Of a stretch of DNA of 64,000 nucleotides, positions 1 through 64,000 are shown one piece after another. Numbering within the stretch: position 1 is the stretch's first letter; each line of letters starts with the position of its first letter. This stretch comes from Christiangramia sp. LLG6405-1. Its GTDB lineage: Bacteria > Bacteroidota > Bacteroidia > Flavobacteriales > Flavobacteriaceae. The stretch spans positions 1,551,547 through 1,615,546 of the forward strand of contig NZ_CP159330.1 of assembly GCF_045055805.1 (NCBI RefSeq), given 5' to 3'. The notes beneath the pieces are model-generated. The model did not search any database. It was not told the origin of the DNA and saw nothing but the letters and a program-made list of their open reading frames with translations. A program made the position numbers and the translations under genes.

Positions 1-465
1 GTTTACCAGCAACCAATTTCGAATGATCTCTCGTTGAACTTTATGCTGAATGCGAATCTTACCGATTATACGTTTGATAAATTCGTAGATCTGGGCGAAA
101 ATTATTCTGGAAACGAATTACCAGGTGTTCCGGAATATATGGTGACACCAACTATTGGATTCGATTATAAGGACTTTTCGGCAAATATAAATTACCAGAT
201 GTTTGGAGAAATGGCTTTGGATGATTCCAATTCTGGTTATACTGAAGCTTACGAATTGCTGAATTTCAGAATGAATTACAATACAAAATTAACCAGTTAT
301 TTGCAGGCAGGTGCGAGCTTTGGTATCAATAATATCACAGATGAGCTTTATGCTTCAAGTATCGTTACCAACGCGGTAGGTTTTGGAGGTTCTGCACCAC
401 GTTATTATTACCCGGGAATGCCAAGAAATTATTACGCGGGTCTAAATTTGAAATTAAGCCTTTAA
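1..465 (+). CDS. TonB-dependent outer-membrane receptor, C-terminal portion (partial; gene starts upstream of the window)
   Basis: Frame 1 is open from nt 1, so the ATG at 34 is internal. Aromatic-rich beta-strand repeats, and a C-terminal ...NYYAGLNLKLSL ending in Leu as in TonB-dependent receptor barrels. Confidence 0.55.
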   Translation, partial: VYQQPISNDLSLNFMLNANLTDYTFDKFVDLGENYSGNELPGVPEYMVTPTIGFDYKDFSANINYQMFGEMALDDSNSGYTEAYELLNFRMNYNTKLTSYLQAGASFGINNITDELYASSIVTNAVGFGGSAPRYYYPGMPRNYYAGLNLKLSL

Positions 466-923
466 GAAGACTGGGTTTTTACAACTTCAGGAACCATAAA
501 TTCATAACTTCCACCGTGACGCATCACATCTCTTACCACGGTGGAAGAAATATGAGCGAGGCCAGAACTGGAGATTAAAAATATAGTTTCAATACCGGCC
601 ATTTTGTAATTAGTTTGTCCAATAGCCTTCTCAAATTCAAGATCCTGGCCATTGCGCAAACCTCTTAAAATGAATTCTGAGTTTTTGGATTTGCAATAGT
701 CTACGGTAAGTCCGCTATAAGTTTCTACCAGAATTTTTGCTTCATCTTTATATGTTTCTTTTAGAAAATGCAATCTTTCTTCCAGGCTGAACATATACTT
801 TTTACTGGAATTAGTTCCTATAGCCAGAATGATCTTGTCAAAAAGTGGCAAAGCTCTATCGATAATATCTGTGTGACCTAAGGTTAGCGGGTCAAAACTA
901 CCTGGGAAAACTGCTATTTTCAT
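462..923 (-). CDS. coaD: Phosphopantetheine adenylyltransferase
   Basis: 153 aa. N-terminus MKIAVFPGSFDPLTLGHTDII carries the (T/H)xGH nucleotidyltransferase motif. Length and sequence are typical of CoaD. Confidence 0.9.
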   Translation of the reverse strand: MKIAVFPGSFDPLTLGHTDIIDRALPLFDKIILAIGTNSSKKYMFSLEERLHFLKETYKDEAKILVETYSGLTVDYCKSKNSEFILRGLRNGQDLEFEKAIGQTNYKMAGIETIFLISSSGLAHISSTVVRDVMRHGGSYEFMVPEVVKTQSS

Positions 924-940
924 AATACGCGATTTAGTTC

Positions 941-1918
941 CTATTGATTCAATGCTGCTTCCACGGCACTACCAAATAGATCTTTTAATGTGATTCCTGC
1001 TTTTTCGGCTTGTTGAGGTAAAATACTTGCCTGACTAATTCCCGGGTTGGTGTTCATTTCTATAAAATGTGGTTCACCCTCATGAAAGATAAATTCTGAT
1101 CTTGAAAAACCTTTCATCTTCAGTTTACGGTAGATCATTTTGGCAATCTCCTGTACTTTCAAAGTATCTTCTTCAGAAATTCTGGCTGGTGTGATTTCCT
1201 GGGATTTTCCGAGGTATTTAGCTTCATAATCGAAAAACTCCCCATCAGGAACAATTTCAGTAACCGGCAAAGCGACAATTTCGCCTTTGTACATGATCAC
1301 CCCAACAGAGACTTCAGTTCCATCCAGAAATGATTCAATGATCGCTTCATCATCTTCAGTAAAAGCAGTCTTAGCCGCAGAAACTATTTCTTCTTCGGTT
1401 TTAACTTTAGTTACCCCAAAACTACTTCCCGCACGATTTGCCTTCACAAAACATGGAAGACCAACGCGATCTACGATAGCTTTTGTATCGATATCCTCGC
1501 CTTTATTCAGGAAATAGTTTGTGGCAGTTTTGACTCCGTAAGGTCTTAAAACCGAAATAAGATCCCGTTTGTTGAAGGTCAATGCCGACTGGTAGTAGTC
1601 ACAACTGGTTTGCGGTACTCCAATAAGCTCTAAATATGCCTGAAGTAGTCCGTTTTCTCCCGGTGTACCATGAATCGTATTAAAAACGCAATCAAAGCTA
1701 ATAACCTTGTCATCGATGGTAACCGTAAAGTTGCTTTTATTGATAGGATAAGGGGTGTCATCTTCCGTTACTACAAACCATTCGCTTTGCAGGATATGAA
1801 CACGGTATGGCTCGTAAAGGTCACGATCAAGATGTTTATAAACGATATTACCACTGTTTATCGAAATGCGGTATTCACTGGAATAACCGCCCATAGCGAT
1901 GGCGATATTTTTCTTCAT
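941..1918 (-). CDS. ddl: D-alanine--D-alanine ligase
   Basis: Ddl N-terminal MKKNIAIAMGGYSSEYRISINSG and an ATP-grasp C-terminus (EMNTNPGI). The ORF track extends to 1960, but the likely start is the internal ATG at 1918. Confidence 0.9.
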   Translation of the reverse strand: MKKNIAIAMGGYSSEYRISINSGNIVYKHLDRDLYEPYRVHILQSEWFVVTEDDTPYPINKSNFTVTIDDKVISFDCVFNTIHGTPGENGLLQAYLELIGVPQTSCDYYQSALTFNKRDLISVLRPYGVKTATNYFLNKGEDIDTKAIVDRVGLPCFVKANRAGSSFGVTKVKTEEEIVSAAKTAFTEDDEAIIESFLDGTEVSVGVIMYKGEIVALPVTEIVPDGEFFDYEAKYLGKSQEITPARISEEDTLKVQEIAKMIYRKLKMKGFSRSEFIFHEGEPHFIEMNTNPGISQASILPQQAEKAGITLKDLFGSAVEAALNQ

Positions 1919-2019
1919 ATTCAATATTTCCGGTTTGAAGTCGTTAAACAAAAATATCACTTAATAGGGCAGTCACCAAAACCAAAGGGTTTTATATCTT
2001 TGTCCATTATCATGAAACT

Positions 2020-2643
2020 ATGGGATTTTTTCGATTTATTTTCAGCAAGACCTTTTTAATTCAATTGGTGCTTGCCGGTATTGTATTGGTTGTACTTGCT
2101 TTTCTGGCTATGCAATGGCTGGATTACTCCACTAATCAGGATCAGCGAATCGAAGTTCCCGACCTCGCCAAGATGAATCTGGATATAGTAGAGGATCGCC
2201 TGGATGAACTCAATCTTGATTTCGAAATCCTCGATTCTGCAAATTTCAATCCGGATTTCCCGAGATATTCAGTAATAGAACAGGCACCAGCACCAGGTAA
2301 ATTTGTAAAGGAAGACCGTAAGATCTACTTAACCCTGAATCCTTCCGGATATCGTAAAGTTGAAATTCCGGAGAATTTGATTAGAAAAACCCGCAGACAG
2401 GTAGAACCAACCTTGAGATCTTTAGGTTTTGAGATTGGCGATGTTAGCTACAAGCCAGACATTGCTGAAGATGCTGTGCTGGAAATTAGACATAAAGGTA
2501 AGCTGGTGGAAGCTGGTGAGAAATTAATGAAAACTTCTGTATTAGACCTCGTGTTGGGCGATGGTAGTGGAAGATATAGAGAACTTGAAGACGATAGTCT
2601 GGATGTTCAACAGGAAACTGAAAGCGAAGTAGATGAATTCTAA
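2020..2643 (+). CDS. PASTA domain-containing membrane-anchored protein
   Basis: An N-terminal TM helix is followed by two ~65-aa PASTA-like repeats (VPDLAKMNLDIV..., IPENLIRKTRRQVEPTLRSLGF...). The end overlaps the downstream pseudouridine synthase by 11 nt, which suggests an operon. Confidence 0.65.
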   Translation: MGFFRFIFSKTFLIQLVLAGIVLVVLAFLAMQWLDYSTNQDQRIEVPDLAKMNLDIVEDRLDELNLDFEILDSANFNPDFPRYSVIEQAPAPGKFVKEDRKIYLTLNPSGYRKVEIPENLIRKTRRQVEPTLRSLGFEIGDVSYKPDIAEDAVLEIRHKGKLVEAGEKLMKTSVLDLVLGDGSGRYRELEDDSLDVQQETESEVDEF

Positions 2644-3691
2644 TATAGACCAGAACGACGAAATTGAAGATAATGACCAGAATGAAAGTCTTTATGAACA
2701 TCATAAGTTCGTAGCAGATTCCGGTCAAAAACCACTAAGAGTGGATAAATTCCTGATGAATTTCATCGAGAATGCTACCCGTAATAAAATTCAGAAGTCG
2801 GCTAAGAGCGGAAACATCTATGTAAATGGTGAAACTGTAAAGCAAAATTTTAAGGTGAAGGCTGGAGACACCGTTCAAGTGATGTTCGAGCATCCTCCTT
2901 ACGAATTCTTACTAGTGCCTGAAGATATTCCGCTTGATATTGAATATGAAGATGATACGCTGCTGGTAGTTAATAAGCCTCCTGGAATGGTAGTACATCC
3001 CGGTCATGGAAACTATAGTGGGACACTTATCAACGCACTTGTACATCACTTTGATAATCTACCGAATAATAGTAGTGATCGACCAGGATTGGTTCACAGG
3101 ATCGATAAGGACACGAGCGGCCTACTGGTGATTGCGAAGACCGAAGAAGCGATGGCGCATCTATCAAAGCAATTCTTTGATAAAACCAGCGAAAGAGAAT
3201 ATGTAGCGATCGTCTGGGGGAATGTAGAAGAAGACGAAGGAACTATAGAAGGAAATATTGGTAGAAACCCAAAGAATAGATTACAGAACTTGGTTTACGA
3301 GGGAGACCTTGCAGAAGAAGGAAAACCAGCGGTGACGCATTTTAAAGTGATTGAAAGACTTGGGTATGTAACCCTGGTTTCATGTAAACTGGAAACTGGT
3401 AGAACACACCAGATACGAGTTCATATGAAATATATTGGACATACACTTTTTAATGATGAGCGCTATGGAGGAGACAGGATTCTTAAGGGCACCACATTTA
3501 CCAAGTACAAACAATTTGTAGATAATTGCTTCAAAATACTTCCAAGGCAGGCCTTGCATGCAAAAACTTTAGGTTTCACACATCCAAAAACTGGAAAATG
3601 GATGAGCTTTAATACTGAAATACCTGAGGATATTCAAAATTGCGTGGATAAATGGAGATCTTATGCAAAAAGTCAGCTTGAGAATCTTTAG
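2633..3691 (+). CDS. RluA-family 23S rRNA pseudouridine synthase (RluD-like) with N-terminal S4 domain
   Basis: Catalytic motif HRIDKDTSGLLVIAKT, S4-like N-terminal region, 352 aa. Confidence 0.85.
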   Translation: MNSNIDQNDEIEDNDQNESLYEHHKFVADSGQKPLRVDKFLMNFIENATRNKIQKSAKSGNIYVNGETVKQNFKVKAGDTVQVMFEHPPYEFLLVPEDIPLDIEYEDDTLLVVNKPPGMVVHPGHGNYSGTLINALVHHFDNLPNNSSDRPGLVHRIDKDTSGLLVIAKTEEAMAHLSKQFFDKTSEREYVAIVWGNVEEDEGTIEGNIGRNPKNRLQNLVYEGDLAEEGKPAVTHFKVIERLGYVTLVSCKLETGRTHQIRVHMKYIGHTLFNDERYGGDRILKGTTFTKYKQFVDNCFKILPRQALHAKTLGFTHPKTGKWMSFNTEIPEDIQNCVDKWRSYAKSQLENL

Positions 3692-3782
3692 GATAAAAGC
3701 TGTCTATTGATCTATCGATAACTAATTTTATTAGCCTTCAGAAATTCTAGTGATTCGGCTTATATTTGGGAAAAACAGGAAG

Positions 3783-4544
3783 ATGAAAATTGTTGTTTCC
3801 CCAGCTAAAAGTCTGGATTACGATTCAAAACTACCCAGCAATCGAGGTACACAGCCACAATTTCTGGAAACTACCGCTAAACTCAATAGAAAGTTGTCTC
3901 GCCAGACCAAGTCAGATCTTTCAGAATTGATGAGTATCAGTGATAAACTGGCTGACCTGAATTATACGAGGTACCAGGAATTCGAAGAAAATCATACCAA
4001 GAAGAATTCAAGACCGGCGATGTATGCGTTCGATGGGGATGTATATACAGGTTTGGATGCTTATACAATTCCTACAGATAAACTTGATAAACTTCAGGAT
4101 ATCTTGAGAATACTTTCCGGGATGTATGGGATCTTAAGACCATTGGATTTGATGCAGCCGTACAGGCTGGAAATGGGTACTTCCATTGGGATCGAAAGAA
4201 AGGATAATCTTTATGAAGTCTGGAAAGAAAAGATCACGCAATCGCTGAATGATGAGTTGAAAGAAGATGAGTTGTTTCTGAATCTTGCCAGTAATGAATA
4301 TTTCAAGGCAGTAGATACGAAACAATTGAAAGTTCCGGTTATTGCGCCAGTTTTCAAGGATTACAAGAACGGGAAGCTGAAGATTATCAGTTTTTATGCG
4401 AAGAAAGCCCGTGGTTCGATGGTAAGATATATTATCGATAAAGATTGTGAAACTCTGGAAGATATTCAAGGGTTCGATTACGATGATTATCGATTTAGCG
4501 AAGAGCATACGGAGAAAGAAGATCAGCCAACCTTTATAAGATAA
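3783..4544 (+). CDS. yaaA: YaaA/UPF0246 peroxide-stress protein
   Basis: [15 protein letters not shown] is a YaaA-family N-terminus. The ORF track start at 3750 is probably too long, and the internal ATG at 3783 is more likely. Confidence 0.8.
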
Positions 4545-4653
4545 TTTTCTGGAGCTTTTTCACCATACACATCCATTTCCGCCATTCATTCCTGAAAGCG
4601 CCACAAAACTCATCGTTGGTACGCTGCCTCCTCCACGTTTTACACGTAGAGAA

Positions 4654-5214
4654 TTGAAGCCAGATGATGTCAATTTTTGCTACGGAAGCAGGGATGGTTT
4701 GTTGTGGCCAGTGCTGGATCGTATATTCCAGCTAGATCTGAAGTATGAGAACACTTCAGAAGCGATACAGCAACGACAGGATTTTTTGAAAAGTAGAAAC
4801 ATTGGTATTTGCGATATAGTGGAAAGTAGCCGGCGGGAAAAGATCGATGCAAGTGATCTGGGAATGCAAAAAGTGGAACTCCGCGATATGCTTGAAATTC
4901 TTCGGAAGTATCCAAAAATTGATACGCTTCTTTTCACCGGTGGTAATTCTAAAAACGGACCGGAATATTTCTTCAGAAAATATCTCAAAGAACAGTCGGC
5001 AGAGATTAAGCTAAAGATCGTGTCAAATAAATCACCCAGAGTTCATCAGTTTATTCTAGATGGACGATCAATCAAGACTGTTTCGCTTATAGCACCGTCT
5101 GGCGCTGCGAATATTTCAATTGGTAGTTCTGAATTATATAAAGCAATGAAAAAGAAAAACCCTGAATTCAATACTCTTGATTTCAGGGTTCTTCAGTATA
5201 TAGAATTTTTCTAG
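4654..5214 (+). CDS. Uracil-DNA glycosylase superfamily protein (possibly DNA-deoxyinosine glycosylase-like); start uncertain
   Basis: 186-aa ORF from a TTG start. The same frame stays open upstream to 4540 and encodes ...FPPFIPESATKLIVGTLPPP, which looks like part of the protein, but no ATG, GTG or TTG is present there. Family assignment rests on weak motif resemblance only. Confidence 0.35.
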   Translation: MKPDDVNFCYGSRDGLLWPVLDRIFQLDLKYENTSEAIQQRQDFLKSRNIGICDIVESSRREKIDASDLGMQKVELRDMLEILRKYPKIDTLLFTGGNSKNGPEYFFRKYLKEQSAEIKLKIVSNKSPRVHQFILDGRSIKTVSLIAPSGAANISIGSSELYKAMKKKNPEFNTLDFRVLQYIEFF

Positions 5215-5215
5215 A

Positions 5216-5350
5216 TCACTGCAATTCTTTTTTATCCTGGTTAGCCAGTGTAGTAGGTTTGATCTTAAATTTGCGACGCTTTGGTCTTAGCTTCCCGCTG
5301 GTTCCAATCGCGATCTTACCTCTTTTAGTTTTCTTATCACCTCTACCCAT
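5216..5350 (-). CDS. 30S ribosomal protein bTHX
   Basis: Unlisted 44-aa ORF MGRGDKKTKRGKIAIGTSGKLRPKRRKFKIKPTTLANQDKKELQ. The N-terminus closely matches the Thermus/Bacteroidota THX peptide (MGKGDRRTRRGKI...). Confidence 0.55.
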   Translation of the reverse strand: MGRGDKKTKRGKIAIGTSGKLRPKRRKFKIKPTTLANQDKKELQ

Positions 5351-5494
5351 TTATTTTTTGTTTTGCTGATCTTTAATGGTCTTTTCATCTATATCCACCT
5401 TATTCGTTTCTTCGTTGCGATTTCCGGTTGGATTCGTTGGATTTTTCTGCTCTTTCGTTCTTTCTCTCTTATTATCTTCAATTGGTCCTCCCAT
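5351..5494 (-). CDS. Small hypothetical protein (47 aa, Lys/Glu/Asn-rich)
   Basis: Unlisted ORF MGGPIEDNKRERTKEQKNPTNPTGNRNEETNKVDIDEKTIKDQQNKK that abuts the bTHX gene. Low complexity, so whether it is coding is uncertain. Confidence 0.2.
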   Translation of the reverse strand: MGGPIEDNKRERTKEQKNPTNPTGNRNEETNKVDIDEKTIKDQQNKK

Positions 5495-5570
5495 AATTAA
5501 TAATTTTTTTATTTACTCTAAGATAAGAACCTGAAGTCTAATAAGCTGCCAAGAAGCTGTTACAATTAGG

Positions 5571-6335
5571 TTAAAGCTTGATAGGTTGGATAAAGTTTGA
5601 AATTTTTGAGGTTCCCTCGCTATCAAGATGTTTTATAAAAGCACTACCAATAATCGCACCTTTGGCAAATTGAGTTGCTGCTTTAAAAGTCTCCTGATCC
5701 TTAATTCCGAAACCTACAATTTGAGGATTTTTTAAATCCATTTCGTGAATTCTGCGGAAGTAATCAGTAGTTTCATTTCCGAAACCTGAAGTAGATCCAG
5801 TCACACTGGCACTACTCACCATATAAATAAATCCATTGGAAATAGAATCAATAAACCTGATTCTATCTTCTGAAGTTTGAGGAGTGATAAGAAAAATATT
5901 GATCAATCCATATTTTTCGAAAAGCTCCTGATATTCTTCGTGGTAAACATCTACTGGAAGGTCTGGGATAATAAGTCCGTCGATACCAGTTTCAGCACAT
6001 TTTTTACAGAATTCCTCTACGCCATATTGAAGCATAGGATTAAAATAACCCATCATGATCAGCGGAATCTCAACTTTGGGCCTGATATGTTTGAGTTGAT
6101 CAAAAAGCTTTTGAGTGGTCATGCCATTTCGAAGGGCTTTGGTAGAACTTTCCTGGATGGTAGGTCCATCTGCTAGTGGATCACTAAAAGGGAGTCCAAT
6201 CTCGATAAAGTCAACACCGCTTTTTTCAAGATCAAAAATGATCTGTTCAGTGTCATCAATATTTGGAAAGCCTGCACTAAAATATATGGAAAGAAGTTTT
6301 TTGTCTTCTTTTAATTTCTCCTGAATTCTATTCAT
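5571..6335 (-). CDS. trpA: Tryptophan synthase alpha chain
   Basis: 254 aa with TrpA motifs (FIEIGLPFSDPLADGPTIQ). Last gene of the trp operon. Confidence 0.9.
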   Translation of the reverse strand: MNRIQEKLKEDKKLLSIYFSAGFPNIDDTEQIIFDLEKSGVDFIEIGLPFSDPLADGPTIQESSTKALRNGMTTQKLFDQLKHIRPKVEIPLIMMGYFNPMLQYGVEEFCKKCAETGIDGLIIPDLPVDVYHEEYQELFEKYGLINIFLITPQTSEDRIRFIDSISNGFIYMVSSASVTGSTSGFGNETTDYFRRIHEMDLKNPQIVGFGIKDQETFKAATQFAKGAIIGSAFIKHLDSEGTSKISNFIQPIKL

Positions 6336-6338
6336 TTT

Positions 6339-7520
6339 CTATAAATTGAAATATTCAATATATGTGTTCAAATCCTTGTCGCCTCTTCCTGATAGGTTGA
6401 CTACAACGATATCATCTTTCTTAAATTTTCGGTTTTCAAAAACTGCCAGGGCATGGGAGGTTTCTATTGCGGGAATAATCCCTTCCAGTTTAGCAAGTTC
6501 TAATCCAGCTTTCATAGCTGCTTCGTCTGTAATGCTAATAAATTCTCCTCGTTTACTAGTAAAAAGGTTGGCATGCATTGGTCCAACTCCCGGGTAATCC
6601 AGGCCAGCTGAAATACTATATGGTTCAGTGATCTGTCCGTCGCCGGTTTGCATTAGAAGCGTTTTACTACCATGGATAATTCCGGGTTTTCCCAATGCGG
6701 AGGTTGCGGCACTTTCACCGGTATCAATACCTTTTCCAGCTGCTTCCACCGCGATGATCCCAACTTTTGGATTGTCGAGATAATGGTAATAGGCTCCTGC
6801 AGCGTTACTACCACCACCAACACAAGCGATCACATAGTCAGGATCTTCTGTATTTTCCTTTTCCATTAATTGATACTTGATCTCTTCAGAAATAACACTT
6901 TGAAACCTCGCCACCATGTCTGGATAGGGGTGTGGTCCAACTACAGAACCAATGATGTAATGCGTATCTACAGGGTTATTGATCCAGTCACGAATTGCTT
7001 CGTTAGTAGCATCCTTCAAGGTGCGGCTTCCGGATTTTGCAGGAATTACTTTGGCTCCCAGCATTTTCATTCTGGCAACGTTTGGTGATTGTCTTTCAAT
7101 ATCCACCTCGCCCATATAAACAATGCATTCCATTCCCATCAAGGCGCAAACTGTTGCCGTTGCGACACCATGTTGTCCTGCGCCGGTTTCAGCAATGATC
7201 CTCTTTTTTCCAAGTCTTTGCGCCATCAAAATCTGCCCTACTGTGTTGTTGACCTTATGCGCACCAGTATGGCAAAGGTCCTCACGTTTTAAATAAACCT
7301 TGGTTCCATAATGCTCGCTAAAGCGTTTTGCATAATATAAAGGGGTAGGTCTTCCTACATATTCTCTCAATAGATCATGGAACTCTTCCTGGAATGAATC
7401 TTCCTGCATGATCTCGATATACCTTGAACGCAGTTCCTCTACGTTAGGATACAACATTTCAGGAATATAAGCTCCCCCAAAATCCCCGTAATATCCTTTT
7501 TCATCTACCTGATAGCTCAT
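6339..7520 (-). CDS. trpB: Tryptophan synthase beta chain
   Basis: 393 aa. PLP-lysine region HTGAHKVNN and GGGSNA motifs. Confidence 0.95.
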
Positions 7521-7521
7521 C

Positions 7522-8220
7522 TTATGAATTTATCTTTTGTTTGAACTCTTTTAATTCTTTCAATTTTTTTAATCCGGGTTTCAATTCGAATTTACTATTT
7601 ACATCTACAGCATAAAGAAGATCTGGTTTGCCTGCTCTATAGAAATGATTTTTCAACTCGGCGATGGCTTCCCCATGTTCGGGCCCAATGCCACCACTAA
7701 GGAAAAATGGTGTATTAGAAGGATATTCTTTTAAAATCTGCCAGTCGAATTCCTTTCCATTGCCTCCTCGTAAAACTCCTTTAGTATCAAATAAGAAATA
7801 GTCTGCAATACCCTCGAATGCCTGTATCTTCTGAAAATCAAAATGGTCACCAACACTAAAAACCTTAATCAACTCCGGAGTGCTTCCATGTTGCTGGAAA
7901 TTATTCTTCAGCTTTTGACAGAATTCTGCCGACTCCTCCCCATGCAGCTGAATTGCATCAAGCTTATGCTGCTTTGCAATCTCCAGAATCCTTGAAATTT
8001 CTTCGTTAACGAAAACTCCTGTTTTTTTGATATTAGTAGGGAGTTCAGGAAGTTTTCCTTCAAAATAGCGGGGAGATTTTTCGTAAAATATAAAACCCAT
8101 GTAAGTAGGTTTAAGATCGGCTACCTGCAACATGTTTCCGGGTTGCTGCATCCCGCAAACTTTAAGACTCAATCCAGAACTTTGTCCTGAGGCCGGGGTT
8201 GTTAAGTTTTGTTCCTGCAT
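7522..8220 (-). CDS. trpF: Phosphoribosylanthranilate isomerase
   Basis: LKVCGM near the N-terminus is the TrpF signature. The true start may lie downstream of the listed ATG. Confidence 0.8.
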
Positions 8221-8228
8221 AATGTGAC

Positions 8229-9020
8229 TTATGACTTCTTATTAATTTCGTTTATAAAATCTTTCGCTGCCTTCCCGGGATCTTCTGTTCTCATAAAATT
8301 TTCTCCAACAAGAAAACCCTGATATCCATAATCTTTAAGTTCTGCGATTACTTTTGGGTCGCTAATTCCACTTTCTGATACTTTCACGAATTCGTCTGGT
8401 ATATGCCTGGATAGATCCTTGGAGTTCTGGATGCTAACTTCAAATGTTTTGAGATTCCTGTTATTCACCCCAATCATGTCCACATTTGCTTCAATTGAAT
8501 TCTCAAGTTCCTCAATATCGTGTATTTCCAGTAAAACATCCATCCCAAGATTTCTCGCAAAAGTCGCCAGACGCTTCAATTCTTCAGTCGGTAATACCGC
8601 CGCAATAAGCAAAACTACATCCGCTCCAAAAGCTTTAGCCTCAAGAATCTGGTAGTCATCAATCATAAAATCTTTACGCAAAACCGGCATTTCTACTACA
8701 GCCCTGGCGTATAATAGATCTTCCAGGGAACCTCCAAAATATTTACCATCGGTAAGGACAGACATACCACAGACCCCGGCATCCTGATAACCACTCGCCA
8801 CATCCTGTACGTTGAGATCGTGGTTAATAACCTGCTTAGACGGTGATCTTCTTTTGTGTTCCGCGATGATACCGCTGCTTGAATTTCTTAGTTTGTCTGC
8901 CAGTGAAACCGGATTTCTTTGAAATAAGATCGAATTTTCGAGCTGTTCTACCGGGAAAATAGATTTTTTCAGGCTTACTTCCCGACGTTTATCAGCAACA
9001 ATTTTATCTAGAATATTCAT
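8229..9020 (-). CDS. trpC: Indole-3-glycerol phosphate synthase
   Basis: 263 aa. IIAEHKRRSPS and LRKDFMIDDYQI motifs are typical of TrpC. Confidence 0.9.
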   Translation of the reverse strand: MNILDKIVADKRREVSLKKSIFPVEQLENSILFQRNPVSLADKLRNSSSGIIAEHKRRSPSKQVINHDLNVQDVASGYQDAGVCGMSVLTDGKYFGGSLEDLLYARAVVEMPVLRKDFMIDDYQILEAKAFGADVVLLIAAVLPTEELKRLATFARNLGMDVLLEIHDIEELENSIEANVDMIGVNNRNLKTFEVSIQNSKDLSRHIPDEFVKVSESGISDPKVIAELKDYGYQGFLVGENFMRTEDPGKAAKDFINEINKKS

Positions 9021-9032
9021 AATCTCAGCTTA

Positions 9033-10025
9033 TTATTTACTTAGGTCCTGTAATTTCTTGAAACATTTAAATGCATTGCCAGATGCGATAGATTCCTTAG
9101 CGCGGGCGAAACCATCCTGGGCACTTAGATTTTCAACAGTTGCGATGGCCATACCTGCATTTGCACATACGACATTCTCCTGCGCCTGTGTTCCATTACC
9201 TTTCAGAATTCCGGTTAAGATTTCTGCGGAAGATTCAATCGAACCACCTCCGGCAATTTGTGATTGTTGCAATTCTGAAACTCCAAAATCCTCTGGTTTC
9301 AACATACTTTCAGAATCGTTCCGAATGCTTTTGGTCTCACAGGTTAACGAAATTTCATCGTAACCATCGAGAGCATGGAGTATTGTGTAATTCTTATCGG
9401 TATTTTGATAAAGATACGCATACATTCGAGCCAGCTCCAAACTGAAAACACCTACCAGTTGATTCTTGGGAAACGCGGGATTTACCATAGGACCAAGCAT
9501 ATTAAAGAATGTTTTTACAGCCAGACTTTTTCTTACCGGTGCAACGTTTTTCATCGCGGGGTGAAAAAGTGGAGCGTGCAAGATGCAGATATTGGCTTCT
9601 TCCAGAGTTTTCTGAAGAAATCCCTGGTCACTGCTAAACTTGATACCAAGATATTCCATGACATTGGAGCTTCCACTTACTGAAGATACACCGTAATTAC
9701 CATGCTTGGACACCTTAATTCCGGCGCCTGCTGTTACAAAGGAGGCAGTTGTCGAAATATTGAAAGTATCTTTGCCATCACCGCCGGTCCCACAAAGATC
9801 CACGGTGTTGTAATCCTTGAGATCTACCTTTACACATAGTTCAAGCAATGCATCTCTAAAACCCTCCAGTTCCTGGATGGTAATACTTCTCATCATGTAA
9901 ACCGTAAGGAATGCTGCGATCTGTGTTTCTGAATATCTCCCTTCAGAAATATTGAAAATGGCCTGTTTTGCCTCGCTGGTCGTAATAGTTTCGTGACTAA
10001 TCAGTCTGTTTAAAAGATCTTTCAT
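9033..10025 (-). CDS. trpD: Anthranilate phosphoribosyltransferase
   Basis: 330 aa. CGTGGDG glycine-rich motif. The end overlaps trpG by 4 nt. Confidence 0.9.
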   Translation of the reverse strand: MKDLLNRLISHETITTSEAKQAIFNISEGRYSETQIAAFLTVYMMRSITIQELEGFRDALLELCVKVDLKDYNTVDLCGTGGDGKDTFNISTTASFVTAGAGIKVSKHGNYGVSSVSGSSNVMEYLGIKFSSDQGFLQKTLEEANICILHAPLFHPAMKNVAPVRKSLAVKTFFNMLGPMVNPAFPKNQLVGVFSLELARMYAYLYQNTDKNYTILHALDGYDEISLTCETKSIRNDSESMLKPEDFGVSELQQSQIAGGGSIESSAEILTGILKGNGTQAQENVVCANAGMAIATVENLSAQDGFARAKESIASGNAFKCFKKLQDLSK

Positions 10026-10648
10026 GAGGTTGTTTGCTCGTTTTCCTTATTCTGAATTGATTCTGTTGAAGATTCATGTTCAACCCAGTTTTTTATCATC
10101 TTTTTACCATCTGGTGTCAATACAGATTCCGGGTGAAACTGAACTCCCCGAACATCATATTCTTTATGTCTCAAAGACATGACCTCACCTTTTATATCAT
10201 AACTGGTAGCCTGTAGCTGTGGAGGAAGTTCTTTGGCAACTACCCAACTGTGGTATCGTCCAACTTCCAGTTCTTTTTCCAGTCCTGAGTATAAATATTC
10301 ATCTTCGACGAAAACCTCAATACTGGTAGCGACGCCATGATAAACCTCTTTAAGGTTCAATAGTGTGCCTCCATAAACTTCGCCTATTGCCTGCATACCG
10401 AGACAAACCCCCAGAATACTTTTAGTAGCACCATATTTTATAATAATTTGCTTTAAAAGCCCTGCCTCATCTGGAATACCCGGACCCGGGGAAAGCAATA
10501 TTTTATCATAATCAGCCACATCCTCCAGGTCAAGCTGGTCATTTCTCTTTACGGTCACCTTACAATCCAGTTCTTCAAGATAATGAACAAGATTATATAC
10601 GAAAGAATCGTAATTGTCTATAACAAGGATCTTTTTCATCTTTTCCAT
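10022..10648 (-). CDS. trpG: Anthranilate synthase component II (glutamine amidotransferase)
   Basis: Class-I GATase motifs GVCLGMQ and VQFHPES. 208 aa. Position between trpE and trpD. Confidence 0.85.
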   Translation of the reverse strand: MEKMKKILVIDNYDSFVYNLVHYLEELDCKVTVKRNDQLDLEDVADYDKILLSPGPGIPDEAGLLKQIIIKYGATKSILGVCLGMQAIGEVYGGTLLNLKEVYHGVATSIEVFVEDEYLYSGLEKELEVGRYHSWVVAKELPPQLQATSYDIKGEVMSLRHKEYDVRGVQFHPESVLTPDGKKMIKNWVEHESSTESIQNKENEQTTS

Positions 10649-10649
10649 T

Positions 10650-12044
10650 CTAAATTTCTTCAGCTATTTCCAGAGCTTTGGTAAGTGCTCCCAGTTTATT
10701 ATATACTTCCTGTAATTCATTCTCAGGTTTTGATTCGGAAACGACTCCAGCACCTGCCTGGTAATGCAATTCGTGATTTTTACTTACAAAAGATCTAATG
10801 ATGATCGCATGATTGAAATTGCCTTCAAAATCCATAAAACCAATCGCGCCTCCATAAGCTGAACGATTCACATTCTCGAATTTTTCAATGAGTCGTAATG
10901 CCATAGGTTTTGGAGCACCGCTTAAAGTTCCGGCAGGAAAAGTGTCTGCAACGATTTGTGGTGTTGGCACATTGGCGGCGATCTTTCCGGTGACTTTGCT
11001 AACTAAGTGAATAACATGAGAAAAGAATTGAATTTCGCGATAATTCTCAACGACTACATCACTTCCATTTCGGCTTAGATCATTACGTGCCAGATCAACA
11101 AGCATCACATGTTCCGAATTTTCCTTGCGATCTGCGGCAAGTTCCTTGGCGAGCTCTGCATCTTTTTCGTCATTCCCGGTACGTTTAAAAGTTCCGGCAA
11201 TTGGATGAATTTCAGCTCGACCCTCATTTACTATTAACTGGGCTTCAGGTGAACTTCCGAAGATTTTAAAATTTCCATAGTCAAAATAGAAGAGATAGGG
11301 GGAAGGGTTTACATTCCTAAGCGCCCGGTAAACATTAAATTCATCTCCCTTAAATTTCTGAGAGAAACGTCTCGAAAGTACCAGCTGGAATACATCACCA
11401 CGCTGGCAGTGTTCCTTAGCAGCTTCTACAACATCACGATATTGATCATCATTCAGATTAGAGTATGGCTGCTGGGTTCTGGAAAAATTATAGGAAGCGA
11501 AATTCTTAACCTTCAGTAGTTGTTCGATCTCCGCCAGTTTGGATTCAGATTCATAACTATGGTCAAATATATAAGCTTCATTCTTGAAGTGGTTGATCGC
11601 GATAATGTTTTGATATACTGCATAGTAAACATCCGGAATTTGTAAATCCTTTTCTTTGCGGTTGATCTCAACGTTTTCGAAATACCGAACGGCATCATAT
11701 CCTATATAACCAAATATGCCGTTATTGATAAACTTAAAATCTGAAGCATCAGCTTTAAAGCGCTTTGAGAACTTCTGTATCGCAGCAGGGACTGAAGCAG
11801 TTTTATCGATCTTAGTCGTTTGAACTGTACCGTCTGGCAGACTTTCAGTAATAATATCATTTTCCACCTTAAAGGAGGCTATAGGATTACAGCAGATATA
11901 TGAAAAGCTATTATCACTTGCGTGATAATCACTACTTTCAAGTAAAAGACTGTTTGGATAACGGTCGCGAAGCTTCAAATAGATACTTACCGGAGTGATA
12001 GTATCTGCAAGGATCTTTTTTGAAGTTGTCTTTAATTCGAACAT
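10650..12044 (-). CDS. trpE: Anthranilate synthase component I
   Basis: 464 aa with a chorismate-binding C-terminal domain (LSGAPKPMA, GGAIGF). First gene of the trpEGDCFBA cluster. Confidence 0.9.
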   Translation of the reverse strand: MFELKTTSKKILADTITPVSIYLKLRDRYPNSLLLESSDYHASDNSFSYICCNPIASFKVENDIITESLPDGTVQTTKIDKTASVPAAIQKFSKRFKADASDFKFINNGIFGYIGYDAVRYFENVEINRKEKDLQIPDVYYAVYQNIIAINHFKNEAYIFDHSYESESKLAEIEQLLKVKNFASYNFSRTQQPYSNLNDDQYRDVVEAAKEHCQRGDVFQLVLSRRFSQKFKGDEFNVYRALRNVNPSPYLFYFDYGNFKIFGSSPEAQLIVNEGRAEIHPIAGTFKRTGNDEKDAELAKELAADRKENSEHVMLVDLARNDLSRNGSDVVVENYREIQFFSHVIHLVSKVTGKIAANVPTPQIVADTFPAGTLSGAPKPMALRLIEKFENVNRSAYGGAIGFMDFEGNFNHAIIIRSFVSKNHELHYQAGAGVVSESKPENELQEVYNKLGALTKALEIAEEI

Positions 12045-12061
12045 TGAATCTTAATTTTTTT

Positions 12062-12095
12062 GAATAAAAAAAAGGCTTGTCGTGAGACAAGCCTT
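12062..12095 (-). terminator. Intrinsic terminator / trp attenuator hairpin (10-bp perfect stem AAGGCTTGTC-TCAC-GACAAGCCTT followed by U8 on the minus strand)
   Basis: Perfect inverted repeat with an 8-nt T-tract, about 18 nt upstream of the trpE start codon. It also sits downstream of the yceI gene. Confidence 0.65.
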
Positions 12096-12125
12096 ATATA
12101 TCTATATATGAAATGGCGTATCAGC

Positions 12126-12182
12126 TCACGATTTATTGCGTAAGTTGCTCCACCACCAGTTATGTGTATTCGTTATAAACAT
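12126..12182 (-). CDS. trpL: Putative trp operon leader peptide MFITNTHNWWWSNLRNKS (3 consecutive Trp codons)
   Basis: 18-codon ATG-initiated ORF with TGG-TGG-TGG. It ends about 30 nt before the terminator hairpin that immediately precedes trpE. Confidence 0.6.
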   Translation of the reverse strand: MFITNTHNWWWSNLRNKS

Positions 12183-12262
12183 AGCTTCAAAGATAGAAAT
12201 CAATTATTTCTTATCAAACTAAATTTTAAAAAGAATCCCAAAGAATTACTTTGAGACTCAAT

Positions 12263-12832
12263 TTAGAATTTCAATTTGATGTCAAGGTCAAAATTGTCGT
12301 AGATCGTTTTGTCTCCAAGATTCTCAAAGAAACTACCTGACCCATAACGAACGTCATATTTGGTTCTATCAATAGTTACCTGTGTAGTAGCCGTGTCACC
12401 GTTCATGATAAGATCAAACGTTAATGGATGAGTTTGTTCCTTGATAGTAAGGTCTCCAACGATTCCGTATTTCCCATTACCTTTAGAAGCTGCACTGGTA
12501 ATTACAAGCTTTGCTTTAGGGTGATCACTCGTTCCAAAGAAGTCATCAGACTTTAAATGACCTTCAAGTTTTTCTTTACTGTCACCAGAAAGGTCGGTCA
12601 CTTTAATAGTACTCATATCCATTACAAACTCTCCGCCAGTGATCTTATCATCTTCCATCAATAGGTATCCGCTTTCCAGCTGGATAGTTCCTTCATGAGA
12701 TCCGGTCACTTTTTCTCCGGTCCATTTAATAGTACTTTCAGAAGTATTTACTTCTTTTTTCGAATTGGTAAATGCTACGGTAGTCAAAACTACCAGCATA
12801 ATTACTGCTGAATTAATTAATTTACTTTTCAT
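12263..12832 (-). CDS. YceI-family periplasmic polyisoprenoid-binding protein
   Basis: Signal peptide, then the YceI-like motifs TIKWTGEKVTGSHEGT... and DFFGTSDHPKAKLV. Confidence 0.8.
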   Translation of the reverse strand: MKSKLINSAVIMLVVLTTVAFTNSKKEVNTSESTIKWTGEKVTGSHEGTIQLESGYLLMEDDKITGGEFVMDMSTIKVTDLSGDSKEKLEGHLKSDDFFGTSDHPKAKLVITSAASKGNGKYGIVGDLTIKEQTHPLTFDLIMNGDTATTQVTIDRTKYDVRYGSGSFFENLGDKTIYDNFDLDIKLKF

Positions 12833-12848
12833 GATGTGTGTTATTAAA

Positions 12849-13502
12849 TTATATGAAATGAATTAGATCTGAAGTTGATTTTCTAACCTTTGCAAGGTGC
12901 TGATACTGATCTTCAGCGCTACGATATCCAATAGGAGCGATTACTGCGGTTGTTAGATCTTTATTTTCAAGCTGAAGAATTTCATCAAACTTGTCAGCGT
13001 TAAAACCTTCCATTGGACAGGCGTCTATCTTCATATGAGCAGCTGCGGCCAGTAAGTTACCTAAAGCTATGTAGGCTTGTTTCGCAGCCCATAAGTTCTG
13101 CTTTTCCTGAGGCAATTGTAGTGTTGTGTTCTTGATCATATCTTCCATTCCTTTCAGATCTTCCCGGGACATGTCGCGCGTTGCTGCAATATTATCTAAA
13201 TAAGTGTCAACATACTTTTCAGTCACTTTAGTCAGATTTGCGAAAATTACGAGATGAGATGCTTCAGTGATCTGGGTTTGATTCCAGGCTTCAGCTTTAA
13301 GTTTTTCTCTCACCTCAGGATTTTCAACTACGATGATCTCATAAGGCTGTAAACCATAAGAGGAAGCGGTAAGCTGAACGCTTTCCAGTAATTGATCAAG
13401 GTCTTCGCGATTGATCTTTTTCTCGCTATCAAATTTCTTTGTAGCATATCTCCAGTTCAGGTCTTCGTTGAATCTAGTTTTAGTTTGTGTTTCTAAGCTC
13501 AT
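12849..13502 (-). CDS. Nitroreductase-family NAD(P)H oxidoreductase
   Basis: RYATKKF (nitroreductase RxSxRxF-like motif). 217 aa. Overlaps the upstream marR. Confidence 0.8.
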   Translation of the reverse strand: MSLETQTKTRFNEDLNWRYATKKFDSEKKINREDLDQLLESVQLTASSYGLQPYEIIVVENPEVREKLKAEAWNQTQITEASHLVIFANLTKVTEKYVDTYLDNIAATRDMSREDLKGMEDMIKNTTLQLPQEKQNLWAAKQAYIALGNLLAAAAHMKIDACPMEGFNADKFDEILQLENKDLTTAVIAPIGYRSAEDQYQHLAKVRKSTSDLIHFI

Positions 13503-13938
13503 TTAATTTGTTATTTAAATCTATTAATTCTTTTGTTGTCAATTTTTCTGAAAATCTATTCTCCATTGTTTCTACCAATGGATCAATCTCTTTTAGAAGT
13601 TCCTGTCCAGCTTTGGTAATAGTAATCTCAACTTTCCTTCTATTAGACGGACAGGTGATTCTCTGGCACAATTCTTTTTCGATCAGTTTGTCAACCAGTC
13701 TTGTCGTGTTGCTCATCTTGCTCACCATTCTTTCCTGAATTGTTCCTAAGTTGGCAGGCTTGCCTTTTTGACCTCTCAATATCCTTAGCACGTTGAATTG
13801 CTGGGAACTGATGCCGTATGGTTTTAAAACTTCCTGCATTTCTTCGCTTAAAAAGTTAGCAGTTACAATAAGATTAAGAACCAATTTCTTGGTTTCTGAA
13901 ATTTGACCGGAAGTTTTTAAAAGATCTTCAATTTTCAT
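13480..13938 (-). CDS. MarR-family transcriptional regulator
   Basis: 152 aa with a winged-HTH core (SSQQFNVLRILRGQ...TIQERMVSKMSNTTRLVDKLIEKELCQR). Confidence 0.8.
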   Translation of the reverse strand: MKIEDLLKTSGQISETKKLVLNLIVTANFLSEEMQEVLKPYGISSQQFNVLRILRGQKGKPANLGTIQERMVSKMSNTTRLVDKLIEKELCQRITCPSNRRKVEITITKAGQELLKEIDPLVETMENRFSEKLTTKELIDLNNKLNELRNTN

Positions 13939-13952
13939 TTGTTACTACAACA

Positions 13953-13966
13953 TTTGTATGTACAAA
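13953..13966. promoter_or_regulatory. Inverted repeat TTTGTA-TG-TACAAA, candidate MarR operator
   Basis: Lies in the divergent marR / rhodanese promoter region, 15 nt upstream of the marR start. Confidence 0.3.
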
Positions 13967-14075
13967 TATAAATAGTTTAGTTGTACTGGATAATAAAAAA
14001 TTGTTAAAAGTAGAATTGAAGACTTTACGGTTTTTAAGCAATCCTATCTTTACAGTAACCAAAAACTTGAGTAGT

Positions 14076-14390
14076 ATGAAAGAATTATCACAGGATGAGT
14101 GGCAAAAGAAGGCCAAAAACGACGATAAGGCAGTTCTCCTGGATGTGAGAACAGAGGAAGAAGTTGATGAGGGATTTATTCCAAATTCTAAGAATATAGA
14201 TATATATAAAGGTCAGGAATTTGTTGATGAAGTGGATAAACTTGATCGTGACAAACATTACTATATATATTGTCGTTCCGGAAAAAGAAGTTCCCAGGCC
14301 TGTACCTTACTAGATCAAATGGGCTTTGCAGAGACTTATAATCTTGCTGGCGGTTTCTCTGAATGGGAAGGCGAGAAGGAGACAAATTAA
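14076..14390 (+). CDS. Rhodanese-like domain protein
   Basis: Active-site loop CRSGKRS. About 105 aa. The internal ATG at 14076 is preferred over the track start at 14001. Confidence 0.75.
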   Translation: MKELSQDEWQKKAKNDDKAVLLDVRTEEEVDEGFIPNSKNIDIYKGQEFVDEVDKLDRDKHYYIYCRSGKRSSQACTLLDQMGFAETYNLAGGFSEWEGEKETN

Positions 14391-14547
14391 CATATTTAAT
14401 ACCAGATTAAAAGCACCACTTGTTGGTGCTTTTTAATTTTCAGTAATACTGAAACACCTGTTTATGCGTTAAAAACTTAAAGCGGATTATTTGATTAGTC
14501 TATTTAATTGATATATTTAACCCCGATTGACCTCGAATTAAAGCATC

Positions 14548-15231
14548 ATGAATAAATCTTTATCTTTTTTAATTACAGCGCTATTGTTCGCTACGAGTCT
14601 AACTGCCCAGGATTTTAGCTTCGGAATAAAGGGAGGACCTAGTTACTCCTCAGGTGGTACTATTACCGGTATAAGTTCGAATGGATTATATTTTGATGGT
14701 GTAGTTGAAGCTGAATCTGAGATAACTTTTCACGCCGGAGCCTTTTTCGAAGTAAGATTCGGAAAATTCCTACTTAGACCAGAATTTATTTACAGCACTA
14801 TGGAAACGGAATTTCCTTTTCCAACAGCACCTTCAATTTATGCAGTTGACAAAGTCAGTGTACCTTTACTGGTTGGTTATAACGTTTGGGGGCCAATTGA
14901 TATATACGCTGGACCAGCTTATCAGAACATTTTAGACTCATCTTTAGAAGGGACTGAACCACCAGATCAGGAAATAGTAGCCCAGAACTCTCCTCTAAGT
15001 GGACAGGTAGGAATCAAGGCCTCGTTCGGAAGATTTGAACTGGATCTACGCTACGATCGTTCTTTATCTTCAGAAGAAAACCAGGGAATTGATATAGTAA
15101 ATGCTGACTACGGAATTAATCTTGCAACATTCAATGATACGAGGTTGAACCAGATCATGTTGAGTATAGGCTTTAAGATCTTCGATAGCTCTGCGAATCC
15201 TGGAAGAAGAAAAGGCGGATGCTATTTCTAA
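14548..15231 (+). CDS. Outer-membrane beta-barrel (porin/OmpA-like barrel family) protein
   Basis: Signal peptide, alternating amphipathic strands, and a C-terminal aromatic residue (…GFKIF region). Confidence 0.45.
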   Translation: MNKSLSFLITALLFATSLTAQDFSFGIKGGPSYSSGGTITGISSNGLYFDGVVEAESEITFHAGAFFEVRFGKFLLRPEFIYSTMETEFPFPTAPSIYAVDKVSVPLLVGYNVWGPIDIYAGPAYQNILDSSLEGTEPPDQEIVAQNSPLSGQVGIKASFGRFELDLRYDRSLSSEENQGIDIVNADYGINLATFNDTRLNQIMLSIGFKIFDSSANPGRRKGGCYF

Positions 15232-15257
15232 TTCGGAAAAACATAACACTAAAATGA

Positions 15258-15281
15258 AAGGCTCCAATGGAGCCTTTTTTT
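15258..15281 (+). terminator. Intrinsic terminator (AAGGCTCC-AAT-GGAGCCTT + T7)
   Basis: Perfect 8-bp stem plus a T-tract, between convergent genes. Confidence 0.6.
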
Positions 15282-17103
15282 ATAGTACCTGAGTTCGGAT
15301 CTTGAACCAAAGTCTTCTTAAAACAAATGCTAAAATTAGAACAATCCCAGTAGTAATGCTTGCCTTGAAATATTCACCGTAAATCCAGTACCCGGTACTG
15401 AATAGTGCGCTGTATACTGCAAAGCAACCAAGTATGGTAGCTAATATTCCGGATGGAACATTCCAGGAATTATTATTTCTATCTGCAATTCCCTCCATAC
15501 CGATCGCTTTCCATCCCGGTCCGCCGGGCTGAGTACGTTTATAAAAGTTGATGAGTATTTCTCTTTTTTCAGGTTTAGTAAGAAAGGTGACCAATAACCA
15601 TGATAAGGTGGTGATGCCAACCACAATCGGATATGTTGCCCAACCAGGGAGTAAACCTGCGATTTTAGTATTTGTGGCATTATCTACACCTCCAAACATA
15701 TAAATACCTATACCTGTAAAATTAAAAACTACCGAAATAATTCCTGAAACCAACATGGCTGTAATTTCACTCCAGGCATTAATTCGCCACCAGAACCATC
15801 GGAGTAAGAAGATAAGACCGGTTCCTGCACCAAACATCAGTATGATATTGAATAGTTGAAGTGCATTCTGTAATACCAGAGCCAGGACTGCACTAATGAG
15901 CATGAGTACTACGGTACTTATTCTTCCAACGTTTACAAGTTCTTTTTCAGAAGCAGTTTTTTTGATATATCGGGAGTAAAAGTCATTCACAATATAGGAG
16001 GATCCCCAATTTAAATGTGTGGAGATAGTAGACATGTAAGCAGCTACCAAAGATGCAATAACCAATCCCAATAACCCCGCTGGCAATTTGGTTAGCATTG
16101 CAGAATATGCCAGATCCTGTCCAAGCTTATCTTCGCTTACATTAGGGAAGGCTATCTGAATACTGTCCAGATCTGGATAAACGATCAGTGAAGCGAGAGC
16201 GACCAGAATCCACGGCCATGGTCTTAATGCGTAATGAAGCACATTAAAAAAGAAAGTGGCTCCAATTGCATGATTCTCGTTCTTTGCCGCCAGCATTCTT
16301 TGCGCTACATAACCACCACCTCCTGGCTCTGCACCAGGATACCAGGCGCTCCACCATTGAACTGCCAGTGGGATAATTAATAGAGTAATGAGTGCCTCGG
16401 TGTTAGAGAAATCTGGAAGCATACTCAGTTTACCTGATACATTTTCGTGAGTCAGTAGACTTTCGAGTCCGCCAACCTCAGGTAAATTCACACAATAATA
16501 GGCTGCTCCAACACCACCAATAATTGCCGTGAAAAATAGTATGAAATCTGTGTAAACTACTCCTTTAAATCCTCCGAGAGTACTAAATATCACTGTTACG
16601 ATTCCAGCTAGTGCCAAAGTTTCGATGGCAGAAAGACCAAGCATCACCTGTCCAATCTTAATAGCGGCAAGGCTTACTGCCGCCATGGCCATCACATTGA
16701 AAACGACCCCTAAATACAATGCACGAAATCCTCTTAAAAACTTCGCAGGTTTTCCTCCATATCTCAATTCGTAGAACTCAATATCTGTATCAACATTGGA
16801 TTTACGCCATAACCTGGCATATACGAATACTGTAAGTAGGCCGGTTAGTAAAAATGCCCACCAGACCCAGTTACCAGAAACTCCGTTATTACGAACGATA
16901 TCAGTTACCAGGTTTGGGGTATCAGTGGAAAAGGTGGTAGCCACCATAGAAACACCAAGGAGCCACCAGGGCATAGTCTTGCCAGATAGAAAATACTCTT
17001 TGGAATTTTTACCAGAGGTTTTGGAAACGTAAAAACCAATTCCAAGGGTAAGCGCGAAAAAAGAGAAAATAAGGATATGATCTATTGTAGCTAATTCTAT
17101 CAT
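15280..17103 (-). CDS. Sodium:solute symporter (SSF) family transporter
   Basis: 607 aa with about 13-14 TM helices and SSF-like N-terminal helices. Confidence 0.7.
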   Translation of the reverse strand: MIELATIDHILIFSFFALTLGIGFYVSKTSGKNSKEYFLSGKTMPWWLLGVSMVATTFSTDTPNLVTDIVRNNGVSGNWVWWAFLLTGLLTVFVYARLWRKSNVDTDIEFYELRYGGKPAKFLRGFRALYLGVVFNVMAMAAVSLAAIKIGQVMLGLSAIETLALAGIVTVIFSTLGGFKGVVYTDFILFFTAIIGGVGAAYYCVNLPEVGGLESLLTHENVSGKLSMLPDFSNTEALITLLIIPLAVQWWSAWYPGAEPGGGGYVAQRMLAAKNENHAIGATFFFNVLHYALRPWPWILVALASLIVYPDLDSIQIAFPNVSEDKLGQDLAYSAMLTKLPAGLLGLVIASLVAAYMSTISTHLNWGSSYIVNDFYSRYIKKTASEKELVNVGRISTVVLMLISAVLALVLQNALQLFNIILMFGAGTGLIFLLRWFWWRINAWSEITAMLVSGIISVVFNFTGIGIYMFGGVDNATNTKIAGLLPGWATYPIVVGITTLSWLLVTFLTKPEKREILINFYKRTQPGGPGWKAIGMEGIADRNNNSWNVPSGILATILGCFAVYSALFSTGYWIYGEYFKASITTGIVLILAFVLRRLWFKIRTQVL

Positions 17104-17174
17104 TCTAAGAGCATCGTATTTGCTACAATAACGAAAATTAATTCGATATATGTAAGACCTATATTAGCATACAA

Positions 17175-17206
17175 TAAAAAAGGGATAACTGTGTTATCCC
17201 TTTTTC
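17175..17206 (-). terminator. Intrinsic terminator (GGGATAAC-TGT-GTTATCCC flanked by A/T tracts; bidirectional)
   Basis: Perfect 8-bp stem downstream of rlmF, with T5-6 on both strands. Confidence 0.55.
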
Positions 17207-17373
17207 GGTTGGTTAGTTAAAGAATAAGGTAATTATACACCTATGCTATACTTACTCGATAACCAAAACTTCAAGCTTTAAATGTAGACATTTTAATGGA
17301 AATACCTAATACTGGTTTCCACTTAAAATTCAATGGTTTAGGAACAGATTGAGTTTTAAAAATTCTAGTAATT

Positions 17374-18222
17374 TTAGAACTTCCAGGCTACAAATCTTGT
17401 CTTTTTGTTTCCTAATTCCATGTGAATTATTTCAAAATCTGCATTGAGTTTGTTTAACTGTTTTTCTATGGCCGGTAAGTTTTCCTGTTTTGAAACCAGA
17501 GAAGTGAACCACTGAACTTTTTTGTTCACGCTTACACTATCTCTTATCATTCTCTTTAGAAATAAAGCTTCGCCGCCACGGCACCATAGTTCATTGGAAC
17601 GTCCCCCAAAATTTAATCTTCTGGTCTCGATTCCAAGATTAGTATTTTTCCTGAAATTAGCTTTGTTAGCTTCTTCTGCGGAATCATGAAAGGGTGGATT
17701 ACACATACTGAAATCAAAAGACTCGTTTTCTTTTATCACATTTTTCAAGATGGATCCACGGTCTTCCTGTAATCGAATTTCTATTTGGGATTGAAGCTTG
17801 TTGTTGACGACGTTTTGCTGCGCTGCTTCAATAGATTTGATTTCGATATCACTACCAAGCATTTTCCAGTCCAGATGCTTTGCAGCCAGTATTGGGTAAA
17901 TACTGCTGGCTCCGACACCAATATCGAGTCCGGAATAGTGATCTTTTCCAATCTTCTTATCCAGAAAATCTTTAAGATGTAACAAATAATCCATTCTCCC
18001 GGGAATGGGAGGGCAAAGATATCCTTGCGGAATATCCCAATTCTTAACCTGGTAATGGTAGTTTAAGAGCGCTTTATTTAAATTGAGTACAGCTTCAGGA
18101 ATACTAAAATCTATAGTAAGATTATCATATTTGTTTCTGAAGACATAAGGTTTAAGATCGCTATTGACCTTAACTAATTCAGTAAAATCGTATTGTTCCT
18201 TGTGAGGGTTATCTGGATGCAT
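17374..18222 (-). CDS. rlmF: 23S rRNA (adenine1618-N6)-methyltransferase
   Basis: Collinear with E. coli RlmF (...YDF..L...DIPQGYLCPPIPGRMDYLLHL...NPPFH). Confidence 0.85.
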   Translation of the reverse strand: MHPDNPHKEQYDFTELVKVNSDLKPYVFRNKYDNLTIDFSIPEAVLNLNKALLNYHYQVKNWDIPQGYLCPPIPGRMDYLLHLKDFLDKKIGKDHYSGLDIGVGASSIYPILAAKHLDWKMLGSDIEIKSIEAAQQNVVNNKLQSQIEIRLQEDRGSILKNVIKENESFDFSMCNPPFHDSAEEANKANFRKNTNLGIETRRLNFGGRSNELWCRGGEALFLKRMIRDSVSVNKKVQWFTSLVSKQENLPAIEKQLNKLNADFEIIHMELGNKKTRFVAWKF

Positions 18223-18282
18223 AAATTCTTTTCAGAAGGTAAAAATAGGCGAAATATAAATGTCTCAACGGTGATCAGGCAT

Positions 18283-19704
18283 CTATCCAAACCAAATATC
18301 ATTTTCCACCAATTCTTCGGAAGAATTTAATTTTACGGGAGAGAGATTTTCCTTCGTGTTCAAATACCGACTTACAATACGATCTGCGTAGCTGGAAGTT
18401 TTCGCCTGCACCAAAAAATTCCGGAATTCATCGGGATGGTTAAAGTCATCTGAGGGTCCAATGTACCCGTAGCCGGCATACTTTCCTTTATTTAAATAAA
18501 TAAAACTTTTTTCACCTTTAGTTCGACCCTTTTCCATCAATAGGCATGACTCATCATAAGTACCAATAAAATCTACTGCTCTGGCCACGCGTGAATTATA
18601 TTCCGTAACGGAAATTTCTTCTTTACAAACCCCGCTGCAGGCTTCTAGTTTGTAATGATTACAAGCGGAAGTAGCGCTTTGCAATCCAGTATATTTTGGG
18701 CAGAGATCAAAATCCTTACACAAATTCTCTAAAAAGCTTACCGCTTCTTCACGGGTATAGAATTTCATCCAGCTTACTGGTGCAATTTTGTTTTTATGCA
18801 AGGCAAATACTTCAATGCCTTTTTGATTATGATAAGAGGTGAGCGTATAAGGTCTCGAAACTTTCTTCTGCGCCTTATTATATTTCGGATAAAACTTCAG
18901 AATCAATTCGGCTTCACGAAGGAGCGCAAGAAATTCAGAACCAGTCAGCTCATAATCGATGCTATAGGTTTCCTGCATCAATTGGTACTTGCGATTACTA
19001 CGTTCCTGGAAGTGCGATTTTATTCGGGTTTTGATGTTTTTCGCCTTTCCAATATATAATGGAATACCATCTTTATCCCTGAAAAAGTAAACGCCGGTAG
19101 ATTTTGGAAGCTTTTCAAAATCGGCATTTTTAAAGTGTGGTGGTAAATATTCTGCACCACTTTTTCTATTCAGAAATTCGGTGACAACTTCGAGTTCAGG
19201 ATCCAGCGAAAGACAGCGTTTTAACAAAATCACAGTTGCTTCACAATCGCCCTGTGCACGATGTCTATCGTAAATTGGAATGTTGATGGAAGTGCAAATA
19301 TTTCCCAGACTGTAAGAAAACAAACCTGGAATTAATTTCTTCGTAAGTCTTACTGTGCAAAGACGCTTTCTCTTAAAATCCATGTCAAGCATCGCAAACT
19401 CAGCTCTCAATATATTGTAATCAAAGTTCACATTATGAGCGACGAAAATACAGTCTTTTGTGATTTCCATGATCTGTTCTGCGACTTCGGAAAACTGAGG
19501 GGCGCTGCTTACCATTTCATCATTGATTCCGGTAAGACTTTCAATATACAATGGAATGGACTGGCTGGGATTCACAAGCGATGTAAAGGTCTTTGTGATT
19601 TCACCATTCTCAAGAATGATCACGCAAACCTCTGTGATCCTGTTTCCTTTGATACCGTTCCCGGTAGTCTCAATATCAACAACCGCGTATTTCAACTCCT
19701 CCAT
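18283..19704 (-). CDS. DEDDh 3'-5' exonuclease (DnaQ-like) fused to a GIY-YIG nuclease domain
   Basis: N-terminal VVDIETTGN, then H..DA. The central GVYFFRDKDGIPLYIGKAKNIKTRIKSH is a GIY-YIG motif. Confidence 0.7.
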   Translation of the reverse strand: MEELKYAVVDIETTGNGIKGNRITEVCVIILENGEITKTFTSLVNPSQSIPLYIESLTGINDEMVSSAPQFSEVAEQIMEITKDCIFVAHNVNFDYNILRAEFAMLDMDFKRKRLCTVRLTKKLIPGLFSYSLGNICTSINIPIYDRHRAQGDCEATVILLKRCLSLDPELEVVTEFLNRKSGAEYLPPHFKNADFEKLPKSTGVYFFRDKDGIPLYIGKAKNIKTRIKSHFQERSNRKYQLMQETYSIDYELTGSEFLALLREAELILKFYPKYNKAQKKVSRPYTLTSYHNQKGIEVFALHKNKIAPVSWMKFYTREEAVSFLENLCKDFDLCPKYTGLQSATSACNHYKLEACSGVCKEEISVTEYNSRVARAVDFIGTYDESCLLMEKGRTKGEKSFIYLNKGKYAGYGYIGPSDDFNHPDEFRNFLVQAKTSSYADRIVSRYLNTKENLSPVKLNSSEELVENDIWFG

Positions 19705-19803
19705 GGCTGCAAATTACTACAATCTGCAGAAAAAATAAAGGAAAAAATCCAAACTAATGGAATTAATCCAAAAACGTTAATAATTCGAGCATTTGAGTTC
19801 AGC

Positions 19804-20928
19804 CTACAATTTTCGTTTTTTCTTCTTCATTTTATTCAGCCAGATGATGGTTCCAGTCACGGGTAGGGAAGTGGCAATCAGGCAAGCTAGGAAATAGATG
19901 ATCTTTGATAGAATTCCAAAAATTTCGCCAGTATGTAAAGGTTTTATGAGAGATGCGACCTGTACATTTAAATCCTTATCGTCAAAAAGTTCCTTTTTTA
20001 ACACAGATCCATCCCTGTCCAAAACCAGCAGATCTGAAGTTGATGGAGACCAGTTGTCGTCACCATATTTTCTTATTTCCAATACATTAATTTCTTCTTG
20101 TGGGATGCTGATACTTGTTTTTCCGGCATATTTGAACTCTGAATTGGAAATGGTATAGGCTTCTGAAAGCGAAATTACTTTAGAACCTGTTTTTTTAGAA
20201 GTGATTCCAGGACCACCTCTTCCTCCAAAGATCTTCGTTCCCAGAACCTGGCTCCCTGCTTCCCGATACCATTCAAATGACCAGCAAAGTCCTGTGAGGA
20301 TCATGATCACCAAAACTATACACGAATAGAAACCAAGAGTGTTATGTAGATCGTGATTAATTCTTTTCCAGTTTGCAGACCATTTGATCTTAAAACCTGG
20401 TTTGAAAGCTTTCCATTTCCATTTCTTCGGAAACCAGATAATAATTCCACTAATGGATAGAAATAAAAAGATGATTGTAGCAACACCTACAATGGGTCTT
20501 CCAATGCTCGTATCTAAAAGAAGCCAGCGATGCATTTTAAACATTATACTGAAAAATCCGTCCAGAGGTGAAGGTTCAGGTTTTAGAATATCTGCCGAAT
20601 ACGGATCCATCATAAAGGTGGTTCCACGACGATCTTCTGGTGAGGTCTTTACCCGAAATTCATAAACTTCAGAAGCTTCAGTTGGAATTGAAACAGAAGA
20701 AACAGGACCTTTTTCCGACATTCTGGAAGTTAATTCATCGATCGATAACTTTTCCGAAGAGGGAACAACGTGAAGTTGTTCAGCAAAAATTGATTCGATC
20801 TCTTTTTCAAAAACCAACATGGTCCCGCTAAAACAAACCAGAAATAAAATAATTCCGCTAGCCAGACCCAACCAGAGATGGACGTCTGTCATAAACTTTC
20901 GAAAAGTATAGGCTTTCTTTTTTTTCAT
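19804..20928 (-). CDS. PepSY-associated TM helix domain protein
   Basis: N-terminal YTFRKFMTDVHLWLGLASGIILFLVCFSG motif and a C-terminal TM helix with a Lys-rich tail. Confidence 0.7.
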   Translation of the reverse strand: MKKKKAYTFRKFMTDVHLWLGLASGIILFLVCFSGTMLVFEKEIESIFAEQLHVVPSSEKLSIDELTSRMSEKGPVSSVSIPTEASEVYEFRVKTSPEDRRGTTFMMDPYSADILKPEPSPLDGFFSIMFKMHRWLLLDTSIGRPIVGVATIIFLFLSISGIIIWFPKKWKWKAFKPGFKIKWSANWKRINHDLHNTLGFYSCIVLVIMILTGLCWSFEWYREAGSQVLGTKIFGGRGGPGITSKKTGSKVISLSEAYTISNSEFKYAGKTSISIPQEEINVLEIRKYGDDNWSPSTSDLLVLDRDGSVLKKELFDDKDLNVQVASLIKPLHTGEIFGILSKIIYFLACLIATSLPVTGTIIWLNKMKKKKRKL

Positions 20929-21325
20929 TTTTAATATTTAAGGTTAGGAACCTTGCTAATTTGAATATTTGGTAAAGTATTTACTAGAATTAAAGTTTTT
21001 GAATAAAGTTTCTCTAATGATGCTTATTAATACGGAAACATGCAGATGCGCTATATTATTAGTCAAAGATCTACTCATTATTGATAGTATATTTTCGCAA
21101 GTCGAGTTTGATCATAACTAAACATCATTCGATTGATCATCTAATCTAACCTTCTAATTCATCTAAGTTTATTTAGACTAAGTATAAACAGGGCGGTAAA
21201 TGTAAATAAATCCCTAAAAAATAAAAATTATTTAGAATGATTTCAAATAGAAAAATTTGAAAGTTTTGGTAAGTAGTTGATTTTTAAAAGAAAGAGCTTT
21301 CGTGATCCGAAAGCTCTTTCCTGAT

Positions 21326-21457
21326 TTACTGAAATAAATAGATCAGGATAATTGTACAAATTCCTGTAGAAAGAATAGCATACTTCATAATATCGTAGCT
21401 CCTTTCTAATCGTTCAATCTTTTCAGTAAATTCATGGTCTTCGTTTAATCTATCCAT
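21326..21457 (-). CDS. Small hypothetical tail-anchored membrane peptide (43 aa)
   Basis: Unlisted ORF MDRLNEDHEFTEKIERLERSYDIMKYAILSTGICTIILIYLFQ, followed by a 12-bp hairpin (AAAGAGCTTTCG..CGAAAGCTCTTT). Confidence 0.2.
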   Translation of the reverse strand: MDRLNEDHEFTEKIERLERSYDIMKYAILSTGICTIILIYLFQ

Positions 21458-21524
21458 GACGTTTAATTTGGGATTGTCAATATCTAAAAATTTTGTTAAA
21501 ACCCCAAACTACATATTTACTTTA

Positions 21525-24500
21525 TTATTCTTGCTCTGTGATTTCTACTCGAATTCCGCTGGTATGTCCGGAAAATTCAGGAGCATACATAGATTCTATT
21601 GTGCTAATTCCATTCGAGAAGGATCCAGCATTATTGGCTCTTACGGTATATTCAAGGACATAAGTTCCCTTTCTTAGCTTATCAAAGAAGAAATGGGTAG
21701 CAGCATCTCTGGTGCTCTCATAATAGCTGGTACTATTTTGATACTTATGTTCACTAATCACATTTGTTGGCTCAAAACCACTGGCACGCATATCCTTCAA
21801 ATGAATAAATTCCATATCTGCTTCAGAACGTACAACTAATCGAACACTTACCAGGTCTCCAACTTTCAGTGGAGTATCAGTATCTATCCTTTTAAGTTCA
21901 TTATTTCCAGTATTCAGATATAATTCTTTTTCGATATTAAGCGGACTCTCAGAATGAGTTTTGATCTTATCCAGATTTTCAAAATACTGCCAGTAGGCGC
22001 CACCATAGCCTGCGGTAGTATTATTATTCTCTATTTTAATATTTCCGAAATCTTCTGAAAATTCTCCGGCTTTCCAGGTTGTTTTCACATAGCCAGATCC
22101 AGCTTCAGCAGGTGTATTACTCAATTCTTCCATGTCCAGTTTATCTCCGCCAATCACGAATTGAGTATTCGAGGATACTGGAAGTATATCCATTCCCTGC
22201 ATAAGTAACGCGTAGACCGCTGCAGTTGTAGATTTAGTAGTTTCCCAGTAGTTGGTTCTTTTATTCTGAATTAACCAGATCTTGAGTTCTTCAATTGATT
22301 CCATATCCTTAGAAACTTCAGCAAATGCCTGAATTATTTGAGACTGCACTTCAACAGGAGTATTAAATGATCTCCAGCTTGCCGTATTTTCTTTCCAGTA
22401 CATACCGTAAGTTTCAGATTTTACTGCTGTTTGTTTCAGCGATTCTAAGATCTCCAATGCTTCTACGGAGTGCCCGAAACGATCTAAGGTTATTGCCAGT
22501 TCTGCTTTTTCTGAAAGACTATAATCTGTCCATCGTTGCTTTTGATATTCCAGAGATTTGTTAACGAGGTCTTTTTGTTCAGCCGGGATTGGAAATTCTT
22601 CCTGGTGCATACTTCTGGTATGTGCATAGGCAAGCACAGTGTAGCTCTTATAAAAGTCAGTTGAATTCTCTGACTCTCTTCTTTTCTTCTGCTCCATCAA
22701 TTCCTTATCCAGATAAGCAATCGCATTGGCAAGAATTCTTCGATCATCCAGCTCAATATTCATGTTCTTCAGTTTTCCGAAGCCCTCGATGATATGAGAA
22801 GTGATATAATAATTATCTCTACCGCCAGCGAACCATGGAAATGCTCCCGACAAATTTTGCATTCTGCGTAACCTGGTCATCATAGAAGTCAATTCTTTGT
22901 CCATTCGCCCGGTTTCAAACAATAAACCTATTCGTTGTTGCTGTAGACTTTCAGATTCAGCATCCTGTACCCACGGAGTCTCAGCAAGCAAAAGGCTCTT
23001 GAGTTCTTCATTTTTCTGAAGATTGCTCACCATACTGGAATCTTTTCTCCATGCTTCATAAACTTCAGCAATCTCCGGTTTTGAGTTCACAATTTTCTGT
23101 CCAACAGAATTAGCGAAGATCTTTGAAAATATCTGTTCAGAACAATCATGTTCGTACTCCATGAGGTATGGCAAACTTTGTAAGGCAAACCAACCGGGAT
23201 TGGAAGTATATTCAAATGTAAATTGATGATTCTTCAGGGTTTCAGAGTCATTCGATTTCAGGTTTTCAAATTCAAAGTTTTCAGTTTCTCCTGCTCTTAC
23301 AAATAGTGGGATACTTTCGTAAACCAGCATCCTGTTCTTCAAAACGGGAAGTAAATTTTCTTCCCCATCACTAAAATCACCTGCTTTCGCAAGGATTCTA
23401 TAGGTCACCGCAGGAATAGTTTCGGGTACAAACAGTTTCCAGCTTACCACCCTGGTCTTTCCTGCCTGGATCTGGAAGGCTTGCAGCGTTTCAGTATTTC
23501 CCATCGGGATATCTGCCGGTTCCATCGTCACGGCATCAAACAACTTCAGTACTGCGTTACCGGTCATTGGTTCACTGGAAAGGTTGGTTACTTTCACCTT
23601 GAAAATGATACTATCACCTTCTCTTAAAAATCGCGGTGCATTTGGTACTACATTTAGATCCTTGCTTGTGGTTACAATTTTCTCGAGTTCACCGGTGCTC
23701 CAGTTGCTGTTATGAGCCAGTAATCGTAATTTCCAGCTGGTTAGTGCTTCCGGAGTAGTAAAGCTGAACGATAAACTTCCATTTTCATCCAGTCTAAGAT
23801 CCGGGAAGAAAAAAGCTGTTTCCTGTAGATTTGTTCTTGCATCAACATTTTCAAGGTCTTCCAGGGATTTGCTGGTGGTTATGATCACAACACCATCAGC
23901 CGCTCTGCTTCCATAAATTGCTGTAGCTTCAGCACCTTTCAGAATTTCAACGCGCACAATATCTTTTGAATCCAGTTCATAGTCTTCAACAGGCTTACCG
24001 TCTACGATAAACAATGGACTTCCACTTATGCTTGAACTACCTCTAATCTTAAACTCGGTGTTGGCTCCGGTTCTGGATACCTCTACGCCGGCAACCTTGC
24101 CTTGTAACAAGGCTACAGATTGACTTTCCTGTTCGGTAACTTCCATAACTTCTTCTGCTGCTGCCTCACCGTAACCTGTAACTACGACTTCATCCAGGCT
24201 GGAAGAATCTGCTTCAAGATCAATAAACACTTCGGTTTCATCACCAAGTTGGTATTCCTGACTTACAAAACCTACAAAACTAAAGGTGAGAAGTGAGTTT
24301 TTAGGAGCATCGATTCCAAATTCACCGTCAAAGTCTGTCTGTGCTCCAACACTCGAACCTTTCACCATTACATTGACTCCTGGAAGTGGTTCTCCATTTT
24401 CATCAACTACTCTTCCCTGCACACGAGCTCCGGAATCCGCTTTATTGCTAACTTTTAAAGTGCTCAGATAATTCCTGTACTGATAACTGTTAGGCTGTCC

Positions 24501-27500
24501 AAAATCAAAACCAAATTGAGAGAGCTCATCAAAGCGAAGATTAACTCGTCTATAATAATTATACCTGCCAAAATACCTATTCAGGTTGGTGCTTCGACCT
24601 AAATTATCAAAATATAAGGATGGATAATCAGATCTAAATCCAGTAAACCCGGTATCTGTATTCCACTCATCCTTTTTAAATTGATCAAGCGAAATATCAT
24701 ACATAGAAGCCAGAACTTCAGCTTCTTTTTTCTCACCTGGAGTTGATACATTAAAACTCCAGGTTTCTTCCAGTCCAGGTCTTATTTTATTTCTGAAGGT
24801 TTCCGTAGAGATTTCAAGATCTTCGGAATCTTTTCTGAAGTTTACAACCTCGCTAAATTCAATTTGCCGGTTGTTCATTACTGAAGAAAGAACCAGTTTA
24901 AATTCAGGGTCTTCCAGAGCTTTTAGCGGAATCTTCAATTTTAACTTCCCGTCAAGCTTATAGTATTCTCTAAAAATAGAAGTACGTCCGTTTCTGAACG
25001 CTGAAACGCGAATTCGTAAATTATTTATAGGAGAGCTGATCTCAACCTGCGCGTTTTCATCTGAAGCTAATGTTTCTTTATTGATAATACTTACCAGAAG
25101 ATCCTGATCGGTAAAGGCTTTATTACTTTTAGGATCCTGAATACTAATAACCTTTAGTAATTCTTCTGTTTTATTTTCATGTCGGAGTTCGAAACTTAGT
25201 AAGTAACTACCTTCTTTCCAATTTCTGGTAGCGATCTCATCCTCAAAATCCCCATCTGAATCAAAGGTGGATTCGTACACTTTCTCCAATTTTTCCCAGT
25301 TTTCTGGTTTAGTCAGCTTTCGGTAAGGTTCATTCGGGAATAATCTTTCAAATTCATCTTTAGAAATAAGTTCGAATTCAGGAGCCTCCCACCATCTTTC
25401 CTGGTAGTGCTTTTCAGGACTCTTGAGTCTATAGATCTTATAAGTACCCGTTGCAGGTACCTTTCGATCATTTAGATTTCTTGTTGCCAGATCGATTTTC
25501 AGCGTATCGTTAATATCAATCTTATCTGCAATTTCAAGCTTTGGAAGAAAATTCTTATTCCCGATTTTAAGCGACTGCTGTGCATCTCTCGTTTCTCCAC
25601 TCACATCGGTTACAGAGGCAGATACGGAGTATCGATATATAAGATCATTAAGGTTGGTGTTCTGGTCTGCATTCGCTTCAAAAGGAATGATAAATTCACC
25701 ATTTTCATCAGTTTCAGTAGCATCAGTTTTAATAATTACTGGATCTGAATAATAACTTCTCCACCACGAATAATTCATTCGTTCCCTGGTAACAGTGTAA
25801 GCAACTTTAAGATTAGGAAGCGAGGCACCAATATAAGCTTCAGCAGAACCCTTAAGTGCAATTTCTTCGCCTAACTCGTAAGCTTTATTTATGGTGTCAA
25901 AACTGACTTCAAAAGTTGGTCGTTTATATTCTTCAACACTAAAGTATTTGTAATCATCCTGAAAGTCATCCAACTCATCCCAGAAATCGGAATCAGTTTC
26001 AATATATTCTTCGGCATAAATAGAGAACTGGCCGGTAAGGTTATTGACTGGAAGATCAAAGCTACCTGTAAAAGATCCATACTCATTGGTCTTGAATCTA
26101 AATTCATGAATTTCATTTTCATTCGGGTCATCTACGAATACGTCTATATATTCATTAGGAACTACGCTGGTAGAATCATTTCTATGCTGAAGAAAAACAC
26201 CTTTAAAATGCACTTTCTGACCCGGACGGTAGATCGCACGATCCAGGAAGAAAAGTACCTTCGCCTGTGAATCTCGATCTTCATTATTACTATAATTATA
26301 ACGATTACCACCGCGGTTATAAGATGAAGAGTAGAAATCATCTCCCTCAGTAAATTCGGTATGTTCTTCCCAATATCGATTACCGGTATAGTTATCCAAT
26401 GCTATCTCACCATTAAGATCAGAGGTTCTGGAAAGGATGGTGGTATTGCCCTTTTTTACTCTTAGAACAACATCGTTTAGATTTTCTCCTGACTTTCGAT
26501 CAACTATATGAAACAGGTTCTTTTTCTCAAAATCTGTTCTGGAGACGGCAATGTTGGTTACCAGGTAAGTCCCGGAAGTATGATTGCCTTCTGAATCGTA
26601 TAAATGAACAAGATACCTTCCGAAGTCATTTTCCGGAATTACAATTTCAGTTGAATGTTCATTATAATCTGTTTCTCCTGGTAAAACGATCTGTACGCTA
26701 TCTGAAATTTTTGCAGCTTCTTTTTTTATAAAATCTGCTCTATCTCTATAATTTACCTTATCCAGGAAATTCATGCTAACCTTACCTATTTTCATATAGA
26801 TAGTATCTACATTTTTATAAGTAAGCTTAGTTCGACCTGGTTCATTCCGGGTCAGGATATTTTGCAATTGCGCCTCCAGACTTGGAGCGGTAAGTCCTTT
26901 CAATAGATTCTGAGCATTCTGCCGGGTAAGCGTATTGTTATAATTAGACTCAATAAGTTTTAAAAGATTAACAGCTTTAGCATTATAATCTGGATACTTC
27001 AGTAGTCCTTCTTTATCTCTTTCTGAAGCTTTTTCAGCATAGGCATTAGCCAGTTCAAACATAAGCTGAGCCTTAATTTTCCGGTCTTTAGAATTTTTTT
27101 CCAGCCTCTCAATAGCACTGATGTATTTCTGAAAGTCAGCATGAAATTCAGCATGAACAAACTCAATACGTTGTAGTTTCCAGTAATTTAGTGATACATC
27201 ACCTTTGTCTTTTGAGTGAATTCTTTCCAGTTCCTGATATTGTCGTAGAGCAAGCAGCTTTGAATTCTCAACCTCAGCAATTTCAGTATTTACAAATCGC
27301 GAGTCTGTAGCAAAAAGAACCTCTTCGTTAACTTCTGTTTTCGCAGCTTCAAATTCTAAATTGAAAAAGCTACCATCTTTAAGAAACTCCAGATAACGTC
27401 CAGCAAGAAGATCATAGATAGAAGGTCTGAAATCTCTGGTTATAGTTTTTGCATTTAAAAGCACATCAATTTCAGAATTGGAGAAATTAACAAGTTTGCC

Positions 27501-27977
27501 AGGATTGGCAACAGAATTTTTATGAGCTGTATGAATACTGTTTTTAATAGTTTCCAGAGACCAGGTAGTCAAATCTTTTTGATCTGGATCGTCAATCTGT
27601 TTCTGTTCGCGGCGGCTCCACCGGTTCTGTCTGTAATAATCACTTAGTAATTCAGCTTTGTAACTTTGAAGCACCTGATCAAATGGAAAAGGAATCTGAG
27701 CGATAGAATTGTTGATATCCTGAAGTATGTAGCTTTCAGCGTTTTCGTGATTGATCTGGTATAGACGGTAATGGTAGATCTTAGACTTAATAAGCTCATC
27801 ATACCTTTTATCATTTTTCGCGCGCTGCATTAAACTATTAGTACGCTCTAAGGCAGTCTCAACTTTTCCCACCTTCTCAAGTGAATTGATCTGTAGCCAA
27901 CTTTCTTTATAACTAGGGTTTTGAGCGAATAGTAAACTTTGGGATATGATGAAGATCCCTAAAAGCAATTTTTTCAT
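21525..27977 (-). CDS. Alpha-2-macroglobulin-family giant lipoprotein/secreted protein (2150 aa) with embedded CarbopepD_reg + TonB-Plug-like segment
   Basis: Signal peptide, MG-like repeats, and a thioester-type motif HDCSEQ (CxEQ). The central RVQGRVVDENGEPLPGVNVMVKGSS is a CarbopepD_reg motif, followed by the SusC-type VVVTGYG...LQGKVAGVEV...PLFIVDG...IYGSRAADGVVIITT. Confidence 0.8.
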   Translation of the reverse strand: MKKLLLGIFIISQSLLFAQNPSYKESWLQINSLEKVGKVETALERTNSLMQRAKNDKRYDELIKSKIYHYRLYQINHENAESYILQDINNSIAQIPFPFDQVLQSYKAELLSDYYRQNRWSRREQKQIDDPDQKDLTTWSLETIKNSIHTAHKNSVANPGKLVNFSNSEIDVLLNAKTITRDFRPSIYDLLAGRYLEFLKDGSFFNLEFEAAKTEVNEEVLFATDSRFVNTEIAEVENSKLLALRQYQELERIHSKDKGDVSLNYWKLQRIEFVHAEFHADFQKYISAIERLEKNSKDRKIKAQLMFELANAYAEKASERDKEGLLKYPDYNAKAVNLLKLIESNYNNTLTRQNAQNLLKGLTAPSLEAQLQNILTRNEPGRTKLTYKNVDTIYMKIGKVSMNFLDKVNYRDRADFIKKEAAKISDSVQIVLPGETDYNEHSTEIVIPENDFGRYLVHLYDSEGNHTSGTYLVTNIAVSRTDFEKKNLFHIVDRKSGENLNDVVLRVKKGNTTILSRTSDLNGEIALDNYTGNRYWEEHTEFTEGDDFYSSSYNRGGNRYNYSNNEDRDSQAKVLFFLDRAIYRPGQKVHFKGVFLQHRNDSTSVVPNEYIDVFVDDPNENEIHEFRFKTNEYGSFTGSFDLPVNNLTGQFSIYAEEYIETDSDFWDELDDFQDDYKYFSVEEYKRPTFEVSFDTINKAYELGEEIALKGSAEAYIGASLPNLKVAYTVTRERMNYSWWRSYYSDPVIIKTDATETDENGEFIIPFEANADQNTNLNDLIYRYSVSASVTDVSGETRDAQQSLKIGNKNFLPKLEIADKIDINDTLKIDLATRNLNDRKVPATGTYKIYRLKSPEKHYQERWWEAPEFELISKDEFERLFPNEPYRKLTKPENWEKLEKVYESTFDSDGDFEDEIATRNWKEGSYLLSFELRHENKTEELLKVISIQDPKSNKAFTDQDLLVSIINKETLASDENAQVEISSPINNLRIRVSAFRNGRTSIFREYYKLDGKLKLKIPLKALEDPEFKLVLSSVMNNRQIEFSEVVNFRKDSEDLEISTETFRNKIRPGLEETWSFNVSTPGEKKEAEVLASMYDISLDQFKKDEWNTDTGFTGFRSDYPSLYFDNLGRSTNLNRYFGRYNYYRRVNLRFDELSQFGFDFGQPNSYQYRNYLSTLKVSNKADSGARVQGRVVDENGEPLPGVNVMVKGSSVGAQTDFDGEFGIDAPKNSLLTFSFVGFVSQEYQLGDETEVFIDLEADSSSLDEVVVTGYGEAAAEEVMEVTEQESQSVALLQGKVAGVEVSRTGANTEFKIRGSSSISGSPLFIVDGKPVEDYELDSKDIVRVEILKGAEATAIYGSRAADGVVIITTSKSLEDLENVDARTNLQETAFFFPDLRLDENGSLSFSFTTPEALTSWKLRLLAHNSNWSTGELEKIVTTSKDLNVVPNAPRFLREGDSIIFKVKVTNLSSEPMTGNAVLKLFDAVTMEPADIPMGNTETLQAFQIQAGKTRVVSWKLFVPETIPAVTYRILAKAGDFSDGEENLLPVLKNRMLVYESIPLFVRAGETENFEFENLKSNDSETLKNHQFTFEYTSNPGWFALQSLPYLMEYEHDCSEQIFSKIFANSVGQKIVNSKPEIAEVYEAWRKDSSMVSNLQKNEELKSLLLAETPWVQDAESESLQQQRIGLLFETGRMDKELTSMMTRLRRMQNLSGAFPWFAGGRDNYYITSHIIEGFGKLKNMNIELDDRRILANAIAYLDKELMEQKKRRESENSTDFYKSYTVLAYAHTRSMHQEEFPIPAEQKDLVNKSLEYQKQRWTDYSLSEKAELAITLDRFGHSVEALEILESLKQTAVKSETYGMYWKENTASWRSFNTPVEVQSQIIQAFAEVSKDMESIEELKIWLIQNKRTNYWETTKSTTAAVYALLMQGMDILPVSSNTQFVIGGDKLDMEELSNTPAEAGSGYVKTTWKAGEFSEDFGNIKIENNNTTAGYGGAYWQYFENLDKIKTHSESPLNIEKELYLNTGNNELKRIDTDTPLKVGDLVSVRLVVRSEADMEFIHLKDMRASGFEPTNVISEHKYQNSTSYYESTRDAATHFFFDKLRKGTYVLEYTVRANNAGSFSNGISTIESMYAPEFSGHTSGIRVEITEQE

Positions 27978-28078
27978 AGGTAGCAGGTTAGGTTGTATAG
28001 CAATTAAAAGGTACTAAAAGATTTAGCACAGCAATAGTTATGCCTGTAATTTTACAACTTTATCTGAACCTTGAAAAT

Positions 28079-28843
28079 TTAATTATTGAGAGACGTACGC
28101 AGTTTATGAAATTCTTCCTCTAAAAAACTCATTTGTTGTTTAATGTCGGTATTCCTGCTATCTGGAATACGATGATAAAAGGCATATTTGATCTCCCAGA
28201 GCTCTTTTACATCGGCGTAAGGAATCTCAATATCTTCAATGCCTTTGTGATCTGCTTTTAAAATGAATTTTTTAGCCGACTGGTATATTCTTCTCAGGAA
28301 TACTTTTTCTTCGGAAACTACCAGGAACAAGCATGCACTCGCGAGATTTAGATATTGCTTCTTCTGAACTTTTACACCTATCACCACATCTTTCGGGTAA
28401 AATCCATCAGAATCTGTGCTCATTTCGAGGTCATGAATTACGAAAGCTCGTAGATCTGCCTCATCATAGATAGGTAGATGAATTTCCGGTAAATCTGCTA
28501 TAAAATTATCTTTAGTGTGATGCTGAATATATTCCTGTTGACCTTCCGGGGTGATGCAGGGCACTTTCTTGCAAATATTCGGTTTAGCTTTAAGGTCATC
28601 GTGCTCAGGTTTGCCTCTAAACTTCAGTAGTTCATTCACCGTAAGTTCGCTGGTAAGCAGATCATCTATAGGAATGCTAAAATAATTAGCAATCTTAATA
28701 ATGGTTTCTATCTTAGGTTCGCTTCGTCCTTCTTCATAAGCGCCCAGTGTACCACGTTTAAGATCAAATAGTTCAGCAAATGCTTGCTGACTCATACTAC
28801 GAACCGATCTTATTTTCCTGATGTTTTTTCCGAATAACGACAT
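28079..28843 (-). CDS. XRE-family HTH transcriptional regulator with C-terminal LexA/S24-like beta domain (possibly non-catalytic)
   Basis: N-terminal HTH_XRE (IRKIRSVRSMSQQAFAELFDLKRGTLGAYEEG). The C-terminal ~120 aa have S24-like topology but lack a clear Ser-Lys dyad. Confidence 0.6.
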   Translation of the reverse strand: MSLFGKNIRKIRSVRSMSQQAFAELFDLKRGTLGAYEEGRSEPKIETIIKIANYFSIPIDDLLTSELTVNELLKFRGKPEHDDLKAKPNICKKVPCITPEGQQEYIQHHTKDNFIADLPEIHLPIYDEADLRAFVIHDLEMSTDSDGFYPKDVVIGVKVQKKQYLNLASACLFLVVSEEKVFLRRIYQSAKKFILKADHKGIEDIEIPYADVKELWEIKYAFYHRIPDSRNTDIKQQMSFLEEEFHKLRTSLNN

Positions 28844-28846
28844 TAA

Positions 28847-28927
28847 TTGCTAATATTATTTGCAGAATTGAATATTTATTGTAAATTAGTCTAACAATAT
28901 TAGCAAATACATTTTACTATTGCTAAT
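28847..28927. promoter_or_regulatory. Operator-like repeats: TTGCTAATATT (28847-28857) / inverted copy AATATTAGCAA (28896-28906) / third TTGCTAAT (28920-28927)
   Basis: Perfect 11-bp inverted repeat with 38-bp spacing, plus a third half-site, in the divergent promoter region between the XRE regulator and the PspA operon. Confidence 0.45.
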
Positions 28928-29109
28928 TTTTTTAGTCTGAATCGTTCGAACACTCAGAGATCTGTTATTAACCAACTAAAGAATTAGAATTATGATCTCA
29001 TTTATTATCGATATAGCCACCGAGCTTATCACGTTTCTTTAACAAAGTCTTAATACTTTTTTGTATTATTAGGCTCTCAAAATAGTAGTACTAACCGTAA
29101 TAACCACCT

Positions 29110-29505
29110 ATGAAAAATCACTTTAATATTACGAGAGATTTTTTGCTGGAATTGAATTTTAATATCACCCGGGAGAATCCGGAAGATGGACTTTTAGTGA
29201 TTCAAAAAGAAAATTCTGGAATTAGAAATCTCATCGTAGGCGTTGCTCCGCCAATCTTAATTATGGAGCAGTACATTTTCAAGATCAATAACCAGTCTGA
29301 AAAGATATTTAAAAGTTTGTTGCAAAAGAATCGCGATATCGTTCACGGAGCTTTTGTGCTGGACGAGTCTGGTGAAAAAGTCATTTACCGCGATACCCTT
29401 CAGATTGAGAACATGGATCTGAACGAATTGGAAGGGAGCTTAAACTCACTCAGCTTATTAATGAGTGAATATTCAGATCATATCATAGAATTCTCAAAAT
29501 ATTAA
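29110..29505 (+). CDS. Hypothetical protein, first gene of PspA operon (tentatively YbjN/YjfI-like fold)
   Basis: 131 aa with no TM helix, ending 11 nt before pspA. Size and position parallel E. coli yjfI, which precedes the pspA paralog yjfJ. The fold assignment is tentative. Confidence 0.4.
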   Translation: MKNHFNITRDFLLELNFNITRENPEDGLLVIQKENSGIRNLIVGVAPPILIMEQYIFKINNQSEKIFKSLLQKNRDIVHGAFVLDESGEKVIYRDTLQIENMDLNELEGSLNSLSLLMSEYSDHIIEFSKY

Positions 29506-29516
29506 AATTCAGCATT

Positions 29517-30233
29517 ATGAACATCTTTAAGAGATTATTTAAAATAGGAGAGGCAGAAACAAATTCTGCCTTGGACAAAATGGAGGATCCAATCAAAATG
29601 ACCGAACAGGGCATTAGAGACATGAAACTTGACCTGGACAAAAGTTTGGAAGCATTGGCACAGGTGAAAGCACTTGCCATTAGAGCAAAGAACGACCAGG
29701 AGGAATTTCAGAATAAAGTGGACGATTACCAGAATAAAGCGATCATCATCCTGAAGAAAGCCCATTCGAAAGATATGGAACAGGCAGATGCAGATCGCCT
29801 TGCGCAGGAAGCTTTGGTGCAAAAAGAAGCAGCAGAGCAGCAGGTGCTAAGAGCTAAGGAAGAGTCGGTTAAATTCGATAATAACGTTGCTCAATTGCAA
29901 AAAAATATCCAGACCATAAAAGCAAATATCGGGAACTGGGAGAATGAACTCAAGACCCTAAAAGCAAGGGTTAAAGTATCGAATGCCACCAAGAACCTGA
30001 ATAAGCAAATGGCCGAACTTGATAGCACTGGTACGGTATCTATGCTGGAAAGAATGAAGGAAAAAGTAGCCCAGGAAGAAGCCCTGGCCGAGGCTTACGG
30101 AGATATTGCCAATGCTTCTAAATCCATCGATGAGGAAATTGATAAGGCGGCAGATACCTCAAAAGCAAAAGCAAGTGATGAACTGGCGAAGCTTAAAGAA
30201 CAACTTGGAATGAAAGATTCTAAAAACGAATAA
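29517..30233 (+). CDS. PspA/IM30/Vipp1 family protein (phage-shock protein A; bacterial ESCRT-III homologue)
   Basis: MNIFKRLFKIGEAETNSALDKMEDPIKMTEQGIRDM... is collinear with E. coli PspA ([36 protein letters not shown]). 238 aa, all-helical coiled coil. Confidence 0.9.
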   Translation: MNIFKRLFKIGEAETNSALDKMEDPIKMTEQGIRDMKLDLDKSLEALAQVKALAIRAKNDQEEFQNKVDDYQNKAIIILKKAHSKDMEQADADRLAQEALVQKEAAEQQVLRAKEESVKFDNNVAQLQKNIQTIKANIGNWENELKTLKARVKVSNATKNLNKQMAELDSTGTVSMLERMKEKVAQEEALAEAYGDIANASKSIDEEIDKAADTSKAKASDELAKLKEQLGMKDSKNE

Positions 30234-30235
30234 AC

Positions 30236-30946
30236 TTGGATAACCTAATCAACATACTTTTTTCAGAGGTAAACGTGATCCTGAGCGTGTTGCTCATGAT
30301 TCTAATCCTCTACTGGATCATCACTATGATAGGTGGTCTGGATTTCGATCCGGACTTCGATATCGATGTAGATGTGGATGCAGACGTGGATCTGGATTCT
30401 GGGATCGAAGGTGGAAATATGGATTTTGAAGATATTTCCAATACCGAGATCAATCAGGAAGACGTGGTTGGGAAGAGGCGAAAACCTTTAAAGTGGTGGC
30501 AGATATTTCTTATCTATTTCAATTTCGTGGGACTGCCATTTATGTTCACTTTTACTTTCTGGATCTTTGTCTGGTGGTTCATAACTACCCTGGTTACTGC
30601 GATCACTTCAAGCTATGATAACTTTATAGGTTTTGGGATCATGCTGCTGGCTTTATTTCCGGCACTATTCGTCACCAAGATACTTACCACACCTTTTAAA
30701 GGTTTCTTTAAAAACCTGAATAAGGACGGCGATGCACCCATCGACTATCTTGGTAGAAAGGCGACTTTGATGTCGACCATTTCAAAAGACAGGATGGGAA
30801 ATGCTGAGGTAAGCGTAAATGGTGATAGCTTATCTATTTACGTAAAATCACTTACTGGCGATGCACTCCCTTATGGAAGTAGTGTTCTTATTATCAAGCG
30901 GTCTCCAGATCGCAATTATTACCTCGTACAATCATATAACGAATAA
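30236..30946 (+). CDS. NfeD/YqiJ-like membrane protein (acidic DxD repeat loop, 3-4 TM, C-terminal OB-fold beta domain)
   Basis: TM helices, an acidic loop DFDPDFDIDVDVDADVDLD, and a C-terminal GRKATLMSTISKDRMGNAEVSVNGDSLSIYVKSLTGDALPYGSSVLIIKR (NfeD short-form OB-like). Sits 2 nt after pspA and 16 nt before the flotillin gene. Confidence 0.6.
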   Translation: MDNLINILFSEVNVILSVLLMILILYWIITMIGGLDFDPDFDIDVDVDADVDLDSGIEGGNMDFEDISNTEINQEDVVGKRRKPLKWWQIFLIYFNFVGLPFMFTFTFWIFVWWFITTLVTAITSSYDNFIGFGIMLLALFPALFVTKILTTPFKGFFKNLNKDGDAPIDYLGRKATLMSTISKDRMGNAEVSVNGDSLSIYVKSLTGDALPYGSSVLIIKRSPDRNYYLVQSYNE

Positions 30947-30962
30947 AACTAATCTAACTACA

Positions 30963-33038
30963 ATGGAATCAATCTTACCAATTATTGGAATTGGAATAGG
31001 CGTATTGCTATTTCTAATCATCGTTTACTTCGCGATCATCGCGATGTTCTACAAAAAAATTCCCCAAGGACAGGCACTCATCAGGACCGGTTTTGGAGGG
31101 ACAAAGGTCGCTACAGATAAAGGTCTGTATACGGTGCCTGTTTTTCATAAAACCGAGATCATGGATATTTCTGTCAAGAAGATCCAGATCGAAAGACTGG
31201 CGCATGAAGGTCTTATTTGTAGAGACAATATGCGTGCAGATATCAAAGTTGCCTTTTTCGTTCGGGTGAACAATGATATTGAATATATTAAAAAAGTAGC
31301 GCAGACTATAGGTGTGGACCGTGCATCTAAAATTGCCACGCTGGAAGATCTTTTTGAAGCAAAGTTTTCAGAAGCATTAAAGACAGTAGGTAAAAAATTC
31401 GATTTTATCGAGCTTTATGAAGCCAGACGTGAATTTAGAGATGAGATCGTAAATATCATTGGGACAGATCTTAATGGCTATACACTTGAAGATTGTGCGA
31501 TCGATTTCCTGGAGCAGACTTCAGTAAAAGAATTAAAGCCAGACAATATTCTGGATGCGGAAGGGATCAAGAAGATCACCGAGCTTACGGCAGTTCAGAA
31601 TATGAAAGCTAACCTTATCAAGCGTGATGAGGAAAAAACCATCAGAAAGCAAGATGTGGAAGCCAGAGAAGCCATTCTTGAACTGGATAAGCAATTAGCT
31701 GAAAAAGAAGAGCAACAGAAACGTGAAATTGCGAATATCAAAGCTCGTGAAACTGCAGAAACTCTGAAAGTAGACGAAGAAGAAAGACTAAAATCTGAAA
31801 CTGCCAGAATTGCTACGGAAGAAAAAGTAAAGGTTGCTGAAGAAAATATGCAACGCCAGATCATCGTAGCACTTAAAAATAAAGAGCGTACCGATGCTGT
31901 GGAGTCTGAAAGAGTTGAAAAAGACAGGTTACTAGAAGCTACCGAGCGTGAAAGAGTGGTAACTCTCGCACAAATCGAGAAAGAGAAGGTTGTTGAGGTT
32001 GAGAAGAAAAACATCCAGGATGTGATTCGCGATCGTGTAATGCTGGAAAAAGGAGTGGTAGAAGAGCAGGAAAACATGAAAGATATCCAGGCATTTAAAA
32101 CTGCCGACAGGGATAAGCAGGTTAAAATTACTACTGCGGAAGCATCTGCTCAGGAAGAACTTATTAAAACCACGATTGCTGCGGAAGCTCAAAAAGAAGC
32201 TGCCAAGCAAAAAGCCGAAGAGATCAATATCGAAGCACTTGCTCACAAAGAAGCCAGCCAGAAACAAGCTGAAGCGAGAAAAATTCTTGCTGAAGCCCAG
32301 GCGAAAGAAGAAGCAACTGTTGGTATGTCTGAAGCTCAGGTAATGCATGCGAAGGCTGATGCCAACGAGCGTCAGGGACTTGTAGAAGCGAATATCATCG
32401 AGAAAAAAGCACGTGCTGAAGCGGCCGGGATGGAAGCCAAAGCAGATGCTAAACGTAAAGATGGACTTGCCGAAGCAGATATAATTAAAGAGAAAGCGAT
32501 AGCTGATGCTTCAGGAATCGAGGAGAAAGCTGCTGCAATGAAGAAACTGGATGGTGTTGGAAAAGAACACGAAGAGTTCAAATTAAGACTGAACAAAGAT
32601 CTTCAGGTAGATCTTGCCAATATCAATATTCAGAAGGAAATCGCAGATGCACAGGCGCAGGTAATTGGAGATGCGTTGAAAGCTGCTAAGATCGATATCG
32701 TTGGTGGAGAAACTATGTTCTTCGATCAAATCGTTGGCCAGATCACCAGAGGTAAAGGTTACGACAGGCTAGTACAGAACTCTACGAACATCCAGGAGGT
32801 AAAAACTGCTATTCTTGGTAGTGAAGATGTAAAAGGGAATCTGCTTGAAAAAGTAAGAGACTTCGCGTCTAAATATGGAGTAAGTACCGAGGATATTAAA
32901 AACCTTAGTATTGCCTCTCTTATTACAGATCTTAAAATAAAATCTGATGATAAGGAAGAGCAAACCATGCTCGGCAATCTTCTGAACCTGGCGAAAGGCC
33001 TGGGAATTCAGGATAAACCGATCTCAAAACTTAGATAA
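30963..33038 (+). CDS. Flotillin / SPFH (band-7) family protein, YqiK-like (691 aa)
   Basis: N-terminal TM helix, an SPFH domain (PQGQALIRTGFGGTKV...), and a long EA/K-rich flotillin-type coiled coil. The track start at 30861 overlaps the previous gene, so the ATG at 30963 is preferred. Confidence 0.85.
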   Translation: MESILPIIGIGIGVLLFLIIVYFAIIAMFYKKIPQGQALIRTGFGGTKVATDKGLYTVPVFHKTEIMDISVKKIQIERLAHEGLICRDNMRADIKVAFFVRVNNDIEYIKKVAQTIGVDRASKIATLEDLFEAKFSEALKTVGKKFDFIELYEARREFRDEIVNIIGTDLNGYTLEDCAIDFLEQTSVKELKPDNILDAEGIKKITELTAVQNMKANLIKRDEEKTIRKQDVEAREAILELDKQLAEKEEQQKREIANIKARETAETLKVDEEERLKSETARIATEEKVKVAEENMQRQIIVALKNKERTDAVESERVEKDRLLEATERERVVTLAQIEKEKVVEVEKKNIQDVIRDRVMLEKGVVEEQENMKDIQAFKTADRDKQVKITTAEASAQEELIKTTIAAEAQKEAAKQKAEEINIEALAHKEASQKQAEARKILAEAQAKEEATVGMSEAQVMHAKADANERQGLVEANIIEKKARAEAAGMEAKADAKRKDGLAEADIIKEKAIADASGIEEKAAAMKKLDGVGKEHEEFKLRLNKDLQVDLANINIQKEIADAQAQVIGDALKAAKIDIVGGETMFFDQIVGQITRGKGYDRLVQNSTNIQEVKTAILGSEDVKGNLLEKVRDFASKYGVSTEDIKNLSIASLITDLKIKSDDKEEQTMLGNLLNLAKGLGIQDKPISKLR

Positions 33039-33046
33039 ATGGAAAT

Positions 33047-33076
33047 GCCGGTGCCTGGCACCGGCTTCTTTTTTAA
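33047..33076 (+). terminator. Strong intrinsic terminator (GCCGGTGCC-T-GGCACCGGC + TTCTTTTTT)
   Basis: 9-bp GC-rich perfect inverted repeat plus a T-tract, 9 nt after the flotillin stop and before the ATPase gene. Confidence 0.7.
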
Positions 33077-33113
33077 TCTACATCAATTACATCACAAACT
33101 TCAGGAAGACAAC

Positions 33114-36100
33114 ATGGCAAAGGAACCCATAAAGGAAGAGAATGCGCAAAAACTGGATGTTGGTACCTACGAGGTGATCCAGGGCAGACTGCAAAAGCAA
33201 AAAACTGAGTTACAATCCCGACTTCAGAAATTAAATGAAGAGCGGCAGAAGGTTTTTGGTTCTTTGGAAACCAGGCTTATCGCCAATGACCGCATCAATA
33301 CCGAAAACAACTGTATCGCGAGGGATATCGTTTCCCTTGGCAATACCTGCATTTTTGGTTACAATGTGCATTTTGGTTTGCGTACAGAGATCTCTTTGAA
33401 TGATGTAATGAGTATTTACAGGTTTGAGAATAATTCTTTTGAAGCCATCGATACAGATCTACTGAAAAACGATGTTTTCGAATCTGATTTCAAAAATCTT
33501 TACAAGTATTACAGAAACACCATTTTCTCGAAATTCGCTGTAATTGGAAACTATCTTTATATGGTTTTCCGGTTAAGTGAGAGTGTAACCGATATCAAAA
33601 CCTTCAAATGGCTTATTAAAGATGAAGGTTTGCAATATGTGGACAATCGTAGTGATCACGAATACAAACTACCGTCACAACATGAATTCAACTGGCAGGA
33701 AGTATCCAGAGATCAACATAGGCAGGGAGTTCATGCGCATGTTTCTATTCTGGATCGTGTTTTTGTAGAGACCATTGGCGGTGATCTTACAATCAAGATC
33801 GAGGATAATACCAATGATGGAAAAGGAATCTTTTCCGAAGAAGTAGAGCATAGGGACCAAACGCTGGATGACGCACAGTATAGATTTGCGAATCTTGGTA
33901 ATCTCATCATTCTTGAAATTAAACCATTTCAGGAAGGGCCGCGTTATTTTGTGTATAATCACAAGCTGCGGGAAGTTCAAAAGATCAGCAGTATCAAGGA
34001 TACCTGTGTATTGTTACCAGACGGCCAGGGAATAATTTTCCCAACCGGGTATTACTTACAAACCGGGGAATATCATTTGTTCGATCATAGCATTCCGAAT
34101 TTAAGATTTCAGGAAAAGATAAGTTCTCCAAATGGCGAGGATTTTCTGTACGTATTCTACGCTCCGGAAAACGGACTCTACAACCTGATGAGCTATAATG
34201 TGATCTCCCAGGAAATCCAGACTCCAATTATTTGTAATGGTTTTACGATTCTTGAAAAAGGCGAACTATGCTATTTCAAGAACGAAAATGAACAAACCAA
34301 GCATCATGTGATCCAGATCTGGCAAACGCCATATCTTAAAGGTGATTTTATGCCTTCCAGTCATGAGGATAGCCTGTTATATAAGATCGGAAACAAGGAT
34401 ATTGTAAAAGCGATGGCTGAGGTAAACGGACTCGTAAATCTTCTAAATAAAGAGGATAATTATGATGGTTTGTATGCAGATCTTTCCAAGCGTTCCAAGG
34501 ATATTCTGGATGCTTATTACTGGCTGAAAGAAGAGGAAACTCAGCTTCTAAATGAGCCACTTCGGGAAATTAACCAGGCTGCAAATGCTGCCATGGATGA
34601 ATTTCAGAAGGTGCTGGAACTCAAGAAGAATGCTAGGCAGAAAACTAACGAAATAGGGAAAGAAGCCGAGCAAATCTTTAATAAGATAAAAAGTTCAGGT
34701 TTTCGGAATATCAATGATTTCGTAATTGCATTGACGCAGCTCAGGTCATTAAGAGGAGAAGCGATCAGTCTCAAAGAAGTACGTTATGTAGATGAGCAAT
34801 TTATTGAAAACCTTGAAGAGCAAATAGCCGAGCAAACTACAAAGATCTCGCGAAGATGCGTGGATTTCTTACTGGATGAGAAAGCTCTGAATCCATATCA
34901 CAAAGCAGTAAGTGATAAGGAAGAGCAGCTATCTGATATTAATAAGGTAGTTGATGCCCGAAAACTGGAGGAAGAAGTCAATAAAATTTCAGAAGATCTT
35001 GAATTATTAATTGATATTGTTTCAAATCTTGAAATAGAGGATACTTCGCATTCTACCAAGATTATCAATAATATTTCACTAATTTTTTCTTCGATCAACC
35101 AGTTAAAGGCAGAGATCAGGAAGAAGCGAAAATCCCTTGGAAGTGCAGAAGCTCAAGCCGACTTTGCCGCGCAATTAAAGCTTATCGATCAAAGTATCAT
35201 CAACTACCTTGACATCGCTGATACTCCGGAAAAATGTGATGACTTTCAAACCAGGATTTCCATTCAGCTAGAAGAATTGGAGGGAAAGTTTGCCGATTAT
35301 GAGGAATTTATTGAGCTGATTATTGAGAAGCGGGAAGAAGTTTATAATGCATTTGAAGCTCGTAAGAATACACTCGTAGAAAAACGAAATAAACGTGCGG
35401 TAACTTTACAAAATTCCGCAGGAAGAATCCTGAAAGGTGTTCGTAAGAAATCTGAATCTTTTAATGAAGTAGCAGATATCAATGCTTATTTCGCTTCAGA
35501 TATCCTGGTGAACAAAGCCAGAGATATTGCCACGCAACTACAGGAAATGGATGACAGTGGAAAGGCTGAAGAAATTCAGTCGATGCTGAAGTCTGCCCGC
35601 GAAGATGCACTTCGAAAACTGAAGGATAAGAAGGAAATTTACGAGGATGGCGATTCGATCATCAAGCTGGGGAAACATAAATTTGGCGTTAATAAACAGG
35701 AGCTTGATCTTACGATCTTATTCGTGGACGATGCTTTGCATTATCATATAACAGGAACCGACTTTTATCAGAAAATTGAAAATGAGACTCTTCTAAAGTC
35801 TGAAAGATTCTGGAGCCAGGATTATATTTCAGAAAACAAGAGTATATACCGAGCCGGTTTTCTTGCCTATAAATTATTCCGAAGATTTGGTGAAGAACTA
35901 AAGGACCATACGGAGGAAGATTTGATCAGGCTAGTGCAGGAGGAAAGTAGCAAAGATTATTCTGAAGGATACGTGAAAGGAATTCATGATCTGGATGCGG
36001 CAAAAATACTATCTGTGCTTCTGGAAAAGCATGAGGCTTTGGATCTGCTTCGGTTTCACCCCGTAATCAGGTCCTGCGCACAATTCTTCTGGAAATTTTC

Positions 36101-37991
36101 TTCTTCGGAAATCCGGTCAAATTTGGATCAGAATATAAAAGCTGCGGGAGAAGTGTTGCAGGTATTTCCAAATTCCAGAGAATACCAGTCATTGCTGAAA
36201 ATACTAACCAAAGAGATTCAAGATTTTGGTCAGAAATCAGGAATTTTTGAACCTGAACTGGCTTCTGAAGTTGCTGAATATTTGTTTGAAGAATTGCAAA
36301 ATGATGATGATTTTCAAAAAAGCGGAATAGCCATCGGGATCAAAGAAGATTTCCTGAATATGCTGAAGTCTGAAAATGCCGATCTAAAATTTAAAGATAG
36401 TCTCAAAAGCCTGAGTTCAAACCAGGCAAAAGTAGCCTTGATCGAGCAGTGGTTGAAAGCATTTTTGCAAAGCAAACTAGATGATCAAACGAGCTTAAAA
36501 ACCAAATATGTAAGTGAAGCAGCAGCGCTTATACTCTTTGAGGATGAATCTGTCTTAAATACAAAATTTACTTCACCATCTCAGCATATTGAGAATTTGA
36601 GAGGTGAGCATCGCCTGGTCAAAGCAGGAGTTTTCGATTTCAACTATCATGATTTTGTATCGACTTACAGGAACTATTTTGAGATCGATGTTCCAGCTTA
36701 CCACGAATTTAGAAAAGCCAGGCATGAAGTAACCCTTCAGCTTAAAGAAGATCTTAAACTTGAAGAATTCAAGCCGGGAACACTAAACTCTTTTGTTCGA
36801 AATAAATTGATAGACCAGGTTTATTTTCCTCTATTTGGAGATAACCTGGCCAAACAGCTCGGTACCGTTGGAGATCAAAAAAGAACAGATCGAATGGGAT
36901 TGCTGTTGCTTATTTCTCCTCCAGGTTACGGTAAAACTACCTTAATGGAATATATCGCCAACAGGCTTGGACTGGTTTTTATGAAAATCAATGGTCCGGC
37001 GATTGGTCATGATGTAACTTCAGTAGACCCATCTTCAGCTACTAATTCGGCAGCCCGGGAAGAGCTTAAAAAGCTGAATCTTGCCTTTGAAATGGGGAAT
37101 AATGTGATGCTGTATCTTGACGATATCCAGCATTGTAATCCTGAATTCCTTCAGAAGTTTATATCTCTTTCCGACGGAACCAGGAAAATCGAAGGGATTT
37201 ACAATGGGAGATCGAGAACCTATGATATGCGTGGGAAAAAGTTCTGCGTGATCATGGCCGGGAATCCTTATACAGAAAGCGGAGAGAAGTTTCGAATTCC
37301 AGATATGCTGGCGAACCGTGCAGATATTTACAATCTTGGTGATATTATTGGCGATACCGCTCATCTGTTCAGGTTGAGTTTGATCGAAAATTCACTGACC
37401 TCCAATCCTGTTCTGCATCAGCTTAGTAGCAAGAATTTTGATGATGTTTACAGATTACTGGACAGAATTGAGAATAATAACCAGGAAGTACAGCTGGAAG
37501 GGAATTACTCGAACCAGGAAGTACAGGAATATGTGTCGGTTCTGGAAAAGGTTATACAGATTCGAAACAGTGTATTGAAAGTGAATGCGGCTTATATCAA
37601 AAGTGCTGCGATGGAGGATGAGTATCGAACAGAGCCATCTTTCAAATTGCAGGGTTCTTATCGTGATATGAATAAACTGGTGGCAAAAGTGGTTCCGGTA
37701 ATGAATGATGCGGAATTGCAAACGCTTATTCTGTCGCATTATGAAAGCGAATCTCAAACCCTTACTTCAGCTGCGGAAGCAAACTTATTGAAATACAAAG
37801 ATCTTATTGGCAATTTGAACGAAGAGGAACGGAGCAGATGGAATACCATTCAGGAAACTTTTCAGAAGAATAATAAACTAAAAGGTTTTGGGAACAAAAA
37901 TGAGATGGCGCAATTGCTTTCTCAAATGATGGAATTCACAGATAATCTTGAGGGTATTAAACAGGTGTTGCAAAATGGATTTAATAAGTGA
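33114..37991 (+). CDS. Giant (1625 aa) multidomain protein: beta-rich N-terminal domain + ~700-aa coiled coil + C-terminal AAA+ ATPase (MoxR/AAA_5-like)
   Basis: Walker A LLLLISPPGYGKTTL, Walker B VMLYLDDIQ, sensor-1-like FCVIMAGNPYTE, and Arg-rich RIPDMLANRADIY. The central region is heptad-like and E/K-rich. The track start at 33039 lies inside the terminator hairpin, so the ATG at 33114 is preferred. Confidence 0.7.
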   Translation: MAKEPIKEENAQKLDVGTYEVIQGRLQKQKTELQSRLQKLNEERQKVFGSLETRLIANDRINTENNCIARDIVSLGNTCIFGYNVHFGLRTEISLNDVMSIYRFENNSFEAIDTDLLKNDVFESDFKNLYKYYRNTIFSKFAVIGNYLYMVFRLSESVTDIKTFKWLIKDEGLQYVDNRSDHEYKLPSQHEFNWQEVSRDQHRQGVHAHVSILDRVFVETIGGDLTIKIEDNTNDGKGIFSEEVEHRDQTLDDAQYRFANLGNLIILEIKPFQEGPRYFVYNHKLREVQKISSIKDTCVLLPDGQGIIFPTGYYLQTGEYHLFDHSIPNLRFQEKISSPNGEDFLYVFYAPENGLYNLMSYNVISQEIQTPIICNGFTILEKGELCYFKNENEQTKHHVIQIWQTPYLKGDFMPSSHEDSLLYKIGNKDIVKAMAEVNGLVNLLNKEDNYDGLYADLSKRSKDILDAYYWLKEEETQLLNEPLREINQAANAAMDEFQKVLELKKNARQKTNEIGKEAEQIFNKIKSSGFRNINDFVIALTQLRSLRGEAISLKEVRYVDEQFIENLEEQIAEQTTKISRRCVDFLLDEKALNPYHKAVSDKEEQLSDINKVVDARKLEEEVNKISEDLELLIDIVSNLEIEDTSHSTKIINNISLIFSSINQLKAEIRKKRKSLGSAEAQADFAAQLKLIDQSIINYLDIADTPEKCDDFQTRISIQLEELEGKFADYEEFIELIIEKREEVYNAFEARKNTLVEKRNKRAVTLQNSAGRILKGVRKKSESFNEVADINAYFASDILVNKARDIATQLQEMDDSGKAEEIQSMLKSAREDALRKLKDKKEIYEDGDSIIKLGKHKFGVNKQELDLTILFVDDALHYHITGTDFYQKIENETLLKSERFWSQDYISENKSIYRAGFLAYKLFRRFGEELKDHTEEDLIRLVQEESSKDYSEGYVKGIHDLDAAKILSVLLEKHEALDLLRFHPVIRSCAQFFWKFSSSEIRSNLDQNIKAAGEVLQVFPNSREYQSLLKILTKEIQDFGQKSGIFEPELASEVAEYLFEELQNDDDFQKSGIAIGIKEDFLNMLKSENADLKFKDSLKSLSSNQAKVALIEQWLKAFLQSKLDDQTSLKTKYVSEAAALILFEDESVLNTKFTSPSQHIENLRGEHRLVKAGVFDFNYHDFVSTYRNYFEIDVPAYHEFRKARHEVTLQLKEDLKLEEFKPGTLNSFVRNKLIDQVYFPLFGDNLAKQLGTVGDQKRTDRMGLLLLISPPGYGKTTLMEYIANRLGLVFMKINGPAIGHDVTSVDPSSATNSAAREELKKLNLAFEMGNNVMLYLDDIQHCNPEFLQKFISLSDGTRKIEGIYNGRSRTYDMRGKKFCVIMAGNPYTESGEKFRIPDMLANRADIYNLGDIIGDTAHLFRLSLIENSLTSNPVLHQLSSKNFDDVYRLLDRIENNNQEVQLEGNYSNQEVQEYVSVLEKVIQIRNSVLKVNAAYIKSAAMEDEYRTEPSFKLQGSYRDMNKLVAKVVPVMNDAELQTLILSHYESESQTLTSAAEANLLKYKDLIGNLNEEERSRWNTIQETFQKNNKLKGFGNKNEMAQLLSQMMEFTDNLEGIKQVLQNGFNK

Positions 37992-38180
37992 TTCCTAACT
38001 AGCTGGTCTAACCTAAAAACATAGAAATCGTAGAACAATTGTTAAAAAGCGCCATTATTAACATGATTTACTGGAATAGAGTCAAAATCTTGCTTTTTAC
38101 ATGGTTATTTAATTACTGAATATTCAAACTCTTTATATATATTGGAATCTATTAAAAAAACCAACTTTAATAATAACTTT

Positions 38181-39215
38181 ATGAAGAAGAATTTTAATTT
38201 TTTTAGAGGTTTAACAACAGTAGCAGCTTTGGCTTGTGTATTGTTTATGACTTCTTGTTCAGATGAACCGGTAGATAATTCTGTTTCAAGCCTTAAAACA
38301 GAAAACGCAAAAGCGTTTACACTGGCTAATGCAGAGACAGATTTTGTTACACTAGAAGGGAAAGCTGGTGCGTTTGAAAATGGAACTCGTACAACTACAG
38401 CTCCAGGTGATGATCGAGGTAGATTCAATATTACTTTTAGATACCTCACTCAGCTTACAGATAGGCAGCTTAGTGTTTTTGAATCTGCGGCGGCAAGATG
38501 GGAAAGGATTATTATCAAAGATGTTCCTTCTATTACTGGAACAATTCCTTCTGCGTTTGGAGGAGTGCCACCTATTGTGGAAAATGGAACTATAGATGAT
38601 ATTGTAATTGAAGTAGTGATTGCGCCAATTGATGGTCCAGGACAGGTTTTAGGCCAGGCAGGACCTCGTTTTACGAGAACTTCTGATGGTTTAACCGTAA
38701 CCGGGTTGATGTTTTTTGACGTAGATGATTTAGATTTTCTTGATGAACTAGATCTTTTTGAAGATGTGATCGTGCATGAAATGGGTCACGTATTAGGGGT
38801 AGGAACGCTTTGGAGAGGTAAAGGTCTTATTGGTGGTCCAGACTCAAATCCATACTTTACTGGTAAAAAAGCTAATGTATTCTGGAATGCCGAAGGTGGA
38901 GAATTTGAACTTCCTATAGAAAATGCTGGTGGTCCTGGTACTGCATTAGGTCATTGGAGAGAATCTCTTCTTAGAAATGAGCTGATGACTGGATTCATCA
39001 ATCTTGGAGAAAATCCTTTAAGTAGAATTACGGCCGGTTCTTTAAGAGATCTTGGATATGGATCATCATCTGTAGGAGAGAGCTACGATTTGCCAAAAGG
39101 TACTCCAGGGGTAAATATTGGTGAATTAGCTAAATCCTCTGAAGTTAATGGACTACATATTGCAAAAATGGAAGAAATTCTACTTCCTATTGGAACTATT
39201 CGTACAGCAAAATAA
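38181..39215 (+). CDS. Zinc metalloprotease lipoprotein (HExxH; leishmanolysin/M8-like)
   Basis: Lipobox LFMTSCS, zinc motif VIVHEMGHVLGVG, and a downstream H...E arrangement. Confidence 0.5.
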   Translation: MKKNFNFFRGLTTVAALACVLFMTSCSDEPVDNSVSSLKTENAKAFTLANAETDFVTLEGKAGAFENGTRTTTAPGDDRGRFNITFRYLTQLTDRQLSVFESAAARWERIIIKDVPSITGTIPSAFGGVPPIVENGTIDDIVIEVVIAPIDGPGQVLGQAGPRFTRTSDGLTVTGLMFFDVDDLDFLDELDLFEDVIVHEMGHVLGVGTLWRGKGLIGGPDSNPYFTGKKANVFWNAEGGEFELPIENAGGPGTALGHWRESLLRNELMTGFINLGENPLSRITAGSLRDLGYGSSSVGESYDLPKGTPGVNIGELAKSSEVNGLHIAKMEEILLPIGTIRTAK

Positions 39216-39266
39216 CCTTCGCTGTAGCTTAATATCTTGATTGAAGATAAATGAATTTCATACTCA

Positions 39267-39312
39267 AAAGAGCCTTGTTTGCTGAAATGCTGAATGAGGC
39301 TCTTTTATTTTG
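39267..39312 (+). terminator. Possible terminator (AAAGAGCC...GGCTCTTT + T-rich tail, large loop)
   Basis: 8-bp stem with a 23-nt loop and a T-tract, 50 nt after the protease stop. Confidence 0.35.
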
Positions 39313-39424
39313 TCTCCTTTTTACCTTTCTACATTATTGCTTAGGTCTAAAATCACATATCATTTAATTTTCAGTTTTCAATTAAATGACAGAACTTTCG
39401 AAGTTCTAACCAAACCAACTTTTT

Positions 39425-40303
39425 ATGGCCTCAGGATTTTTTACTTTACTGGATGATATTGCTGCATTGATGGATGATGTTGCGGTGATGAGCAAAGTTG
39501 CCGGTAAGAAAACTGCCGGATTGCTTGGTGATGACCTTGCTGTAAATGCAGAAAAAGCCAGCGGATTTATTTCTGATAGAGAATTGCCAGTATTATGGGC
39601 GATCACTAAAGGTTCCCTTTTAAACAAGCTGATCATTCTGCCGGTCGCGTTTTTACTGAGTGCGTTTGTTCCGGTGGCTATAAAGATCATACTCCTTATT
39701 GGTGGATTGTACCTGGCTTATGAAGGTGCAGAGAAGATCCATGAATACTTGTTTCCTCATAAACACGCGAAATCCACACCTGTTCCAGAAGATCTTACAA
39801 AAGAACAGATGTTAGAACGAGAAGATGAGAAAGTAAAATCGGCTATACTTACAGATTTCATACTTTCTGTAGAGATTGTGATCATTGCTTTAGGAACCGT
39901 AGGCGGAGAGGAGTTACCAACTCAAATTGGAGTAGTAAGTGTAATTGCGCTTGTAGCTACCGTTGGAGTTTATGGAGTGGTTGCTCTTATCGTAAGGATG
40001 GACGAATTCGGAGCCAAGCTTATCAATATGAATGAGCAAACGGATAGCTTTTCAGATAAAGTAGGTAAATTTTTAGTGAATGCATTGCCATGGGTAATCA
40101 AGGGATTGGCGCTTATTGGTACAATAGCCTTGATGTTGGTTTCCGGAGGGATTTTCGTGCATAATCTTGAATTTATACATGATCAGGTACATTCTTTACC
40201 AACTATTCTTGGGGAATTCCTGGTTGGACTAGTTGTAGGAGCAATTGTTTTACCCCTGGTTGGACTGGGGAAAAAGATATGGAAGTCGGTTTCCAACAAA
40301 TAA
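39425..40303 (+). CDS. DUF808 (YedI-like) inner-membrane protein
   Basis: MASGFFTLLDDIAALMDDVAVMSKVAGKKTAGLLGDDLAVNAEK is the YedI/DUF808 N-terminus. Confidence 0.7.
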   Translation: MASGFFTLLDDIAALMDDVAVMSKVAGKKTAGLLGDDLAVNAEKASGFISDRELPVLWAITKGSLLNKLIILPVAFLLSAFVPVAIKIILLIGGLYLAYEGAEKIHEYLFPHKHAKSTPVPEDLTKEQMLEREDEKVKSAILTDFILSVEIVIIALGTVGGEELPTQIGVVSVIALVATVGVYGVVALIVRMDEFGAKLINMNEQTDSFSDKVGKFLVNALPWVIKGLALIGTIALMLVSGGIFVHNLEFIHDQVHSLPTILGEFLVGLVVGAIVLPLVGLGKKIWKSVSNK

Positions 40304-40324
40304 ATTTCAAATTTAAATACATTC

Positions 40325-41182
40325 ATGGATAGAAATTTCTGGCTCGAACTTAAAGAACAACTCCTTGACTTTTTGATCGAAATTGGTCCAGAGATATTTT
40401 ATTCTGTCGTTACACTTATCATTGGAATTTTTGCTATCAAAATTCTAATGAATTTGCTGAAAGGCACTCTGCGAAGATCTAAAGTGGAACTTTCCCTGAA
40501 AACTTTTGTAGAGAGTCTCAGTGTCTTTGTGCTCTACGGCTTTTTATTTTTCGTAATTGGATCCATTTTAGGAATTAAGACGACCTCGTTTATTGCAGTA
40601 TTTGGAGCAGCTGGTATTGCCATTGGTCTCGCTTTGCAAGGCAGTTTATCTAATTTTGCAGGTGGCGTGTTAATTCTGGTGTTTAAACCTTTTAAAGTTG
40701 GAGATCTAATCTACGTGAACGAGAATCTGGGTTTTGTAGAGCAGATAGATATTCTGTATACACGTATAAAAACCTTCGACGGAAGGATTATTACGATGCC
40801 TAATGGTAATGTTTCCAACAGTGATGTAGATAATCGCACGATGGAAAAGTATCGTCGCATAGATCTCAATTTGAAGTTCGCTTTTGATGAGGATATTGAT
40901 AATTTAAGAAGAATCATTATCGCAGGAATGAACAAGCATCCAAAATTAGCTACGCACTTACCAGTTGATGTCTGGTTAGATGAAATAGGAGAGTACGAAA
41001 TGAAACTCAAGGCCAGATGCTGGGTCGAATCGGTGGAATTCTGGCCGGCATACTGGGAACAATTGGAGGCGGTCAAAAAGCAACTTGATCTGGAAGAGAT
41101 TAAAATACCAATTCCACGCCATGAGATCTATAGAGGTGCTCAGGAAACCACTGAAATGGATATAAGACCTTCTAATAATTGA
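40325..41182 (+). CDS. Small-conductance mechanosensitive channel (MscS family)
   Basis: Three TM helices plus the pore motif IAVFGAAGIAIGLALQGSLSNFAGGVLILVFKPFKVGD. Confidence 0.85.
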   Translation: MDRNFWLELKEQLLDFLIEIGPEIFYSVVTLIIGIFAIKILMNLLKGTLRRSKVELSLKTFVESLSVFVLYGFLFFVIGSILGIKTTSFIAVFGAAGIAIGLALQGSLSNFAGGVLILVFKPFKVGDLIYVNENLGFVEQIDILYTRIKTFDGRIITMPNGNVSNSDVDNRTMEKYRRIDLNLKFAFDEDIDNLRRIIIAGMNKHPKLATHLPVDVWLDEIGEYEMKLKARCWVESVEFWPAYWEQLEAVKKQLDLEEIKIPIPRHEIYRGAQETTEMDIRPSNN

Positions 41183-41255
41183 TTCTAAGAAACATAATTG
41201 AGCGTAGCTAGCTAGAATTAATTAAAATTTTCTAAACCAACAACTGTATTTACCT

Positions 41256-41909
41256 GTGAAAAATAAAAAACCATGGCCTACCAAAGAAGCGATGGAACAG
41301 GTGTATGCCATGAACTTATGGGGGAAAGGTGAATCTGCGTTCTACTCTGGTAATGGTTCACATGATGAAGTTCTAGTGAAGCCATATATAGAAGTAGTCA
41401 GAAACTTTCTAAAGGCACATCATAATAAACTTTCTGTATGTGATTTTGGTTGTGGTGATTTTAATATAGGGAGGAAGCTGCTGGAGAATGCAGAGCATTA
41501 CATAGCTGTAGATATCGTACCGGCTTTAATAAACTACAATAAGACTAATTTTAAGTTTGATCATCTGGAATTTCAATGTCTCAACATAGCGAAAGATAAG
41601 CTTCCAGAAGGAGATGTGGTGATTCTGAGACAGGTTTTGCAGCATTTGTCCAATTCTGAAGTGCGAAGTGTGCTGAATAAAATTAAAGCCTTCAAATATC
41701 TCATTTTAACGGAGCATCAACCCGAATCTAATTTTATTCCGAATAAAGATATTATATCTGGCCAGGGAATAAGATTAAAGAAGAATAGTGGTCTGGAAAT
41801 TACCAAACCGCCATTCAATTTCAAATTTGAAACCAGGAAGGAACTCCTTTCGATTCCAGTTCCCGATGGAAAAGGTGTTATAATAACTACTCTTTACGGA
41901 ATTCAGTAG
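41256..41909 (+). CDS. Class I SAM-dependent methyltransferase
   Basis: Motif I LSVCDFGCGDFNIG. 217 aa. Confidence 0.6.
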   Translation: MKNKKPWPTKEAMEQVYAMNLWGKGESAFYSGNGSHDEVLVKPYIEVVRNFLKAHHNKLSVCDFGCGDFNIGRKLLENAEHYIAVDIVPALINYNKTNFKFDHLEFQCLNIAKDKLPEGDVVILRQVLQHLSNSEVRSVLNKIKAFKYLILTEHQPESNFIPNKDIISGQGIRLKKNSGLEITKPPFNFKFETRKELLSIPVPDGKGVIITTLYGIQ

Positions 41910-42229
41910 AAAAAACAATGGATCAATTTTTTTGAGACCTGATTAGAAAAATCTGGGTTACATAATTTCTTCGCTTGCAAGTATTTTAATGATCTAAAAT
42001 CAGGGTTACTTCACAAATTGAACTGCACTATTTAGTGTGATAATCAATTAAGCAGTTTAGATAGAAGATGAGCGTGAGTACGTGTAAAATCTGGGGTACA
42101 ATGGGAAAGAATGGAATTACTATACCTGGAGCAAATTCAGGCTTTGCTTCGGAAAGTAAGAATGAGCGAGTTGTAACTAGTAGTTTAACTCGCTCGATAT
42201 TCTTTAAAAGTTATCTGAAGATTTTCAGA

Positions 42230-42445
42230 TTAGGATTCAAGTCCTGGAATAGGAGTAAACTTACCATTAGTGGATTTCCCAAGAATGATCACATCTTTGA
42301 TATCGCGGTATTCTTCAATCGCCAATTTTAGTTGATCTACTGTATCCCGGCGTACTTTAACTCCTCCTGTTTTTTTATTTTTGTTTCTAACTTCAATATA
42401 ATAACCGTCTCTGAGATCTTTCGGTTTTGTAGAAGGTCTGCCCAT
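42230..42445 (-). CDS. Small basic hypothetical protein (71 aa)
   Basis: MGRPSTKPKDLRDGYYIEVRNKNKKTGGVKVRRDTVDQLKLAIEEYRD... No recognisable family. Coding status is uncertain. Confidence 0.3.
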   Translation of the reverse strand: MGRPSTKPKDLRDGYYIEVRNKNKKTGGVKVRRDTVDQLKLAIEEYRDIKDVIILGKSTNGKFTPIPGLES

Positions 42446-42991
42446 AATAATTTTGATTATTCGAGATTAAATTAAATTTAGTGATACGTATGTAAAACTA
42501 AATAGTTATAAACTAGCAACTTGAGTGAATATATAAAATTCAGATCAATTATTCGGCATCGATTTTCAAACAATAAATAAGCGACTTGAACTGCTAAATA
42601 TTTGAACGTCAACCAATGTTTTTAGCTATAACTACATTATACTATAATTTGGCAAAGGTAAGGAGTCTAAAAATTTATTAGGTAAAAATTGCAATATTTT
42701 TACTCAAATAATTCCGAATTCTATAGTTTTTATTGTAGAAACTCATTTAAGGTCAGGATTTGATTCGGAGATTTCGGCTTTTTTAGGTTTTCAGAACAAG
42801 ATGAACTGATTCAGTTCATTTAACGCGAGCAGAACTTAAGAAAAGAGAAATTCCTTTTCAGAAATATGCTTAACGTAGTTTTCTTCTTGTGTTGAACCCA
42901 CAGAAAAATTGATAGTATCAGCATATGATTTTATTCAGCAGGAATAAATTTCGGCTTTTATATCAGCAATTAGATTTCCCATAATATAGAA

Positions 42992-43024
42992 AAAGCTCCA
43001 TACATCATATTAAAATGTATGGAG
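42992..43024 (-). terminator. Intrinsic terminator of aceA (AGCTCCATACA...TGTATGGAGCT + T5 on minus strand)
   Basis: 11-bp perfect stem 23 nt after the aceA stop, with a T-tract on the minus strand. Confidence 0.6.
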
Positions 43025-43046
43025 CTGTCTATTATATAGTTTAAAA

Positions 43047-44666
43047 TTAGCTTACCAGTTCCAGTTTCTTCCCGGCAACTTTTTCACCAAACTGATTACT
43101 GGTGTTCTTTTCGCCGCCAGCTTTCAAGGCCTTTTCTCCTGCAAAGAAACTTTTGTGGTCATCTCCAAGATCGGATCCTGCCATTCTCTGGTGCTTAACG
43201 CAGGATACACCTTTTCTGATCTCCTGTCGCTGAACACCTTCTACATAGGCCAACATCCCTTCTTCGGAGAAATAGCCTTTCGTTAGATCGTTCATATGTA
43301 AAGCAGTGGTGTGATATGTTGGAAGGGTGATCAGGTGATGGAAAACCCCAGCTTCTTTAGCGGCATCCTTCTGAAATGTTCGAATCTTCTCGTCTGCACG
43401 ATGGCATAATTCAGATCCATCATATTCTGCAGCCATCAGGTTATTTCTATCGTATGCGGTCATATTCTCACCTTCTGCAAGCATTTCTTCATAGGCCTGG
43501 TTTCTGAAGTTCAATGTCCAGTTAAAAGAAGGTGAATTATTGTAAACCAGTTTGGCATTAGGAACAATCTCTTTTACACGGTTTACCATATGGGCGATCT
43601 GTTTGACATTAGGAGTTGGCGTTTCTATCCATAGTAGGTCTGCTCCATGCTGTAAACTGGTAATGCAATCCAGAACAACCCTGTCTATATTAGATCCTTT
43701 CTTGAACTTATACAATCCGTTCGGTAAACGAATAGGACGTACCAGCTTTCCATTTCTTTTAAGGAGGACATCGTCTTCCTTTGCTTCGCTAATATCAATG
43801 CTTTCAGCTTCCACAAAAGCAAGGTATTTTGAAGCCAGATCTCCTGGTTCATTACTTACCGGTAACTTCTGGGTTAGACCGGCACCTTCAGAATCTGTAC
43901 GGGCTACGATCACTCCATCTTCTACTCCTAATTCAAGAAAGGCATATCTAACGGCGTTGAGCTTGGCTATAAAATCTTCATGCGGTACGGTTACTTTTCC
44001 ATCCTGATGTCCGCATTGTTTGGCATCTGAAACCTGATTTTCTATCTGAATCGCACAGGCTCCAGCTTCAATCATTTCTTTAGCCAGAAGGTAAGTTGCT
44101 TCCTCATTTCCGAAGCCAGCATCAATATCTGCAATAATTGGTACAATGTGAGTTTCGAAATCATCGATCTCGGCCTGTACATTTTCACCTTTTTCCAGCC
44201 TCTTAAAAAGATCGTTAAGTTCTACAGCATCTGCCTGTCTCAGGAAAGTATATATTTCCTTTATCAAAGCAGGAACTGCGGTCTTTTCATGCATGGATTG
44301 ATCTGGCAATGGACCAAATTCTGAACGTAAGGCTGCAACCATCCAGCCCGATAAATAAAGATATTTTCTATCAGTAGTTTTATGATGTTTTTTAACCGCG
44401 ATCATATTTTGCTGAGCCACGAATCCATGCCAGCTACCAAGGGATTGTGTGTATTTAGAGGAGTCGGCATCATAAGCTGCCATATCCTTTCTTATAATGC
44501 CAGCGGTATATTTTGCAATATCCAGTCCTGTTTTAAAACGGTTCTGGCTCATCATTCTTGCTGCATGTTCAGGTTTTACTGAGTTCCAGGTTTCCCCGTA
44601 CTTTAGTTTCAGATTTTTGACCGTCTCCAGGGCTGATTGATAATTTGATTGCGATAAATTTTCCAT
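43047..44666 (-). CDS. aceA: Isocitrate lyase
   Basis: Signature KQCGHQDGK (K[KR]CGH). 540 aa. The ORF track extends to 44744, but the ATG at 44666 (MENLSQ...) is preferred. Confidence 0.9.
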   Translation of the reverse strand: MENLSQSNYQSALETVKNLKLKYGETWNSVKPEHAARMMSQNRFKTGLDIAKYTAGIIRKDMAAYDADSSKYTQSLGSWHGFVAQQNMIAVKKHHKTTDRKYLYLSGWMVAALRSEFGPLPDQSMHEKTAVPALIKEIYTFLRQADAVELNDLFKRLEKGENVQAEIDDFETHIVPIIADIDAGFGNEEATYLLAKEMIEAGACAIQIENQVSDAKQCGHQDGKVTVPHEDFIAKLNAVRYAFLELGVEDGVIVARTDSEGAGLTQKLPVSNEPGDLASKYLAFVEAESIDISEAKEDDVLLKRNGKLVRPIRLPNGLYKFKKGSNIDRVVLDCITSLQHGADLLWIETPTPNVKQIAHMVNRVKEIVPNAKLVYNNSPSFNWTLNFRNQAYEEMLAEGENMTAYDRNNLMAAEYDGSELCHRADEKIRTFQKDAAKEAGVFHHLITLPTYHTTALHMNDLTKGYFSEEGMLAYVEGVQRQEIRKGVSCVKHQRMAGSDLGDDHKSFFAGEKALKAGGEKNTSNQFGEKVAGKKLELVS

Positions 44667-44747
44667 AATTTTGTGTTTGATTATTAAGTTTTTTGAAAGT
44701 TTGATAATTGGGTCTCGCAATCTATGCCAGTAGTTGCGAGACATTTT

Positions 44748-46364
44748 TTATATATGTTTATATGCTGGGAGCGTTAAGAATTCTTCGAATCTTTCAGAAA
44801 TAACCAGCGTGTCAAAAAGTTTAAAAGCCAATTCGAATTTTGTGTTCTTAATATTGGACTCGCCATATTCGGTAATGATCTTCTCAATTTCATCTTCAAA
44901 TATTTCAATATAAAGTTCCATATTAAATTTCCTGCCATCTTCGAGAACCACTTCATTTTTAAGCCATTGCCATAACTGTGTTCGTGAGATTTCAGCAGTA
45001 GCAGCGTCCTCCATCAGGTTGTATAGAGCTACCGCACCATAGCCGCGAAGCCAGGCTTCCATGTACAGAATCCCTACATTAATATTTTTTCTAATTCCTT
45101 CTTCTGTAACAGTTCCTTCAGGAATTTTGAGGAGATCCTGTTCTGTTATTTTCAAATCATCCCTCGATACCGAGAGTTGATTAGCTTCAGGCATATGTTT
45201 ATCGAACTCCTTCAGAGCAACTTCAACCAAAGCAGGGTGAGCTACCCAGGTGCCGTCATGACCGTTCGTAACTTCTCTTTCCTTGTCTTTTCGAACTTTT
45301 TCCATCGCCTCGTCATTGGCACTCGGATTATTCTTAATTGGAATTTGGGCTGCCATTCCTCCAATTGCCAGAATTCCTCTTTTGTGACATTTCTGAATTA
45401 CCAGTTTCGAATAAGCATCCATAAATGGAGAGGTCATGGTGACTTGATCACGATTAGGAACGACAAAATTAGGATGATTTCTGAACTTCTTGATATAGGA
45501 GAATATGTAGTCCCAGCGACCGCAATTAAGTCCAACAATATGGTCTTTTAATTCGTAGATGATCTCATCTAACTGGAAGCTGGCAGTGATCGTTTCAACC
45601 AGTACCGTTGCTTTAAACGTTCCTGTGGGAACATTCAGGTATTCCTGTGCAAATACAAAAACCTCATTCCACCAACGGGCTTCTTCGTAGTGTTCAAGTT
45701 TTGGCAAGTAAAAGTAAGGTGCTGTACCATTTCCAAGCATCGTTTTGGTATTATGAAATACATACAGGCCAAAATCTACGAGGCTTCCAGATGCTTCTTC
45801 TTCACTAATTAAAAGATGCTTTTCGTTAAGGTGTAAACCTCTTGGTCGCACGAGCAGGACCGCTGGGTCCGGGCTCAAAGTATAGGATTTTCCACGTGCG
45901 ACGTCTTCCAGTGAGATAGTTCCTGCATTTGCATCTTTAAGGTTTTGCTGACCTTCGATGACATTTTCCCAGGTAGGAGAGGTGCTGTCTTCCAGGTCTG
46001 CCATAAAAGTTCTGGCGCCCGAGTTTAGTGCATTGATAATCATTTTCCTGTCTACCGGTCCGGTGATCTCAACTCGCCGGTCTTGAAGATCTGCTGGGAT
46101 TTGACCTGCTTTCCAGTCTCCATTTCTTATGGAAGCTGTTTCAGAAGGGAATTCAGGTACGTTCCCGGAATCAAAATGTTGCTGCTGTGCTTCTCTTTTC
46201 TCCAGAAGAGCAATTCTTTTGTGGTTGAATTTTTCATGTAACGCGATTAGAAACTCTAGTGCTTCTTCGGAAAGAATTTGCGGATAGTAATTAGTAACCT
46301 CTTTACTGAAGTGTAATTGTAATGAGTTTAGTGTGTTGTTTTCCATGGTGTTAGTGTTTTGCAT
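44748..46364 (-). CDS. aceB: Malate synthase A
   Basis: 538 aa. Typical malate synthase A length and catalytic region (…DGTWVAHP…). Immediately upstream of aceA. Confidence 0.9.
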   Translation of the reverse strand: MQNTNTMENNTLNSLQLHFSKEVTNYYPQILSEEALEFLIALHEKFNHKRIALLEKREAQQQHFDSGNVPEFPSETASIRNGDWKAGQIPADLQDRRVEITGPVDRKMIINALNSGARTFMADLEDSTSPTWENVIEGQQNLKDANAGTISLEDVARGKSYTLSPDPAVLLVRPRGLHLNEKHLLISEEEASGSLVDFGLYVFHNTKTMLGNGTAPYFYLPKLEHYEEARWWNEVFVFAQEYLNVPTGTFKATVLVETITASFQLDEIIYELKDHIVGLNCGRWDYIFSYIKKFRNHPNFVVPNRDQVTMTSPFMDAYSKLVIQKCHKRGILAIGGMAAQIPIKNNPSANDEAMEKVRKDKEREVTNGHDGTWVAHPALVEVALKEFDKHMPEANQLSVSRDDLKITEQDLLKIPEGTVTEEGIRKNINVGILYMEAWLRGYGAVALYNLMEDAATAEISRTQLWQWLKNEVVLEDGRKFNMELYIEIFEDEIEKIITEYGESNIKNTKFELAFKLFDTLVISERFEEFLTLPAYKHI

Positions 46365-46396
46365 GACAATATTATAATAAAGAACTCAATAAAACA

Positions 46397-46443
46397 AGCG
46401 AACGTTCGCTAAAAGTAAATATTCGCGAAAAATATATATTCGC
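46397..46443. promoter_or_regulatory. Palindromes in the aceB / regulator divergent promoter: AGCGAACGTTCGCT (46397-46410), TTCGCGAA (46422-46429), direct repeat ATATTCGC x2
   Basis: Perfect 14-bp palindrome and related motifs lie within the 100-bp intergenic region. Confidence 0.35.
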
Positions 46444-46465
46444 AGATTTGTTTATATTTGATTCT

Positions 46466-47944
46466 ATGGAGGAAGATTATATCAAGTTGATTTTTGGATT
46501 GAAGTTGAAGCAGATAAGGACTGAGAAGAGTTTATCTCTATTTGGATTATCCAAACTTTCAGGGCTTTCCAAGTCATATTTGAATGAGATCGAGAACGGA
46601 AAAAAATATCCTAAACCTGATAAAATTGCATTACTATCAGATAAATTAGAGGTTCCTTATGATCAAATGGTCTCCCTTAAGCTTGATAAGAACCTCGCGC
46701 CAATAGGAGAATTACTTCAGTCAAAGATCCTTAAAGAAATTCCGCTTGAATTATTCGGGATCAAGGAGAGCAACCTTATCGATATAGTTTCCAATGCTCC
46801 GGCAAAGGTGAATGCCTTCATTAGTACCATTATTGAAATAGCCAAGCACTATAACTTTAGCAGGGAAAGCTTTTTCCTGGCTTCTGTGCGCTCTTTTCAG
46901 GAAGCGAATAACAATTACTTCGATGATCTGGAGCAACAGGTTTTAAAATTCTCGAAAGCTTACCAGGTAGATCTTACCAAATCTCCAGGTTCTAAAGTGC
47001 TTGAGGAGATCCTGGTAGAGGAGTATCAATATGTAATTAATGAAGAAGAGTTAGATAAATTTGAAGCCTTAGAGAATTTGCGCTCTATTTTTGTTCCGAA
47101 AACCAATACACTTTTGCTGGCAAAGGGAATAGACGAAGCTCAGCGAAGCTTCATTTTTGCAAAGGAACTCGCGTACAATTACCTCGAAATTTCAGACCGG
47201 CTGCATTCTTTTCCGTGGATAAAATTTGAAAGATTTGATCAGGTCTTAAATAACTTTTATGCCTCGTATTTTGCAGGAGCATTAGTGATCCCGAAGGATG
47301 AACTTACCACCCAGTTGGAAAATCTATTTCAGAAGGAAAACTTTGATCATGTTCATTTTCTGAATATGATGCATAATTTTAATGCTTCTCCGGAAACATT
47401 CTACCAGAGACTCACCAATATACTTCCGAAAGAATTCAACATAAAGAACCTCTTTTTCCTCAGGATCACGCATAAAGCGGATAGCGGTAAGTTTTATTTG
47501 AACAAAGAATTGCACTTAACCCACCATCATTCCCCTCGTGCGAATGAAACTAACGAGCATTACTGCCGGCGCTGGATGTCGTTAAAGGTGATCAAAGAAA
47601 TCAGTAAGTCTAAGAATTCACACGAATTTGATGTGCAGATCTCCAATTATCCCAGTCATGAAAACAGGTATCTTATTTTTTCTTCAGCAACCAAAGATCC
47701 TTTTAGAGAAAATCAGTTTAGAAGTATTAGCATTGGTTTGCTAATTAATAAACAACTGGAGCGAAAGCTAAAATTCCTCGAGGATCAAAATATTGTTAGA
47801 AAGAATGTGGGAGTAACCTGCGAGCGTTGCGCTATTTCCGACTGTAAAGTAAGAAAGGCGCCTGCGATCGTTCTGGAAAAGCGCAAGAAGAACAGTAAAA
47901 TAGAGTCTATTGTAGATGAATTAACGGCGAAGTTCCAGGCTTAA
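46466..47944 (+). CDS. XRE-family regulator with long C-terminal extension, RamB/ScfR-like architecture, divergent to aceBA
   Basis: N-terminal HTH_XRE (LSLFGLSKLSGLSKSYLNEIENGKKYP), about 490 aa in total. The size and architecture resemble the glyoxylate/acetate regulators of the RamB type, but the C-terminal domains cannot be confirmed by eye. Confidence 0.55.
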   Translation: MEEDYIKLIFGLKLKQIRTEKSLSLFGLSKLSGLSKSYLNEIENGKKYPKPDKIALLSDKLEVPYDQMVSLKLDKNLAPIGELLQSKILKEIPLELFGIKESNLIDIVSNAPAKVNAFISTIIEIAKHYNFSRESFFLASVRSFQEANNNYFDDLEQQVLKFSKAYQVDLTKSPGSKVLEEILVEEYQYVINEEELDKFEALENLRSIFVPKTNTLLLAKGIDEAQRSFIFAKELAYNYLEISDRLHSFPWIKFERFDQVLNNFYASYFAGALVIPKDELTTQLENLFQKENFDHVHFLNMMHNFNASPETFYQRLTNILPKEFNIKNLFFLRITHKADSGKFYLNKELHLTHHHSPRANETNEHYCRRWMSLKVIKEISKSKNSHEFDVQISNYPSHENRYLIFSSATKDPFRENQFRSISIGLLINKQLERKLKFLEDQNIVRKNVGVTCERCAISDCKVRKAPAIVLEKRKKNSKIESIVDELTAKFQA

Positions 47945-48351
47945 GAACTTTTTCTGGTTTTTAGTAAATTAAAAAATACATAGGTGAAGAACAGGAAGAA
48001 AATCCAGTCATTCATACCATACACCGCATAGAACATTCCGGCAAAAAGATCTTTATCGAACACCTCTGTAATGCTATTATTAAGATGCCAGTTGATCCAC
48101 GTAAAACCATAAATAAATTTCTCTATAGCAAAGACCGCGATTAGCCACTTCACTCTATTGTAATTATTGGCGACTGAAATATAAGCCAGACCCCATATCA
48201 GGATCATTAATAAGCCGAAATTAGACATTACCATCGGGTCAAACTTAGGAATAACCGGATTGGTAAATAGTTTTGAAAATAAGAGCACAGACATATTCAT
48301 TAAACCGGCGAGAATAAATCCTTTGCGAATGCTTGATGGGCTACTTTCCAT
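47941..48351 (-). CDS. Small multi-TM membrane protein (hypothetical)
   Basis: 136 aa with 3-4 predicted TM helices. Confidence 0.4.
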   Translation of the reverse strand: MESSPSSIRKGFILAGLMNMSVLLFSKLFTNPVIPKFDPMVMSNFGLLMILIWGLAYISVANNYNRVKWLIAVFAIEKFIYGFTWINWHLNNSITEVFDKDLFAGMFYAVYGMNDWIFFLFFTYVFFNLLKTRKSS

Positions 48352-48689
48352 GTTTTTAATTTAAATACTTCTGAAATTTAGAAGGATCGTCTTGTTTTAC
48401 GGAATTTCAGATGAAAGTTAAGTCTTTTCAGGTCATGAGAAGTTATAACTCCTGACTTATTCAGAATACTACACATTCAGGCAACTTCGAAGATGGAGAT
48501 ATTTTCTAATTTCCACAGCCATAATTTATTCTGAATACTGAAGCGTAGTAAAGAATATTTCCGAAGAAAAAAATAGAAAATTCCGGAGCTGAGAGAAAGC
48601 TCTGCTTAGTCTGAAGAAACCGCTGTATAAAGTAAATTTCAGAAGCTTTCCGGATTAAAGGATCAGCTGGCTTCTGAGTTTTGGTGCTT

Positions 48690-49220
48690 CTAATCTGTAA
48701 AACTTTTAAAATTCATGCGTTTGGCTAAGATCAGGTAATTCTTGAGAAGTCTGTTAATTCGCGCTTTACCTTCAGGATTAGTGCTGTGAGAAGACCATAG
48801 CGGCGGTAGCAGTTGATGATTATAGCAATAATCGATCAATATTTCGGCACAATCAAAGCCATTGAATGAATTGCTTAAATCATAATCAAAACAAATTGCA
48901 TCTGGCAATCCATTTGTATGGATCCAGGTTTGAAATTCATTGATCTCTTTCAGCCATATAATATTGACATCACGACCGATGGGACTGAACGCCAGCCAAT
49001 CCATTTTTTTCTCCAGGGGATCTATGCGGTCATCCAACCATATTAGCGTTTTACGATGAGCCTTTCTGTTTTTTTTAATAGCAACTGAGACTGATTCTTT
49101 TAGAAAAGCTGGTCTATTCAAAGTAAAGAGATTCTGCGACCCCATTGAAAAGAAGTCTTTTAGATTCAAAAGATTCCGAAGAATATGACTGTGGTAAGCT
49201 TTCATTACAAAATATCTCAA
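48690..49220 (-). CDS. Hypothetical protein with receiver(REC)-like residue pattern
   Basis: LIWLDDRID (DD), AICFDYDL (D), SSHSTNP (S/T) and a spaced K resemble a divergent receiver domain. The N-terminus is uncertain. Confidence 0.3.
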   Translation of the reverse strand: MRYFVMKAYHSHILRNLLNLKDFFSMGSQNLFTLNRPAFLKESVSVAIKKNRKAHRKTLIWLDDRIDPLEKKMDWLAFSPIGRDVNIIWLKEINEFQTWIHTNGLPDAICFDYDLSNSFNGFDCAEILIDYCYNHQLLPPLWSSHSTNPEGKARINRLLKNYLILAKRMNFKSFTD

Positions 49221-49274
49221 AGGTTGGTGAATTTAAATACAGAGGAGGCTATAGTAAAATGAACCCGGGATCTC

Positions 49275-49490
49275 CTAAATCTTTTGAATTCGCACCACGA
49301 GAAAAATGAATAGCATGAAAATAGCTCCAATAAATAATACGGTGTACAGATTTTCTTCCCAAATGCGATAGTAGAATTCCTGATGTAGATAAATTGACCT
49401 GCATAGAACTGCAGCGATCACTAAACACAAGCTCTTGTAAAATTTACTTTTCATAATATCGATCTTTAAAAAACCAGATAGCCCGCGCAT
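49275..49490 (-). CDS. Small membrane protein (hypothetical)
   Basis: 71 aa with two hydrophobic helices. Confidence 0.3.
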   Translation of the reverse strand: MRGLSGFLKIDIMKSKFYKSLCLVIAAVLCRSIYLHQEFYYRIWEENLYTVLFIGAIFMLFIFLVVRIQKI

Positions 49491-49578
49491 TAATAGTGCT
49501 GAAAATTAACTTCTTCTCTAAACCCTACGAGAAGAAAATGGCGAAGACTATCTGGACCAACTAGGTTTGTTAAATTAT

Positions 49579-50001
49579 TTAATCTAAAAACTTTTCAATC
49601 CCATCCTTCAAAAAGCAGAAGGCTGAATATTTTATATTCCGCACCTCCTTCAGGTGCTTTTCAATCTTTTTACGTAAAACGATATGTGCATTAATAAAAG
49701 CATGGTCACACTGTATATCATCACATTCATTCATCTCATCCAGCCTGGGAAGAAATTTCTGACAGGTTTTCAAAATCCCGTGATTTACCTCTCTTAGATC
49801 CTGAAATTGATCGAAGAGATATTCAGCATCAACACGATTTACCTTTGTTCTTTTAATAAGTGAAGAATTAAAAATATCCAGGTAAAATTCAATTTCCTGA
49901 GTCACAAAATCCAGTTCTAGTTTCCATTGTCTAACCTCATTTTGAAGCCTGATCGTTTCTATCTCCTCTTCACTGTGATGTTCCTGAATGTTGCTTATCA
50001 T
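49579..50001 (-). CDS. Hypothetical protein
   Basis: 140 aa, acidic N-terminus, Cys/His cluster CDDIQCDH. No recognisable family. Confidence 0.35.
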   Translation of the reverse strand: MISNIQEHHSEEEIETIRLQNEVRQWKLELDFVTQEIEFYLDIFNSSLIKRTKVNRVDAEYLFDQFQDLREVNHGILKTCQKFLPRLDEMNECDDIQCDHAFINAHIVLRKKIEKHLKEVRNIKYSAFCFLKDGIEKFLD

Positions 50002-50413
50002 AGTTCATATTCATTAATCCTGATTCTATTTGTTTTACTTCCTGGATATGTATGTGACTTTCTCCAAGTGGAAATGTCCAGGAAATGTTGTCTCCCTTTG
50101 CGTATCCAAAAAGCGCAAGTCCCATGGGAGCCAGAACAGAGATCCTGTTCTTACGCAAATCACCTTTGTCTGGAGTCACGATCTGGTAGGTTCTTTCTAC
50201 TGAGTAGGCAGTTTTAATATTTACAAACGAATTCAGTCGAATCACATCTGCAGGCATCTTAGCATTGCTCAGCACCTTGGCACTTTTGAGTTCTTCATTC
50301 AACTTATGGATCGATGCTTTGTACGAGGTATCTTTGTAGTATTTGGCCAGCGACATGATTTGTTTTAGAAAATCATATTCCTTCTTCTCAATTATTAATT
50401 CTCCGTATTTCAT
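49970..50413 (-). CDS. GreA/GreB-family protein (Rnk-like, C-terminal FKBP-like domain)
   Basis: RISVLAPMGLALFGYAKGDNISWTFPLGE matches the GreA C-terminal domain. Confidence 0.55.
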   Translation of the reverse strand: MKYGELIIEKKEYDFLKQIMSLAKYYKDTSYKASIHKLNEELKSAKVLSNAKMPADVIRLNSFVNIKTAYSVERTYQIVTPDKGDLRKNRISVLAPMGLALFGYAKGDNISWTFPLGESHIHIQEVKQIESGLMNMNYDKQHSGTSQ

Positions 50414-50439
50414 TTCTTACTTATTTATTTGCAGACCTA

Positions 50440-51720
50440 TCAAGGAAAAATCCCTCTTTGTTTGTAGGCCGTTTCTACTCTGGAAATAGCCAGTATAAAT
50501 GCCGCTGTTCTCCAGTCCACCTCACGCTTATTTACTTCATTATGGATCTTATGAAAGTTTTCGGTTAATTTCTTCTGGATCTTGGCCATCACCTCATCCA
50601 GCTGCCATAACTCTCCGTTTCTATTCTGAAGCCATTCAAAATAACTTCCAATTACACCACCAGAGTTGCAGAAAATATCAGGAATGATCTTCACTCCATT
50701 TTGAAGCAGAATTTGTTCACCCTCTTTATCTGTAGGTCCGTTGGCTCCTTCAGCAACGATCGAAGCTTTAATTTTAAAGGCATTTTCAGCAGTGATCTGG
50801 TTCCCTAGAGCTGCAGGTATGACGATGTCGCAATCCAGTCCGAAGAATTCATCAGCATCTATTTCCGTAGCGCCATCGAATCCTTTTATAGATCCTTTTC
50901 TGGGTTCACAATGCTGAGCCAAAGCTTCAGTATCTATTCCATTTTCGCTGTATACTGTCGCGTGCGCATCCTGAACAGCTATTAGCTTTGCGCCATCCTG
51001 AGATAAAAAGTGGGATGCCCAGTAGCCTACATTTCCAAATCCCTGTACGATGAATCTTTTATCTTTTAGATCCTGCTGTTCGGTTTCCAGCAATAACTTA
51101 ATGGACAGATATACCCCAAACCCGGTTGCACGATCACGACCTTCCAGACCTCCTGCTCCTACGGGTTTGCCAGTTACCACATGCTGATTATGTGAACGTT
51201 CTGATGATGAGATGGTAGACATATAGGTGTCTACGATCCAGGCCATGGTCTGTGGATTGGTATTTACGTCTGGCGCAGGGATGTCATGTTCCGGTCCAAT
51301 GTTTTCGCCCAAAGCATAGGTGAATCTACGGGTAATGCGTTCCAGCTCAGAATCTGAATAATTTCGAGGATCTATCTGAATACCTCCTTTTGCACCACCA
51401 AATGGTAGTCCGGCGAGGGAAGTTTTCCAGGTCATCCACATCGCAAGTGCCTTGGCAGCATCAATATCTACCGTATCGTGGTAACGAAGTCCACCTTTGT
51501 AAGGTCCTAATGCATTATTATGTTGAACACGGTATCCGGTAAAAACCTCCACTTTGCCATTGTCCATTTTAACTGGAAAATGAACAATGATTTCATTATT
51601 GGTAATACCCAGGATCTTTCTGATATTTGGGTTCAAATCTATCATATCTGCCGTATTGTTGAACTGGTTCATTACGGTCTCGTACATAGATTGTTTAATC
51701 ACTTTTTTAGTGTTTATCAT
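50440..51720 (-). CDS. gdhA: Glu/Leu/Phe/Val-family glutamate dehydrogenase
   Basis: GGLRYHDTVDIDAAKALAMWMTWKTSLAGLPFGGAKGG is the catalytic Lys region. 426 aa. Confidence 0.9.
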   Translation of the reverse strand: MINTKKVIKQSMYETVMNQFNNTADMIDLNPNIRKILGITNNEIIVHFPVKMDNGKVEVFTGYRVQHNNALGPYKGGLRYHDTVDIDAAKALAMWMTWKTSLAGLPFGGAKGGIQIDPRNYSDSELERITRRFTYALGENIGPEHDIPAPDVNTNPQTMAWIVDTYMSTISSSERSHNQHVVTGKPVGAGGLEGRDRATGFGVYLSIKLLLETEQQDLKDKRFIVQGFGNVGYWASHFLSQDGAKLIAVQDAHATVYSENGIDTEALAQHCEPRKGSIKGFDGATEIDADEFFGLDCDIVIPAALGNQITAENAFKIKASIVAEGANGPTDKEGEQILLQNGVKIIPDIFCNSGGVIGSYFEWLQNRNGELWQLDEVMAKIQKKLTENFHKIHNEVNKREVDWRTAAFILAISRVETAYKQRGIFP

Positions 51721-51726
51721 TTTGTA

Positions 51727-51888
51727 TTATTGAAAGTGTTCACAATGAAATTTTCTGTCCTCTTTCCAGGTACAGGTTCTGCGATTGTCGCAGTTGAAGC
51801 ATAAGCCTTTGAGCATTTCCTGGGTGATACCTTCAGGATACTCCCTATCTGGAATAGTAGCTGTAGCTATTTCCTTAATCAAATTCAT
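51727..51888 (-). CDS. Small Cys-rich protein (53 aa; CxxC...C...C/H) immediately upstream of gdhA
   Basis: Unlisted ORF MNLIKEIATATIPDREYPEGITQEMLKGLCFNCDNRRTCTWKEDRKFHCEHFQ. Its stop lies 6 nt before the gdhA start. Confidence 0.35.
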   Translation of the reverse strand: MNLIKEIATATIPDREYPEGITQEMLKGLCFNCDNRRTCTWKEDRKFHCEHFQ

Positions 51889-52077
51889 TCGGTCATAGAT
51901 TTATTTTTTTCTATTTACAGAAAGTCAAAACCTATGCCTGTGCTAAGAATATTTCACGAAATAGAATTCATACTACTGAGAACCAGTAACTTAAATAATA
52001 AAAGAATATTTTTGACTCTATTTAAATCGAGGAGAAACGCCCCGGTTGGGAAGAAACGTACCGGTACTATTTGATCG

Positions 52078-53400
52078 TTAGTTTAGCTTTTTTCGAAGTG
52101 TTTTACGATCGATTTGGAGAATTTCGGCTGCTTTGGTTTTATTATTATCCACACTGGCCATTATTTTAAGAATATGTTCCATTTCCACTTCCTTCAAAGA
52201 TTTTGAAGTAGAATTATGGTCTGGGACCGGGCATTTGAGATGATCTGGAAGTTGTTCTAAATCGATACAGTCTTCGCTCATAATAATTGCTCTCTGAACC
52301 ACATTTTCCAGTTCACGTACATTTCCAGGCCAGTTATATCTTTCCAGTATTTCCAGGGCTTTTGGAGTGAACTCTATTCGTGGTCTGGCATATTCTGAAG
52401 CATATTTTCGAAGAAAATTCTTAGCGAGTAGCGCGATATCACTCTTATGGTCCCGAAGTGGAGGGGTTTCGATATTCACAACATTTAGCCTGTAATAGAG
52501 ATCTTCTCTAAAACTTCCTTTTTCAACCATCTGTAGGAGGTCACTATTTGTTGCAGCGACTATGCGGAGTTCTATTTTTTTAGCTTTCTGTTCTCCAATT
52601 CTCCGAACTTCTTTCTCCTGAAGTACTCTCAATAATCGTGTTTGAACAGTTAATGGAGCAGTGCCAATTTCATCCAGGAAGATTGTACCACCGGCAGCAG
52701 CCTGGAAAAAACCGGGTCGATCCTCATTGGCTCCTGTAAATGCTCCTTTCTTATAACCAAAAAGTTCGGCTTCCAGAAGTTCTCCCGGGATAGCTCCGCA
52801 GTTAACGGCAATAAAAGGGTTTGCAGCAAAGGAACCTTTATAGTGAATAGCTCGTGCAACAAGTTCTTTACCCGTCCCGCTTTCGCCCTGAATTAATACG
52901 GTGGCGCGGTTATTCTTAACCCGTTCTATAAGATCAATAAGTTGTTCGATCTTTTCTGAATTACCTACAATTCCGGCATAAGCGGTTGCTTTGTTAGTGG
53001 ACGGAATTGTAACTTCAGAATTCTGGGATTTTTTAGGAAGTGATTTTTCTACAGATTGTTTTAATTCTTCCGCAGTAAATGGCTTTACGATATAATCCAG
53101 TGCACCAGATCTCATGGCATTCAATGCGCCGTCCATGGAAGGGTATCCGGTGATGACCAGTTTCGGAACTTTTGGAAAATGTTCTTCTACATATTTTATG
53201 AGTTCCATTCCACCAATACCAGGCATTTGCAGATCGGTAATTAGAAGATCCACAGCATTGAACTTTAGAATATCGATCGCTTCCTTTACTGAAGCCGCCT
53301 TGTAAGAGTGAAAGTGTTGCTCGTGAAGTTGACGTTGTACTAATTCAAGCATGTCATAATCATCATCAACTATAAGAATATTAGCCTTTTTTAGCAGCAT
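52078..53400 (-). CDS. Sigma-54-dependent response regulator (NtrC family: REC + AAA+ + HTH)
   Basis: REC domain, then GESGTGKELVARAIH (Walker A) and GAFTGA (the sigma-54 contact motif), with a C-terminal Fis-type HTH. Confidence 0.9.
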   Translation of the reverse strand: MLLKKANILIVDDDYDMLELVQRQLHEQHFHSYKAASVKEAIDILKFNAVDLLITDLQMPGIGGMELIKYVEEHFPKVPKLVITGYPSMDGALNAMRSGALDYIVKPFTAEELKQSVEKSLPKKSQNSEVTIPSTNKATAYAGIVGNSEKIEQLIDLIERVKNNRATVLIQGESGTGKELVARAIHYKGSFAANPFIAVNCGAIPGELLEAELFGYKKGAFTGANEDRPGFFQAAAGGTIFLDEIGTAPLTVQTRLLRVLQEKEVRRIGEQKAKKIELRIVAATNSDLLQMVEKGSFREDLYYRLNVVNIETPPLRDHKSDIALLAKNFLRKYASEYARPRIEFTPKALEILERYNWPGNVRELENVVQRAIIMSEDCIDLEQLPDHLKCPVPDHNSTSKSLKEVEMEHILKIMASVDNNKTKAAEILQIDRKTLRKKLN

Positions 53401-53403
53401 AAC

Positions 53404-54501
53404 TTACATTTTTAGAGGTAGCTTAATTTGAAAAACAGTTCCTGTAGGTTTATTATCAAAATTAATGATTTCTCCTTGATGACTTTTAATAATTCCATGA
53501 ACCACACTAAGTCCTAACCCGGAACCTTCTCCTACAGGCTTTGTTGTGAAAAATGGTTCGTAGATCCTGGCATTTAGATCGGCTGGAATACCAGGACCCT
53601 GGTCTGCAATTTCCAGTATAAAGTGGGAAGCCGTGTTGGTCACTTGAATACAGATGAGGCTTTTTTTAGGGGAAGCGTAAATAGCATTTATAAGCAGGTT
53701 AAAAAGTACCTGGGTAAATTGAATCGTATCAATTTGAGCTTCCAGATCGGGATTGTCAATTTTAAATTTATGACTAACCTCTGCTTTGTAAAAATTTTGA
53801 GATAGTAATTTCAATGCCTGGTCAATGATTGGTTTGATCTGAACAAACTCCTGATGCTGAGGCATTTCACAAGCAAAGAACATTAATTTTTTTACAATTT
53901 CGCGAGAATAGATAGCTGCTTTAATGATTTTGCCTGTATCTTTTCCGGTTTGGCTTTCCAGAGTTTTCGATTTGATCAATTCAGCGAAACCCAGAATATT
54001 TCCAAGTGGCGTATTTAGTTCATGGGCAATCCCCGCAGTTATTTCTCCTAAAATTGAAAGTCGGTCATTTCGCTCTGCACTTCTTTTTAAAAGTTCTTCT
54101 TTTCTGGTGATTTCTCTGCGTTCAAAAAATTCACTAATCTCGATCGATATCTTGTTTAAAAGTTTTTGTTCCTCTTCCAGAAAGTATGCGTTCTTCAGCT
54201 TTGCAGTATCATAATAGACTTTTATCGAACCATTATTTTCATTGAAAAAAGTGATATGGCTTTCCTGGACAATAGAATTTTCTGGAATATCTGAAGTTGA
54301 AATCTGAAGCTCATCTACTTTTAACTCAACGATCGCATGGTCAGGATAAAACCAGGCTTTTTTGGTTATCTCACAAATTTCTTCCATCGTGTTTTCAACT
54401 GAATCTGAATGTTTACGAATCGCGGAGGAAACCTCGTAAAGGCAGGACAGTTCCTTGATACGTTCTTCGAGTTTTTTAGATAAGGAAATTTCTTTCGGCA
54501 T
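53404..54501 (-). CDS. Sensor histidine kinase (cytoplasmic, HisKA + HATPase_c)
   Basis: H-box HELNTPLGNILGFAEL, and N/G-box DQGPGIP...GSGLGL. Confidence 0.85.
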   Translation of the reverse strand: MPKEISLSKKLEERIKELSCLYEVSSAIRKHSDSVENTMEEICEITKKAWFYPDHAIVELKVDELQISTSDIPENSIVQESHITFFNENNGSIKVYYDTAKLKNAYFLEEEQKLLNKISIEISEFFERREITRKEELLKRSAERNDRLSILGEITAGIAHELNTPLGNILGFAELIKSKTLESQTGKDTGKIIKAAIYSREIVKKLMFFACEMPQHQEFVQIKPIIDQALKLLSQNFYKAEVSHKFKIDNPDLEAQIDTIQFTQVLFNLLINAIYASPKKSLICIQVTNTASHFILEIADQGPGIPADLNARIYEPFFTTKPVGEGSGLGLSVVHGIIKSHQGEIINFDNKPTGTVFQIKLPLKM

Positions 54502-55054
54502 TTATATAGGTTTTCGAACTGAATAATAAATAGCGAAATTTCGAAATTGCATTTTATTGACCGTTATTATTTTTTTTTCAGAATAATAGAATGTACTGCA
54601 GCTGTATATTATAAAGATCGAATTTCGGCTATAATTTAATTATTTTAATCGTAGGAGTAGTTGTATAGGGTCTGACCACCAAATTTTCCTAAAAGCGATA
54701 CATTTTTTCTTAAGTTTTAGATTGACAAATACTTCAAATTTTATTTCGAGCAAAATTTAGTGTAACCATTAGTTCAGTTTTTGGCATTTCTGTAATTCAT
54801 ATCTAAATATCCTCATGGGAAGCGTTAATATGCAAAAATAGCATCCTTTTAATTAGCTAAATACTTCAGAAAATTGATGTAAAACTCAGACTTATAACTT
54901 TAGAAATTTCAGAAGAAATTCATTGATACACTACCGAGCGCGGTGAGTGATTTATCAAAGGGTACGGGAAACCGTAAGGTTAGTTGAAAACATCTTCTTT
55001 ATTTTGAATTTCCTAGAAATTTATAAAAGTTAATTATCAACTAAATCCAAATTA

Positions 55055-55411
55055 ATGAAGAAATTATTACTTAGAATCTCATTTATTATGTGCATTACCG
55101 TTTTGTTCTCAAGTTGTGCAGCGGGTCTTACGGGCTACATGAATAATTCAGCAGCATTGAGTGCAAATAATTACACTTATGTAAAAAGAGATTTGCAAGG
55201 CATGTCCCAGGCCACTTACGTGCTGGGTATCGGAGGAATGAACAGAGAAGCCATTGTCGATGAGGCAAAACAACAAATGCTCGAAAATTTCACTTTACAG
55301 GATGGTCAGACTTTGGCGAATACTACTGTCAATTTTAAATATTCCAACTTCTTAGGGATTGTTGCCACAACGAAGTGTTATGTCACTGCAGATATTGTGG
55401 AATTTAAATAA
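55055..55411 (+). CDS. Lipoprotein (hypothetical)
   Basis: Signal peptide plus lipobox LFSSCAAG. 118 aa. Confidence 0.45.
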   Translation: MKKLLLRISFIMCITVLFSSCAAGLTGYMNNSAALSANNYTYVKRDLQGMSQATYVLGIGGMNREAIVDEAKQQMLENFTLQDGQTLANTTVNFKYSNFLGIVATTKCYVTADIVEFK

Positions 55412-55427
55412 AATAAATTCAATTTTT

Positions 55428-55464
55428 AAAACGGATTAAACTAAATATTTGATCCGTTTTTTTA
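55428..55464 (+). terminator. Possible intrinsic terminator (AAACGGAT...ATCCGTTT + T7)
   Basis: 8-bp stem with a 15-nt loop and a T-tract, 17 nt after the stop. Confidence 0.4.
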
Positions 55465-55475
55465 TACCTATTCAA

Positions 55476-55829
55476 ATGAGATGCAAAAATCTGATTGTAT
55501 ATAACCTAATAGTAGTCTTTTTGTTTTCAAGTTGTGCCAGCACTACATTGATTGATTCTTCTCCTTCAAATGCAAAAATTTATATCAACGGTGAAAATGT
55601 TGGAACTACACCTTATAAACATCGAGATACAAAGATAGTAGGTAGCACGAATCAAGTAAGAATTGAAAAACAAGGCTTTCAAACCTATAACACAACATTT
55701 TCAAAAAACGAAGAAATAGCAGTTGGTCCTTTAATTGGGGGATTGTTTGTCCTGGTTCCTTACTTATGGATAATGAAATACAAAAAAGCGAGGGTTTATG
55801 ATTTGAGACCTGTGAGTAAGCGGAAGTGA
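55476..55829 (+). CDS. PEGA-domain lipoprotein
   Basis: Lipobox LFSSCAS. AKIYINGENVGTTPY is a PEGA motif. Confidence 0.5.
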   Translation: MRCKNLIVYNLIVVFLFSSCASTTLIDSSPSNAKIYINGENVGTTPYKHRDTKIVGSTNQVRIEKQGFQTYNTTFSKNEEIAVGPLIGGLFVLVPYLWIMKYKKARVYDLRPVSKRK

Positions 55830-56272
55830 TACGGCGAGATAGCTTATGATAGAGAAACATGGAGAATCAAATTTCAGTAATAACAGTAGTTACTCATACA
55901 AGTTTGAACTGTTGAAAACAATATGTCGCTAGTGAATCAAGATATCATAGATCAGCAGACTCGATATAGTATCTCAATTTAGAATTAGTGTGCAAAAAAA
56001 ATCCTGCTTGAGTCAATTCGGTAGGATTTCTTTGATTCAAATCACAATGCAATTGTGAGTGATTGTCGAACTTGTTTTGTCTTAATTCTACTTAACCGCT
56101 ACATTTTTAAAAGCCTGGCCTGTTAGAAAACTTAAAATTTTATCATTTGATAATATACTAAGCAATATGTAATCCTATAACTTTAGATTGCCAACGGGTC
56201 TGTAAAAGATAATCCAAATCAAAAAATGATTCATTAGTATACTTTTCTTGTTATTTTCAGGAAAATTTAATT

Positions 56273-56845
56273 ATGAGAACTTTTTTTATTCTAATTTTCT
56301 GTGCATTTGGCTCGCTGGTTTACTCGCAAGACCATTGTAAAGTTAGAGCAGATATTTCATACACTAGTTCGGAAAAAGAGTATAAAATAGAACTTGACAG
56401 AAGGCAAAATGTCTCTAGTTTAATCTTATATAAGCTCTCTTCGGAAAGAAAAACTTATAGTGTTCGCGATAAAAAGAGAGTAGATGAATTACGTGGAAAG
56501 TGGAATACTGCTGAAGAGCATAGAGAACTCGAAGAAATAAGAAATAGATATAAAATTTTTGATAAGGATTCTATTTTAATCTCCAATAACAGTAAAACCT
56601 TCCAATATTCTGACTCCCTATTATTTCACTTTGAAAAAATTCTGGACGAAAAGAAAGATCAACCAGTATATACCGATGCTATGTATGTAGAGATCTATGA
56701 AAATGGACTTCAAAAGTATAAAGTCTATAATCCTCAGACAGATATTTATTCAACCGTTTATTACTTTATTCAATCGGCATTACAAGAATACTGGAAGAAA
56801 GTTTCAGAACCTATCTTAACAAAAGACTATACCTCTATTCATTAG
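56273..56845 (+). CDS. Hypothetical secreted protein
   Basis: 190 aa with a signal peptide (MRTFFILIFCAFGSLVYSQ). No recognisable family. Confidence 0.4.
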   Translation: MRTFFILIFCAFGSLVYSQDHCKVRADISYTSSEKEYKIELDRRQNVSSLILYKLSSERKTYSVRDKKRVDELRGKWNTAEEHRELEEIRNRYKIFDKDSILISNNSKTFQYSDSLLFHFEKILDEKKDQPVYTDAMYVEIYENGLQKYKVYNPQTDIYSTVYYFIQSALQEYWKKVSEPILTKDYTSIH

Positions 56846-56990
56846 TCACCTAAATTGTCACCTAAAAACAAAAGCCCTGTAATTATTGATGATTCGGGGC
56901 TATAGAGTGGAGTAGGAGTGGCTGGCTTCGCCTCAACCTTCTTCTCCCATCCGGTAAATGCATCTGGCTGTCCTTTCAGTCCAGGCGTTT

Positions 56991-57035
56991 TAAAACAAAA
57001 AGATCTGCTCAGGTAAGTACCTGGCAGATCTTTTA
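56991..57035 (-). terminator. Intrinsic terminator downstream of ssrA (AAGATCTGC-CAGGTACTTACCTG-AGCAGATCTT + TTTTTGTTTT on minus strand)
   Basis: Long perfect stem plus a U-tract, about 35 nt 3' of the tmRNA end. Confidence 0.6.
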
Positions 57036-57068
57036 AATTTTAATCCGCAGCCCGGCTGCGTTTAATTG

Positions 57069-57465
57069 TGGAGTCGGAGGGGTTCGAACCCTCGTCCAAA
57101 CAAGCAATTCAGATGCCTTCTACACGTTTAGTTTTCACTTGATTGTCGATGTAAAGCCGGCCGAAAACCACCAACTTTACACGTATTCTCGATTAAGTTT
57201 CAGAAACTCATCAAGACCCTGAGCTTCCTATATTTACTTTATCGGTGCCTCTGTTGTGGATGCCGTAAATCAAGGCCTCCACGAGACATCTCGGCTCCCT
57301 GCCTTGCAGGGACTAAGTATAACCTACTGTAATTCGGTTACGCAGCCAAGGCGTAGTTATTCTCGCCGTTTGAAAAAGTGTGAAACATGAGATTTAAGAG
57401 CTATATCCCGGCGCTCTACGTGCTTACAACTCAATTAGACTCGCTGTCAAAACCAAGTCGACCCC
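57069..57465 (-). ncRNA. ssrA: tmRNA (transfer-messenger RNA); tag reading frame ...GENNYALAA-stop
   Basis: On the minus strand the 5' end is GGGGTCGAC... and the 3' end is ...GGACGAGGGTTCGAACCCCTCCGACTCCA (T-arm GAGGG-TTCGAAC-CCCTC). The acceptor stem carries a G3:U wobble. An internal ORF GGC GAG AAT AAC TAC GCC TTG GCT GCG TAA encodes GENNYALAA. The CCA is not encoded. Confidence 0.85.
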
Positions 57466-57758
57466 ATAAAATAATGAACATTTTCCTAATAATCTTCTGG
57501 GCGTTCCTCTCCTCCCTTCGTCCCTTCGACAAGCTCAGGGCTCAGGGCCTCGCGGCGGGCTATTCGCTTCAATCTTTTTGCTCATAATTCACAAAAAGGA
57601 TTTCCGCTGCTATCCCTAACGCAACTACTATCTATTTCAAATAATAGTACTCAGAATTTCAAAGAATAACCGATCTCTAAAAGAGATCGAGCCTGCAAAG
57701 ATACTCATTTTAATTTATATCTTTGAGACACATCAAATTCTACAAAAGCTATACCATA

Positions 57759-58967
57759 ATGATAAAATTCGCCCTAATCAGGGAACGAAAAACTCCACCA
57801 GACAGGCGTGTGGTTTTTTCTCCTCAAATGCTTCAGGAAGCCCAGAAACAGTTTCCGCAGGCAGTATTTAAAGTCGAAAGTTCTGATATCAGGATATTTA
57901 GCGACCAGCAATACAGAGAGGCTGGTTTTGAGGTAAGCGATGATGTGACAGATTGTGATGTGCTAATAGGAGTAAAGGAAGTTCCAATTCCAGATCTGGT
58001 ACCTGACAAAAAGTACTTTTTCTTTTCTCATACGATCAAAAAACAGCCATATAATCGTGACTTGCTTCGTGAAGTTCTGGAAAGAAGAATCGAATTGTAT
58101 GATCATGAGGTCATCACCAATAAGAATAATGGCAGGTTGATAGGCTTTGGGCGTTACGCGGGTTTAGTAGGTGCCTACAATGGAATTCGAATGATTGGTA
58201 AAAAGGAGGATCTGTTTGATTTGCCCAAAGCAGAGGATCTTCCAGATCTCGATTCACTTTTGAAAGAACTAGATAAGATAGATCTGCCTAAGTACAAATT
58301 TGTACTAACCGGAAGTGGTAAAGTAGCGCACGGAGCTAGGGAAATTCTGGAACATTTAAAAATAAAACAGGTAGATCCAGAAACTTACCTGGTGCATGAG
58401 TTCGATGAACCGGTGTTTTGTCATATTGATGTGCTGGATTACGCCAAACGCAAGGATAAGGCTGAAGGCAGCCGAATGGAATTCTATAAAGTTCCGCAGA
58501 ATTATGATCCAGATTTTATGAAATTCGCGAAAACCAGTGATGTCTTTATTGCGGGTCATTTTTATGGAGAAGGTGCTCCAGTATTTTATTCCCAAGAAGA
58601 TATGCAGCATAAAGATTTCAGAATAAAATATGTGGCAGATATTTCATGTGATATTGCAGGACCAGTTGCAAGTACTATACGACCTTCCACGATAGCGGAA
58701 CCTTTTTATGGTGTTGACTTAAAAACAAATGTTGAGATAGATTTCAAAAGCAAAAATGCTCTAGCCGTAATGGCCGTAGATAACTTGCCATGTGAATTAC
58801 CCAAAGATGCCAGCGAAGGTTTTGGAGAGATGTTTCTTAAACACGTAATTACGGCATTTTTTAATGAGGATAAGGATACTATCCTTGGCAGATCGAAAAT
58901 GACCGAAAATGGAAAATTAACTGCTTTGTACTCTTATCTACAGGATTTTGTAGATGGAAAAGAATAA
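57759..58967 (+). CDS. Alanine dehydrogenase/PNT-domain oxidoreductase, probable saccharopine dehydrogenase (L-lysine-forming)-like
   Basis: N-terminal AlaDh_PNT_N-like region (KFALIRERKTPPDRRVVFSP...DVLIGVKEVPIPDL). About 400 aa. Confidence 0.45.
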   Translation: MIKFALIRERKTPPDRRVVFSPQMLQEAQKQFPQAVFKVESSDIRIFSDQQYREAGFEVSDDVTDCDVLIGVKEVPIPDLVPDKKYFFFSHTIKKQPYNRDLLREVLERRIELYDHEVITNKNNGRLIGFGRYAGLVGAYNGIRMIGKKEDLFDLPKAEDLPDLDSLLKELDKIDLPKYKFVLTGSGKVAHGAREILEHLKIKQVDPETYLVHEFDEPVFCHIDVLDYAKRKDKAEGSRMEFYKVPQNYDPDFMKFAKTSDVFIAGHFYGEGAPVFYSQEDMQHKDFRIKYVADISCDIAGPVASTIRPSTIAEPFYGVDLKTNVEIDFKSKNALAVMAVDNLPCELPKDASEGFGEMFLKHVITAFFNEDKDTILGRSKMTENGKLTALYSYLQDFVDGKE

Positions 58968-58971
58968 AACT

Positions 58972-59805
58972 ATGATCAAAATTCTTAGTAGCTTTCTAGT
59001 TATTCTGATAAGTGCATTTTGTAGTGCGCAGGAAGTTAGCGTGATGAGCTATAATATTAAGTATGCCAACGAGAATGACGGGGAGAATAGCTGGTCTAAG
59101 CGGAAAGATTTTATTACTGATCAAATCCAGTTCTACGAGCCTCAAATCCTGGGACTTCAGGAGGCGGTAAAAATTCAGATCGAGCATTTTCTAGTTGAGG
59201 TCGATGGTTACCAATCGATTGGAGTAGCCCGGGAAGATGGCCTTGATAAAGGCGAATATACCGCAATACTTTATAAAACCGAACATTTTGAAGTTGTAGA
59301 AACAAATACTTTCTGGCTTTCAGAAACTCCAGAAGCAGTTTCAACAGGATGGGATGCAGCATTACCCAGGATCTGTACGTATGCACTTTTCAAAACTAAA
59401 AATAGCGGGAAAAAGTTCTGGGTATTCAATACTCATTTTGATCATATTGGTAAGAATGCCAGGACTAAAAGTGCTGAGTTGATCCTTAAAAAAATTGCAG
59501 AACTCAATATGAATCAACTTCCGGTACTTCTAATGGGTGATCTCAATTTAGAACCACATGCAGAAGGAGTATTTAATATTCTGAAACAACTTCAGGATTC
59601 CAGGGAAATTGCACAAAATACATTCGGGCCACAGGGAACTTTTAATGGATTCCAGTTCGATAAACCAGTCAAACGCCGAATTGATTATATTTTTGTGAGT
59701 GACCAGATTGGTATTAATAAACACGCTGTATTAACAGATTCGCATGATCTAAAATATCCTTCAGATCATTTCCCGGTTTTCATCGAAGCAGAATTCGAGG
59801 AATAA
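58972..59805 (+). CDS. Endonuclease/exonuclease/phosphatase (EEP) family protein, secreted
   Basis: Signal peptide, then the EEP motifs SYNIKYAN..., NTHFDH and a C-terminal SDHFPV. Confidence 0.7.
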   Translation: MIKILSSFLVILISAFCSAQEVSVMSYNIKYANENDGENSWSKRKDFITDQIQFYEPQILGLQEAVKIQIEHFLVEVDGYQSIGVAREDGLDKGEYTAILYKTEHFEVVETNTFWLSETPEAVSTGWDAALPRICTYALFKTKNSGKKFWVFNTHFDHIGKNARTKSAELILKKIAELNMNQLPVLLMGDLNLEPHAEGVFNILKQLQDSREIAQNTFGPQGTFNGFQFDKPVKRRIDYIFVSDQIGINKHAVLTDSHDLKYPSDHFPVFIEAEFEE

Positions 59806-59922
59806 TCGAAATAGTAAAAGCATCTTAGCTCCAGATTTCTAATTTCAATAAAAAAAGGTGAAAAAGTGACTTCTTATAGTGTAGTAAAGCTTTTATAGTA
59901 TAGTTTCTCTGTAATTAGAAGT

Positions 59923-60693
59923 CTATTCAATTTCAATTACTTCGCCATCATTTGGTATATATGTCTTCTCTAAAAGACCCTTTTCTGCCAGTTCTTTACG
60001 TAATTGAGTTCTTGTAGTGGGACAATGATTGACAGCTTCTAAATGATTTGCCACTACAGATCCTGGTGCAGCTTTGGTGAATTTTACAATATCTTCCATA
60101 GTCATTAGTAAAGGTTGAAATAAATCCAACTGTGCCGTTCCACAAGCAACAACAGCGACATCTGGTTTGTATTTATGAAGTGCTTTCTCTACATCATTCG
60201 TGTAAATCGTGTCAGCACTCAAATACATTGATTTCTCGCCTGGAAGTTGAACGTAAAAACCCATTACATTTCCCATTGGTTTAGATACAAATCCATAACC
60301 GTGTTTGGCAGGGATGCCCTCAATAGTTCCATCTAAAAAATTAGATTCTTCCCAGTAATTAACTGTATTAACCGCATTCAAACCTCGTTTCTTCAGGTCT
60401 TCTTCGTCTTTGATACTACAGGTGATGGGTATTCGATTTGATTTTAGAAATTCTTCTCCGGCAGTATCAAGATGGTCAGGGTGTAGATGAGTGATAAGAC
60501 AATGTGTAGTCTTCCTAACGATTTCCATAGCATTAGTGGGTAAATCGAGGATTGGATTTCTTTTTGGTTTAAATCTGAATAGTGTAAAGGTTGGTCCCGC
60601 TGTTCCTTTTTCACCCAACATAGGATCCACTAAGATAAATCTGTCTCCTGACTCTATTACCATCGTGGCATTACGCAAATGATGTATCCTCAT
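59923..60693 (-). CDS. MBL-fold metallo-hydrolase
   Basis: HLHPDHLD (HxHxDH motif). 256 aa. Confidence 0.75.
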   Translation of the reverse strand: MRIHHLRNATMVIESGDRFILVDPMLGEKGTAGPTFTLFRFKPKRNPILDLPTNAMEIVRKTTHCLITHLHPDHLDTAGEEFLKSNRIPITCSIKDEEDLKKRGLNAVNTVNYWEESNFLDGTIEGIPAKHGYGFVSKPMGNVMGFYVQLPGEKSMYLSADTIYTNDVEKALHKYKPDVAVVACGTAQLDLFQPLLMTMEDIVKFTKAAPGSVVANHLEAVNHCPTTRTQLRKELAEKGLLEKTYIPNDGEVIEIE

Positions 60694-60756
60694 ATATACT
60701 GTCTTTTTTTAATCGATCGATGCTCTGGTTCTAACATCGTCTTCAAAATCTTAAAT

Positions 60757-61041
60757 TTAACTACCAGCGAAAGGGGTGCCAAAAATTCCGACTGCAAGTT
60801 CTGCCCAGATGATGAAAAGTAATATAAGAATCGCCGAGCTAGCAATAATTCTCTGTTTTCGGCTTTTTAGTTTATGACGTACAAATTGAATAGCAAGTCC
60901 GCTAAGAAATAATAGACTTCCCATCACTAAAAAATCAAAACCACTCCAATTTACTTCATTGGTAAATTGCATAGCCAATAAGGGAATGAGTGAAATTGTT
61001 ACTACTACAAATAAAGTAACAGATAGATCTTCAGTTCTCAT
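60757..61041 (-). CDS. Small membrane protein (hypothetical, 3 TM)
   Basis: 94 aa, hydrophobic. Confidence 0.35.
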   Translation of the reverse strand: MRTEDLSVTLFVVVTISLIPLLAMQFTNEVNWSGFDFLVMGSLLFLSGLAIQFVRHKLKSRKQRIIASSAILILLFIIWAELAVGIFGTPFAGS

Positions 61042-61101
61042 TTTGCTGAAATTATAATTCCTTTCAATAAAGTTAAGTATTTATGCCTTACTGTATGAAA
61101 C

Positions 61102-61128
61102 AAAAAAACCCGCAGAATTTGCGGGTTT
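61102..61128 (-). terminator. Intrinsic terminator (CCCGCA-GAATT-TGCGGG + T7 on minus strand)
   Basis: GC stem with a U-tract, directly after the stop of the 61146-62501 gene. Confidence 0.6.
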
Positions 61129-61145
61129 TATATTCTAAATCTGAA

Positions 61146-62501
61146 TTATAGGTCCAGCCTGTTTTCATCAGACCTTCCCGGGGAGGGATTATCTGGCCTG
61201 TTTGGATTTGCAGGATCATTGATATTTCCCGGTCTTGTTCCAGTTTGTTCATCCTGGCTGGTGTTTCCAGTCATTCCGCCTGTTCCTGGGTTATGAGGCG
61301 GATTCGTATTTCCACCATGCTGAATGTTGGAGTTATCATCCTTCAGTTTCTGCACGATCTCTTTAAAATGCTCGCCGGCAGCTTCGCGTCCACCAAGTCC
61401 ATAACTCAGCGCTACCGCTACGGCGATTGCTCCAAGCGTAAGACCAAAAGCAAGTTCTACGATCTCGTTGGCAATTCCCATGGTTTCTAGTGCGATTGCA
61501 AGGAACAATGCAAAAGAAGCCCAGCGAACTATCTTTGCTACGAAATTGCTTCCGTTCGCCTTACTCATACTGTTGTAAATAAGCAGCGAGATATAATTCC
61601 CTACCGCAAGAATAATTAATCCGAATAAGATCTGTCCTGTTAGAACAAGTATCTGGTCAAGGATCTCTGTTAATTGAGTAAGTCCTATGATTTCAACAGC
61701 GGTGATAATTCCGAAGAAAACAAGGAAAAAATATACCAGGTTAGCCACCATTTTAGAAAGTGACTGGTCTTTCCCGATCATGTTATGGATCTGTATCTTT
61801 TCTGCAGCGCGGTCCAGTCCCATACTTCTAAATAGATCTTCCAGGAAGTTTGCAAGATATTTTCCACCCCAGATAAACACTGCCAGAATAATTGCAGCGA
61901 TCAGGATCTCACCAATAAGTGCTGTAAAATCTGCAAGAATATCATTTGCAGGACCCGAAATCGCATCCAGACCCAAAGCATTAAATGCCTGGATGAGGAA
62001 TGGAATAAAGATTACGATAAATACAACTTTCTTAAGAATATTGATCAGTTTATCGGTATCCTTAAAACCTGTTTTATCTACCATTCTATCCAGAAAAGTT
62101 CCTCCAATATTGATAAGATTGGAGACAAATTTTGCCAGGATATAACCAATAAATCCAATAAGTATGGCTGCTACAAGGTTCGGGATAAAGCCCAGGAATT
62201 CGCTTACCATATTTTCAAGCGGAGTCAGCACCTGGTCCACACCTAGAATTTCCAGGACGATCAGGATCACAATGATCATGATAACATAATACACAATGTT
62301 GGCAAGAAAGACGTTCGTATCCTCAATCTTACCTTTTCCGAAGACGCGCTCATCCCAGCGAGTTTTCTTCAGTAAGCGTACAATGACCGCTTTGATGCCT
62401 TTGGCAATAAGCCAACCGATCAATAAGACCAGCAAAGCACCTAATAAATCCGGCAGAAAGTCGCTAATTCTGTCTGCAATATTTTCCAATTCGTTTCTCA
62501 T
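61146..62501 (-). CDS. Membrane protein with repeated conserved-TM-helix motifs and Pro/Gly/Asn-rich C-terminal tail (possible mechanosensitive-channel-related)
   Basis: About 5 repeats of L..LLGALLVLLIGWLIAK-like helices. The disordered C-terminus is ...NTNPPHNPGTGGMTGNTSQDEQTGTRPGNINDPANPNRPDNPSPG. Confidence 0.4.
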   Translation of the reverse strand: MRNELENIADRISDFLPDLLGALLVLLIGWLIAKGIKAVIVRLLKKTRWDERVFGKGKIEDTNVFLANIVYYVIMIIVILIVLEILGVDQVLTPLENMVSEFLGFIPNLVAAILIGFIGYILAKFVSNLINIGGTFLDRMVDKTGFKDTDKLINILKKVVFIVIFIPFLIQAFNALGLDAISGPANDILADFTALIGEILIAAIILAVFIWGGKYLANFLEDLFRSMGLDRAAEKIQIHNMIGKDQSLSKMVANLVYFFLVFFGIITAVEIIGLTQLTEILDQILVLTGQILFGLIILAVGNYISLLIYNSMSKANGSNFVAKIVRWASFALFLAIALETMGIANEIVELAFGLTLGAIAVAVALSYGLGGREAAGEHFKEIVQKLKDDNSNIQHGGNTNPPHNPGTGGMTGNTSQDEQTGTRPGNINDPANPNRPDNPSPGRSDENRLDL

Positions 62502-62656
62502 AATTTGTTTGATTAGTTAGACCGAATGAAATTAGGAGAAATGCAATTGTATTGTTAATTGATTAACAATAGTTTAGGTAATGAAATGTATAAAGCGTAA
62601 TGAAATAACTGATATCGTTAAATCATTACGCTTTATTCTATTAAAATATTAAAAAT

Positions 62657-63511
62657 CTATTTCGAGATCCAGACTGGGATATTTCGCTTCATTTTGAAAA
62701 GCTCACCTGCTACACTTCCTACAAGCAACGATGAAAAGACATTGTTCCCTTTACTGGCAATTACCATAAGATCTGCCTGCTCTTTATCAGATTCCAGTAC
62801 AAGACGCTCTGCGACACTTGCATCTTTTGCCCGAAAAATCTTTGTAGTAGTATCTGTAATAAGGTATCTCTTCAAGAATTTATCGAACTTTTCCTGGCTA
62901 TGCTTTTGAATCTTTGGCAACATCGCATCCTTTTCAATATATGGTGTGAATTGAATAGGAATAGAATACACATGGATAGACGAAACTCCGGCTCCGGTGT
63001 AATTTGCGAGCATAGAAGCTGTTTCAAAAGATTTAGCCGATTCGCGGGAAAAATCTGTTCCCACCCAAATATTATTCATGCTGCCTAAAGTATTCTCAGG
63101 AACAGAGACGATGTCACATTTTAAAGTTTTCATCAGCTTTTCTGAAATTCCTCCTGAACCTTCGGTGATCTTTTTCTTTCCAACAATCACGAGATCGATC
63201 GCATATTTATGAACTACGTAGCTCATAAGACTTTCGGTATAAGGATCTTCGGAAATTAAAACTTCAAATTCGGTTGAAGCTGAAAAATGCTGAGAAACCT
63301 TCTCGTCTAGCTCATCACTGATCATGGTCTCCAGATCCAGATCCTTCAGTTGTTCCTGAAAGATTTCAGAAATCTCATACTTTTTAATATTATGTACAAA
63401 ATATATCTTCTCAGGCTTCAGAGTATCGGCCAGGAAAGATGCATATTGAATGAGTGTGTCATCTATTGTGCTCAAATCCAGAGCTACCAGAATGTTGTTG
63501 ACTTTCTTCAT
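62657..63511 (-). CDS. Universal stress protein, tandem UspA domains
   Basis: Two Usp domains (ILVALDLS..., ...VIASKG...SVAGELF). 284 aa. Confidence 0.8.
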   Translation of the reverse strand: MKKVNNILVALDLSTIDDTLIQYASFLADTLKPEKIYFVHNIKKYEISEIFQEQLKDLDLETMISDELDEKVSQHFSASTEFEVLISEDPYTESLMSYVVHKYAIDLVIVGKKKITEGSGGISEKLMKTLKCDIVSVPENTLGSMNNIWVGTDFSRESAKSFETASMLANYTGAGVSSIHVYSIPIQFTPYIEKDAMLPKIQKHSQEKFDKFLKRYLITDTTTKIFRAKDASVAERLVLESDKEQADLMVIASKGNNVFSSLLVGSVAGELFKMKRNIPVWISK

Positions 63512-64000
63512 TACTGATTGGTTTTATTTTCATTCTTAACATTACGCTTCTGTACAATTTCAGAAACGATCTCTTCATAATTCTTCATCTGTTTTTCAGA
63601 TTTCTTTTCTTCCATTTGCTCATGATCTTCCTTCAGTCCTTTATATAAAGAATAGCACATCACCATAAGAATAATGGCGAATGGAAGTCCGGTGACAATG
63701 GTTGCGGTCTGTAATGCCTGCAAACCACCTCCAATAAGAAGCACGGCTGCCACAGCACCTTCAGTCACCGCCCAGAAAATTCGTTGTCCAACCGGAGCAT
63801 CGATCTTTCCACCAGTAGTTAAACTATCAATTACCAGTGATCCGGAATCTGAAGATGTGATGAAGAAACCTGCAATAAGTAAAATAGCGACCACATTAAT
63901 TACCATCGATAATGGGTAATCCTGGAAAAATACAAAGAGGGCAGTAGCGATATCAGCATTTACTGCTTCGCTTAGAACGTTATTACCAGACATGATCTGT
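63511..64000 (-). CDS. BCCT-family (betaine/carnitine/choline) transporter, C-terminal part (partial; continues beyond the window)
   Basis: C-terminal TM helices GLPFAIILMVMCYSLYKGL and a hydrophilic tail. The frame is open to the window edge. Confidence 0.5.
   Translation of the reverse strand, partial: QIMSGNNVLSEAVNADIATALFVFFQDYPLSMVINVVAILLIAGFFITSSDSGSLVIDSLTTGGKIDAPVGQRIFWAVTEGAVAAVLLIGGGLQALQTATIVTGLPFAIILMVMCYSLYKGLKEDHEQMEEKKSEKQMKNYEEIVSEIVQKRNVKNENKTNQ

Follow-up and report, generated by a model that had tools for sequence, protein, structure and literature searches.

The window analysed here, a 64-kb stretch of DNA from Christiangramia sp. LLG6405-1, carries a complete tryptophan biosynthesis operon, trpEGDCFBA, on its minus strand, where the stop codon of yceI (12263) and the ATG of trpE (12044) enclose a spacer of 218 nt that was read directly from the sequence (Table 1). 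The genes upstream of this spacer encode a MarR-family protein, a nitroreductase and a YceI protein, which is the marR-nitroreductase-yceI arrangement given in an initial annotation made from the sequence alone. The spacer holds a short leader ORF with its ATG at 12182, 18 sense codons and a TGA at 12128-12126, in which TGG-TGG-TGG at 12158-12150 provides codons 9-11 (nt 25-33, with leader nucleotides numbered from the A of the AUG); this ORF had been pointed out before and was recovered identically by direct reading. The sequence TGGTGGTGG is expected 0.0003 times per spacer and 0.18 times in the whole window, both strands included. Its sole other copy in the window lies on the minus strand inside trpB (6811-6819 in plus-strand coordinates) and is probably a coincidence.

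Table 1. Positions in the window of the leader elements and of the regulated operon.
Feature	Position	Strand	Remarks
Terminator-like hairpin after yceI	12233-12259	minus	predicted; GAGTCTCAAAG-TAATT-CTTTGGGATTC, then TTTTT
Predicted -33 element TTTG	12215-12218	minus	Bacteroidota sigma-A promoter, 19 nt upstream of the -7 box
Predicted -7 box TATCTTTG	12188-12195	minus	consensus TAnnTTTG
RF01692 match	12202-12086	minus	whole model, positions 1-131; 46.8 bits, E 2.3e-4
Leader ORF and stop codon	12182-12126	minus	peptide MFITNTHNWWWSNLRNKS
Decoy CUUACG	12139-12144	minus	nt 39-44; untranslated RNA pairing with CGUGAG; inner helix of the 1:2 anti-antiterminator
Switch segment UCGUGAG...GAUACGCCAUU	12112-12131	minus	nt 52-71; 5' part overlaps the leader stop codon
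Intrinsic terminator (attenuator)	12066-12095	minus	10-bp stem, loop UCAC, U-run
Attenuator left arm AAGGCTTGTC	12095-12086	minus	
Attenuator loop TCAC	12085-12082	minus	
Attenuator right arm GACAAGCCTT	12081-12072	minus	
Attenuator tail TTTTTT-A-TT	12071-12063	minus	U6AUU after the 10-bp stem
Operon trpEGDCFBA	5571-12044	minus	complete; regulated operon
trpE	10650-12044	minus	
trpG/pabA	10022-10648	minus	
trpD	9033-10025	minus	
trpC	8229-9020	minus	
trpF	7522-8220	minus	
trpB	6339-7520	minus	
trpA	5571-6335	minus	

The leader stop codon is followed after 30 nt by a hairpin with an energy of -14.8 kcal/mol, and about 21 nt separate the end of this attenuator from the trpE ATG. As in classical attenuation, an intrinsic terminator thus separates the leader ORF from the first structural gene. 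The same 10-bp hairpin, located about 30 nt past the leader stop in the initial annotation, was returned by an independent terminator scan, but the U8 tract attributed to it has to be shortened, as two of these U residues belong to the stem and the tail itself is U6AUU. The attenuator hairpin had also been thought to terminate the marR-nitroreductase-yceI transcript. This double role was rejected, since yceI is followed by a terminator-like hairpin and T-run of its own (-13.5 kcal/mol), which the terminator scan places between the upstream operon and the leader promoter, and the attenuator hairpin therefore need not serve the upstream operon.

A Bacteroidota sigma-A promoter is predicted directly upstream of the leader ORF from the published Bacteroidota consensus (PMC7366714). 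Of 77 relatives, 76 carry a perfect TAnnTTTG upstream of the leader ATG, at a distance of 5-10 nt in 55, and 47 of the 76 relatives with a perfect -7 box also have TTTG at the N19 spacer; in the window, as in 37 of the 77 relatives, 5 nt separate the end of the -7 box from the leader AUG. Because the sigma-A box occupies -12 to -5 in Flavobacterium psychrophilum (PMC9723704), the predicted transcription start would fall at 12183/12182, at the AUG or 1 nt before it. With a promoter ending 5 nt before the AUG, translation of the leader ORF probably uses an RNA that is leaderless or nearly so, the start being predicted from promoter geometry alone. This would be noteworthy because only about 4-6% of the transcripts of the phylum are leaderless: the share is 5.5% in F. 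psychrophilum (PMC9723704), and 5' UTRs of <10 nt account for about 3.7% in B. thetaiotaomicron (PMC7366714). The initial annotation had placed a Bacteroidota-style promoter before the leader, but the motif that it took as the -7 box is actually the -33 box of the conserved promoter, which is situated 20-27 nt farther downstream. The promoter drawn there (TTTG at 12242-12239 and TAGTTTG at 12221-12215) was rejected, as its 8-mer TTAGTTTG misfits TAnnTTTG, its spacer measures 16-17 nt rather than 19 nt and it overlaps the yceI terminator. A scan with the sigma-70 consensus, which is irrelevant for Bacteroidota, gave 9 sites vs. 11.5 in shuffled sequences.

When the region 11800-12500 was searched against Rfam at E ≤ 10, the top match among 20 was RF01692, Bacteroid-trp, described as "Bacteroidete tryptophan peptide leader RNA". 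The leader is absent from the whole-window Rfam scan run at gathering thresholds, in agreement with its earlier description as unlisted, because its score of 46.8 bits falls just under the gathering score of 49 bits, which is an operational cut-off and not a biological feature. This gathering score is passed by 18 of 20 orthologous loci (49.4-77 bits), including the closest Christiangramia copies (64.1 and 60.9 bits), and the window leader aligns collinearly with the orthologous loci; the window copy is thus an orthologue, one that happens to miss the cut-off by 2 bits. In keeping with the family description, which places these RNAs upstream of trpE or trpB in Bacteroidetes, it adjoins trpE of trpEGDCFBA; its 18-codon ORF contains UGG three times in tandem at codons 9-11; and the UGG codons are included in a hairpin, where GGUGGUG pairs with CGCCAUU in the minimum free energy (MFE) structure. 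On the alignment described below, this window-derived UGG hairpin is 65.9% paired vs. 31-50% in slid controls. The other Rfam families in the region gave only weak chance matches driven by the terminator, among them BTnc060 and STnc370 on the opposite strand. The Bacteroid-trp motif was described in silico by Weinberg et al., 2010 (Genome Biol 11:R31; PMC2864571 supplement) as a presumed Trp attenuation leader, and no diagram was given because it is "a loosely conserved hairpin". The leader is consequently a sub-threshold member of an already described family and not new in kind; the attenuator interpretation of the initial annotation is supported by this match, although its writer was unaware of the existing family. 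Two further RNAs are encoded elsewhere on the minus strand of the window, a tmRNA (RF00023, 121.7 bits, 57066-57465) and a Flavo-1 RNA motif (RF01705, 55.8 bits, 57549-57630) that precedes it by 84 nt.

Conservation was assessed by scanning a genome collection with the TrpE sequence of the window, which returned 80 Flavobacteriaceae loci with 72-88% identity, the nearest relatives belonging to Christiangramia (Flavobacteriaceae). The window and 78 of these loci form an informative set of 79, from which L055 was left out for having too little upstream DNA. The initial annotation had suggested looking for a conserved short ORF with tandem Trp codons in orthologous Flavobacteriaceae, and a leader ORF with WWW was found in 79/79 informative sequences. 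It starts with ATG and comprises 17, 18 or 20 codons in 78 of them, while in L075 this ORF opens with TTG, and WWW lies at codons 9-11 throughout except in the 17-codon ORF of L044, where it lies at codons 8-10. The low expectation for TGGTGGTGG together with the retention of the ORF in all informative relatives excludes a chance origin of the leader ORF. In the extracted set, which consists of the 79 sequences other than L055 and L075 and was aligned as A1, each sequence has a terminator 23-37 nt after the leader stop, and all 790 cells (100%) of the 10 terminator pairs are paired, with compensatory changes that keep the stem paired at 4 pairs (in L030, L048, L073, L074 and L080). In six Salegentibacter and Flagellimonas genomes (L014, L015, L017, L021, L028 and L045), a small ORF with a GIY-YIG nuclease domain lies between the attenuator terminator and trpE and moves the leader to 490-590 nt upstream of trpE; in L014 it spans 2141-2437 on the plus strand and encodes 98 aa (PF01541, E 8e-18). 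This ORF is possibly a mobile insertion, which would be transcribed only upon attenuator read-through.

The segment at the leader stop codon has two alternative partners, the upstream decoy and UGG codons or the downstream terminator left arm and loop. TCGTGAG at 12131-12125 is complementary to CTCACGA at 12086-12080, a stretch that runs from the final base of the left arm through the loop into two right-arm bases; further pairing takes in the entire left arm (nt 52-71 with nt 88-103). The resulting antiterminator duplex (-15.0 kcal/mol vs. -14.8 kcal/mol for the terminator hairpin) is mutually exclusive with the terminator, as in classical attenuation. The TCGTGAG/CTCACGA pairing had been recognized in the initial annotation, but the label "weak" does not hold in evolutionary terms, as it is the core of a longer, conserved antiterminator. 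On A1, the 7 core pairs are formed in 95.5% of cells vs. 0.4-62% in slid controls, and the competing inner helix of the 1:2 hairpin is 78.5% paired with compensatory changes at 3 pairs. Leaders of 18 codons read the motif (G)UCGUGA(G) as Ser-stop and those of 20 codons read it as Val-Val-Arg or Phe-Val-Ser, yet it hardly varies; since it is retained in any frame, the constraint is on the RNA, and the same holds for the complementary UCACGAC at the apex of the terminator.

Since the core helix is almost invariant within Flavobacteriaceae, the case for covariation of the antiterminator depends on one sequence, L048, with an apparent compensatory change (UCGUAA/UUACGA) besides one G-U pair on A1, and on the 13 seed sequences of Weinberg with their flanks. 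In 12 of the 13 seeds, the segment that best complements the terminator apex begins 16-22 nt past the last UGG, although its sequence varies between seeds. For example, switch segments and their apex partners read GUCGUAAG/CUUACGAC, CUGUGAA/UUCACAG, CGUGAACA/UGUUCACG, GUCGAU/AUCGAC, GUGAGAU/AUCUCAC, UCGUGAA/UUCACGA and GUCGUGAC/GUCACGAC. By duplex energy, 10 of the 13 seeds reached p ≤ 0.05 against dinucleotide shuffles of the upstream region, and the combined values (Fisher p 7e-10, binomial p 2e-11) are only indicative, the sequences being homologous. These 13 pairings, picked by search rather than from an unbiased alignment, point to real covariation of the antiterminator in distant Bacteroidetes.

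The terminator stem AAGGCUUGUC/GACAAGCCUU (12072-12095, minus strand; columns 103-130 of A1) is almost invariant among genera with TrpE only 72-75% identical, and AAGGCUUGUC is also the 3' end of the RF01692 consensus; A1 has 27 invariant columns, many of them within this stem. Such conservation exceeds the need for base pairing and is partly accounted for by the antiterminator, and there is a small possibility that an additional factor acts on the stem. A trans-acting factor that regulates the operon instead of ribosome stalling, whether a TRAP-like protein, a T-box or a repressor on the palindrome AAGGCTTGTC-N4-5-GACAAGCCTT, would agree with this conservation across genera and with the AAGGCUU part of the stem, which the antiterminator explains only loosely, yet it is considered very unlikely. 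No T-box or other riboswitch family appeared in the Rfam scan even at E ≤ 10, and a TRAP site of the Bacillus type consists of 9-11 (G/U)AG triplets spaced by 2-3 nt, whereas the leader has only three, at nt 33, 56 and 79, about 23 nt apart. In addition, the compensatory changes maintain pairing of the stem as RNA, an operator downstream of the leader ORF would be unusual for a DNA-binding repressor, and the invariant WWW in a translatable ORF would be left unexplained.

The leader peptide may alternatively be a functional micropeptide under selection for the sequence WWWxNLRxxS, as its C-terminal half (NNLRQTS and similar) is rather conserved in many genera, while the eight N-terminal residues vary freely. 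The conserved C-terminal residues are, however, encoded by the pairing segments (AAC-UUA-CGU in the decoy and UCG-UGA in the switch core), and the 20-codon variants read GUCGUGA in another frame as Val-Val-Arg; because the conserved residues coincide with pairing segments and the RNA motif survives a change of frame, a micropeptide is regarded as even less probable than a trans-acting factor.

Folding of the leader was examined in modelled ribosome states. Without a ribosome, the MFE structure consists of a long 1:2 hairpin and the terminator (z = -4.5), and the 1:2 hairpin pairs nt 1-14 with nt 71-85, GGUGGU (nt 27-32) with CGCCAU (nt 65-70) and CUUACG (nt 39-44) with CGUGAG (nt 53-58). The extended antiterminator became the MFE structure when a nascent RNA with its 3' end at nt 103-107 was modelled with a stalled ribosome that had a Trp codon in the A site and a footprint from -15 to +14. 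In this antiterminator, UCGUGA (nt 52-57) pairs with UCACGA (nt 98-103), GAUA (nt 61-64) with UGUC (nt 94-97), GCC (nt 66-68) with GGC (nt 90-92) and UU (nt 70-71) with AA (nt 88-89), spanning the whole left arm, the loop and two right-arm bases. A ribosome modelled at the stop codon (nt 55-57) would cover the switch segment. A thermodynamic switch of the full-length leader was rejected, since the terminator is the MFE structure in every modelled state once the full right arm is present, and the switch must therefore be kinetic: in these models, the antiterminator would be complete before the right arm emerges, a kinetic antitermination that lies beyond proof by folding. Of the mutually exclusive leader folds that the initial annotation had proposed to look for, the antiterminator appeared in folds of the nascent transcript only.

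Between genera, the linker from the stop codon to the terminator is poorly alignable, which precluded column-wise scoring of the extended antiterminator and of the outer 1:2 stem, and an alignment-free occupancy with shuffled-linker controls was used instead. Occupancy averages, over the terminator left arm, loop and first 3 right-arm nt, the probability of pairing with an upstream partner in the nascent RNA, and it was computed for 40 sequences (the 13 seeds and 27 representative Flavobacteriaceae). The mean was 0.65 with the ribosome stalled at the Trp codons (window 0.82), 0.36 with no ribosome (window 0.28), 0.31 with the ribosome at the stop codon (window 0.41) and 0.37 with a shuffled linker (window 0.36). 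As read from a thermodynamic model of a kinetic process, occupancy in the stalled state exceeded both the stop-codon state and the shuffled mean in 40/40 sequences, and it exceeded the no-ribosome state in 34/40, with no predicted difference in 6/40. The stalled occupancy of the window was matched by none of 30 shuffles.

A constitutive terminator, belonging to the marR-nitroreductase-yceI operon or shared with it and accompanied by a coincidental WWW ORF, is the least likely alternative of all, although intrinsic terminators are common between operons and the hairpin is the thermodynamic optimum in all full-length folds. yceI has its own hairpin (12259-12233) with a conserved promoter between that hairpin and the leader, and TGGTGGTGG would hardly be expected in such a spacer and yet WWW occurs in every informative relative. 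Moreover, the operon would be shut off by a terminator that always acts 21 nt ahead of trpE and is followed by no further promoter.

The leader is best explained as a ribosome-mediated transcription attenuator of trpEGDCFBA, orthologous to RF01692 and working as a three-state switch, a reading to which a probability of about 0.88 is given. This is the mechanism for which the Trp leader peptide and the intrinsic terminator had been read as a signature in the initial annotation, and it is now carried by the Rfam match, the conservation of the WWW ORF and terminator, and the antiterminator. From the sequence elements observed, together with how they are conserved, covary and are predicted to fold, we infer the ribosome footprints, kinetics, transcription start and tryptophan response that follow. 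Transcription would begin from the sigma-A promoter TTTG-N19-TATCTTTG, which stops 5 nt short of the leader AUG. With ample Trp, the ribosome would pass UGG-UGG-UGG, reach the stop codon and cover the switch segment, so that the 10-bp terminator would form and transcription would stop before trpE. When charged tRNA-Trp is scarce, the ribosome would stall at codons 9-11 and hide the decoy CUUACG and the UGG codons, leaving the switch segment free to pair with the emerging terminator left arm and loop (nt 52-71 with nt 88-103); this pairing would precede synthesis of the right arm, and RNA polymerase would read into trpE. In untranslated RNA, the UGG codons would pair with CGCCAUU and CUUACG with CGUGAG; the switch segment would thereby be locked in the long 1:2 hairpin, and the terminator would form. 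Experiments testing the mechanism at this locus or in any Bacteroidota species were not found in the literature, and a literature search covering sources other than subscription journals gave no earlier predictions of Bacteroidetes attenuators beyond those of Weinberg, Rochat and Guerin. As threshold-based Rfam annotation misses the leader (46.8 vs. 49 bits), the trp operon should be annotated as attenuator-controlled.

Among the known systems, RF01692 is the closest, with the same phylum, the same position upstream of trpE, a short ORF with tandem UGG codons, a long hairpin that includes them and an identical 3' end of the model (AAGGCUUGUC). The RF01692 model stops at the terminator left arm, and the antiterminator and the promoter abutting the AUG are absent from the published description. 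In F. psychrophilum, an element was noted upstream of trpE (Rochat 2019, PMC6414381; Guerin 2021, PMC9723704), the leader is expressed, and expression of the trp operon is highest in minimal medium (Guerin 2021, PMC9723704 SI). Its leader peptide is near-identical (MNTFLNNTWWWNNLRQTS), the GUCGUGA and AAGGCUUGUC motifs are held in common and the operon is the same (trpE-pabA-trpDCFBA), whereas its -7 box lies 16 nt before the AUG and leaves a short 5' UTR, compared with 5 nt in the window. A distinct variant of attenuation in Bacteroidota, combining an mRNA that is leaderless or has a 1-nt leader with an antiterminator that nucleates by invading the terminator loop and the first right-arm nucleotides from a segment overlapping the stop codon, is conceivable at slightly less than even odds; neither feature is part of the Rfam or Weinberg description, and older comparative genomics of attenuators may already contain either. 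The explicit antiterminator model and the predicted leaderless leader would thus be modest additions, and overall novelty is low. They would give a family known until now only as a "loosely conserved hairpin" an explicit three-state structural model that names individual nucleotides, and the leaderless leader, if true, would be a neat way to couple the first ribosome tightly to RNA polymerase.

The E. coli trpL leader (RF00513 Trp_leader; Yanofsky model) follows the same logic, with a short ORF containing tandem Trp codons, an intrinsic terminator before trpE and likewise 1:2, 2:3 and 3:4 alternatives; the position of the ribosome, which selects the fold in trpL, is predicted to do so in the window leader as well. 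RF00513 was not among the 20 Rfam matches to 11800-12500 at E ≤ 10, and the two leaders have no detectable homology of sequence or structure; the window leader is analogous, not homologous, to E. coli trpL. It has three Trp codons vs. two in trpL and, unlike trpL, has no Shine-Dalgarno sequence and probably no 5' UTR. Its antiterminator would nucleate on the terminator loop and the first right-arm nucleotides in addition to the left arm, and the core of its switch overlaps the leader stop codon. Flavobacteria would use leader-peptide attenuation like that of E. coli despite lacking initiation led by a Shine-Dalgarno sequence, which is biologically little new.

Follow-up and report, generated by a model that had tools for sequence, protein, structure and literature searches.

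The six genes at 28079-37991 of the window (the whole 64-kb stretch of DNA that was analysed) form a real membrane-stress cassette, and its class has already been described by comparative genomics. A divergent regulator gene and five plus-strand genes make up what we read as a two-module CesT/Tir–PspA–YqiJ/YuaF–flotillin–giant AAA+ operon, for which we put the probability of the mechanism proposed below at roughly 55%. The gene identities, from profiles, structure matches and comparisons with E. coli, supported the membrane-remodelling or envelope-stress role that the original prediction had given the locus. The open reading frames and the gaps of 11, 2 and 16 nt were reproduced at their earlier positions; continued as far as the ATPase gene, the plus-strand gaps from the CesT-like gene onwards were 11, 2, 16 and 75 nt. 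The features are:

28079-28843, minus strand: XRE regulator, 254 aa
28844-29109, unstranded: divergent control region with inverted and direct repeats
28847-28854, plus strand: TTGCTAAT box 1
28859-28862 (TTTG) and 28882-28889 (TAAATTAG): putative Bacteroidota-type promoter
28899-28906, minus strand: TTGCTAAT box 2
28920-28927, plus strand: TTGCTAAT box 3
~45 nt 5' of the ATG of the first gene: second conserved box, TTTTGTATTATTA
29110-29505, plus strand: CesT/Tir-like chaperone ORF, 131 aa
29517-30233, plus strand: PspA, 238 aa
30236-30946, plus strand: YqiJ/NfeD-type membrane protein, 236 aa, TTG start
30963-33038, plus strand: YqiK-like flotillin, 691 aa
33047-33075, plus strand: intrinsic-terminator-like hairpin and T-tract between flotillin and ATPase
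33114-37991, plus strand: giant ATPase, 1625 aa, DUF3686–DUF7902–AAA+

The original prediction knew of no experimental characterisation of the cassette and cautioned that a survey might already cover a PspA–AAA+ association. Such a survey exists: section 19 and Table S3 of Ravi et al. 2024 (PMC11237479), a comparative genomics study, give the identical gene order for Dokdonia donghaensis ANH61663.1, which belongs to the Flavobacteriaceae like the host of the window. The operon in that table comprises a divergent regulator with cHTH and protease domains, CesT_Tir, PspA, YqiJ-YuaF, Band-7/flotillin and a protein with beta-propeller, coiled-coil and AAA+ regions. Its six genes, their order and their orientation equal those of the window cassette, with zero architectural differences. 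Experimental work on any component of the cassette was not found in the literature searched.

The distribution of the genes was followed in 80 related loci from six phyla, which were chosen by ATPase similarity and therefore do not give the number of flotillin pairs lacking the ATPase. Of these loci, 65 had 3.5 kb or more of DNA upstream of the ATPase, and at 61 of the 65 the YqiJ-like gene followed by flotillin lay directly upstream of it on the same strand. They came from Bacteroidota, Planctomycetota, Verrucomicrobiota, Desulfobacterota, Kiritimatiellota and Clostridia. In three of the four exceptions the ATPase had unrelated neighbours; in the other, flotillin was present and YqiJ was undetected. 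The original prediction had been staked on conserved linkage of the ATPase in related genomes, and its linkage to flotillin proved strongly conserved. The remaining genes had a narrower range. Among 41 Bacteroidota loci, PspA was present at 32, the CesT-like gene at 31 (each time directly 5' of PspA) and the divergent XRE gene at 32, while none of the three was found near the ATPase at 23 loci from the five other phyla. No conserved gene was detected 3' of the ATPase across the loci compared. C. forsetii carried an identical cassette between other flanking genes, which marks the cassette as a discrete unit. The cassette was carried by most of the sampled Flavobacteriaceae genera, and the identity of the ATPase dropped with taxonomic distance (82% in Christiangramia, ~79% in Formosa/Tamlana, ~71% in Dokdonia and ~50% in other Bacteroidota classes), a pattern more like vertical inheritance than like patchy carriage on islands.

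The 236-aa membrane protein had no direct Pfam match. Its AF2 model predicted three transmembrane helices, with which hydropathy agreed, a disordered acidic loop of DxD repeats (residues 34-84) and a five-stranded C-terminal domain, the NfeD-type OB domain (residues ~175-233). The three best PDB matches of this domain in Foldseek were all NfeD OB domains (YuaF 2K14, PH1510-C 3WWV and MTH693 2K5H). A profile of 52 orthologs aligned with E. coli YqiJ over 188 columns (probability 96.7%, E 3.8e-10), and 21 of the 52 matched YqiJ_N; database names of homologs were 'DUF1449 family' and 'OB-fold-containing'. Model, Foldseek and profile thus support the architecture originally proposed, an acidic DxD loop followed by an NfeD-type OB domain. 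The identification of the 691-aa protein as an SPFH/flotillin was likewise confirmed, by a Band_7 match (E 1.5e-13) and by its similarity to E. coli YqiK (30% identity over 446 aa, E 3e-47; profile probability 100%, E 4.5e-41). Its N-terminal membrane anchor is followed by an SPFH/Band-7 domain, a long helical region rich in Glu/Ala and a C-terminal region that is conserved; orthologs from other phyla were 51-55% identical. With this anchor (residues 1-34) as the only transmembrane-like segment, the body of the flotillin is predicted to lie in the cytoplasm.

The gene order of the pair is that of E. coli yqiJ-yqiK, and the YqiJ-like profile aligned end to end. Differences from E. coli were a far longer acidic DxD loop than in YqiJ and a flotillin 138 aa longer than YqiK, which matches the Pfam Flot model whereas the window flotillin does not. 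The E. coli locus lacks the DUF3686 ATPase, PspA, the CesT-like gene and the XRE gene, so a flotillin pair is able to function in the absence of the ATPase.

The 131-aa protein matched Pfam CesT_Tir_1 over positions 1-130 of 131 (E 1.5e-56) and had no transmembrane-like segment by hydropathy. Its neighbour was a clear PspA/IM30 homologue, as had been stated (PF04012, PspA_IM30, E 4.5e-41; 141 bits against a cut-off of 33.9). This bacterial ESCRT-III-type protein is YjfJ-like: it aligned with E. coli YjfJ over the full length (25% identity, E 1e-8), including the N-terminal and C-terminal helices. The suggested parallel between the 131-aa gene and yjfI held for gene position, a small cytosolic protein lying directly 5' of a YjfJ-type PspA in both species, and for superfamily, as the relevant part of Ravi et al. 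(PMC11237479) places YjfI and small proteins of the window type in the CesT/Tir superfamily. It did not extend to pairwise similarity, of which there was none, YjfI being a DUF2170 protein and not CesT_Tir_1. The operons also continue differently, with polyamine-related yjfK, yjfL, yjfM and yjfC in E. coli and with flotillin and ATPase here.

The regulator consists of an N-terminal XRE helix-turn-helix (HTH_19, 5.9e-12; HTH_3, 8.2e-11 in the profile search), an S24-like C-terminal domain and a short C-terminal helix. The window protein itself had no Peptidase_S24 match in the profile search; 20 of 33 orthologs did (best 4e-9), and hhalign related the regulator to LexA (E 3.5e-5), in line with the predicted divergent XRE/S24-like regulator. 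The column of LexA Ser119 held S/T/V/F/Q, and that of Lys156 held Arg in the window protein and in those Flavobacteriaceae orthologs that were read. Judged by these columns, the S24-like domain appears to be without the catalytic Ser/Lys pair and is probably non-catalytic.

In the control region, three copies of TTGCTAAT lay within 81 nt, compared with six across the entire 64-kb window. The boxes were invariant or nearly so in 13 aligned Flavobacteriaceae and conserved between genera, whereas the rest of the AT-rich spacer was divergent; their clustering and conservation make them a candidate for the inverted-repeat operator that had been predicted. They flank a putative promoter. Bacteroidota promoters follow a -33/-7 consensus, on which this assignment is based. 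The control region gave zero family matches in Rfam.

The giant ATPase contained DUF3686 as its N-domain (6.9e-180; residues 32-469, nt 33207-34520), DUF7902 (residues 590-674, nt 34881-35135) and the predicted C-terminal AAA+ module (nt ~36876-37613), with AAA and AAA_5 matches at residues 1264-1388. The helix-rich middle region had been described as a ~700-residue coiled coil. Its composition agreed over residues ~480-1240 (low in Pro/Gly, rich in E/K/Q/R/L/A), but a clear heptad signal was confined to around residues 400-800. By hydropathy the protein is soluble. The Walker A lysine is Lys1274 (nt 36933-36935) and Walker B is Asp1336-Asp1337. The ATPase motifs were invariant in 24 homologs with identity down to 29%, making an active enzyme likely; with Asp-Asp in Walker B instead of the usual Asp-Glu, hydrolysis could be slow or regulatory. 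In fold, the AAA+ module came closest to CbbQ and NorQ, remodelling ATPases of the MoxR type, although sequence similarity to these was marginal; it has a beta-hairpin before sensor 1. The Walker B motif sets the protein apart from MoxR-type ATPases and from midasin/dynein, which have six AAA+ modules per chain where the window ATPase has a single one. Known MoxR ATPases act with VWA-domain partners; no VWA or MIDAS partner was found in the conserved neighbourhood of the window ATPase. One metagenomic protein consisted of an NfeD1b_N domain fused to DUF3686.

The ATPase might be a mere neighbour, transcribed on its own behind a real terminator and unrelated in function to the upstream operon. 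The predicted hairpin and T-tract after flotillin were indeed present, with a stem of 8 bp rather than 9 (33047-33065; 7 G-C, 3-nt loop, followed by TTCTTTTTTA; -17.2 kcal/mol, z = -2.7), probably as a terminator or attenuator. C. forsetii had a hairpin of other sequence with a T run at the equivalent junction, ~10 further Bacteroidota loci also had a junction hairpin, and several genomes had unrelated genes inserted there; expression may therefore be uncoupled at many Bacteroidota junctions. The same-strand adjacency at 61 of 65 loci in six phyla nevertheless makes independence improbable. Clostridia flotillin and ATPase genes overlap or lie 11-12 nt apart, implying co-translation from one mRNA, no promoter-like motif was seen in the 48 nt from the T-tract to the ATPase ATG, and the cassette moves as a unit between differing flanks. 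Somewhat less probable still is an anti-phage or conflict system, in which an XRE switch would control a large coiled-coil NTPase together with membrane effectors. Defence islands commonly contain XRE regulators and giant ATPases, the flanking genes vary, and PADLOC gave weak matches (HTH to control proteins and capH, P-loop to mad8). No PADLOC model matched CesT, YqiJ or flotillin, however, and PspA had only a 12.8-bit match, to JetC; no nuclease or toxin domain was detected, and presence in most Flavobacteriaceae genera sampled, at identities that track taxonomic distance, argues against this reading.

The original prediction had the ATPase act on PspA as Vps4 acts on ESCRT-III, disassembling or remodelling PspA polymers on a platform of flotillin and YqiJ. 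The AAA+ gene does adjoin an ESCRT-III-superfamily PspA, co-oriented at 32 of 41 loci and in Bacteroidota only. According to a 2025 review, a Vps4-like ATPase appears absent from bacteria and the regulation of PspA polymers is an open question (PMC7619361); a passage in Ravi et al. suggests that PspA–AAA+ associations may serve ATP-dependent membrane remodelling (PMC11237479). We regard this role as unlikely, since the triad persists at non-Bacteroidota loci, where PspA was found at 0 of 23. The window ATPase also belongs to another AAA+ structural group, with its pre-sensor-1 beta-hairpin, which to our knowledge is missing from classical-clade ATPases such as Vps4. Pfam found no MIT domain in it, and the conserved C-terminal helix of the window PspA also occurs in E. 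coli YjfJ, which is encoded in an operon without an ATPase of this kind. The least credible of the alternatives is a DNA-repair ATPase. It derives from NCBI/UniRef names ('DNA repair ATPase', 'ATPase involved in DNA repair') and the Pfam description of DUF3686, and the Walker A region does resemble RuvB. That resemblance covers only ~36 residues around the P-loop, the profile search detected neither a DNA-binding nor a nuclease domain, the conserved neighbouring genes encode membrane proteins, and no paper mentioning DUF3686 was found in the literature searched.

From the identities, folds, conserved motifs, synteny and DNA boxes, we infer protein–protein contacts, an ATPase substrate, a topology and a mode of regulation for the two-module operon. 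Module 1, the core in six phyla, would consist of the YqiJ-like protein, the YqiK-like flotillin and the DUF3686 ATPase. The cytoplasmic NfeD-type OB domain of the 3-TM YqiJ protein would bind and organise the flotillin oligomer on the cytoplasmic side of the inner membrane. The soluble ATPase may dock on this assembly via its N-terminal domain and long helical arm, and its MoxR/dynein-like AAA+ ring would drive ATP-dependent remodelling (assembly, disassembly or recycling) of the flotillin/YqiJ scaffold or of its clients. Such a pairing of an SPFH-family scaffold with an AAA+ ATPase resembles HflK/C–FtsH. In that system FtsH, a classical-clade AAA protease, is anchored in the membrane and HflK/C lies on the periplasmic side, whereas the window ATPase is soluble, MoxR/dynein-like and without a protease domain by profile search, and its flotillin body is predicted to be cytoplasmic. 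HflK/C–FtsH is referred to as the only well-studied precedent for an SPFH–AAA+ partnership in a passage of PMC13220708.

Module 2, an add-on limited to Bacteroidota, would comprise PspA, the CesT-like chaperone and the divergent XRE/S24-like repressor. The three TTGCTAAT boxes flanking the putative promoter are probably the sites at which this repressor binds, and it would thereby keep the operon off until a signal arrives; lacking a conserved Ser/Lys pair, it is more likely to be released by binding a ligand or partner than by cleaving itself. The CesT-like chaperone would keep PspA soluble until its delivery to the membrane, and, owing to the hairpin that follows flotillin, the ATPase gene is probably transcribed less than those of the structural proteins.

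To the survey of Ravi et al. the present analysis adds the placement of the AAA+ fold, the finding that the regulator appears to have lost its S24 catalytic pair, the conserved candidate operator boxes and the variable flotillin–ATPase junction. It also adds the counts, by which the YqiJ–flotillin–ATPase triad is the cross-phylum core, whereas the PspA module is restricted to Bacteroidota.

Six open reading frames were found between window positions 28079 and 37991, with the coordinates and lengths of the original prediction and with gaps of 11, 2, 16 and 75 nt between the genes on the forward strand. The cassette comprised the following features:

28079-28843 (-), XRE-type regulator
28844-29109, divergent control region (266-nt spacer)
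29110-29505 (+), CesT-like protein
29517-30233 (+), PspA
30236-30946 (+), YqiJ-like membrane protein
30963-33038 (+), flotillin-like protein
33047-33075, hairpin at the flotillin-ATPase junction
33114-37991 (+), giant ATPase (1625 aa, DUF3686-DUF7902-AAA+)

The divergent 254-aa protein carried an XRE-type helix-turn-helix (HTH) domain (Pfam). An NCBIfam scan of the six proteins yielded no specific additional information, and PADLOC defence models gave only generic HTH and P-loop matches to the cassette. An operon of this class, joining CesT/Tir-PspA to three further proteins, one of them a YqiJ/YuaF-type protein with three transmembrane helices, was described by Ravi et al. (2024, mSystems; PMC11237479). 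The window has the same five co-oriented structural genes in the same order (CesT_Tir, PspA, YqiJ/YuaF, Band-7/flotillin and the ATPase, which that study describes as beta-propeller plus coiled coil plus AAA+). An upstream divergent HTH plus protease-like regulator is also common to both, within the same bacterial family; in Table S3 of that study, the neighbourhood of Dokdonia donghaensis ANH61663.1 includes a divergent 'cHTH+Protease' gene. The survey further reported abbreviated flotillin-YqiJ(-ATPase) operons in other lineages, and PspA with band-7/FloT and NfeD has been mentioned in Acidobacteriota (Popp et al. 2022, PMC9239133). The literature searched, including queries for DUF3686, flotillin with MoxR, and phage shock with flotillin and Flavobacteri*, contained no experimental study of the cassette. 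The six-gene system is already known from comparative genomics, and the window locus adds no type of system to those reported in the 2024 survey.

The membrane protein showed no NfeD or YqiJ match in direct Pfam and NCBIfam scans, even at E ≤ 10. A PDB sequence search gave no match either, and a shallow profile of the protein was insignificant against YqiJ. Only a diverse ortholog profile and a structure model resolved the identity of the protein. The profile, built from 52 orthologs from related loci, aligned with E. coli YqiJ over 188 columns (probability 96.7%, E = 3.8e-10), and 21 of the 52 orthologs individually matched Pfam YqiJ_N. The N-terminal multi-pass membrane domain is thus homologous to YqiJ_N by way of the orthologs, without a direct Pfam match of the window protein. 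In the AlphaFold model (35 homologs, mean pLDDT 67), residues 34-84 formed a disordered acidic loop; the model also contained three transmembrane helices and, at the C-terminus, a domain of five strands with a pLDDT of about 75-84. The latter has an NfeD-type OB fold, as its three best Foldseek matches in the PDB were all NfeD OB domains: B. subtilis YuaF 2K14 (E = 9e-5), P. horikoshii 1510-C 3WWV and MTH693 2K5H. Ortholog profile, Foldseek and structure model together bear out the NfeD/YqiJ assignment made originally. In the window and in related loci, the gene lies immediately upstream of the SPFH gene. The protein itself is divergent, with only 19-34% identity between Flavobacteriaceae and Clostridia, Verrucomicrobiota or Planctomycetota. 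Its loop consists of acidic DxDxD repeats (window 30338-30487, residues 35-84), which are kept as a feature across phyla in the 52-sequence consensus, whereas the acidic loop of E. coli YqiJ is much shorter. The loop may bind divalent cations or a basic partner.

The 691-aa flotillin has an SPFH/Band-7 domain (Pfam Band_7, E = 1.5e-13) after a predicted N-terminal membrane anchor, and is 30% identical to E. coli YqiK (E = 3e-47). Homology to YqiK extends past the SPFH domain, with the profile aligning YqiK residues 26-423 (E = 4.5e-41). Ravi et al. (PMC11237479) called the C-terminus a flotillin domain. Because none of 33 orthologs matched the Pfam Flot C-terminal model PF15975, which YqiK matches at 6.4e-41, 'YqiK-like SPFH / flotillin-like' is the careful label for this protein. 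A PDB sequence search gave no match. The flotillin is unusually conserved, with 51-55% identity between Flavobacteriaceae and Clostridia, Verrucomicrobiota or Planctomycetota.

PspA (238 aa) matched PF04012 over its full length (residues 2-229, E = 4.5e-41, 141.3 bits against a cut-off of 33.9) and aligned end to end with E. coli YjfJ. As a member of the PspA/IM30 family, it is predicted to form ESCRT-III-type polymers and to bind membranes. The 131-aa CesT-like protein likewise matched PF22550 (CesT_Tir_1) in full (positions 1-130 of 131, E = 1.5e-56, 190.4 bits against a cut-off of 27). It showed no similarity to YjfI in a pairwise comparison, which fits the statement of Ravi et al. (PMC11237479) that the CesT-like and YjfI types are two distinct CesT/Tir-type families.

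Conservation of the cassette was assessed in 80 loci, obtained by scanning species-representative genomes with a 24-sequence ATPase alignment; open reading frames were called in these loci and searched iteratively with the six window proteins. Loci with at least 3.5 kb upstream of the ATPase gene (n = 65) were counted.

Loci with flotillin and YqiJ-like genes upstream of the ATPase gene on the same strand
Bacteroidota: 40/42
Planctomycetota: 7/7
Verrucomicrobiota: 8/9
Clostridia: 4/4
Kiritimatiellota: 1/1
Desulfobacterota: 1/2
Total: 61/65

Of 41 Bacteroidota loci, 32 had PspA, 31 had CesT and 32 had XRE upstream; in the 23 loci from the other phyla, none of these genes was present upstream. 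Given these counts, the conserved functional unit is the triad of YqiJ-like protein, flotillin and ATPase, and CesT-PspA-XRE is a Bacteroidota-specific add-on. The linkage of the ATPase to PspA and flotillin that had been expected in related genomes therefore holds generally for flotillin, but for PspA in Bacteroidota only. One Chryseobacterium locus kept XRE and had lost CesT-PspA, and one locus had flotillin with no detected YqiJ. At three further loci (L025, L037 and L055) the ATPase gene was an orphan among unrelated neighbours, which included no alternative SPFH partner.

Across the 80 loci, no gene downstream of the ATPase or matching the flanks of the window was conserved, and C. forsetii KT0803 carried an identical cassette between different flanking genes. 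In the window, the preceding gene (21525-27977, -) encodes a 2150-aa bacterial alpha-2-macroglobulin-like protein (MG2, A2M, bMG10), not a conserved cassette neighbour, with an odd combination of embedded CarboxypepD_reg and TonB-receptor Plug domains (residues 1186-1363). Downstream (38142-41182, +) lie genes for a 357-aa protein, a DUF808 membrane protein and a MscS-type mechanosensitive channel, none of them conserved beside the cassette. The 357-aa protein had a weak leishmanolysin (M8) match and, by eye, an HExxH motif and a secretion signal. Four Bacteroidota loci (L008, at 6277-10196, L026, L050 and L068) shared a four-gene block directly downstream of the ATPase. Its products include multi-pass membrane proteins and probably a lipoprotein, and on visual inspection the block is similar to the PspA-associated DUF4178 / DUF350 / spermidine-synthase-like operon reported by Ravi et al.

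The ATPase matched DUF3686 (E = 6.9e-180), DUF7902 and AAA / AAA_5 in Pfam; no transmembrane segment was found. Its family is large, with at least 5027 homologs at E ≤ 1e-10 among 8000 candidates scored and 716 representatives of the DUF3686 domain at 50% clustering. The closest named relatives, from Gramella/Christiangramia, were 82% identical. The name 'DNA repair ATPase' was supported by a RuvB-like P-loop only. The assignment of the N-terminus as a beta-propeller is that of Ravi et al. (PMC11237479); profile self-alignment of the N-domain found no internal repeats. A 1345-aa metagenomic DUF3686 representative (P0139) had NfeD1b_N (residues 74-215) as an N-terminal fusion to DUF3686 and DUF7902, a single case suggestive of a fusion link of NfeD proteins to the ATPase family, or else a gene-calling artefact.

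Among 24 ATPase homologs, down to 29% identity and from several phyla, the Walker A motif GYGKTT (Lys1274), Asn1384 at the sensor-1 position and Arg1402 were invariant. So was the Walker B motif, which is Asp1336-Asp1337 (window 37119-37124) rather than the usual Asp-Glu and may mean slow or regulated hydrolysis. Searches of the PDB with the single sequence or a profile returned P-loop-sized matches only. In an AlphaFold model of residues 1180-1625 (mean pLDDT 82.5), a beta-hairpin was present between the Walker B and sensor-1 strands. Pre-sensor-1 inserts of this kind are characteristic of the ClpX/Lon/RuvB and MoxR/MCM/dynein groups of AAA+ proteins and are not known from the classical clade with Vps4.

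Values listed for the AAA+ module of the ATPase against known AAA+ proteins
CbbQ: 16.4
NorQ: 16.2
Midasin: 14.7
Dynein: 13.5
ClpA: 13.2
Vps4: 11.5-11.6

The original prediction had compared the ATPase with Vps4, as a motor acting on PspA and flotillin. A Vps4-type enzyme would have an N-terminal MIT domain, which Pfam did not detect in the window ATPase, and a classical-clade fold without the pre-sensor-1 hairpin and with Vps4 relatives closest, which the module does not have. It would also be linked to an ESCRT-III-family gene, a linkage seen in Bacteroidota only and in 0 of 23 loci elsewhere. The MoxR/AAA_5 group shares with the window ATPase the AAA_5 profile match and the MoxR-like fold. 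Its VWA-domain partner gene, however, was not found near the ATPase, which has YqiJ and flotillin upstream and no conserved gene downstream. As a refinement, the data best support a giant ATPase of MoxR/dynein-like type that partners the flotillin/YqiJ scaffold, with PspA having joined later in Bacteroidota. The overall observation behind the original prediction was confirmed and its interpretation is supported in part: the gene identities, including NfeD/YqiJ, stand, but flotillin/YqiJ is a likelier partner of the ATPase than PspA.

The hairpin at the flotillin-ATPase junction has an 8-bp stem, in which 7 pairs are G-C, and a loop of 3 nt, and TTCTTTTTTA comes after it; its fold was -17.2 kcal/mol (z = -2.7 against shuffles). 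About ten Bacteroidota loci had a hairpin and T-tract just past the flotillin stop codon. In C. forsetii a hairpin of different sequence occupied the same place, so the structure is conserved and the sequence is not. The gap between the two genes was 20-130 nt in many loci; in Clostridia the genes overlapped or were 11-12 nt apart. In the window, the stretch from the T-tract to the ATG of the ATPase showed no promoter motif of Bacteroidota type. Our preferred reading is that the hairpin is a partial terminator that would set the flotillin:ATPase ratio. The junction is also an insertion hot spot (L001, L004, L009, L014, L038, L042, L050, L062 and L073), with the ATPase still downstream. By eye, the inserts resembled IS200-type transposases, DUF559-like and GIY-YIG-like genes and small membrane proteins; the enlarged gaps of some relatives held this miscellany and no common extra component.

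The regulator shares an HTH and an S24-like fold with LexA/CI-type repressors, and 20 of 33 orthologs matched Peptidase_S24. In a moderate-confidence alignment to LexA (E = 3.5e-5, probability 72%), the Ser/Lys catalytic pair of these repressors was not conserved. Since the Ser119 column was variable (S/T/V/F/Q) and the Lys156 column was Arg in the window regulator and the Flavobacteriaceae orthologs read, the S24-like domain is probably a non-cleaving sensor or dimerisation domain. Three of the six TTGCTAAT boxes in the whole window fell within an 81-nt stretch of the spacer. Comparison of 13 Flavobacteriaceae showed little or no variation in the blocks TTGCTAAT..ATTTGCA, CTAACAATATTAGC and GCTAATTTTTTTAG. 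Between the first two blocks stood TTTG and, 19 nt on, TAAATTAG (TATATTTG in relatives), which we take to match the Bacteroidota -33/-7 promoter consensus. From this arrangement we infer that the repressor would bind over a putative promoter. A sigma-70 promoter scan, with a consensus unsuited to Bacteroidota, showed no excess (34 matches against 27.9 ± 5.3 in shuffled sequence). A second conserved box, TTTTGTAWTATTA (window 29053-29068), was present in the window and most Flavobacteriaceae relatives, in which it precedes the CesT-like start codon by about 45-50 nt; it might act as a proximal promoter or as another regulatory site. No RNA family was found by Rfam in window 27900-38300 at E ≤ 1, and hence no known riboswitch or leader in the spacer.

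Flotillins and PspA, both of which organise membranes in bacteria, have been studied widely. How flotillin assemblies are dismantled or recycled is, to our knowledge, not established. For PspA, bacteria appear to be without a Vps4-like ATPase (2025 review, PMC7619361). For the mechanism of the cassette we infer, tentatively and with a probability of about 0.3, that the DUF3686 ATPase may be a dedicated ATP-driven remodeller of cytoplasmic flotillin/NfeD scaffolds, with a one-module midasin/dynein build and a long helical lever. In Bacteroidota it would also recruit PspA guarded by a chaperone and so link SPFH scaffolds with membrane repair of the ESCRT-III type, all governed by a single stress switch. 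The locus offers a well-defined experimental target and corrects the likely partner of the ATPase to flotillin/YqiJ rather than PspA. A large and widespread ATPase family, wrongly named 'DNA repair ATPase', is almost always encoded beside the flotillin pair. Should its members prove to be the motors of flotillin scaffolds, and possibly also of PspA in Bacteroidota, the gap concerning disassembly would be filled, and the flotillin assemblies of bacteria would have their first known motor.

Follow-up and report, generated by a model that had tools for sequence, protein, structure and literature searches.

A DUF3686-family AAA+ ATPase encoded beside flotillin, a probable remodeller of flotillin membrane assemblies

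In this study, we have analysed a gene of Christiangramia sp. LLG6405-1 (positions 33114 to 37991, + strand, of the window, that is, of the whole 64,000-nucleotide stretch of DNA under study), which Pfam and homologue searches assign to the DUF3686 family of AAA+ ATPases and whose product has 1,625 aa. It is probable that this protein is an ATP-driven remodeller of the membrane assemblies formed by flotillin (and PspA); a role on flotillin scaffolds is favoured because the ATPase gene almost always directly follows a flotillin gene. If this is correct, SPFH scaffolds would have an energy-dependent regulator, and the misleading name "DNA repair ATPase" carried by many of the homologues would be corrected.

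The ATPase gene and its genomic context

The translation from 33114 to 37991 is free of stops, and the 1,625-aa ORF with AAA+ motifs that had been proposed from the DNA letters alone (referred to here as the sequence-only reading) was confirmed by this translation and by a family alignment. A longer ORF would begin at an ATG at 33039; however, because this extension spans a terminator-like hairpin and because the homologues are mostly 1,615 to 1,640 aa long (query coverage, 99 to 100%), 33114 is a reasonable start codon. The sequence-only reading also regarded the architecture as unusual. This view did not survive: the family comprises 716 clusters at 50% identity from at least 584 species, it has its own Pfam entry, and the operon has been published (PMC11237479). 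Within this widespread bacterial ATPase family, the protein is a typical member.

The gene cluster begins with a divergent gene (28079 to 28843, - strand) for an XRE-type regulator, which has a helix-turn-helix at aa 5 to 64 (Pfam HTH_19/HTH_3) and a C-terminal part of approximately 190 aa with no domain assignment. The intergenic region between the regulator and the operon (28844 to 29109) contains TTGCTAAT repeats, two direct and one inverted (repeat families D1, I1, and I2), which make it a candidate operator and promoter region. There follow, all on the + strand, the genes for a 131-aa CesT/Tir-like chaperone-fold protein (29110 to 29505; Pfam CesT_Tir_1, E = 1.5e-56); for PspA/IM30, a bacterial ESCRT-III-like protein of 238 aa (29517 to 30233; Pfam PspA_IM30, E = 4.5e-41); for an NfeD/YqiJ/YuaF-like membrane protein of 236 aa (30236 to 30946), recognized from its translation and named after PMC11237479; and for flotillin (30963 to 33038; Pfam Band_7, E = 1.1e-14). 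The CesT/Tir-like and pspA genes are adjacent and on the same strand, as in the published operon. The NfeD-like product gave no significant Pfam match; its sequence combines hydrophobic segments with a long, D-rich acidic loop and ends in a beta-rich tail. The flotillin, which likely starts at M35 of the ORF beginning at 30861, is a band-7 membrane protein; its translation has an N-terminal hydrophobic segment in the form of a transmembrane hairpin, a Band-7/SPFH domain, and a long, Ala/Glu/Lys-rich helical C-terminal region. The ATPase gene had been described as lying immediately downstream of flotillin and PspA; this is true of flotillin, which is directly 5' of it, but pspA lies two genes further up. 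The surroundings of the cluster in the window are housekeeping in character, with genes of the glyoxylate shunt, for transporters, and for an alpha-2-macroglobulin.

Linkage to flotillin is near-obligate. Of 73 loci, drawn from nine phyla, 71 have a flotillin ortholog (E values, 1e-119 to 0) directly upstream of the ATPase gene and in the same orientation. They comprise 64 of the 66 scanned loci with enough flanking DNA and all seven of a further set, which come from Gammaproteobacteria, Acidobacteriota, Deinococcota, and Actinomycetota. These counts uphold the functional link to flotillin and PspA that had been claimed. PspA, however, is not a universal partner: it was present in 32 of the 66 scanned loci, all of them from Bacteroidota, and in all four of the Gammaproteobacteria examined. 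The universal partner is flotillin together with NfeD, with an NfeD-like gene directly before flotillin in 61 of the 66 loci. The remaining neighbours are likewise membrane related: the PspA and CesT-like genes extend the cluster in Bacteroidota and in the same four Gammaproteobacteria, and phospholipase D or rhomboid genes are found 3' of the ATPase gene in Gammaproteobacteria. The CesT/Tir-like gene was conserved in 30 of the 66 loci; an ortholog of the XRE-type regulator occupied the same divergent position, also in 30, and these loci carry both CesT and PspA genes, except for L024 and L021, which carry PspA only. Clustering of the other ORFs in 80 loci returned antisense shadow ORFs and no additional conserved partner. 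In the two exceptional loci, toxin-antitoxin or Uma2 genes are directly 5' of the ATPase gene, an arrangement that is consistent with insertions.

In 13 loci, from Clostridia, Verrucomicrobiota, Planctomycetota, and some Bacteroidota, the flotillin and ATPase genes abut or overlap (spacing, -33 to +30 nt), and cotranscription is therefore implied. In the window, the two genes are parted by a strong hairpin resembling an intrinsic terminator (33047 to 33074, + strand), as the sequence-only reading had noted, and this feature counts against the remodeller reading. The hairpin consists of an 8-bp stem with seven GC pairs and a 3-nt loop (GCCGGTGCC-TGG-GCACCGGC), followed by the T-run TTCTTTTTT; its folding energy was -20.3 kcal/mol (z = -4.5). 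Attenuated read-through had been suggested on these grounds. The hairpin exists, but comparable hairpins occur at only some Bacteroidota loci, and in other phyla the genes abut or overlap; attenuation is therefore at most a local feature, and a conserved attenuator was rejected. The Bacteroidota-type -7 promoter motif TANNTTTG, sought in front of the ATPase gene and of the operon, has no + strand copy from 27668 to 33881; since its count in the whole window (68, versus 67 expected) is that of chance, this absence carries no information. A sigma-70 promoter scan was likewise at chance level.

Defence systems often include large NTPases whose sensors are repeat domains, toxin-antitoxin genes lie near some of the loci, and there is a weak match to the PADLOC family mad8 (E = 8e-6), in the P-loop region only. 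It can therefore be envisioned that the ATPase belongs to an anti-phage or conflict system in which the large NTPase and its propeller act as a sensor or switch, and in which infection prompts PspA and flotillin to protect the membrane or alter it. We give this explanation only a slim chance. The PADLOC families match nothing beyond the P-loop, and Pfam identified no effector domain. Among 50,697 phage records there was not one match to the family; 72,556 plasmid records gave only 13, mostly from megaplasmids or chromosome-sized records. The neighbourhood in the window is one of housekeeping genes, and the six-gene arrangement is stable within Flavobacteriaceae (60 to 97% identity), unlike variable defence islands. 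An origin in a mobile element or defence island was rejected on the basis of the phage and plasmid counts and the housekeeping flanks.

The gene arrangement itself is already known. A PspA-CesT/Tir-band-7/flotillin-YqiJ-AAA+ operon was described in 2024 and was read as membrane-dynamics machinery (PMC11237479). The same paper describes variants that our loci match: other phyla have the operon shortened to flotillin, YqiJ, and ATPase, and a number of Proteobacteria carry a gene for phospholipase D. The gene content (counting the NfeD-like gene as a putative yqiJ), gene order, and ATPase architecture reported there are the same as those found here, where the architecture comes from AF2 models and fold searches, and nothing essential differs; the window is a clean, typical example and not a discovery. 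What our analysis adds is the linkage counts (71 of 73), the predicted structures, the affinity of the core to the MoxR/dynein group, the invariant Asp-Asp Walker B motif, the indel-free helical arm, and the variable terminator hairpin.

Domain architecture of the ATPase

AlphaFold (AF2) models of the ATPase had pLDDT values of 84 and 88. In these models, the protein begins with a helix and a beta-propeller of about seven blades, followed by helical segments that span some 420 aa, a small beta domain, an all-alpha domain of 230 aa, and an AAA+ core that includes a pre-sensor-1 hairpin, after which come a lid and C-terminal helices. The domain content is that of the family: DUF3686 exceeds its gathering score, the helical region contains DUF7902, and there is one AAA domain, at the C terminus. 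Neither a membrane anchor nor an MIT-like or VWA domain was predicted in the protein by Pfam or AF2, a point against the remodeller reading.

The N-terminal helix (aa 18 to 48) and the propeller (aa 54 to 404) are encoded by positions 33165 to 34325 (+ strand). DUF3686 (PF12458) matched aa 32 to 469 over the full profile (positions 1 to 448 of 448) with a score of 598.8 bits against a cut-off of 25 (E = 6.9e-180). This part has approximately 26 predicted strands, with pLDDT mostly between 85 and 93, and its Foldseek matches were the seven-bladed propellers of DCAF1 (WD40), Elp1, and prolyl-oligopeptidase (E of about 1e-5). The suggestion that the beta-rich N-domain might be propeller-like was thus well founded; the models point to a beta-propeller with roughly seven blades.

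The helical arm (aa 421 to 842; 34374 to 35639, + strand) is composed of helices of about 10 to 58 aa with short loops between them, and it contains DUF7902 (PF25472; aa 590 to 674, 89.6 bits against a cut-off of 26). Its length is essentially free of indels among 40 diverse members (gap fraction, 0.00) at only 32% identity, as would be expected of a spacer whose partner has a defined size. The middle region (35658 to 36755, + strand) comprises a beta domain (aa 849 to 887), an all-alpha domain (aa 913 to 1142), and a beta element with a long helix (aa 1156 to 1214); it was modelled by AF2 with pLDDT mostly above 90 and is the least conserved part of the protein (20 to 24% identity). A coiled coil of about 700 aa had been assumed for this half of the protein. 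The total helix content is about right, but the models do not demonstrate a continuous coiled coil, and the stretch is split into four parts, namely aa 421 to 842, the beta domain at aa 849 to 887, aa 913 to 1142, and one long helix at aa 1178 to 1214.

The AAA+ core and its relatives

The alpha/beta core (36804 to 37331, + strand) carries Walker A, Walker B, the pre-sensor-1 beta-hairpin, sensor 1, and a putative Arg finger, and it is followed by the lid and C-terminal helices (37335 to 37985, + strand), with an invariant YRTEPxFxLQGSYR segment in the lid. Walker A is LLLLISPPGYGKTTL (SPPGYGKTT, S1268 to T1276), Walker B is VMLYLDDIQ (DDIQH, with D1336 and D1337), and sensor 1 is FCVIMAGNPYTE (AGNPYTE, N1384). 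All three lie where the sequence-only reading had put them and are invariant in an alignment of 40 diverse family members; the segments invariant in the family are SPPGYGKTT, DDIQH, AGNPYTE, NRAD, and QGSYR. R1402 is a putative Arg finger, and R1517, in the lid, a putative sensor 2. Because the core is 72% identical across phyla (other domains, 20 to 38%) and because the motif spacing (Walker A-67-Walker B-47-sensor 1-18-Arg) is kept in nearly all of 65 representatives, the catalytic site is, to judge from the alignments, under strong constraint. The single ATPase module was also borne out, with one Pfam AAA/AAA_5 match in the whole protein and one alpha/beta P-loop core in the model of aa 841 to 1625. 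The invariant Walker B pair is Asp-Asp and not Asp-Glu, which counts against a remodelling motor; it might indicate slow, switch-like hydrolysis instead.

The core had been likened to the MoxR/dynein style, and this holds in part. The AAA_5 profile scores above the Pfam cut-off, sensor 1 is of the AGNP type, and the nearest structural neighbours are in the MoxR/AAA_5 group, with the MoxR-type proteins CbbQ and NorQ among them. On the other hand, the generic AAA profile scores slightly better than AAA_5, RuvB ranks first in Foldseek (E = 1e-5, 18% identity), a VWA partner is lacking, and no helix-2 hairpin is predicted: AF2 predicts a short helix and loop at aa 1294 to 1311 in place of a beta-hairpin insert in helix 2, and Pfam and clustering revealed no VWA/MIDAS partner in the ATPase, in nine neighbouring products, or among the conserved neighbours. 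The profile for MoxR proper, AAA_3, matched 3 of 29 members, and these weakly (best E value, 0.031). Searches of PDB sequences with the protein and with the family profile returned only P-loop matches of about 35 aa; therefore, the family has no solved relative there. NCBIfam and PADLOC profiles gave only subthreshold P-loop matches, the SMC_N, ABC-type, and McrB-type profiles gave none, and the hallmarks of Vps4 (an MIT domain, the Vps4 C-terminal domain, and a classical-clade core without a pre-sensor-1 hairpin) are absent.

The first rank of RuvB, the pairing of the P-loop stretch with RuvB in the PDB profile search, and the basic tip of the pre-sensor-1 hairpin would all suit a DNA-repair or RuvB-like nucleic acid translocase, and PF12458 is described as an "ATPase involved in DNA repair", with NCBI names to match. 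It was recognized beforehand that membership of a known DNA-repair family in a nonmembrane context would overturn the membrane reading; a Pfam name is all that was found on that side, and the context is consistently membrane related, with flotillin upstream in 71 of 73 loci and no conserved repair gene nearby. The RuvB_N profile reached 23 to 25.4 bits against a Pfam cut-off of 27, over the P-loop only, and the NCBIfam RuvB profile 22.7 bits against a cut-off of 282. No strands are predicted C-terminal to the lid, where the RuvB-type winged helix would be; Pfam detected no DNA-binding domain, and no paper supporting the name was found in the literature searched. The label is without support from our analysis, and a role in DNA repair is unlikely, indeed extremely so.

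The pre-sensor-1 hairpin (aa 1358 to 1371; strands 1358 to 1363 and 1366 to 1371, between helix 3 and beta-4 in the AF2 model) has conserved aromatic and basic residues, which could line a pore. Such a pore would suit a client-directed chaperone or extractor, in which flotillin and NfeD are an ATP-independent holdase or corral and the AAA+ protein unfolds, extracts, or inserts the membrane protein clients held there, perhaps as FtsH does inside the HflK/C cage or as MoxR proteins do in maturing target complexes. Gene linkage fits this explanation as well as it fits remodelling; the structural neighbours CbbQ and NorQ mature other complexes, and the AAA+ protease FtsH is enclosed by SPFH proteins. 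S. aureus FloA-NfeD is reported to be an ATP-independent stabilizer of unfolded proteins (cited in PMC13086221). However, the protein and its neighbours lack a protease or VWA/MIDAS partner, the neighbourhood contains no conserved client gene, and the stretch that joins beta-2 to helix 2 is conserved as NGPAIGHxVTSxDP, with no aromatic pore-loop-1 motif. We therefore regard a client-directed role as rather unlikely.

Proposed function and comparison with known systems

To our knowledge, there are many flotillin-NfeD operons without a DUF3686 ATPase, such as E. coli yqiJK and B. subtilis yuaF-floT; therefore, the ATPase is not essential for flotillin function in general. Where it is present, remodelling of flotillin assemblies would be the work of a conserved three-gene membrane module of NfeD/YqiJ-like protein, flotillin, and DUF3686 ATPase, to which Bacteroidota and Gammaproteobacteria add the CesT-like protein and PspA. 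We postulate that the C-terminal MoxR/dynein-like AAA+ modules form a ring. The propellers, which the arm of constant length would keep at a set distance, would bind flotillin/NfeD at the cytoplasmic face of the inner membrane and, where PspA is present, may also bind PspA polymers. ATP hydrolysis would then pull on or remodel the oligomers, leading to their assembly, turnover, or release, a role analogous to that of Vps4 on ESCRT-III or of midasin on pre-ribosomes.

Flotillin and PspA assemblies are thought to organize and repair the cytoplasmic membrane, and the DUF3686 family is a concrete candidate for a factor in their assembly and disassembly. A 2025 review states that bacteria apparently have no Vps4-like ATPase for PspA (PMC7619361), and in the literature searched, no paper mentioned DUF3686 or PF12458, or "DNA repair ATPase" together with flotillin. 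We tentatively raise the possibility that bacteria have their long-sought counterpart of Vps4 in the DUF3686 ATPase, which would be a homo-oligomeric, single-module, midasin- or dynein-like machine whose propeller docks on flotillin/NfeD cages (and on PspA polymers in hosts that have them) and whose ring mechanically disassembles or reshapes them. If so, SPFH microdomains would be ATP-regulated structures.

The DUF3686 ATPase is reminiscent of the MoxR proteins (CbbQ, NorQ, and RavA) and of the dynein/midasin AAA_5 group in its AAA_5 score, its AGNP-type sensor 1, and its predicted pre-sensor-1 hairpin, and it shares with midasin and dynein a long helical element linking the ring, if one forms, to a binding domain. 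Unlike the MoxR group, it has neither a VWA/MIDAS partner nor a predicted helix-2 beta-hairpin, and its Walker B motif is DD rather than DE. It is also a protein of about 1,625 aa with a single module; MoxR proteins are far shorter, at about 300 aa, and in dynein and midasin six modules are concatenated. Unlike Vps4 and FtsH, it has no MIT domain, protease domain, or membrane anchor detectable by Pfam. Vps4 with ESCRT-III and FtsH in the HflK/C SPFH cage are AAA+ proteins coupled to a membrane-bound polymer or cage, a coupling that is seen here at the level of the genes: the ATPase gene shares its cluster with the genes for PspA, an ESCRT-III homolog, and for flotillin, an SPFH protein.

Conservation of the flotillin-ATPase operon

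In the window, the gene for the DUF3686-family ATPase closes a cluster of codirectional genes, preceded on the plus strand by genes for a CesT/Tir chaperone-fold protein (CesT_Tir_1; 29110 to 29505), PspA (29517 to 30233), an NfeD/YqiJ-like membrane protein (30236 to 30946) and flotillin (Band_7; 30963 to 33038), with a divergent XRE-type HTH regulator gene at 28079 to 28843. This gene context is the decisive evidence on the ATPase. The window's proteins served as queries against the 80 best genomic loci, 66 of which had at least 3.5 kb of upstream sequence. A flotillin ortholog lay directly upstream of the ATPase gene, on the same strand, in 64 of the 66 (E values of 1e-119 to 0), covering Bacteroidota, Planctomycetota, Verrucomicrobiota, Desulfobacterota and Clostridia, and an NfeD-like gene preceded flotillin in 61. 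In this phylogenetic profile PspA, by comparison, was found at 32 loci, and the CesT-like protein and the regulator at 30 each, every one in Bacteroidota. The flotillin link proposed from the sequence was therefore upheld, as it was in all seven further loci examined individually (Pseudomonas indica, Teredinibacter, Reinekea, Hahella, an acidobacterium, Deinococcus and Streptomyces). In 13 loci, comprising all of those from Clostridia and several from Planctomycetota, Verrucomicrobiota and Bacteroidota, the flotillin-ATPase gap was only -33 to +30 nt. The sole two exceptions, loci L033 (5921 to 7471) and L049 (8392 to 9760), have Uma2-like, DUF4258 or ParE-toxin (toxin-antitoxin) genes immediately before the ATPase gene, as if the operon had been split by secondary insertions.

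In all four Gammaproteobacteria, DUF2170 (a YjfI-type CesT-like protein) and PspA are also encoded in front. The ATPase gene is followed on the same strand by a phospholipase D gene (PLDc_2) in P. indica, and by genes for a Zn-ribbon protein and a rhomboid intramembrane protease in Teredinibacter and Hahella; these downstream genes lie at 12302 to 14256, 12387 to 13490 and 13305 to 13997 in gammaproteobacterial loci L086, L088 and L081, respectively. The protease and the phospholipase are further membrane-acting partners, which the flavobacterial operon lacks. No further conserved neighbor emerged in the 80-locus set. Overall, the ATPase shows near-obligate linkage to flotillin and NfeD, and PspA and other membrane enzymes have recurrently been recruited to its loci.

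These results reproduce each statement on this operon in a 2024 mSystems comparative genomic study of Psp systems (PMC11237479), which described it, combined CesT/Tir-PspA with, among others, a 3TM YqiJ/YuaF protein, noted an accompanying phospholipase D gene in some Proteobacteria and found abbreviated flotillin-YqiJ(-ATPase) operons to be more widespread.

A role in phage defense is very unlikely; the family was found in none of 50,697 phage records and in just 13 of 72,556 plasmid records, most of these 13 being megaplasmids or records of chromosome size. The wider neighborhood is ordinary chromosome, with genes for an alpha-2-macroglobulin-like protein, a solute symporter, isocitrate lyase and malate synthase. 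The 2,150-aa alpha-2-macroglobulin-like protein (21525 to 27977, minus strand; MG2, A2M and bMG10 domains) unusually contains CarboxypepD_reg and TonB-dependent-receptor Plug domains mid-protein, and a 473-aa protein (18283 to 19704, minus strand) combines an RNase_T/DnaQ-like exonuclease domain and a GIY-YIG nuclease domain in one chain. Downstream of the ATPase gene (38142 to 41182, plus strand) lie genes for a protein that weakly matches leishmanolysin-like zinc proteases, for a DUF808 membrane protein and for an MscS-type mechanosensitive channel; as none of the three followed the ATPase gene in any of the 80 scanned loci, their proximity is probably unrelated to it.

Signals in the intergenic regions

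A terminator between the flotillin and ATPase genes had been proposed, and a well-formed hairpin followed by a T-run is indeed present at 33047 to 33065 (-20.3 kcal/mol; z = -4.5 against shuffles). Hairpins of this kind were confined to some of the Bacteroidota loci (L002, L011, L013, L015, L017 and L046), with none in other phyla; if the hairpin is attenuating, for example yielding less ATPase than flotillin, it is a lineage-specific adjustment and not something general to the system. Promoter-motif scans gave matches at chance level and were hence uninformative on an internal promoter. Between the regulator gene and the operon (28844 to 29109), the octamer TTGCTAAT occurs twice in direct orientation (28848 and 28921) and once inverted, as ATTAGCAA, at about 28899; the copies form imperfect palindromes of 19 to 26 nt and plausibly constitute a candidate operator for the divergent regulator.

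Domain architecture and family of the ATPase

The intact open reading frame at 33114 to 37991 (plus strand) translates to 1,625 aa. Starting instead at the ATG at 33039 would lengthen the frame but take it through the hairpin and T-run; the start at 33114 is sensible because most homologs are 1,615 to 1,640 aa long and align over 99 to 100% of the query. Pfam places a full-length DUF3686 match (PF12458; E = 6.9e-180) at aa 32 to 469, DUF7902 at aa 590 to 674, and AAA (E = 1.5e-7) and AAA_5 (E = 4.3e-6), both above gathering scores, at aa 1264 to 1388. A word-indexed search returned more than 5,000 similar proteins, 716 clusters at 50% identity matched the N-domain alone, and at least 584 species representatives in the genome collection had a family match. 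Full-length members span 1,500 to 2,036 aa, with DUF3686 nearly always N-terminal; the best named relatives are from Christiangramia/Gramella (82% identity), which assigns the window to a flavobacterium. The architecture, which the sequence-only reading had considered unusual, is thus the ordinary one for a widespread Pfam family, and both it and the operon have been published.

Two AlphaFold2 models were built from 103-sequence alignments mixing Flavobacteriaceae, Gammaproteobacteria and Acidobacteriota. The model of aa 1 to 860 (pLDDT 84) has a helix at aa 18 to 48, some 26 strands at aa 54 to 404, and then helices of about 10 to 58 aa separated by short loops, to aa 842. Foldseek matched the beta part to seven-bladed propellers (E about 1e-5; probability 1.0), including the DCAF1 WD40 domain, Elp1, prolyl oligopeptidase and thiocyanate dehydrogenase; the N-domain is thus modeled as a propeller without a close solved relative, as had been suspected. 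The anticipated 700 aa of coiled coil held for the helical total, roughly 700 aa, but the predicted helices are segmented. The second model (aa 841 to 1625; pLDDT 88) comprises a small beta domain (aa 849 to 887), an all-alpha domain (aa 913 to 1142), a beta element with a long helix (aa 1156 to 1214), one five-stranded AAA+ core in which the Walker A, Walker B and sensor-1 motifs are normally placed, a beta-hairpin (aa 1358 to 1371) that precedes sensor 1, no helix-2 hairpin, and a lid with C-terminal helices. With no second P-loop domain, the description of a single ATPase module is correct.

Walker A (SPPGYGKTT, aa 1268 to 1276), Walker B (YLDDIQH, D1336-D1337) and sensor 1 (MAGNPYTE, N1384) lie where the earlier reading placed them. 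Across 40 diverse members, S1268 to T1276, D1336 to H1340, G1383 to T1387, N1401-R1402 and Q1513 to R1517 are invariant, with Asp-Asp at Walker B as opposed to the usual Asp-Glu, and inter-motif spacing is constant in nearly all of 65 representatives; the ATP site is under strong constraint. Mean identity to the window protein is 72% in the AAA alpha/beta core, 38% in the propeller, 32% in the helical arm, and 20 to 24% in the middle alpha domain and the following beta/long-helix element. Despite this 32% identity, the arm (aa 421 to 842; 34374 to 35639) is essentially indel-free in 40 members from many phyla, which suggests that its length is constrained, like a spacer or ruler.

Many homologs go by the name "DNA repair ATPase" or else "AAA family ATPase," with "MoxR-like ATPase" used for a few, and Foldseek ranked RuvB first for the AAA+ part (E = 1e-5), followed by ClpB, ClpA and CbbQ. 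A role in DNA repair is nevertheless extremely unlikely, and nothing in these results favors the repair name: RuvB-type profiles fall below threshold and are confined to the P-loop, no DNA-binding domain was detected, and the gene context is membrane related throughout. Among 29 AAA modules from different phyla, AAA, AAA_5, AAA_22 and RuvB_N each matched all 29, and AAA_3, the MoxR-proper profile, matched just 3, weakly; no VWA/MIDAS partner was found in the ATPase or among the window neighbors. This mixed evidence leans towards the MoxR/dynein-type call of the sequence-only reading, which was largely right in that AAA_5 proteins are nearest, but not for MoxR proper.

Proposed role and comparison with known systems

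The ATPase probably acts at the membrane, as an ATP-driven partner to the flotillin module. It can be envisioned that the AAA+ modules form a ring, that the propellers would bind the flotillin/NfeD assembly, plus PspA polymers where present, at the cytoplasmic membrane face, and that ATP hydrolysis would remodel, release or recycle these assemblies. The domain order and the fixed-length arm are established here. The main rival, in which flotillin holds clients and these, not flotillin itself, are what the ATPase acts on, is unlikely. Between its hydrophobic segments, the NfeD/YqiJ-like protein carries a loop (aa about 36 to 80; DFDPDFDIDVDVDADVDLDSGIEGGNMDFEDISNTEINQED) that is rich in Asp and strikingly acidic, and the tip of the ATPase pre-sensor-1 hairpin is basic; a charge-based contact between the putative partners is conceivable.

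Our literature search found no paper naming DUF3686 or PF12458 and no experimental work on any family member. What the ATPase does matters for the understanding of membrane scaffolds in bacteria. According to a 2025 review (PMC7619361), a Vps4-like ATPase "appears absent in bacteria." By analogy with Vps4 acting on ESCRT-III, a specific disassembly role on flotillin/PspA assemblies is possible, if tentative; midasin acting on pre-ribosomal particles is a second proposed analogue. The core appears to be a distinct lineage within the pre-sensor-1-hairpin AAA+ group, nearest to MoxR/dynein/midasin (AAA_5) proteins but distinct from MoxR proper.
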